Source of the DNA: a bacterium
GTDB lineage: Bacteria > Arandabacterota > Arandabacteria > Arandabacterales > JALGWA01
Direction of reading: 5' to 3'
NCBI GenBank assembly: GCA_050125095.1
Contig: JASFEA010000053.1
Coordinates: forward strand, 1-19,476
Length of the DNA: 19,476 bases
Notes under the pieces: generated by a model
Seen by the model: the letters and a program-made list of their open reading frames with translations, nothing else
Told to the model about the DNA's origin: nothing
Database searches by the model: none
In this document: in pieces, positions 1 to 19,476 of the stretch
Numbering within the stretch: the first letter of the stretch is position 1
Layout of the letters: every line of letters begins with the position of its first letter
Translations under genes and position numbers: made by a program

Positions 1-1
1 C

Positions 2-754
2 GTGGACGCGGCGAAGCGGGCCGTGGAGGCGGAGCCGTCGGTCGCCGATTATCACCTCTGGCTCGCCCGGGCTTATCTGCTGAGGGCCAGCCAGAGCACT
101 CTGCTCTCGCTCTGGTATGCGCATAAAGGCAAGGGAGAGTACGAGAAGTCGGTTGAGATTGATCCCGATAATGTTCAGATCAGGCTCGAACTCTGTCTTT
201 ACTATCTTCTGGCCCCGGGCATAGCCGGCGGGAGCGGCGACAGGGCCCGGGAGGAGGCGCAGACGATAGAAGCGCGGAGCCCGCTCTTCGGGGCGTATGC
301 CTGGGCGAGCATATATGAAAAGGACAAGGACTTGGACAGGGCGGAGGAGAGACTATTGCAGGCCGTCGAAATGGATACCACCTCTACGCTTCAGGCCAAG
401 TACGCCCTGGCCTATTTCTTTCACCGTAACGGGAGGCTCTCGGACGCGCGGCGGGTGTACGAGGAGATACAGGCCGAAAATCCCGGCGATATGACCGCCA
501 TGTATCACATTGCGACCACTTATGTCGTGGAGGAGCGGGAACTGGACAGAGCTCTGGAACTTCTCAATGCTTATCTGGAATCGGATCCCAAGCCCGACCA
601 GCCCACCCATGCCATGGCCCACTGGCGCCTTGGAATGGCTTACGACCTACAGGGCGAGAGGGAGCCGGCGCTTATGCACATGGAGAAGGCAGTGGAGCTC
701 AATCCCGATAACAAGGAGTTCAGGGCGGCGCTTGAGGCCGCGAGGAAGGAATGA
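2..754 (+). CDS. Tetratricopeptide-repeat (TPR) protein, 5' end probably outside the window
   Basis: Repeated TPR-like helix pairs (e.g. [43 protein letters not shown]); the ORF is open from the window edge, so the true start is not visible. Confidence 0.85.
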
Positions 755-801
755 GGGCGCCTGGAGTCGCGCCCTCGGTTTCATTTCAAGGAGGTAACGC
801 C

Positions 802-1602
802 ATGCGAAAGGTAGTAATCGGCGTCTGCCTCGGTCTGGTGGTTCTGTCCCTGGCGCTGCTTCCGCGGCCGGCCGGGCTCTTCGCCGAGGGCGGTGAGGAC
901 CCGGAGGGTTGCGTGGAGACGCCGAAGGGCCCCATGGGGGCCGGGGGTGGAGCTGCAGGCGGAGGTGGACAGGCCGTGGCCGCAGCCCCCGTTTACGCCG
1001 TAACCGCGAAGATCGGGAAACCTGCCCCCGACTTCGAGGCCAACGGTTTCGTTAACGGGAAGTTCAAAAACATAACGCTGTCAGACTACAAGGGCCAGTG
1101 GGTGGTTCTGTGTTTCTACCCGGGCGACTTCACCTTTGTGTGACCTACGGAGTTGACGGCAGTTGCCGCCAAGTACGATGAACTGAAGTCGCTTGGAGTG
1201 GAAGTGCTTTCGGTAAGTGTTGACAGTCGTTTCGTTCACAAGATATGGCAGGAAACCGAGCTCTCGAAAATGATCGACGGCGGTGTGCCCTATCCCATGC
1301 TCTCGGACCAGGGCGGGCGCATCGGTACGGTCTACGGGGTCTATCAGGCCGACGCGGGCGTCAATACGCGGGGCCGCTTCATCATCGACCCCGACGGCGT
1401 CATCCAGGCCATGGAGGTGCTTACGCCTCCGGTCGGCAGGAATGTCACGGAGCTCATCAGGCAGGTCAAAGCATTCCAGCATGTGCGTGAGACCGGGGAG
1501 GCGACTCCTTCGGGCTGGCAGCCGGGCAAGCCTACGCTCAAGCCCGGGCCCGACCTCGTCGGTAATGTATGGAAGGTTTGGAAACCCGAGAACGCGTTCT
1601 AA
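802..1602 (+). CDS. prxU: Selenocysteine-containing peroxiredoxin (AhpC/Prx1, PrxU type) with predicted signal peptide; 266 aa, Sec at residue 114 (TGA 1141-1143)
   Basis: ORFs 751-1143 and 1153-1602 are in the same frame, separated by one TGA. Read-through gives [14 protein letters not shown], matching the AhpC active site FYPxDFTFVCPTE. Downstream [21 protein letters not shown] and [16 protein letters not shown] are AhpC motifs. Shine-Dalgarno AAGGAGGT (788-795) precedes ATG 802. Confidence 0.93.
1146..1175 (+). promoter_or_regulatory. Putative bacterial SECIS hairpin immediately 3' of the Sec UGA
   Basis: TTG-A-CGGC-[AGTT]-GCCG-C-CAA (1153-1172), extendable by TAC/GTA pairing; the apical-loop G (1162) lies 19 nt after the UGA, as expected for bacterial SECIS elements. 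Confidence 0.75.
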
Positions 1603-1608
1603 AAAGAC

Positions 1609-1684
1609 ACGGGGTCAGGTCTTGAAATGCACAATTTCGAGGTGCCTGACCCCGTTTTGCTGTGCATTCTGAGACCTGACCCCG
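1609..1684. repeat. REP-like inverted repeat (GGGGTCAGGTCTTGAAATGCACA family), possibly also acting as the prxU terminator
   Basis: Left arm 1610-1633 pairs with 1661-1684 (21/24 Watson-Crick plus 2 G-U); 1609-1619 also pairs perfectly with 1645-1655, which is followed by TTT. Confidence 0.8.
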
Positions 1685-1727
1685 GTATTCTGACCTCGCC
1701 ATACCAGAGCGGCTTACCATCTTGCGC

Positions 1728-1756
1728 TTGAACGTACCCGCCGTTTCAGATACTAT
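1728..1756 (+). promoter_or_regulatory. Putative sigma70 promoter of the trehalose operon
   Basis: TTGAAC (1728-1733), 17-nt spacer, TACTAT (1751-1756), 43 nt upstream of ATG 1800. Confidence 0.65.
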
Positions 1757-1799
1757 GCGGTTAGGAGCAGTTGAATCCTCTTAAGGCAGGTGATTTCTG

Positions 1800-3992
1800 A
1801 TGTCACGGCTGCTGATCGTGTCCAACAGGCTCCCGGTGACCATGAGCCGCAAAGACGGCAATCTCACCCTGGAGTCGAGCGCGGGGGGGCTGGCCACCGG
1901 GCTGGGTTCCATATACCGCACGCGCGATTCCCTCTGGATCGGGTGGCCGGGGGTGTCCCGGGAGAGGATCGGGGATCGCCAGGAAGAAATAAAGGCGCGC
2001 CTCGCCGAGGACAGGTTCTATCCGGTGTGGCTCACCCAGCACGATGTCGAGAATCACTATTACGGTTTCTGCAATAAAACCATCTGGCCGCTCTTCCACT
2101 ACCTCTCCCTCTATACCATATACAGCAAGAACTACTGGGAGGCCTACAAGCGCGTGAATATGGAGTTCTGCGACGAGGTGGTCAGTGTCGCCAATGAGGA
2201 CGACGTGATCTGGATCCAGGACTATCATCTCATGCTGCTCCCCAGGATGATCCGTGAGAAGATGCCGGATAGCTCAATCGGTTTCTTTCTCCATATACCT
2301 TTCGTTTCATCAGAGGTCTTCAGGCTGCTTCCATGGAGGCGCGAGATCCTGGAGGGGCTGTTGGGGGCCGACCTCCTGGGCTTCCACACCTATGACTACG
2401 TGCACCACTTCGTAGAGAGCGTCCGCCGCGTGACCGGCTACGAGCACTCTTTCGGTGACATCAGCGTAGGCGGCCGCACGGTTAAGGTTGACGCCTTTCC
2501 CATGGGTATCGACTACCAGAAGTTCTCCGGCGCCGAGCGGGACCGCAAGGTGCAGAAGGAGATCAAGCGGATCCGCGATAAGGTCGGCGAGCGCAAGGTC
2601 GTGCTTTCCATAGACCGTCTCGATTACACCAAGGGCATTCCCGAGCGCCTTGAGATATTCGACATGTTTCTGGACAAGTACCCGGAGTACCGCGAGAAGG
2701 TGACCATGATACTGGTGGCGGTGCCCTCGAGGACGGGTGTCGAGCACTACAGGATGCTCAAGCGCAGGCTCGACGAACTCATCGGCAGGATAAACGGCAA
2801 ATACGGCACCTTGGACTGGATGCCGGTCTGGTATCTCTACAGGTCGCTGCCGTTCAACATGATGGTGGCGCTTTACAACGTTGCCGACATCTGCCTTGTC
2901 ACGCCTTTGAGAGACGGGATGAATCTCATAGCCAAGGAGTTCATCGCCAGCAAAGAGGACGGCACGGGCGTCCTTATTCTCAGCGAGATGGCGGGCGCGG
3001 CCAAAGAGCTCGGCGAGGCGCTTATCGTCAATCCAAACAACAAGGAAGAAATCGTAGAGGCAATGAGGACGGCATTCACCATTCCGCCTGAAGAGCAGGT
3101 GGTGCGCAACAAGGTGATGCAGGACCGCCTCTCGCGTTACAGCATCGCCGGCTGGGTGGACGACTTCATGGACTGCCTGGCCAAGGCCAAGGCAAGGCAG
3201 CACGAAACGGGCGTCATCAGGCTCACCGACAAAAAAAGAGAAAGGCTGAGAGCCGCCTACCACGATGCTTCGGACCGGCTTATACTCCTCGATTACGACG
3301 GGACGCTGGTTCCCTTCGTGGACAGGCCCGAGAAAGCGTCGCCGGATCCCGAGATACTCGATATCCTGAAGGCGTTTGCCTGCGTGGAGGGAAATGAGGT
3401 TGTGCTGGTAAGCGGCCGGGACAGGGACACGCTGGAGCAGTGGTTCGGCGATCTGGACATCGGGATGGTGGCCGAGCACGGTGTCTGGACGCGTGACCGG
3501 GGCGGCGCATGGGAGATGATAGAGGCTCTCAAGGACGATTGGAAGAGCGAGATGAAGCCGCTTCTCGAGCTCTATGTCGACAGGACGCCCGGGTCGTTCG
3601 TCGAGGAGAAGAGCTACTCCCTGAGCTGGCATTATCGCAAGGCCGACGCCAGGCTCGCCTCGGTAAGGGCCAAGGAGCTCAAGGAAGACCTCATCAAGCT
3701 CACGGAGAACCTGGGCGTGCGCGTGCTCGAGGGGAGCAAGGTCATAGAGCTCAAGGACGCCGGCGTGAACAAGGGCCGGGCCGCGGCCCGCTGGCTCGGG
3801 CGAAAGGGCTGGGACTTCGTGCTGGCGATAGGCGACGACTGGACCGATGAGGACATGTTCGATGTTCTGCCGGATACCGCGTACTCGATAAAGGTGGGAT
3901 TGAGAGCCTCGAAGGCGCGTTTCAATATCGATTCGCAGGAAGATGTCAGGGTACTCTTAAAGGAACTGAGGGCTACTACATGCGAAGCTTAG
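1800..3992 (+). CDS. otsA: Bifunctional trehalose-6-phosphate synthase/phosphatase (OtsA-OtsB fusion, TPSP)
   Basis: GT20 motifs VSNRLP, SAGGLA, WIGWPG, IWIQDYHL, FFLHIPF, DRLDYTKG, RDGMNL; C-terminal HAD domain LDYDGTL, VSGR, IGDDWTDEDMF. Confidence 0.95.
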   Translation: MSRLLIVSNRLPVTMSRKDGNLTLESSAGGLATGLGSIYRTRDSLWIGWPGVSRERIGDRQEEIKARLAEDRFYPVWLTQHDVENHYYGFCNKTIWPLFHYLSLYTIYSKNYWEAYKRVNMEFCDEVVSVANEDDVIWIQDYHLMLLPRMIREKMPDSSIGFFLHIPFVSSEVFRLLPWRREILEGLLGADLLGFHTYDYVHHFVESVRRVTGYEHSFGDISVGGRTVKVDAFPMGIDYQKFSGAERDRKVQKEIKRIRDKVGERKVVLSIDRLDYTKGIPERLEIFDMFLDKYPEYREKVTMILVAVPSRTGVEHYRMLKRRLDELIGRINGKYGTLDWMPVWYLYRSLPFNMMVALYNVADICLVTPLRDGMNLIAKEFIASKEDGTGVLILSEMAGAAKELGEALIVNPNNKEEIVEAMRTAFTIPPEEQVVRNKVMQDRLSRYSIAGWVDDFMDCLAKAKARQHETGVIRLTDKKRERLRAAYHDASDRLILLDYDGTLVPFVDRPEKASPDPEILDILKAFACVEGNEVVLVSGRDRDTLEQWFGDLDIGMVAEHGVWTRDRGGAWEMIEALKDDWKSEMKPLLELYVDRTPGSFVEEKSYSLSWHYRKADARLASVRAKELKEDLIKLTENLGVRVLEGSKVIELKDAGVNKGRAAARWLGRKGWDFVLAIGDDWTDEDMFDVLPDTAYSIKVGLRASKARFNIDSQEDVRVLLKELRATTCEA

Positions 3993-5188
3993 AAGACTAC
4001 AGCGACATCGTGGGTGAAGAGGTCATATCGGCAATTTACAAGAAGGCGCGGTCGCTCTACGGGGTGAGAGTGCTTATGATCAATTCGACCTACTATGGCG
4101 GCGGCGTCGCTGAAATCCTGAATACATTTGTTCCGCTCATGAATGACATCGGGCTCAGGATGGGCTGGCGCATCCTGAGAGGCACCCCCGACTTCTTCGA
4201 CATCACCAAGCGTTTCCACAACGCGCTTCAGGGCGAGGAAATAAATCTCACCGAGATCAAGAAGGACCTCTATGTGGAAGCCAACCAGGCTTTCTCGACC
4301 TATACCCATATAGACCATGACTGTGTCATAATACACGACCCCCAGCCGCTTCCGCTCATCCGCTATTATGCCAAGAGGCAGCCGTGGATATGGAGATGCC
4401 ATGTGGACCTCTCGAACCCGAGCCCCGAGTTCTGGTCGTTTTTGAAACGCTTCATACTGCGCTACGACATGGTGGTCATATCGAGCTCCAAGTACAGGCG
4501 CGAAGACCTTCCCGTGTTCCAGAGGGTCATTCACCCTTCGATAGATCCTCTGTCTCCCAAGAACATGGACCTCAAGAAGGGCGTTATCGCCAAGTCCCTG
4601 AAGAGGTTCAAGATCCCGACCGACAAACCCATCATCGCCCAGGTCGGGAGGTTCGACAAGTGGAAGGGATGCGAAGCCGCGCTCGATGTTTACCAGCGCG
4701 TGAGGCAGAAGGTGGACTGCCGGCTGGTCCTCTGCGGCTCCATGGCGACCGACGACCCCGAAGGGCAGATCGTCTATGAAAGCGTGTTGAGAAAGGCCAA
4801 CGATCTGGTAAAGAACGGCGAAGTCATACTGATAACGAGCGAGAACAATATCCTCGTGAATGCGCTTCAGCGGGTCGCTTCGGTGATACTCCAGATGTCT
4901 TCCCGCGAGGGCTTCGGGCTCACCGTCACGGAGGGCCTCTGGAAGGGGAAACCCGTCATAGCCTCGAACGTGGGCGGTATCGGCCACCAGGTCGCCGACG
5001 GGGAGACCGGGTTCCTCCTGGAGCCGGACGATATCGACGGGTTCGTCGAAAATACGCTTCGCATTCTCAAGGACCCCAAAGCCGGCAAGGAGGTAGGTCG
5101 CGCCGGCAAGGAGTGCGTGCGCCAGAACTTCCTCATCACGAGGCTGCTCTCGGACTATCTCGATCTGCTGAACGACGTGATGGTATGA
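3980..5188 (+). CDS. treT: Trehalose glycosyltransferring synthase (GT4 family)
   Basis: TreT-type motifs NSTYYGGGVAEIL, IHDPQP, WRCHVD, PSIDPLSPKN, RFDKWKG, ATDDPEG, EGFGLTVTEGLWKGKPV; overlaps the TPSP stop by 13 nt. Confidence 0.88.
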   Translation: MRSLEDYSDIVGEEVISAIYKKARSLYGVRVLMINSTYYGGGVAEILNTFVPLMNDIGLRMGWRILRGTPDFFDITKRFHNALQGEEINLTEIKKDLYVEANQAFSTYTHIDHDCVIIHDPQPLPLIRYYAKRQPWIWRCHVDLSNPSPEFWSFLKRFILRYDMVVISSSKYRREDLPVFQRVIHPSIDPLSPKNMDLKKGVIAKSLKRFKIPTDKPIIAQVGRFDKWKGCEAALDVYQRVRQKVDCRLVLCGSMATDDPEGQIVYESVLRKANDLVKNGEVILITSENNILVNALQRVASVILQMSSREGFGLTVTEGLWKGKPVIASNVGGIGHQVADGETGFLLEPDDIDGFVENTLRILKDPKAGKEVGRAGKECVRQNFLITRLLSDYLDLLNDVMV

Positions 5189-5191
5189 CGA

Positions 5192-5817
5192 TTGGCCGCA
5201 TATGAGGGATACGAGAAATCGGCCCACCTCTACCATCTCTTCGACGATAAGGATAACATCGGCTTTTTTCTGAAATATGCCGCCGGGGTGTCGGAAGTCC
5301 TGGGCATCGGGGCGGGCACGGGACGAATAGCCATACCGCTTGCCAGGGCCGGCTCCGTGGTGACATGCGTCGAGCCGTCGCCGGCAATGCGGCGCGAGTT
5401 CGAGCTCAATCTGGCCGCGGAGCCCGAGATCGCGGCACGCGTATAAATGGTGGCAGGGACCTGTGCCGGATTCGACCTCGGCAGAACGTTCCCGCTGGCG
5501 GTGCTGTCCGGATGTTTCGACCACTTCCTGGATGACGGGGAGCGCCTGGCCTCACTCGGTAACGTCGCACGCCATCTCGAGAAAGGAGGCCGCCTGATAC
5601 TGGACTCCTTCCTCGGTCTCATGGGCGACAGCCCGCTTAAGCCGGCGCGCTCGCGGACCGGGTCGAGGTCAAGTCGCTGGCGGGCGTCACCACGCGCAGT
5701 CACATCATCGAGGTTCTGGGCGAGGCCGGTTTCAGGGTTCATGGGGAATTCGGTGATTATTACTTTACTCCCTATGAGGGGCAGGGACTTCTGATCGTGG
5801 ACGCGGTCAAGGTCTAG
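5192..5817 (+). pseudogene. Disrupted class I SAM-dependent methyltransferase
   Basis: Motif I VLGIGAGTGR, VEPSPAM and ARHLEKGGRLILD are present. In-frame TAA at 5444-5446; after ~5647 the typical C-terminus (LGEAGFRVHGEFGDYYFTPYEGQGLLIVDAVKV*) continues in another frame ending TAG 5815-5817. Confidence 0.8.
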
Positions 5818-5827
5818 GCGCGATGCC

Positions 5828-7066
5828 TCATGCAGGAGTTCCGCACTCCTCTTGCTTTTCGGCCTTTTCCCCTTCCACGATCTCCCGGCAGGCAACCACC
5901 CAGGACGGGATCTTCTCGGCGAAGCCCAGCTTCTCGAGATAAGTCCGGTTCATGTCCTGGCTCTTCTCCGACATGTACTTCCTGCGAAGATGATGATCGA
6001 TTGCATTGGCCGCGTGCACCGCGACGAGGGGCGTGAACGTGTCGGCCATGAACTCCTCGGGCTTGTGATGAAAAGCAAGGGCCTCAACCACCGGCTGATT
6101 GAATCCCCAGAGTCCCAGCAGGTAGGCGCCGATTTCAGAGTGAGTCGCCTTGAATATCGAGTGCTCCGACGCCTCGGCAGTCATCTCACCCGACTCCGCC
6201 CTCGAGATGGCGATCGAGTAGTCTTCCGGCAGATTGGTCGCAAGTACGAGTTTGCCCGCATCGTGAAGCATGCCGGCGGTGAGGGAGTCACTGATGATCT
6301 TGAGGTCGTCCGTTTCCATCTCGGCTATCTTCTTGGCGAAGCCCCCGACCGATATGCTGTGGCTCCACAGGGCGTCGGCGGAGAAGTTGGCGGGGCCGTC
6401 CCTGAATTCGGAGAAGACGTGGACGCCCAGCATCATTCCCCGGATATTGTCGATACCGAGCAGGCTGGCGGCCTGAGATGGGCTCTCCACCCGGCGGCGC
6501 ACGCCGAAGAACGCCGAGTTGACGAGCTGCAGTATCTTGGCCGTCATCCCTATGTCCTCGGATATGAGCTTTCCGATTGCCTGGAGCGAGGAATTCGGCG
6601 ACCGGAGCTCTTCCATGACCTTGAGATAAACCGGCGGAAGACTCGGGAGAGAATCCAGCCTCGATGCCAGCTGCTGCAGCGTTTCATTATTGAGAAGGCC
6701 GCTGAGCGCCATGGCCCGCTGGAGTATGGACCTCAGGGCTATCGCGTCGCTGGGCTTGCTGAGGTACTGATGCGCCGTCGCGGCGATCTTGACGGCCGTG
6801 TCCTCGTCTGCCTTGTCCGAGAGCACCAGTCTTATGGTGCGCGGGTACTTCTTCCAGACGTTCTCCAGAAGATGCAGGCCCGTCATACCGTTGAGATTGA
6901 GTTCGGTGACGATCGCGTCGAAGGGATTTTCCGACATTTTGGCGAGCGCCTCGTCGGGGTCGTCTACGAACTCCATGTCCCACTCCTCCTTGAGCGGGCC
7001 CAGGATCTGCATAAGGCCTTCAAGGACATTCAAGTCACTATCTACGAAGATGACTCTCTTCTTCAT
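5828..7066 (-). CDS. REC-HDOD signal transduction protein with atypical receiver domain
   Basis: N-terminal receiver fold (VIFVDSD, AIVTELNLNGMTG, YLSKP); HDOD motifs LPSLP, KILQLVNSAFFG, LWSHS, AGMLHDAGKLVL, HSEIGAYLLGLWGF, ALAFHH. Confidence 0.9.
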   Translation of the reverse strand: MKKRVIFVDSDLNVLEGLMQILGPLKEEWDMEFVDDPDEALAKMSENPFDAIVTELNLNGMTGLHLLENVWKKYPRTIRLVLSDKADEDTAVKIAATAHQYLSKPSDAIALRSILQRAMALSGLLNNETLQQLASRLDSLPSLPPVYLKVMEELRSPNSSLQAIGKLISEDIGMTAKILQLVNSAFFGVRRRVESPSQAASLLGIDNIRGMMLGVHVFSEFRDGPANFSADALWSHSISVGGFAKKIAEMETDDLKIISDSLTAGMLHDAGKLVLATNLPEDYSIAISRAESGEMTAEASEHSIFKATHSEIGAYLLGLWGFNQPVVEALAFHHKPEEFMADTFTPLVAVHAANAIDHHLRRKYMSEKSQDMNRTYLEKLGFAEKIPSWVVACREIVEGEKAEKQEECGTPA

Positions 7067-7195
7067 GGCATAGCCCCGTATTGTCTGTTGTGTAGTCTTC
7101 TACCACCTGGTGCGGGGACGCCCCCCTTGGTCGTATTATCGGCTGGCCCCCGGTCCCTCTTGACCCGGTCTTGCGCCGGCTGGGGGCCGGGGGGA

Positions 7196-7260
7196 TGTGC
7201 ATTTCAAGACCTGACCCCGGGGTCTGACCCGGGGCCTGACCCCCGGGGCTGCCCCCGCGG
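7196..7260. repeat. Second copy of the REP-like element followed by short tandem CTGACCC(C)GGGG units
   Basis: 7196-7219 TGTGCATTTCAAGACCTGACCCCG is the exact reverse complement of 1610-1633; units at 7211-7222, 7224-7234, 7236-7248 and a degenerate one at 7249-7260. Confidence 0.8.
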
Positions 7261-7289
7261 TTGACATTACCGGGTAGACCGGGTAGGCT
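7261..7289 (+). promoter_or_regulatory. Putative sigma70 promoter of the HU gene
   Basis: Perfect TTGACA (7261-7266), 17-nt spacer, TAGGCT (7284-7289); SD AAGGAGG at 7307-7313. Confidence 0.65.
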
Positions 7290-7319
7290 CGGAATAAGAA
7301 GCGAGAAAGGAGGCTTGCA

Positions 7320-7634
7320 GTGACCAAAGATAAGATGATTGAGGGCGTTATGAGGCACAGCGGGATCTCCAAGGCGAACGTGGAGCGTTTCTATGACGGT
7401 CTCGTATCGCTCGCGAGGAAAGAGCTCAGGACCAAGGGCGAATTCGTGCTTCCCGGCCTGGGAGCTCTCAAGGTGAGGGCCAGGAAGGCCAGGATGGCGC
7501 GCAATCCAAGGACCGGCGAGCCCGTTCGAGTTCCGGCCAAAAAGGTCGTCCGCCTAATACCGTATTCCGGTCTCAAGGACTTGTTCACGAAGAAGGAAGA
7601 AGAGCCAGCCGAGGAAAAAGAGGGTCTTCTCTAA
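7320..7634 (+). CDS. hup: HU/IHF-family DNA-binding protein
   Basis: LPGLGALKVRARKARMARNPRTGEPVRVPAKKVV is the HU/IHF arm signature; GTG start with strong SD. Confidence 0.92.
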   Translation: MTKDKMIEGVMRHSGISKANVERFYDGLVSLARKELRTKGEFVLPGLGALKVRARKARMARNPRTGEPVRVPAKKVVRLIPYSGLKDLFTKKEEEPAEEKEGLL

Positions 7635-7736
7635 CAGCACCGCAACCGGCTCACACCGGCCCCCGGCGGCGGGCAGGCGTGAAGGCCGGCCGGCCCACTC
7701 CCACGAGCGCTCCCGTGGAACAAGACAGGAGTATGG

Positions 7737-8504
7737 ATGAAGCTAGGCGTAATGAACAATCCGGCGAGTGACCCCGTGGGAGAGATCAAGACGGCCGCGG
7801 ACAACGGTTTCGACTTCATCGACCTCACGCTGGAGTATCCCCAGGCCCATATGGATGTCATCAACCGTGAAGCCGTGCTCAAGGCTCTCGAGGAGACAGG
7901 CCTGGAGACCGTCGGCCATACGGCATACTACCTGCCTTTTGCTTCGGCGATGGGGGAATTGCGCGAGGCCGCCGTCCGTGACGTCATACGGGGCCTTGAC
8001 TTTTTCAAGCAGTCGGGCGCCAGGGTTGTCACGGTCCACCCCGATCCCGGCAGGGGGGCCATCGACTCTTCGACCATCGTCAGCCTAAATGCCCTGAGTT
8101 TCAAAATAATCTCCGATGAGGCCCAGAAACGCGGGCTCACCCTGGCGGCCGAAAACGTCCCCGGGTATTTCTCGACGGTCGAGGCCTTCAAGGGCCTGCT
8201 CGCGGCGGTACCGGCCCTCGGCTTTCATCTCGATGTGGGGCATGCCCATATAAGGGGAAACCGCTTCCGCCAGCTGCTTTCCAATTTCAAGTCGAAGCTC
8301 GTCCACGTGCATCTTTCGGACAACAGGTTCAGGGCGGACGACCATATGCCCGTGGGGGCCGGCAACATCCCCTGGGACGAGGTGATCCCGGCCATAAAGA
8401 AGACGGGTTTCGACTCTACCATCACGCTCGAGGTATTCTCGCCCGACAAGCGCTACGTGGTTGCGAGCAGGGACAAGGTGCTCGAGCTCTGGGACGGTTC
8501 CTGA
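7737..8504 (+). CDS. Sugar-phosphate isomerase/epimerase (xylose isomerase-like TIM barrel, AP endonuclease 2 family)
   Basis: Metal-ligand motifs AAEN, HLDVGHA, HVHLSDN, DHMPVGAGNIPW, ITLEV. Confidence 0.85.
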   Translation: MKLGVMNNPASDPVGEIKTAADNGFDFIDLTLEYPQAHMDVINREAVLKALEETGLETVGHTAYYLPFASAMGELREAAVRDVIRGLDFFKQSGARVVTVHPDPGRGAIDSSTIVSLNALSFKIISDEAQKRGLTLAAENVPGYFSTVEAFKGLLAAVPALGFHLDVGHAHIRGNRFRQLLSNFKSKLVHVHLSDNRFRADDHMPVGAGNIPWDEVIPAIKKTGFDSTITLEVFSPDKRYVVASRDKVLELWDGS

Positions 8505-8588
8505 TTATGCCCCGGCGGTAATGCCGATTTCTCTTGCTTCTCGCGGCGGCTTGCATTGTATTTTCATTAGGCGGAACCGGGAGACCAT

Positions 8589-10328
8589 ATGACGGCCGGA
8601 CAGGACTCGAAAGCTGCGAGAGACGGCGAACTCGTCGAGCTCATCGACGGGGTCATGGTGCTGGACGATGGCGGCCGGATCGTTGCCTTCAGCGAGGGAG
8701 CTGAGCGCATAACCGGCTATGCGTCCAGCGAGGTGATCGGCGAGACATGCCGGGAGGTCTTCCGCTCCAACAGATGTGATTCGGCATGCCCGGCCGACAA
8801 GACCATCAAGTCGGGCATTGCGCTCTCCAACTGCACTTGCCATATCATCACCCGCGATGACGACGAGATTGAGATATCGCTGAATACCTCTCCCCTCAAG
8901 GGCACCGGAGGTGAGACGGTCGGGGTCGTGGTCGTGTTCCGCAACCTCAACGAAATGGTCGAGATGATGGAGCGGCTGACCGAACTCGACCACGAGATGA
9001 TGAGGGAGAAGGAGCGGAGCGAAGCCATACTGAACAGCATCGCGGACGGCGTGATTACGGTGTCCAGGGACCTCGAAATAGTCTCCTTCAACCGTTCCGC
9101 CGAGAAGGTCACGGGTTTCAGCGCCGCCGAGGTCATAGGCAAGCCATGCAGGACCATATTCAGGAGCCGGGCCTGTGAGGAGGGCTGCCCCGTGCTCGAG
9201 ACCATCAGGACGGGCGAGCCGGTCGCAGGCGTCGAGGTCGAGATCCTCGCCCGGGACGGTTCGCGCATACCCGTGAGCATGAACACTGCCCTTCTTAAGA
9301 ATGAAAGGGGCGAGGTGAGCGGAGCCGTCGAGACTTTCCGCGACCTGTCCAACGTGAGGAAACTCACCGAAGAGCTCAGGGGAAGGTACTCCTTCAGGAG
9401 CATTATCGGCCGGAGTCCGGAGATTCAGCAGGTATTCGAGCTCATCCGCTCCGCGGCGCCGACCAATGTGACGGTGCTCATACAGGGCGAAACGGGGACG
9501 GGCAAGGAGCTCGTCGCCCGCGCAATACACTATGAGAGCCCGCGCAGCGACAGGCGTTTCGTCGCGGTGAACTGCGCCGCGCTCCCGGCGACCCTCCTGG
9601 AGAGCGAGCTGTTCGGGCATGTGAAAGGCTCCTTCACCGGAGCCACTTTCGACCGCAAGGGCAGGTTCGAGAGAGCCGACGGAGGAACCATTTTTCTCGA
9701 CGAGATAGCCGAGATAGGCTACGAGACGCAGGCAAAACTACTGAGGGTGCTCGAGAACAGGGAGTTCGAAAGGGTGGGTGACAGCGCGACGCGGAAGGTG
9801 GATGTGCGCCTGATATGCGCCACCAACAAGAACCTCAGGGAGCTCGTCGGTGCGGGCAAGTTCCGCGAAGACCTCTACTACCGCATCAATGTGGTCACCA
9901 TAGACCTGCCTCCGCTGAGGGCGCGCTCCGGGGACGTGCCTCTCCTCATCGACCACTTCGTCGACAAGCTGAGCAAGGAAACCGGCAAAGCCGTTACGGG
10001 GATATCGCCGGATGCCATGGACCTTCTGATCGACTACCCCTGGCCGGGCAATGTCCGCGAGATGGAGAACGCCATAGGGCACGCTTTCGTGCACTGCAGG
10101 GGCGAAGCCCTCTTGCCCGAGCACCTGCCGCCCGACATCACGCGGGGGATTCCGCACATAACCCATGCCGCCCTGGGTCCCGTGAGCTCGGTGGACCAGA
10201 TGGAGAAGCTCCTGATCGAGGAGGCTCTCAAACAGACCGGGGGCAACAGAACCCGCGCGGCTCGCAAGCTGGGCATGAGCAGGAGCTCGCTGTGGCGGAA
10301 AATCAAGAAGCATGGTCTGGAAGTGTGA
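8589..10328 (+). CDS. Sigma54-dependent enhancer-binding protein, PAS-PAS-AAA+-Fis HTH; OrpR-like
   Basis: Walker [24 protein letters not shown], Walker B FLDEI, REDLYYR, WPGNVRE, C-terminal HTH ([21 protein letters not shown]); both PAS domains carry CX8CX3C; directly upstream of an orp-like operon. Confidence 0.93.
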
Positions 10329-10331
10329 TCA

Positions 10332-10367
10332 TGTTCTAATATGATACATACGTTTTAATATGCTACA
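10332..10367. promoter_or_regulatory. Tandem putative upstream activator sequences (bEBP sites)
   Basis: TGTTCTAATATGATACA (10332-10348) and CGTTTTAATATGCTACA (10351-10367): 14/17 identical, (T/C)GT-N11-ACA, about 130-150 nt upstream of the predicted sigma54 start. Confidence 0.65.
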
Positions 10368-10464
10368 CCACCTTGTGTTCCCCACCCGGTCGTCATATGT
10401 CATTGATGTCCCTAACCTCCTCTAAATAAAGTAGATACGGCGGGACTGCATACCACCGCTCTTA

Positions 10465-10480
10465 TGGCACAGTACCTGCA
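10465..10480 (+). promoter_or_regulatory. Sigma54 (-24/-12) promoter of the orp-like operon
   Basis: TGGCAC-AGTAC-CTGCA with GG 10466-10467 and GC 10478-10479 spaced by exactly 10 nt; adjacent to a sigma54 activator gene. Confidence 0.85.
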
Positions 10481-10509
10481 AACAGAAGCAATGACAGGAG
10501 GTGATGGGC

Positions 10510-10779
10510 GTGCCACATGGTAGAGGAAGACGTTACTTCGGAAGGGGATTCTGGAAGTGGCGTGCGGCGGGCGGTCCGGGTTCCGGCACGTTCGGTGGCG
10601 GCTCGATAGGATGCGGCAATCCTTATCCTCATTGCAGGAGATTTCCATATTCGCCGCGATGGTGGTGGGCAATGCCCCAGTACGCCGGCAACTTGAGCCG
10701 GACCATGGTTCGTGGCTGGGGTATGACCCCGGGTATCTGGCAACGACCTAGTCTGCCCACCACCTTTCGCGGCTTCTGA
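10510..10779 (+). CDS. Small Gly/Arg/Trp/Pro-rich protein (89 aa), possibly DUF5320-related; first gene of the sigma54 operon
   Basis: SD AGGAGGTG (10496-10503) is well spaced for GTG 10510 (the ORF-track start 10501 overlaps the SD); sequence MPHGRGRRYFGRGFW...GCGNPYPHCRRFPYSPRWWWAMP. Confidence 0.65.
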   Translation: MPHGRGRRYFGRGFWKWRAAGGPGSGTFGGGSIGCGNPYPHCRRFPYSPRWWWAMPQYAGNLSRTMVRGWGMTPGIWQRPSLPTTFRGF

Positions 10780-10868
10780 CTCGCGGGGCCCGAGCCCGCG
10801 CGAGGCGGACCCGAAGGGGATTGAGGAGATATGAATAACCTGAAAGTGATTATGGGAGGTACAGCCAA

Positions 10869-11672
10869 ATGAAAGTAGCAGTTTCTTCGACCGGGCCGGA
10901 TATCGATGCGCAGATGGACCCGAGATTCGGCAGATGTCAGTATTTCGTGCTGGTCGACTCGGATAGCATGGCTTCGGAAGCGTTTGAGAATCCCAATACC
11001 ATGGCGAGCGGCGGGGCTGGAATTCAGTCGGCCCAGCTGGTGGCCGAGCACGGAGCCCAGGTCGTACTGACGGGCAATTGCGGGCCGAACGCATACCAGA
11101 CGCTCGAAGCGGCCGGCATAGCAGTGATCGTCGGCGTTGCGGGAACAGTGCGCGAGGCCGTTGAGAAATACCTGAGCGGCGAGTTGAGCCCTGCCGCTGG
11201 TCCGAGCGTCGGCGATCATTACGGTAGTGGATCCGGCCCCTGGCAAGGTTCGGGCCCCGCGCCCGGAGGCATGGGTCCGGGTATGGGCGGAGGTGGCGGC
11301 GGGTTCGGAGGCGGCGGAGGCGGTGGGGGCCGCGGGGGCGGTGCGGGCCGCGGGGGCGGTGCGGGCCGCGGAGGCGGTGCGGGCCGCGGCGGCGGAGGCG
11401 GTCGCGGCGGCGGAGGCGGTCGCGGCGGCGGAGGCGGTCGCGGCGGCGGTGGTGGCCGCGGCAGACGTGGCGGTTTCGGCATGGGCGGTGGCGGTTTCGG
11501 CATGGGCAGGGGAATGGGCGCCTTTGGCCCCATGATGCCCGGCCCGATGGCGCCGGGCGCGGGCCCGGGCGACGAGCGGGATATGTTAAGACATCAGGCC
11601 GAGGTCCTCAAGCAGCAGCTCGATGACATCAGGCGCCGGATTTCGGAGATTGAGAAGGAAGAGGGTCGGTGA
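10869..11672 (+). CDS. NifB/NifX-family (orange protein-like) metal-cluster-binding domain fused to a Gly/Arg repeat region and DUF5320-like coiled coil
   Basis: MKVAVSS, DPRFGRCQYF, GGAGIQSAQLV, VLTGNCGPNAY; low-complexity middle; C-terminal ERDMLRHQAEVLKQQLDDIRRRISEIEK; SD GGAGG at 10855-10859. Confidence 0.88.
   Translation: MKVAVSSTGPDIDAQMDPRFGRCQYFVLVDSDSMASEAFENPNTMASGGAGIQSAQLVAEHGAQVVLTGNCGPNAYQTLEAAGIAVIVGVAGTVREAVEKYLSGELSPAAGPSVGDHYGSGSGPWQGSGPAPGGMGPGMGGGGGGFGGGGGGGGRGGGAGRGGGAGRGGGAGRGGGGGRGGGGGRGGGGGRGGGGGRGRRGGFGMGGGGFGMGRGMGAFGPMMPGPMAPGAGPGDERDMLRHQAEVLKQQLDDIRRRISEIEKEEGR
11328..11453 (+). repeat. Seven in-frame 18-bp tandem repeats encoding (GRGGGA)3(GRGGGG)4
   Basis: Units start at 11328, 11346, 11364, 11382, 11400, 11418, 11436; followed by a duplicated GGFGMG. 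Confidence 0.9.
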
Positions 11673-12520
11673 GACCTCTCAAAATAGGAATAGCCAGTGG
11701 AAAGGGCGGCACGGGCAAGACCACCGTTGCAGTTTCTCTTGCCCTAACTCTGGAAGGCTTGCCCATACGTGTCCAGTTCCTTGACTGTGACGTGGAGGAA
11801 CCCGATGCCGCCCTTTTCCTCAAACCTGATATAGACAGCACCGAGGAAGTCACGATCCCGGTGCCGCTTATCGACGAGGAAAGGTGCACCGGCTGCGGCG
11901 AATGCGCAAAGGTCTGCCAGTTCAACGCGCTGGCGATCGTCTCGGGGAAGGCACTCGGTTTTAAGAACCTGTGTCATGGCTGCGGCGGGTGCGCCTTCAT
12001 TTGTCCGGCAGAGGCCATACGGGAGACGCCCAACAGAATCGGGTCGATCGAAAAAGGCGCGGTCGGGAGCATGGCTTTCATGAGCGGCCGGCTCGATGTG
12101 GGCGAGCCCAAGGCCACGCCGCTGGTGCGTAGTCTCAAATCAGCAGCCGGGAACGGGGTGCCCACCATACTCGATTCGCCGCCGGGCACGGGCTGCCCCG
12201 TGGTCGAGACCGTACGGGACTGCGACTACTGCATACTCGTGACCGAACCGACGCCGTTCGGCCTTTACGACCTAGAACTCATGGTGAAGGTGCTTGAGGT
12301 GCTCGGCATTCCGTCGGGAATCGTCATAAACCGCGACAACGGCGAGAGCGACATTATCGACCGGTTCGCCGCCGAGAAGGGCATACCGGTGCTGATGCGC
12401 ATCCCCTTCAGCCGCGAGATCGCCGAGTCGCTGTCCCGCGGGATACCGCTTGTGGTAGCCGACACCGACTGGGTCGGTGAGTTCAAGCGTCTCGCAGAGC
12501 AAGTGGCAGGTGACTTATGA
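11669..12520 (+). CDS. MinD/ParA-superfamily P-loop ATPase with inserted 2x[4Fe-4S] ferredoxin domain (Orp3/Orp4-like)
   Basis: Deviant Walker A SGKGGTGKT, DCDVEEPD, CTGCGECAKVC, CHGCGGCAFICP, DSPPGTGCP; GTGA overlap with the upstream stop. Confidence 0.9.
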   Translation: MRPLKIGIASGKGGTGKTTVAVSLALTLEGLPIRVQFLDCDVEEPDAALFLKPDIDSTEEVTIPVPLIDEERCTGCGECAKVCQFNALAIVSGKALGFKNLCHGCGGCAFICPAEAIRETPNRIGSIEKGAVGSMAFMSGRLDVGEPKATPLVRSLKSAAGNGVPTILDSPPGTGCPVVETVRDCDYCILVTEPTPFGLYDLELMVKVLEVLGIPSGIVINRDNGESDIIDRFAAEKGIPVLMRIPFSREIAESLSRGIPLVVADTDWVGEFKRLAEQVAGDL

Positions 12521-13437
12521 AGCGCCCGGTCGAAGTGACGATCGTAAGCGGAAAGGGCGGAACTGGCAAGACAGTGCTTGTGTCCTCGCTCGCCAGGCTC
12601 TTCGAGAGCAAGGTGATGGCCGACTGCGACGTGGACGCGCCTGATTTGCACCTGCTCCTTAAGCCCGAGATAAAACGTAACGAGCCCTTCGTCGGCGGAA
12701 GACTCGCCCGAATAGACCCGGGGCGTTGCACGGGCTGCGGCGAGTGCAAGAGGCGCTGCCGCTTCGACGCAATAATCGAGGAGCCCGCGAATGGCGGCTC
12801 GCGCTACAGGGTCGACGAAATCGCATGCGAGGGATGCGCGGTGTGCTACTACGCGTGTCCCGCGGACGCCGTCGAGATGAATGACAACCAGAACGGCAGG
12901 TGGTTCATATCGGATACCGCCTACGGGCCCTTTGTCCACGCCTGTCTGGATCCCGCGGAGGAGAACTCTGGAAAGCTCGTGAGCATCGTAAGAAAAGAGG
13001 CCCGGCTGATGGCGAACAGCGCCGGCCTCAGGTATATTATCGTGGACGGGCCGCCCGGCATAGGGTGCCCGGTGATCTCTTCGATTGCGGGGGCGCAGCT
13101 TGTTGTCATAGTAACCGAGCCCACCGTATCGGGATTGCATGATTGTGAGAGAGTGGTGTCGCTCGCGCGTCATTTCGGGATCCCGGTGGCGGCCGTCATA
13201 AACAAATACGACATCAATACCGCCGCGGCCGCTGAGGCTGAGGCTTTCTTCGCGGAGAAGAACGTCACGTTGCTCGGGAAGATCCCGTTCGGACTTGAGG
13301 TCGGCCGGAGCCTGGCCGCGGGCAAGCTCGTCGTCGACGAGGCGGATAGCCCGGTTGCCCGCAGCCTGCGCTCGGTAGGCGAGGCCCTGAAGAACACGCT
13401 GGACGGCATCGTCAGCGAGGCCGCGGCATCGAAATAG
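12517..13437 (+). CDS. Second MinD-superfamily ATPase with ferredoxin insert (Orp3/Orp4-like paralog)
   Basis: SGKGGTGKT, DCDVDAPDLHL, CTGCGECKRRC, CEGCAVCYYACP, ENSGKLV, DGPPGIGCP; ATGA overlap. Confidence 0.9.
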   Translation: MKRPVEVTIVSGKGGTGKTVLVSSLARLFESKVMADCDVDAPDLHLLLKPEIKRNEPFVGGRLARIDPGRCTGCGECKRRCRFDAIIEEPANGGSRYRVDEIACEGCAVCYYACPADAVEMNDNQNGRWFISDTAYGPFVHACLDPAEENSGKLVSIVRKEARLMANSAGLRYIIVDGPPGIGCPVISSIAGAQLVVIVTEPTVSGLHDCERVVSLARHFGIPVAAVINKYDINTAAAAEAEAFFAEKNVTLLGKIPFGLEVGRSLAAGKLVVDEADSPVARSLRSVGEALKNTLDGIVSEAAASK

Positions 13438-13473
13438 AGGACTCGGGGTTGGCAAATACAGGAGACACGGACC

Positions 13474-14709
13474 ATGAACGACACTGCTGAGAGAATGAAG
13501 AAGATAGAGGAAAGGCGCAAGCGCGTCACCAGCCGAATGAGCGAGGTCAAGCACAAGTTCGTCATACTGAGCGGCAAGGGCGGGGTGGGCAAGAGCACCG
13601 TCGCAGCCTATCTTGCGTCCGCGCTGGCTGCCAGGGGCAGCCAGGTCGGGCTGCTCGACACCGACATACACGGCCCGAGCATTCCAAAAATGGTGGGGGT
13701 TGAGGGCGAGAGGGTCACTCTTGCCGGCGATACCATAGTGCCCATTGAAGTCAGCAAGAACCTCAGAGTGATGTCCATCGCCTTTCTGCTTCGCTCGAAG
13801 GGCGATGCCGTGATCTGGCGGGGCCCGCTCAAGATGACCATGATAGAGGAGTTTCTCGGCAACGTGGAATGGGGTCCCCTCGACTACCTCATAATCGACT
13901 CGCCGCCGGGGACGGGTGATGAGCCCCTGTCCGTTGTCCAGTTCCTGCCGGACCTGGATGGGGCCATCATCGTAGCCACTCCCCAGGAGATAGCGCTTAA
14001 CGACGTCGAGAAATCAATTACCTTCTGCCGCCAGGTTAAAATACCGGTGGCGGGTGTCATAGAAAACATGTCGGGCTATGTGTGTCCGCATTGCAATGAG
14101 CGCGTGGATATCTTCAAGTCGGGTGGAGCGGAGCAACTGGCGTCCCGGATGGGCGTTCCGTTTCTGGGCAGGCTCCCCCTCGTGCCCGGCATTGTGCAGG
14201 CATGCGATGACGGCCGCTGCTCTTACGAGGAGTCGGCGAACGCCGGGCTGAGAGATGCCCTGGATGAGATCACGAATAAGCTGACGGCCCGGGCCGGCTC
14301 CGGCGATAAGGCCGATGAGGCGGCCGATGCCGCCGCGGCCCCAGCCCCGCCCGCAGCGGGCGGGCCGGCCGCCACGCGGAAAATAGCCATACCCCTGGAC
14401 GGCGATACCGTGAGCGCGCATTTCGGACACAGTCCCGAGTTCGCCGTTTTCGACGTCGCCGGGCAGTCGATTGCCGGAAGCGGTAAACTCGAGGCCCCCC
14501 CACACTCGCCGGGTGCCATACCGGCGTGGCTCAAGGAGAGCGGCGTCGACGTCGTGATTGCCGGCGGAATAGGCAACCGGGCAGTGGGCATGCTCGAGTC
14601 CTCGGGGATAGAAGTGGTGACGGGAGCGCCGCCCGGGCGCCCCGAAGAACTGGTGAAGGCGTATCTTGCCGGCACACTGGAGGCCGGCGAGAACGTATGT
14701 GACCATTGA
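13474..14709 (+). CDS. mrp: Mrp/NBP35 (ApbC) Fe-S carrier ATPase fused to a C-terminal NifB/NifX domain (MrpORP-like)
   Basis: SGKGGVGKST, DIHGPSIP, VIWRGP, DSPPGTGDE, ENMSGYVCPHC; Ala/Pro linker; then KIAIP...HFGH...VIAGGIG...ENVCDH. Confidence 0.92.
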   Translation: MNDTAERMKKIEERRKRVTSRMSEVKHKFVILSGKGGVGKSTVAAYLASALAARGSQVGLLDTDIHGPSIPKMVGVEGERVTLAGDTIVPIEVSKNLRVMSIAFLLRSKGDAVIWRGPLKMTMIEEFLGNVEWGPLDYLIIDSPPGTGDEPLSVVQFLPDLDGAIIVATPQEIALNDVEKSITFCRQVKIPVAGVIENMSGYVCPHCNERVDIFKSGGAEQLASRMGVPFLGRLPLVPGIVQACDDGRCSYEESANAGLRDALDEITNKLTARAGSGDKADEAADAAAAPAPPAAGGPAATRKIAIPLDGDTVSAHFGHSPEFAVFDVAGQSIAGSGKLEAPPHSPGAIPAWLKESGVDVVIAGGIGNRAVGMLESSGIEVVTGAPPGRPEELVKAYLAGTLEAGENVCDH

Positions 14710-14764
14710 GTGCCGGCCCTCCGGGCCGCGGCGACCGGCTGTGCGCCGGCGGGACGGGCGGGGG

Positions 14765-14788
14765 GCGGGCCTGGTCCGCTTTCCTCTT
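14765..14788 (+). terminator. Possible weak intrinsic terminator after mrp
   Basis: GCGGGC-CTG-GTCCGC hairpin followed by TTTCCTCTT. Confidence 0.3.
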
Positions 14789-14798
14789 AAGAAAACCC

Positions 14799-14866
14799 TT
14801 GCAGACTGCGGCCTGAGTGTCGATACTTGGAAGATAATTCAGCCGGACATGGGTGGGTATACCCAT
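14799..14866 (+). promoter_or_regulatory. Candidate feoAB promoter and palindromic operator
   Basis: TTGCAG (14799-14804), 17 nt, GATACT (14822-14827); perfect 12-bp palindrome TGGGTATACCCA at 14854-14865. Confidence 0.4.
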
Positions 14867-14908
14867 CAGGCAGCATCTTTGGCGGGTCTGACAGGAATCG
14901 AGTGCTAT

Positions 14909-15142
14909 ATGCCGGTTACGCTGGACCAGATGAAGAAGGGCACCAGGGGCAAGATCGTGAGCGTGGTGGGCGGAAGGGGCGTTGCCCTGAAGCTGTCGGC
15001 CCAGGGGATAAGCCCGGGTATGATGGTGGAGAAGATAAGCGCGCTTCGCGGCGGGCCGGTCGTTCTCCGGGTCGGGAGAAGCCGGGTGGCCATCGGGATC
15101 GGACTTGCCAGGAAAGTGCTCGTGGAGGTAGATGAGGCTTGA
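14909..15142 (+). CDS. feoA: Ferrous iron transport protein A
   Basis: 77-aa SH3-like FeoA pattern (TLDQMKKG...KLSAQGISPG...GPVVLRVGRSRVAIGIGLARKVLVE); ATG 14909 chosen over the ORF-track start 14666. Confidence 0.9.
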   Translation: MPVTLDQMKKGTRGKIVSVVGGRGVALKLSAQGISPGMMVEKISALRGGPVVLRVGRSRVAIGIGLARKVLVEVDEA

Positions 15143-16848
15143 AGAGGCTCCTGCTCGTCGGCAATCCCAATGTCGGCAAGAGCGTCATCTTCTCGAATCT
15201 CACCGGCGTCAACGTTGCATGCTCCAATTATCCCGGTACCACCGTCGAATACTGCGCCGGCCGGCGCAGGATCGGCAGCGAACAGGTTGAGATAATCGAC
15301 GTACCGGGCGCCTACAGTCTTGAGCCCACCAGCAAGGCCGAAGAAGTCGCCACCCGCATGATAGACGGCGGCGACATCATAGTAGATGTGGTCGACGCAA
15401 CCAATCTCGAGCGGAACCTCTACCTCACGCTGCAGCTCCTGGAGACCGGAAAGCCGGTCATAGTTGCATTGAACATATGGGACGAGACCAAACACAGGGG
15501 CATTGAGATCAACGTGGAGGCTCTCTCGGAGATGCTGGGAGTCCCGGTGGTTCCCACGGCGGGTCGAAGCGGTTACGGCCTCGACCGGCTTCTCACGAGC
15601 CTCGGCCAGGCAAGGGCACCCAGGCGCGAGAAGACCAGCGCGGACGAGCGCTGGAAACTCATCGGCAAGATCATCGCGGCCACGCAGCGGCTGACCCACC
15701 GCCACCATACGTTCCTGGAGAGGCTGGAAGACGCCAGCATACATCCGGTGGGCGGGTTCTTCGTCGCGGCCGCGGTCATCATCGTCTCGTTTTCACTTGT
15801 GCGCGCGATCGGTGAGTCGCTCATCACCTTCGTGATGAATCCCTTCTTTAATAAGATATATCTCCCCCTTGTCGAAGTCGTGAGCGAGCAGACAGCTTCG
15901 AACGAGTTCCTGCACAGCGTTCTCATAGGCAAGCTCGTGGACGGCCAGGTGGACTTCATCCAGTCTTTCGGCCTCCTCACGACGGCGCTGTACGTGCCAG
16001 TAGGCATGGTCCTGCCCTATGTGGTGGCCTTCTATTTCATGCTGGGATTCCTGGAAGACATCGGCTACCTGCCCAGGCTGGCCATACTTCTCGACGGCTT
16101 GATGCACAAGATCGGGCTTCACGGCTACACCGTGATACCGACCCTCCTGGGCCTCGGCTGCAATGTGCCGGCGCTTCTGGCAACGAGAATACTGGAGAGC
16201 CGGCGCGAGAGGTTCATAGTCGCGACGCTGATATCTATCGCCGTTCCATGCGTGTCCCTGCAGGCCATGATCGTGGGCCTGCTTGGCCACTACGGCATGC
16301 GCTATGTGGCGTTTGTTTACGGGGTGCTGTTCCTGGTCTGGCTCACGCTCGGCCTTATCATGAAGGTCTTCACGCGGGGCATACTGCCGGCCCTTCTTAT
16401 AGAGATACCGCCGTACCGGCCGCCCCACATGCGCTCGCTTGCGGTGAAGTTCAGAATGAGGACCTTCGGATTCCTCAAGGAGGCGCTCCCCGTGGTGCTT
16501 ATCGGAGTCGCCGTCATCAATCTCCTCTATGCAATTGGAATACTGGATTCTCTGGCGAACCTCACCGCGCCCGTCGTGACCAGGGTGCTTGGGCTTCCCA
16601 AGGAGGCGGTGCTCGCCATAGTCGTGGGCTTTTTGAGAAAGGACATAGGCGTCGGCATGCTGGCGCCCCTGGGGCTCAGCGTCAAGCAGCTCATAATCGG
16701 CTGCGCCACGCTGGCCATGTTTTTCCCGTGCATAGCCACGTTCGTCATCATGTTCAAGGAACTTGGCCCCGTTGACATGGTAAAAGCTATTTGTGTGATG
16801 GTGGCGACTTCTCTTGTTGTAGGGGGCATACTTAATGTTGTACTCTAG
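15139..16848 (+). CDS. feoB: Ferrous iron transporter B (short form, 569 aa)
   Basis: G1 GNPNVGKS, G2 NYPGTT, G3 DVPG, DATNLERNLYL, G4 NIWD; membrane motifs LEDIGYLPRLA, GLGCNVPA, IEIPPYRPP, FFPCIAT; TTGA overlap with feoA. Confidence 0.93.
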   Translation: MKRLLLVGNPNVGKSVIFSNLTGVNVACSNYPGTTVEYCAGRRRIGSEQVEIIDVPGAYSLEPTSKAEEVATRMIDGGDIIVDVVDATNLERNLYLTLQLLETGKPVIVALNIWDETKHRGIEINVEALSEMLGVPVVPTAGRSGYGLDRLLTSLGQARAPRREKTSADERWKLIGKIIAATQRLTHRHHTFLERLEDASIHPVGGFFVAAAVIIVSFSLVRAIGESLITFVMNPFFNKIYLPLVEVVSEQTASNEFLHSVLIGKLVDGQVDFIQSFGLLTTALYVPVGMVLPYVVAFYFMLGFLEDIGYLPRLAILLDGLMHKIGLHGYTVIPTLLGLGCNVPALLATRILESRRERFIVATLISIAVPCVSLQAMIVGLLGHYGMRYVAFVYGVLFLVWLTLGLIMKVFTRGILPALLIEIPPYRPPHMRSLAVKFRMRTFGFLKEALPVVLIGVAVINLLYAIGILDSLANLTAPVVTRVLGLPKEAVLAIVVGFLRKDIGVGMLAPLGLSVKQLIIGCATLAMFFPCIATFVIMFKELGPVDMVKAICVMVATSLVVGGILNVVL

Positions 16849-16869
16849 CATCTGAGCTGGAGACTGTAT

Positions 16870-18552
16870 ATGGATGTACGAGTCAAAACTGCCGCGATTT
16901 CGATTTTTATCAACATCATTCTCGTGGCATTCAAGTTCTACCTGTCCAGGGTATCCGGCAGCGCTTCCCTCAATGCCGACGCATGGCACTCCATATCGGA
17001 CCTGTGCGTTTCGGCTTTCGTCCTCGCCGGCCTGCGCGTGTCGGGCGGGGGCGGCAGGAAGGCGCTGGTGAACTGGCGCGGGTTCGAGGACGTCGTGGCC
17101 CTCGGAGTCGGCGGTTTCATTCTCTACACGGGTATTCGCATCTTCAGCGAGTCGGTCAGCCAGGTTCCCCAGCAGCTCACCAATGTAGGCTTCGCCATAA
17201 CCGGGGCGCTCGTCTGCGTGCTCATATCGTATCTCCTTGCCACCATGAAGATCAGCATCGGCAAGCTGCACAACTCGCCGAGTCTGGTGGCCGACGGCTA
17301 TCATTCGAGAATGGACATGTACTCGACCGTGGCGGTCACGCTGGGTCTCTTCGGCGCCATGATCGGCGTTGGTCTGGACAGGGTGGCGGCGGCATTCGTG
17401 GCTATCATCATCGTTCTCACCGGCCTCGAGATCATCGTGAGCTCGATAAGGGCCATCGCAGGCGGCGAGAACATAAGCGACTACTTCATCACGCTTCTAT
17501 TCGAGAGGGGCAGGCGGCACGGCCCCTGGGGCCGCGCGGCGAACGCCATCCTCAGGATCCGCGACTGGCTGAAGAAGGACCGGCGCTATGCCTATGTGAT
17601 CCCGGCCGTAGTTGTTGGAATATGGGCCCTCTCCGGCTTCTACACCCTCGAGCTCGGCGAGGAAGGCCTGGTCTTCAGGTTCGGCAAGCTGGCCAGTTAC
17701 GAGCTCGATCCGGGGGTTCACTATCACAACCCGGCTCCGTTTGAAAAAGTGATAAAGGTCCGTGTCGCGGCGATTCATCGAATCGAGCTCGGCTTCAGGA
17801 GCGCCGGCCGGGGGACGGCCAGCGCCCGGGCTTACCAGTGGGAGAGCCGCCACCTGGCCGGAAGCTATGAGAAGAGACTCAGCGAGTCCCTCATATTCAC
17901 GGGGGACGAGAACATCATAGACGTCAACACGGTGATCCAGTATCGAGTCCGCGAGCCCGTGCTTTTCATTCTCAGCGTGGAAGATCCGGAAACCGTGGTG
18001 CGTGCCGGCGCCGAGGCCGCGATCAGGGAAGTCATCAGCAGCACGGCCATCGACGACCTCCTGACGACCCAGAGGACCCAGGTCGAGGCGAAGGTGCACG
18101 CATTGCTGCAGGAGATACTGGACGCTACGGCCCCGGGCGTCGTGGTCACCGCGGTCAAGTTGCAGGACGCGCACCCGCCCTACGAGGTTGTAAGCGCCTT
18201 CAGGGAAGTGGCGAGCGCGAGGGAGGATAAGAACAGGATGATCAACCAGGCCCTTGCGTATCGCGACAGCCTCATACCGGAAGTGAGAGGCCTTGCCGCC
18301 AAGCTGGTTGAAGAGGCCCACGCCGAGACTACCGAGGCCATACATCACGCGCGCGGCGAGGCCAGCAGGTTCGTCGACGTGCTCGCAGAATACAAGAAGG
18401 CAGAGGAGGTTACCGAGCTCCGTCTCTACCTGGAGACAATGGAGCGCGTTCTGCCCGGGCTGGAGAAGTTCATTGTCGAGCCGGAGGCGGGCGAAGAGCC
18501 GCTCGATCTCCGCTTCTTCGACGAGTCCGCCGTGGGCATAAAGTGGGACTGA
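16870..18552 (+). CDS. hflK: Fusion protein: cation diffusion facilitator (CDF) transmembrane domain + HflK (SPFH) domain
   Basis: Residues ~1-195: CDF signatures SGSASLNADAWHSISD and SPSLVADGYHSRMD with six hydrophobic segments; from ~245: HflK motifs WALSGFYT, RFGK, PGVHYHNPAP, FTGDENIIDV, LQDAHPP, AFREVASAREDK, ARGEASRF, RLYLETMERVL. One uninterrupted ORF. Confidence 0.9.
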   Translation: MDVRVKTAAISIFINIILVAFKFYLSRVSGSASLNADAWHSISDLCVSAFVLAGLRVSGGGGRKALVNWRGFEDVVALGVGGFILYTGIRIFSESVSQVPQQLTNVGFAITGALVCVLISYLLATMKISIGKLHNSPSLVADGYHSRMDMYSTVAVTLGLFGAMIGVGLDRVAAAFVAIIIVLTGLEIIVSSIRAIAGGENISDYFITLLFERGRRHGPWGRAANAILRIRDWLKKDRRYAYVIPAVVVGIWALSGFYTLELGEEGLVFRFGKLASYELDPGVHYHNPAPFEKVIKVRVAAIHRIELGFRSAGRGTASARAYQWESRHLAGSYEKRLSESLIFTGDENIIDVNTVIQYRVREPVLFILSVEDPETVVRAGAEAAIREVISSTAIDDLLTTQRTQVEAKVHALLQEILDATAPGVVVTAVKLQDAHPPYEVVSAFREVASAREDKNRMINQALAYRDSLIPEVRGLAAKLVEEAHAETTEAIHHARGEASRFVDVLAEYKKAEEVTELRLYLETMERVLPGLEKFIVEPEAGEEPLDLRFFDESAVGIKWD

Positions 18553-18567
18553 CAGGAGGCAGGTAAG

Positions 18568-19443
18568 ATGAGAAAACGGGCAATCATTTACATCGTGGGG
18601 ATTGTAGTCGTTCTCCTCGTCTTGAGCTCGGTTCTCTTTGAAGTCAAGGAGACCGAGCATGTCGTCGTTACGCAATTCGGGAAACCGGTGCGGGTCATTG
18701 ACGAGGCCGGTCTGTTCGCCAAGATGCCCGACCCGTTCCAGTCGGTGCGCAGGTTCGACAAGAGGCTGCTGCTCTATGACGTCAAGGCTGCGGAGTTCGT
18801 CACTTCCGACAAGAAGAACCTCATTCTCGACATGTACCTGACGTGGAAGATCGTCGAGCCGCTGAGGTTCCTGGCGTCGGTGCGCGAACGGAGCATCGCC
18901 GAGTTCCTGCTGGCGGACGTCGCCGGGGCCGAGGTGGGCGCGGCCATAGGCAAGGTGCCGCTGTCGGCACTGGTCTCCATAGACCCTGCCGCGGTCATGG
19001 TCGACTCCATAATGGGCCAGGTGACCCGGAACTGCCGCTCGCGGGCGCTTGCCGACTACGGCATCGACGTGCAGTACGTGAAAGTCAAGCGCATCCGGCT
19101 GCCCGAGCAGAACCTCGAGAGCGTGTTCCAGAGGATGCGCACCGACCGGCAGAGAATAGCCAAGAAGTACCGCTCGGAGGGCGAGGAGGAAGCCATAAAG
19201 ATCCGCGCCGACGCGGACAAGGAGAAGCGCGACATACTCGCGCGCGCATACCGGGACGCCGAGATGATACGCGGCGAGGGCGAGGCCGAGGCGGCGGGGA
19301 TCTACGCCTCGGCATTCAGCCGGGACCCGGGCTTCTACAAGCTCACGCGCACCCTCCAGGCGTACGAGAAGTTCCTGAACAGCAAGACGACGGTCGTTCT
19401 CTCCACCGACTCTGAGCTATTGAGGCTCTTCAAGGAGAGATAA
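18568..19443 (+). CDS. hflC: HflC-like SPFH protein (FtsH protease modulator family)
   Basis: N-terminal TM helix, VVTQFGKPV, FDKRLL, TSDKKNL, YGIDV, VFQRMRTDR, YRSEGEEEA, RGEGEAEAA, DPGFYKLTRTLQAY; SD AGGAGG upstream. Confidence 0.92.
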   Translation: MRKRAIIYIVGIVVVLLVLSSVLFEVKETEHVVVTQFGKPVRVIDEAGLFAKMPDPFQSVRRFDKRLLLYDVKAAEFVTSDKKNLILDMYLTWKIVEPLRFLASVRERSIAEFLLADVAGAEVGAAIGKVPLSALVSIDPAAVMVDSIMGQVTRNCRSRALADYGIDVQYVKVKRIRLPEQNLESVFQRMRTDRQRIAKKYRSEGEEEAIKIRADADKEKRDILARAYRDAEMIRGEGEAEAAGIYASAFSRDPGFYKLTRTLQAYEKFLNSKTTVVLSTDSELLRLFKER

Positions 19444-19464
19444 GAAGAACTTGAAGGTGACAGG

Positions 19465-19476
19465 ATGAACCAGGGT
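19465..19476 (+). CDS. Possible start of the next operon gene (MNQG...), truncated by the window
   Basis: AAGGTGA SD-like sequence (19454-19460) then ATG at 19465; only four codons visible. Confidence 0.3.

Follow-up and report, generated by a model that had tools for sequence, protein, structure and literature searches.

What the SPFH rings of HflK/C, stomatin, prohibitin and flotillin do to the proteins that they enclose is an open question, and their clients are mostly loosely defined. According to the part of PMC12048511 available to us, HflK/C encloses FtsH and can either increase or decrease the degradation of membrane substrates; in E. coli HflK, residues 79-355 were modelled and the N-terminal tail was left unmodelled. 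The accessible sections of PMC10710835 name the metal transporters MgtA, MgtB, FeoB and MgtE as targets of degradation by FtsH, with FeoB being its substrate in Salmonella. For the CDF transporters, the consulted portion of PMC8341793 places the metal-binding quartet (the A site) on helices 2 and 5, assigns an HD-HD quartet to the ZnT-8 type, and recognises a class of CDFs without a cytosolic domain.

In the window that we analysed, a whole contig of 19,476 nucleotides, a CDF-type metal transporter and a complete HflK are encoded in a single reading frame (Table 1). The first-pass annotation had described this frame, from its letters, as a 560-aa protein with a six-helix CDF domain carrying H40, D44, H145 and D149 and followed by a full HflK, and the frame, the profiles and a structural model all agree with that description. 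Pfam Cation_efflux (PF01545) covers residues 10-196 with 93.8 bits (cut-off 26.6; profile positions 3-197 of 198) and NCBIfam CDF TIGR01297 scores 92.0 bits (cut-off 82.35), so that the N-terminal domain, whose failure to match CDF profiles would have spoken against the first-pass description, passes both cut-offs. The remainder matches Pfam Band_7 over residues 262-461 (78.9 bits) and NCBIfam hflK TIGR01933 over residues 257-539 (229.1 bits, cut-off 159.4). An AF2 monomer model, with a mean pLDDT of 71.3 and a pTM of 0.48 and poor in the linker and in an insertion, places six helices over residues 3-198, SPFH strands and helices over 257-435, and long helices over 442-527. Hydropathy, model and fold matches together give the HflK part one membrane anchor, then an SPFH domain and a long coiled coil.

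Table 1. Positions of the fusion gene, its parts and its neighbours in the window.
Feature	Position	Strand	Description
Four upstream genes	10869..14709	+	tight spacing: frames overlap or lie 36 nt apart
feoA	14666..15142	+	Pfam FeoA, 50.2 bits
feoB	15139..16848	+	lineage-specific neighbour; TIGR00437, 362.3 bits; ends 21 nt upstream of the fusion
CDF-HflK fusion gene	16870..18552	+	560 aa, open frame without stops
CDF transmembrane domain, six helices	16870..17463	+	residues 1-198; Pfam, NCBIfam, AF2 model
Transport-site codons	H40 16987-16989, D44 16999-17001, H145 17302-17304, D149 17314-17316	+	
Cytoplasmic basic linker	17464..17586	+	residues 199-239, in place of the CDF cytosolic domain
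Seventh membrane helix (HflK anchor)	17587..17655	+	residues ~240-262; hydropathy window 240-263, model helix 240-254
SPFH domain of HflK	17656..18174	+	residues ~263-435
Insertion in SPFH domain	17800..17874	+	residues ~311-335; motif AYQWESRHLAGSY at 321-333
Long coiled-coil helices of HflK	18193..18450	+	residues 442-527; model helices 442-465, 470-527
hflC of the cassette	18568..19443	+	291 aa; TIGR01932, 212.2 bits (cut-off 134.4)
hflK2 start, first 12 bases	19465..19476	+	unfused second HflK paralogue, 348 aa

The H40/D44/H145/D149 quartet is invariant in all 18 aligned fusions and, across 84 rows of divergent representatives with identities falling to about 26%, it is retained in 78-79, a conservation that argues for selection on transport. 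The cytosolic domain of CDFs, which usually helps dimerisation and activation, had been reported missing, and ZT_dimer (PF16916) indeed gave no match on the fusion protein at E <= 0.1. Only about 40 residues separate CDF helix 6 from the HflK anchor, and this linker is basic, as had been noticed, with 10 K/R against 5 D/E over residues 197-240; its length and sequence vary in the alignment of fusions, and the model draws it as two helices (206-214 and 219-238), its pLDDT being low over 201-217. The C-terminus of a CDF is cytoplasmic, and the topology of the fusion is compatible with this: the chain would run from there through the linker and one membrane helix into an SPFH domain located, like that of E. 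coli HflK, in the periplasm.

The fusion does not stand alone. The distances given in the first-pass annotation, 15 nt to hflC and 21 nt to feoB, are both borne out, and hflC starts behind the sequence AGGAGG. The window closes within a third SPFH gene, hflK2, which continues on another contig of the same genome (C81); the end of the window overlaps the end of that contig over 139 nt with 1 mismatch, and across this join the window carries the fusion, hflC and hflK2 in that order. HflK2 scores 215.9 bits against TIGR01933, and cytoplasmic tails with 9-21 His were observed in 12 of 63 HflK2 proteins. Thirteen genomes of the phylum bear the fusion, comprising 11 relatives with loci that hold the cassette whole, the genome of the window, and G012, in which the pieces of the cassette lie on two contigs. 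HflC and then HflK2 follow the fusion in every one of the 11 whole loci, and the genes upstream are otherwise unrelated among relatives. The conserved unit is limited to three SPFH genes on one strand, pump-HflK, HflC and HflK2. An earlier proposal that each HflK subunit carries a transporter overlooks the unfused HflK2 conserved in the same operon; K-type subunits with a pump and others without one probably occupy the ring together.

The same cassette occurs with other pumps. Relatives of 981-1069 aa combine a P-type ATPase with Band_7 (92 of 92); TIGR01525 (532 bits) assigns them to the P1B heavy-metal class, CPC and DKTGT occur in 91 of the 92, and the ATPase Pfam domains are present in all. 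CxxC was found within the first 100 residues of none of the 92, and the P1B helix-7/8 motifs for Cu or Zn matched only 0-4 of them. These P1B-ATPase-HflK proteins, from Acidobacteria and others, have the fusion point and the HflC/HflK2 order of the CDF cassette, with HflC and HflK2 downstream in 49/49 loci that offer at least 2100 nt of sequence there. One additional protein combines ArsP_1 with Band_7, an ArsP-type permease fused to HflK. The pump families are unrelated, a CDF here as against an ATP-driven P1B pump and an ArsP_1 permease, and the Acidobacterial cassettes often have further neighbours that were not found in CDF loci: 29 of 54 loci encode an additional protein of some 160 aa on the downstream side, and in 39 of 70 a DUF3604-like gene precedes the cassette.

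Both main kinds of cassette also have the Trp/His insertion in common. The pattern W[EN]xxH is present in 117 of 118 CDF-HflK and 89 of 92 P-ATPase-HflK proteins, as compared with 0/63 HflK2, 0/154 HflC and 1/80 unfused HflK. The canonical set came from a scan of genome contigs with HflK-part patterns, which gave 80 loci, 79 with ordinary HflKs and one (L012) with a fusion. Among the 84 divergent rows, 54 have WxxxH, 15 only the W and 15 neither; the motif was not found in the single ArsP fusion, and the insertion is poorly modelled (pLDDT < 50 over 316-330). The insertion is typical of most pump-fused HflKs and absent from HflK2, HflC and nearly all canonical HflKs; like the His-rich tails of some HflK2 proteins, it may point to a connection with metal. 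In the trees, the HflK2 proteins from the two kinds of cassette group in a single clade (SH-aLRT 98), as do the cassette HflCs, apart from canonical HflCs (SH-aLRT 97). Holding the fused HflKs as one clade was not rejected (p-AU 0.763; likelihood higher by 23.3) in a test that is partly circular, since its alignment includes the insertion columns, and the free search, with backbone supports of 0-83, did not resolve how fused, unfused-cassette and canonical HflKs are related. Taken together, the HflK2 clade, the HflC clade and the test on fused HflKs suggest that the parts of the cassette share common descent.

Based on these comparisons of sequence, we lean towards reading the gene as coding for a K-type subunit in a dedicated SPFH assembly that resembles HflK/HflC and carries working CDF metal exporters. 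The cytoplasmic N-tail of HflK would have been replaced by a CDF metal/proton antiporter without its cytosolic domain, and the product would be made from one operon with HflC and the unfused HflK2. In the ring that we infer, HflC and K-type subunits would take turns, following the E. coli 24-mer, and the K positions would be shared, at some ratio, by pump-bearing HflK and pump-free HflK2, which would space the bulky pumps around the ring. The HD-HD CDF would move metal from the cytoplasm to the periplasm, with a site of the Zn2+ type for which Fe2+, Co2+ or Cd2+ are also possible, and would release it close to the Trp/His insertion, at the base of the SPFH wall in the periplasm. The scaffold may fix the pump in an SPFH microdomain and govern its activity or its lifetime, possibly through FtsH.

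The genome has a single ftsH, on contig C27; neither ftsH nor hflX is present in the window, as first noted, neither was found near the cassette, and no cassette locus examined has an ftsH in it or adjoining it. A canonical hflKC pair is present at a separate locus, and this pair, together with the one ftsH, makes the cassette an additional system. The tie between the cassette and FtsH would run through the homology of HflK and HflC alone. An alternative that we consider rather unlikely is that HflK serves mainly to keep the pump inside the FtsH cage for good, where FtsH could rapidly degrade or spare it depending on metal status; the cage would then switch the exporter by proteolysis instead of organising its transport. 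The modulation of FtsH by HflK/C and its control of MgtA, MgtB, FeoB and MgtE, as described in the portions of PMC12048511 and PMC10710835 cited above, agree with such a device, as does the one ftsH that the genome has. Both pump types are also devoid of their usual cytosolic metal-binding domains (no ZT_dimer in the CDF, no CxxC in 92 of 92 ATPases), a loss that calls for some other form of control. Nevertheless, degrading a pump that is covalent to the cage wall would dismantle the cage, the cassette loci are free of ftsH, and this genome already has the canonical hflKC pair to serve FtsH.

A bolder extension of the favoured reading, which we regard as speculative and improbable, is a periplasmic SPFH chamber with exporters as wall subunits, where metal would be pumped into a membrane compartment or at its rim. 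If so, the cassette would form a metal nano-compartment for sequestration, for the metal loading of exported proteins or for FtsH-gated efflux; HflK2, with its His-rich cytoplasmic tail in some lineages, would act as a spacer and metal-collecting subunit; and, among SPFH cages, the chamber would be the first to have an identifiable client built into it and a small-molecule flux that is defined.

The genes upstream raise the matter of iron. FeoA and feoB precede the fusion directly on the same strand, the latter by the short gap noted above; the FeoA domain lies at residues 84-154 of the listed frame, and the true feoA start is therefore probably later. Pfam identifies the four genes before them as NifX-like/DUF5320, two MinD-like 4Fe-4S ATPases, and Mrp/NBP35 fused to a NifX-like domain. 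A scan of 10000-19476 for promoters and terminators found nothing intergenic inside the operon, and the nine matches to the sigma-54 pattern TGGCAC-N5-TTGC with up to 2 mismatches, as against 16.3 expected, form a count that carries no meaning; a single sigma-54-like site with 1 mismatch lies at 10465-10479, in the right intergenic gap. Across the window, no Rfam family reached its gathering score, and a SECIS-like fold after the in-frame TGA of a peroxiredoxin was not significant (z-score 0.03).

This context of feoAB and Fe-S ATPases suggests that, in this lineage, the exporter works next to Fe2+ uptake as an overflow valve for that metal. The first-pass annotation had gone further and suggested that the cage might house FeoB or another transporter. 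A reading in which the ring encloses or adjoins FeoB, with the CDF domains serving as local Fe2+ safety valve or as sensor for the importer, would draw on the Fe-S related ATPases, on the status of FeoB as an FtsH substrate in Salmonella (the same sections of PMC10710835), and on the position of feoB ahead of the fusion, which is shared by 8 of the 13 genomes of the phylum that bear a fusion and extends over three genera. In one relative, a complete CDF is fused to a NifX-like domain in the same operon. We hold this reading to be quite improbable, given that feoB is missing beside the cassette in the other 5 genomes, in both fusion loci outside the phylum (L106 and L012) and in all 80 P-ATPase cassettes, that conservation is confined to the three SPFH genes, and that HD-HD is a zinc-type quartet in the available text of PMC8341793. 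The linkage to feoB is lineage-specific, and FeoB in the cage is therefore not a general feature.

It is more doubtful still that the CDF domain merely binds metal, without transport, and tunes the HflK/C-FtsH assembly: the loss of its cytosolic domain and a fusion partner known to modulate a protease would suit a sensor, but the full transport quartet is conserved and the parallel fusions retain complete P-type ATPases with their CPC, DKTGT and Pfam domains, a costly engine unlikely to be kept for sensing alone. Finally, an assembly chimera, a frameshift artefact or a decaying gene, for which one could cite the source genome being a 268-contig metagenome bin (91% complete, 3.45% contamination), is ruled out by two further studies, whose contigs (18.6 kb and 14.6 kb) each span 16600-19476, junction included, in one piece and with 7 base differences and no indel relative to the window, by more than 100 full-length relatives (36-92% identity) from many assemblies, and by family-invariant residues kept in both halves. 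Nor is the fusion a singleton, which would have told against it, both Pfam domains being present in 115 of the 120 listed relatives; of the best 150 representatives at 50% clustering, 83 are CDF+HflK.

Expression of the cassette is hinted at by short contigs from RNA libraries, where DNA carry-over is possible: one (X12) covers 17091-17238 and 17623-17761 and another (X20) 18788-19020, both identical to the window.

Our favoured reading, a pump-bearing SPFH assembly, offers a natural test of what a cage does to the membrane proteins that it holds. In this case a metal exporter, a client whose chemistry is known, has become covalently attached to a ring subunit in the course of evolution, with three unrelated pump families at the same position and a third ring subunit kept alongside. 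Such a covalent client makes the system tractable, with transport that can be measured, known site residues and a ring that can be imaged, and the effect of the scaffold could be separated by cutting the linker. The cassette is also a sign that metal homeostasis in several little-studied phyla includes a layer that has gone unrecognised, and current annotation names these fusions only "HflK" or "Cu+-exporting ATPase" and so hides half of each protein. A literature search, with most subscription journals outside its coverage, found no description of the fusion or of the cassette.

Among solved structures, the HflK part of the fusion is best matched by the E. coli HflK/HflC-FtsH complexes (PDB 7vhp, 7vhq, 7wi3, 9cz1, 9cz2, 9paw), with phmmer aligning the fusion to 7vhp_E at 2.2e-44 and Foldseek aligning the SPFH part to 7vhq_E at 1.1e-18 and also to 9cz2, 9paw and 7wi3. 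The layout is alike, with one membrane helix, a periplasmic SPFH domain and coiled coil, and an adjacent hflC. However, E. coli HflK has a disordered cytoplasmic N-tail where the fusion has a six-helix metal transporter, the fusion point matching the unmodelled tail; the cassette adds a third subunit, HflK2, and the Trp/His insertion; and the fusion does not reach the E. coli-type HflK equivalog NF008181 (174.9 bits against 660).

The transporter half has the six-helix Cation_efflux fold of YiiP/FieF and ZnT-8/ZnT-7 (PDB 3h90, 5vrf, 8f6e, 8j80). Foldseek matches the domain to YiiP (8f6h, 5vrf, 8f6e), sequence similarity to YiiP is weak (E 1.2e-4), and the site is HD-HD as in ZnT-8. MamB has an HD-HD site as well, and its model NF033616 is the best-scoring named CDF model on the fusion (75.4 bits, residues 6-195); this lies far below the cut-off of 350, so that the fusion is not a MamB, and no other magnetosome genes were seen in the window. 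The described CDFs without a cytosolic domain, unlike CDF-HflK, are not known to be fused to SPFH proteins.

Precedents for coupling a transporter to such machinery do exist. In the pairs MgtA/MgtR, MgtB/MgtU, FeoB/FeoC and MgtE/YqgP, transporter abundance is set by FtsH (PMC10710835, in its accessible sections), so a connection between a pump and FtsH with its HflK/C partners has a precedent, although control there is exerted by small adaptor proteins and not by fusion to HflK. QmcA-YbbJ (8z5g) and stomatin-aquaporin 1 (9zd2), judged from fold matches and entry titles, each pair an SPFH ring with a specific membrane protein; in both the client is a separate protein, whereas in CDF-HflK it is covalently joined to the ring subunit.

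The window is the whole of contig C53, from a metagenome bin of 268 contigs that is 91% complete, and Pfam and NCBIfam profiles both bear out the first-pass annotation in joining a CDF membrane domain and HflK within one reading frame. The Cation_efflux match covers nearly the full profile (93.8 bits), and NCBIfam cut-offs are passed by both the CDF superfamily model (92.0 against 82.35) and the HflK equivalog (229.1 against 159.4). As had been described, the transport quartet (H40, D44, H145 and D149) is complete, the cytosolic CDF domain is missing (a Pfam search found no ZT_dimer in the fusion), the linker is basic, and the fusion starts 21 nt after the end of feoB and is followed 15 nt later by hflC. 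The linker counts 10 K/R and 5 D/E, and hflC is preceded by AGGAGG. An AlphaFold2 model built from 18 relatives (mean pLDDT 71.3, pTM 0.48) gave the layout listed in the table. In Foldseek searches the N-terminal half matched YiiP (8f6h, 5vrf, 8f6e) and ZnT7 and the C-terminal half E. coli HflK (7vhq_E, 1.1e-18; also 9cz2, 9paw and 7wi3), while the nearest solved chain by sequence is HflK 7vhp_E (2.2e-44).

Features of the window (nucleotides), of the fusion protein (residues) and of loci in relatives
Feature	Position	Strand	Details
2-Cys peroxiredoxin frame	751-1602	+	
TGA in peroxiredoxin frame	1141-1143		single, in frame, at the peroxidatic cysteine position
Trehalose genes	1800-5188		OtsA-OtsB trehalose-6-phosphate synthase/phosphatase in one 730-aa frame, then TreT-type trehalose synthase
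PAS/sigma-54 activator gene	8589-10328		followed by a 540-nt gap
TGGCAC-N5-TTGC site	10465-10479		one mismatch
Tightly packed gene set	10869-14709	same as feoAB and cassette	NifX-like with DUF5320; two MinD/CbiA-type ATPases with 4Fe-4S motifs; Mrp/NBP35 fused to NifX-like
feoA frame	14666-15142		overlaps Mrp gene end by 44 nt; FeoA domain only at residues 84-154
CDF-HflK fusion	16870-18552	+	560 residues
Six long helices	residues 3-198		AlphaFold2 model
Cation_efflux	residues 10-196		Pfam
Linker helices	residues 206-214, 219-238		AlphaFold2 model
Seventh membrane helix	residues 240-254		AlphaFold2 model
SPFH fold	residues 257-435		AlphaFold2 model
HflK equivalog	residues 257-539		NCBIfam
Band_7	residues 262-461		Pfam
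SPFH insertion	residues about 318-333		
Coiled-coil helices	residues 442-527		long; AlphaFold2 model
CDF-NifX gene	L111:5081-6496		genome G007; Cation_efflux + ZT_dimer with C-terminal NifX-like (Nitro_FeMo-Co) domain
Fourth downstream gene	L116:10813-11301		example in an Acidobacterial P-ATPase cassette
DUF3604-like gene	L165:674-4078		example upstream of a P-ATPase cassette

The fusion is no singleton, a possibility raised at first pass: among its 120 best relatives of similar length, which come from many assemblies and are 36-92% identical to it across about the full length, 115 carry both Pfam domains. A HMMER profile pass covered 1.84 billion representatives, and the best 150, sorted by BLAST, comprised 83 CDF-HflK fusions, 19 P-ATPase-HflK fusions, one ArsP-HflK fusion and 47 proteins with HflK alone, several of which are fragments. 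Within this phylum the fusion was found in 13 of 18 species genomes (in one, divided by contig ends), and outside it in G035, which belongs to a different lineage (33% identity), at locus L012 and in records named Eisenbacteria. Public annotation names the CDF and P-ATPase fusions plain HflK or Cu+-exporting ATPase. Three short contigs from RNA libraries correspond to the region, a hint that it is expressed.

A third gene belongs to the arrangement. Over its final 139 bases the window overlaps the end of contig C81, differing at a single position, and the first 12 bases of a 348-aa gene, hflK2, close the window, the remainder lying on C81. HflK2, an unfused second paralogue, scores 215.9 bits with the HflK model, enough to pass, and its identity to the fusion's own HflK portion is just about 37%; the gene after it is convergent, so the operon ends there. 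The order pump-HflK, HflC, HflK2, hereafter the cassette, was conserved in all 11 relatives' loci with a whole fusion and in G035, and beyond these three genes the flanks vary (LptD, gyrBA, an S9 peptidase, an RNA methyltransferase). A separate canonical hflK-hflC pair exists on C103 of the same genome (290 and 260 bits), and the single ftsH lies on C27; the cassette is thus an extra system.

Several observations concern the remainder of the window. The TGA of the peroxiredoxin frame, read as selenocysteine, gives FTFV-U-PTE; selA is present in the genome (561 bits, above cut-off), and RNA folding downstream of the TGA was not significant (z 0.03). From its sequence, this frame is probably a selenocysteine peroxiredoxin, not a split gene. 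The window's sole one-mismatch TGGCAC-N5-TTGC site falls in the gap after the sigma-54 activator gene, ahead of the NifX-like gene with which the operon begins; since such matches are fewer in the window than expected by chance, only its position is suggestive. The packed genes that follow possibly form one iron/Fe-S operon with feoAB and the cassette, and the true feoA start is probably further downstream than the frame's first base. L111 is a locus of G007, a relative from the same taxonomic order; there, a gene for a complete CDF fused to a NifX-like domain is flanked by the Mrp gene and feoA, and the CDF-HflK cassette belongs to that operon as well.

Other pumps occupy the same position. 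Searching the HflK part against proteins longer than 980 aa (E <= 1e-20) gave 92 matches, mostly from Bryobacterales/Acidobacteria where records are named, and E1-E2_ATPase, Hydrolase and Band_7 were present in every one. P0248, for example, joins a heavy-metal P1B ATPase (TIGR01525, 532 bits) to HflK (204 bits), passing the Cd-type model (436) and falling just below the Cu-type cut-off (395.8 against 397). CPC precedes DKTGT in 91 of the 92, and CxxC occurs within the first 100 residues of none, so these ATPases lack the metal-binding domain usually found at the N-terminus, a loss that parallels that of the cytosolic domain in the CDF fusions. Among 80 metagenome loci retrieved with P0248, HflC and HflK2 follow the P-ATPase fusion in 49/49 with at least 2100 nt downstream, and HflC follows in 17/18 with 1000-2100 nt, all but L172. 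A third transporter family at this fusion point is represented by P0381 (726 aa, ArsP_1 permease plus Band_7), the one such case among the best 150 representatives. In Acidobacterial P-ATPase cassettes a fourth gene often lies downstream (29/54 loci; about 160 aa, a single membrane helix, a weak match to DUF4878), and a gene for a DUF3604-like protein of some 1000 aa often lies upstream (39/70); neither was found in CDF-cassette loci.

In a tree of 100 rows from a quick search under LG+G4, one clade (22 rows, SH-aLRT 98) united the HflK2 of both cassette kinds; the P-ATPase-fused HflKs (100) and 21 of 22 canonical HflKs (96) each formed one too, and 13 of 14 CDF-fused HflKs grouped at 84, with long-branched G035 rows outside. 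With 81 rows and a mixture model, cassette HflCs formed a clade separate from canonical HflC (97), and the backbone among K clades was without resolution. Constraining all 28 fused HflKs to one clade was not rejected (p-AU 0.763), the constrained tree exceeding the free-search tree by 23.3 log-likelihood units; one caveat is that the columns of a shared insertion are part of the alignment. This SPFH insertion, AYQWESRHLAGSY in the window, is common to both kinds of fused HflK and absent from HflK2 and canonical HflKs in the alignment. Its motif W[EN]xxH occurs in 117/118 CDF-HflKs (the FeoB P0003 left out) and 89/92 P-ATPase-HflKs, against 0/63 HflK2, 1/80 unfused HflKs in a genome scan, 1/28 unfused HflK-like proteins of another set and 0/154 HflCs; it is missing from P0381. 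Among 84 distant CDF-HflK representatives, the looser WxxxH was present in 54, W alone in 15 and neither in 15; among the last is a short-form subgroup that lacks the insertion. Cytoplasmic N-tails with 9-21 His were found in 12/63 HflK2, all from P-ATPase cassettes (L146, L156, L163, L164, L169, L175, L178, L181, L182, L184, L189 and L137, some of them near-duplicates), and the tail of the window's HflK2 has none; these tails suggest that in one lineage the unfused subunit binds metal.

We lean slightly towards an HflK/C-type assembly whose K-type subunit would bear a working metal exporter. Given two K-type genes and a single C-type gene, HflC is expected to alternate with a mix of pump-HflK and HflK2, and HflK2 may act as a spacer between bulky pumps, still more relevant for P-type ATPases, whose cytoplasmic heads are large. 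Metal would leave the cytoplasm via the pump and appear at the base of the SPFH wall, at whose foot the Trp/His insertion is likely located (a poorly modelled stretch, pLDDT <50 over residues 316-330), and the scaffold would govern the pump's surroundings, activity or lifetime. PMC8341793 places the four-residue CDF A site on helices 2 and 5, as HD-HD in ZnT-8 and DD-HD in YiiP, and notes CDFs that lack the cytosolic domain. By its residues the transport site appears to be of zinc type; of the named CDF models, that for the iron transporter MamB scores best, far under its cut-off. The operon has an iron flavour in this lineage (feoAB, two MinD-like 4Fe-4S ATPases, Mrp/NBP35, NifX-like domains), where an Fe2+ overflow valve next to Fe2+ uptake is plausible.

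A turnover switch acting through FtsH seems unlikely to us; HflK/C can increase or decrease the degradation of membrane proteins by FtsH (PMC12048511), and MgtA, MgtB, FeoB and MgtE are FtsH substrates under adaptor control (PMC10710835). A Feo-centred cage is quite improbable: feoB lies directly 5' of the fusion in 8 of 13 genomes of the phylum, from three genera, and is not beside it in the other five or in two outside-phylum loci. That the CDF domain senses metal and transports none is highly improbable; the quartet persists across the 84 distant rows (H40 in 79, D44 in 78, H145 in 79, D149 in 79). An artefact can be dismissed, and the assembly-chimera reading fails, as two runs from other studies yielded contigs (18,624 and 14,608 bases) that span 16600-19476 unbroken, with seven base differences and zero insertions or deletions, and that extend beyond the window end.

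The constituent families of the proposed exporter-bearing assembly are known; our literature search, thin on subscription journals, did not turn up any account of HflK fused to a CDF or to a P-ATPase, and the covalent union, third subunit, shared insertion and pump exchangeability were not found in print. In E. coli, HflK alternates with HflC to make up a 24-subunit assembly, which reaches into the periplasm and encircles FtsH, and HflK is modelled over residues 79-355, so its N-terminal tail is not seen (PMC12048511). In the fusion, the chain after CDF helix 6 would lie in the cytoplasm, the side that CDF termini face, the basic linker running along the inner leaflet, and helix 7 would pass outward to a periplasmic SPFH domain and coiled coil, exactly like HflK. 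With this topology, the pump would stand in place of HflK's loose N-tail.
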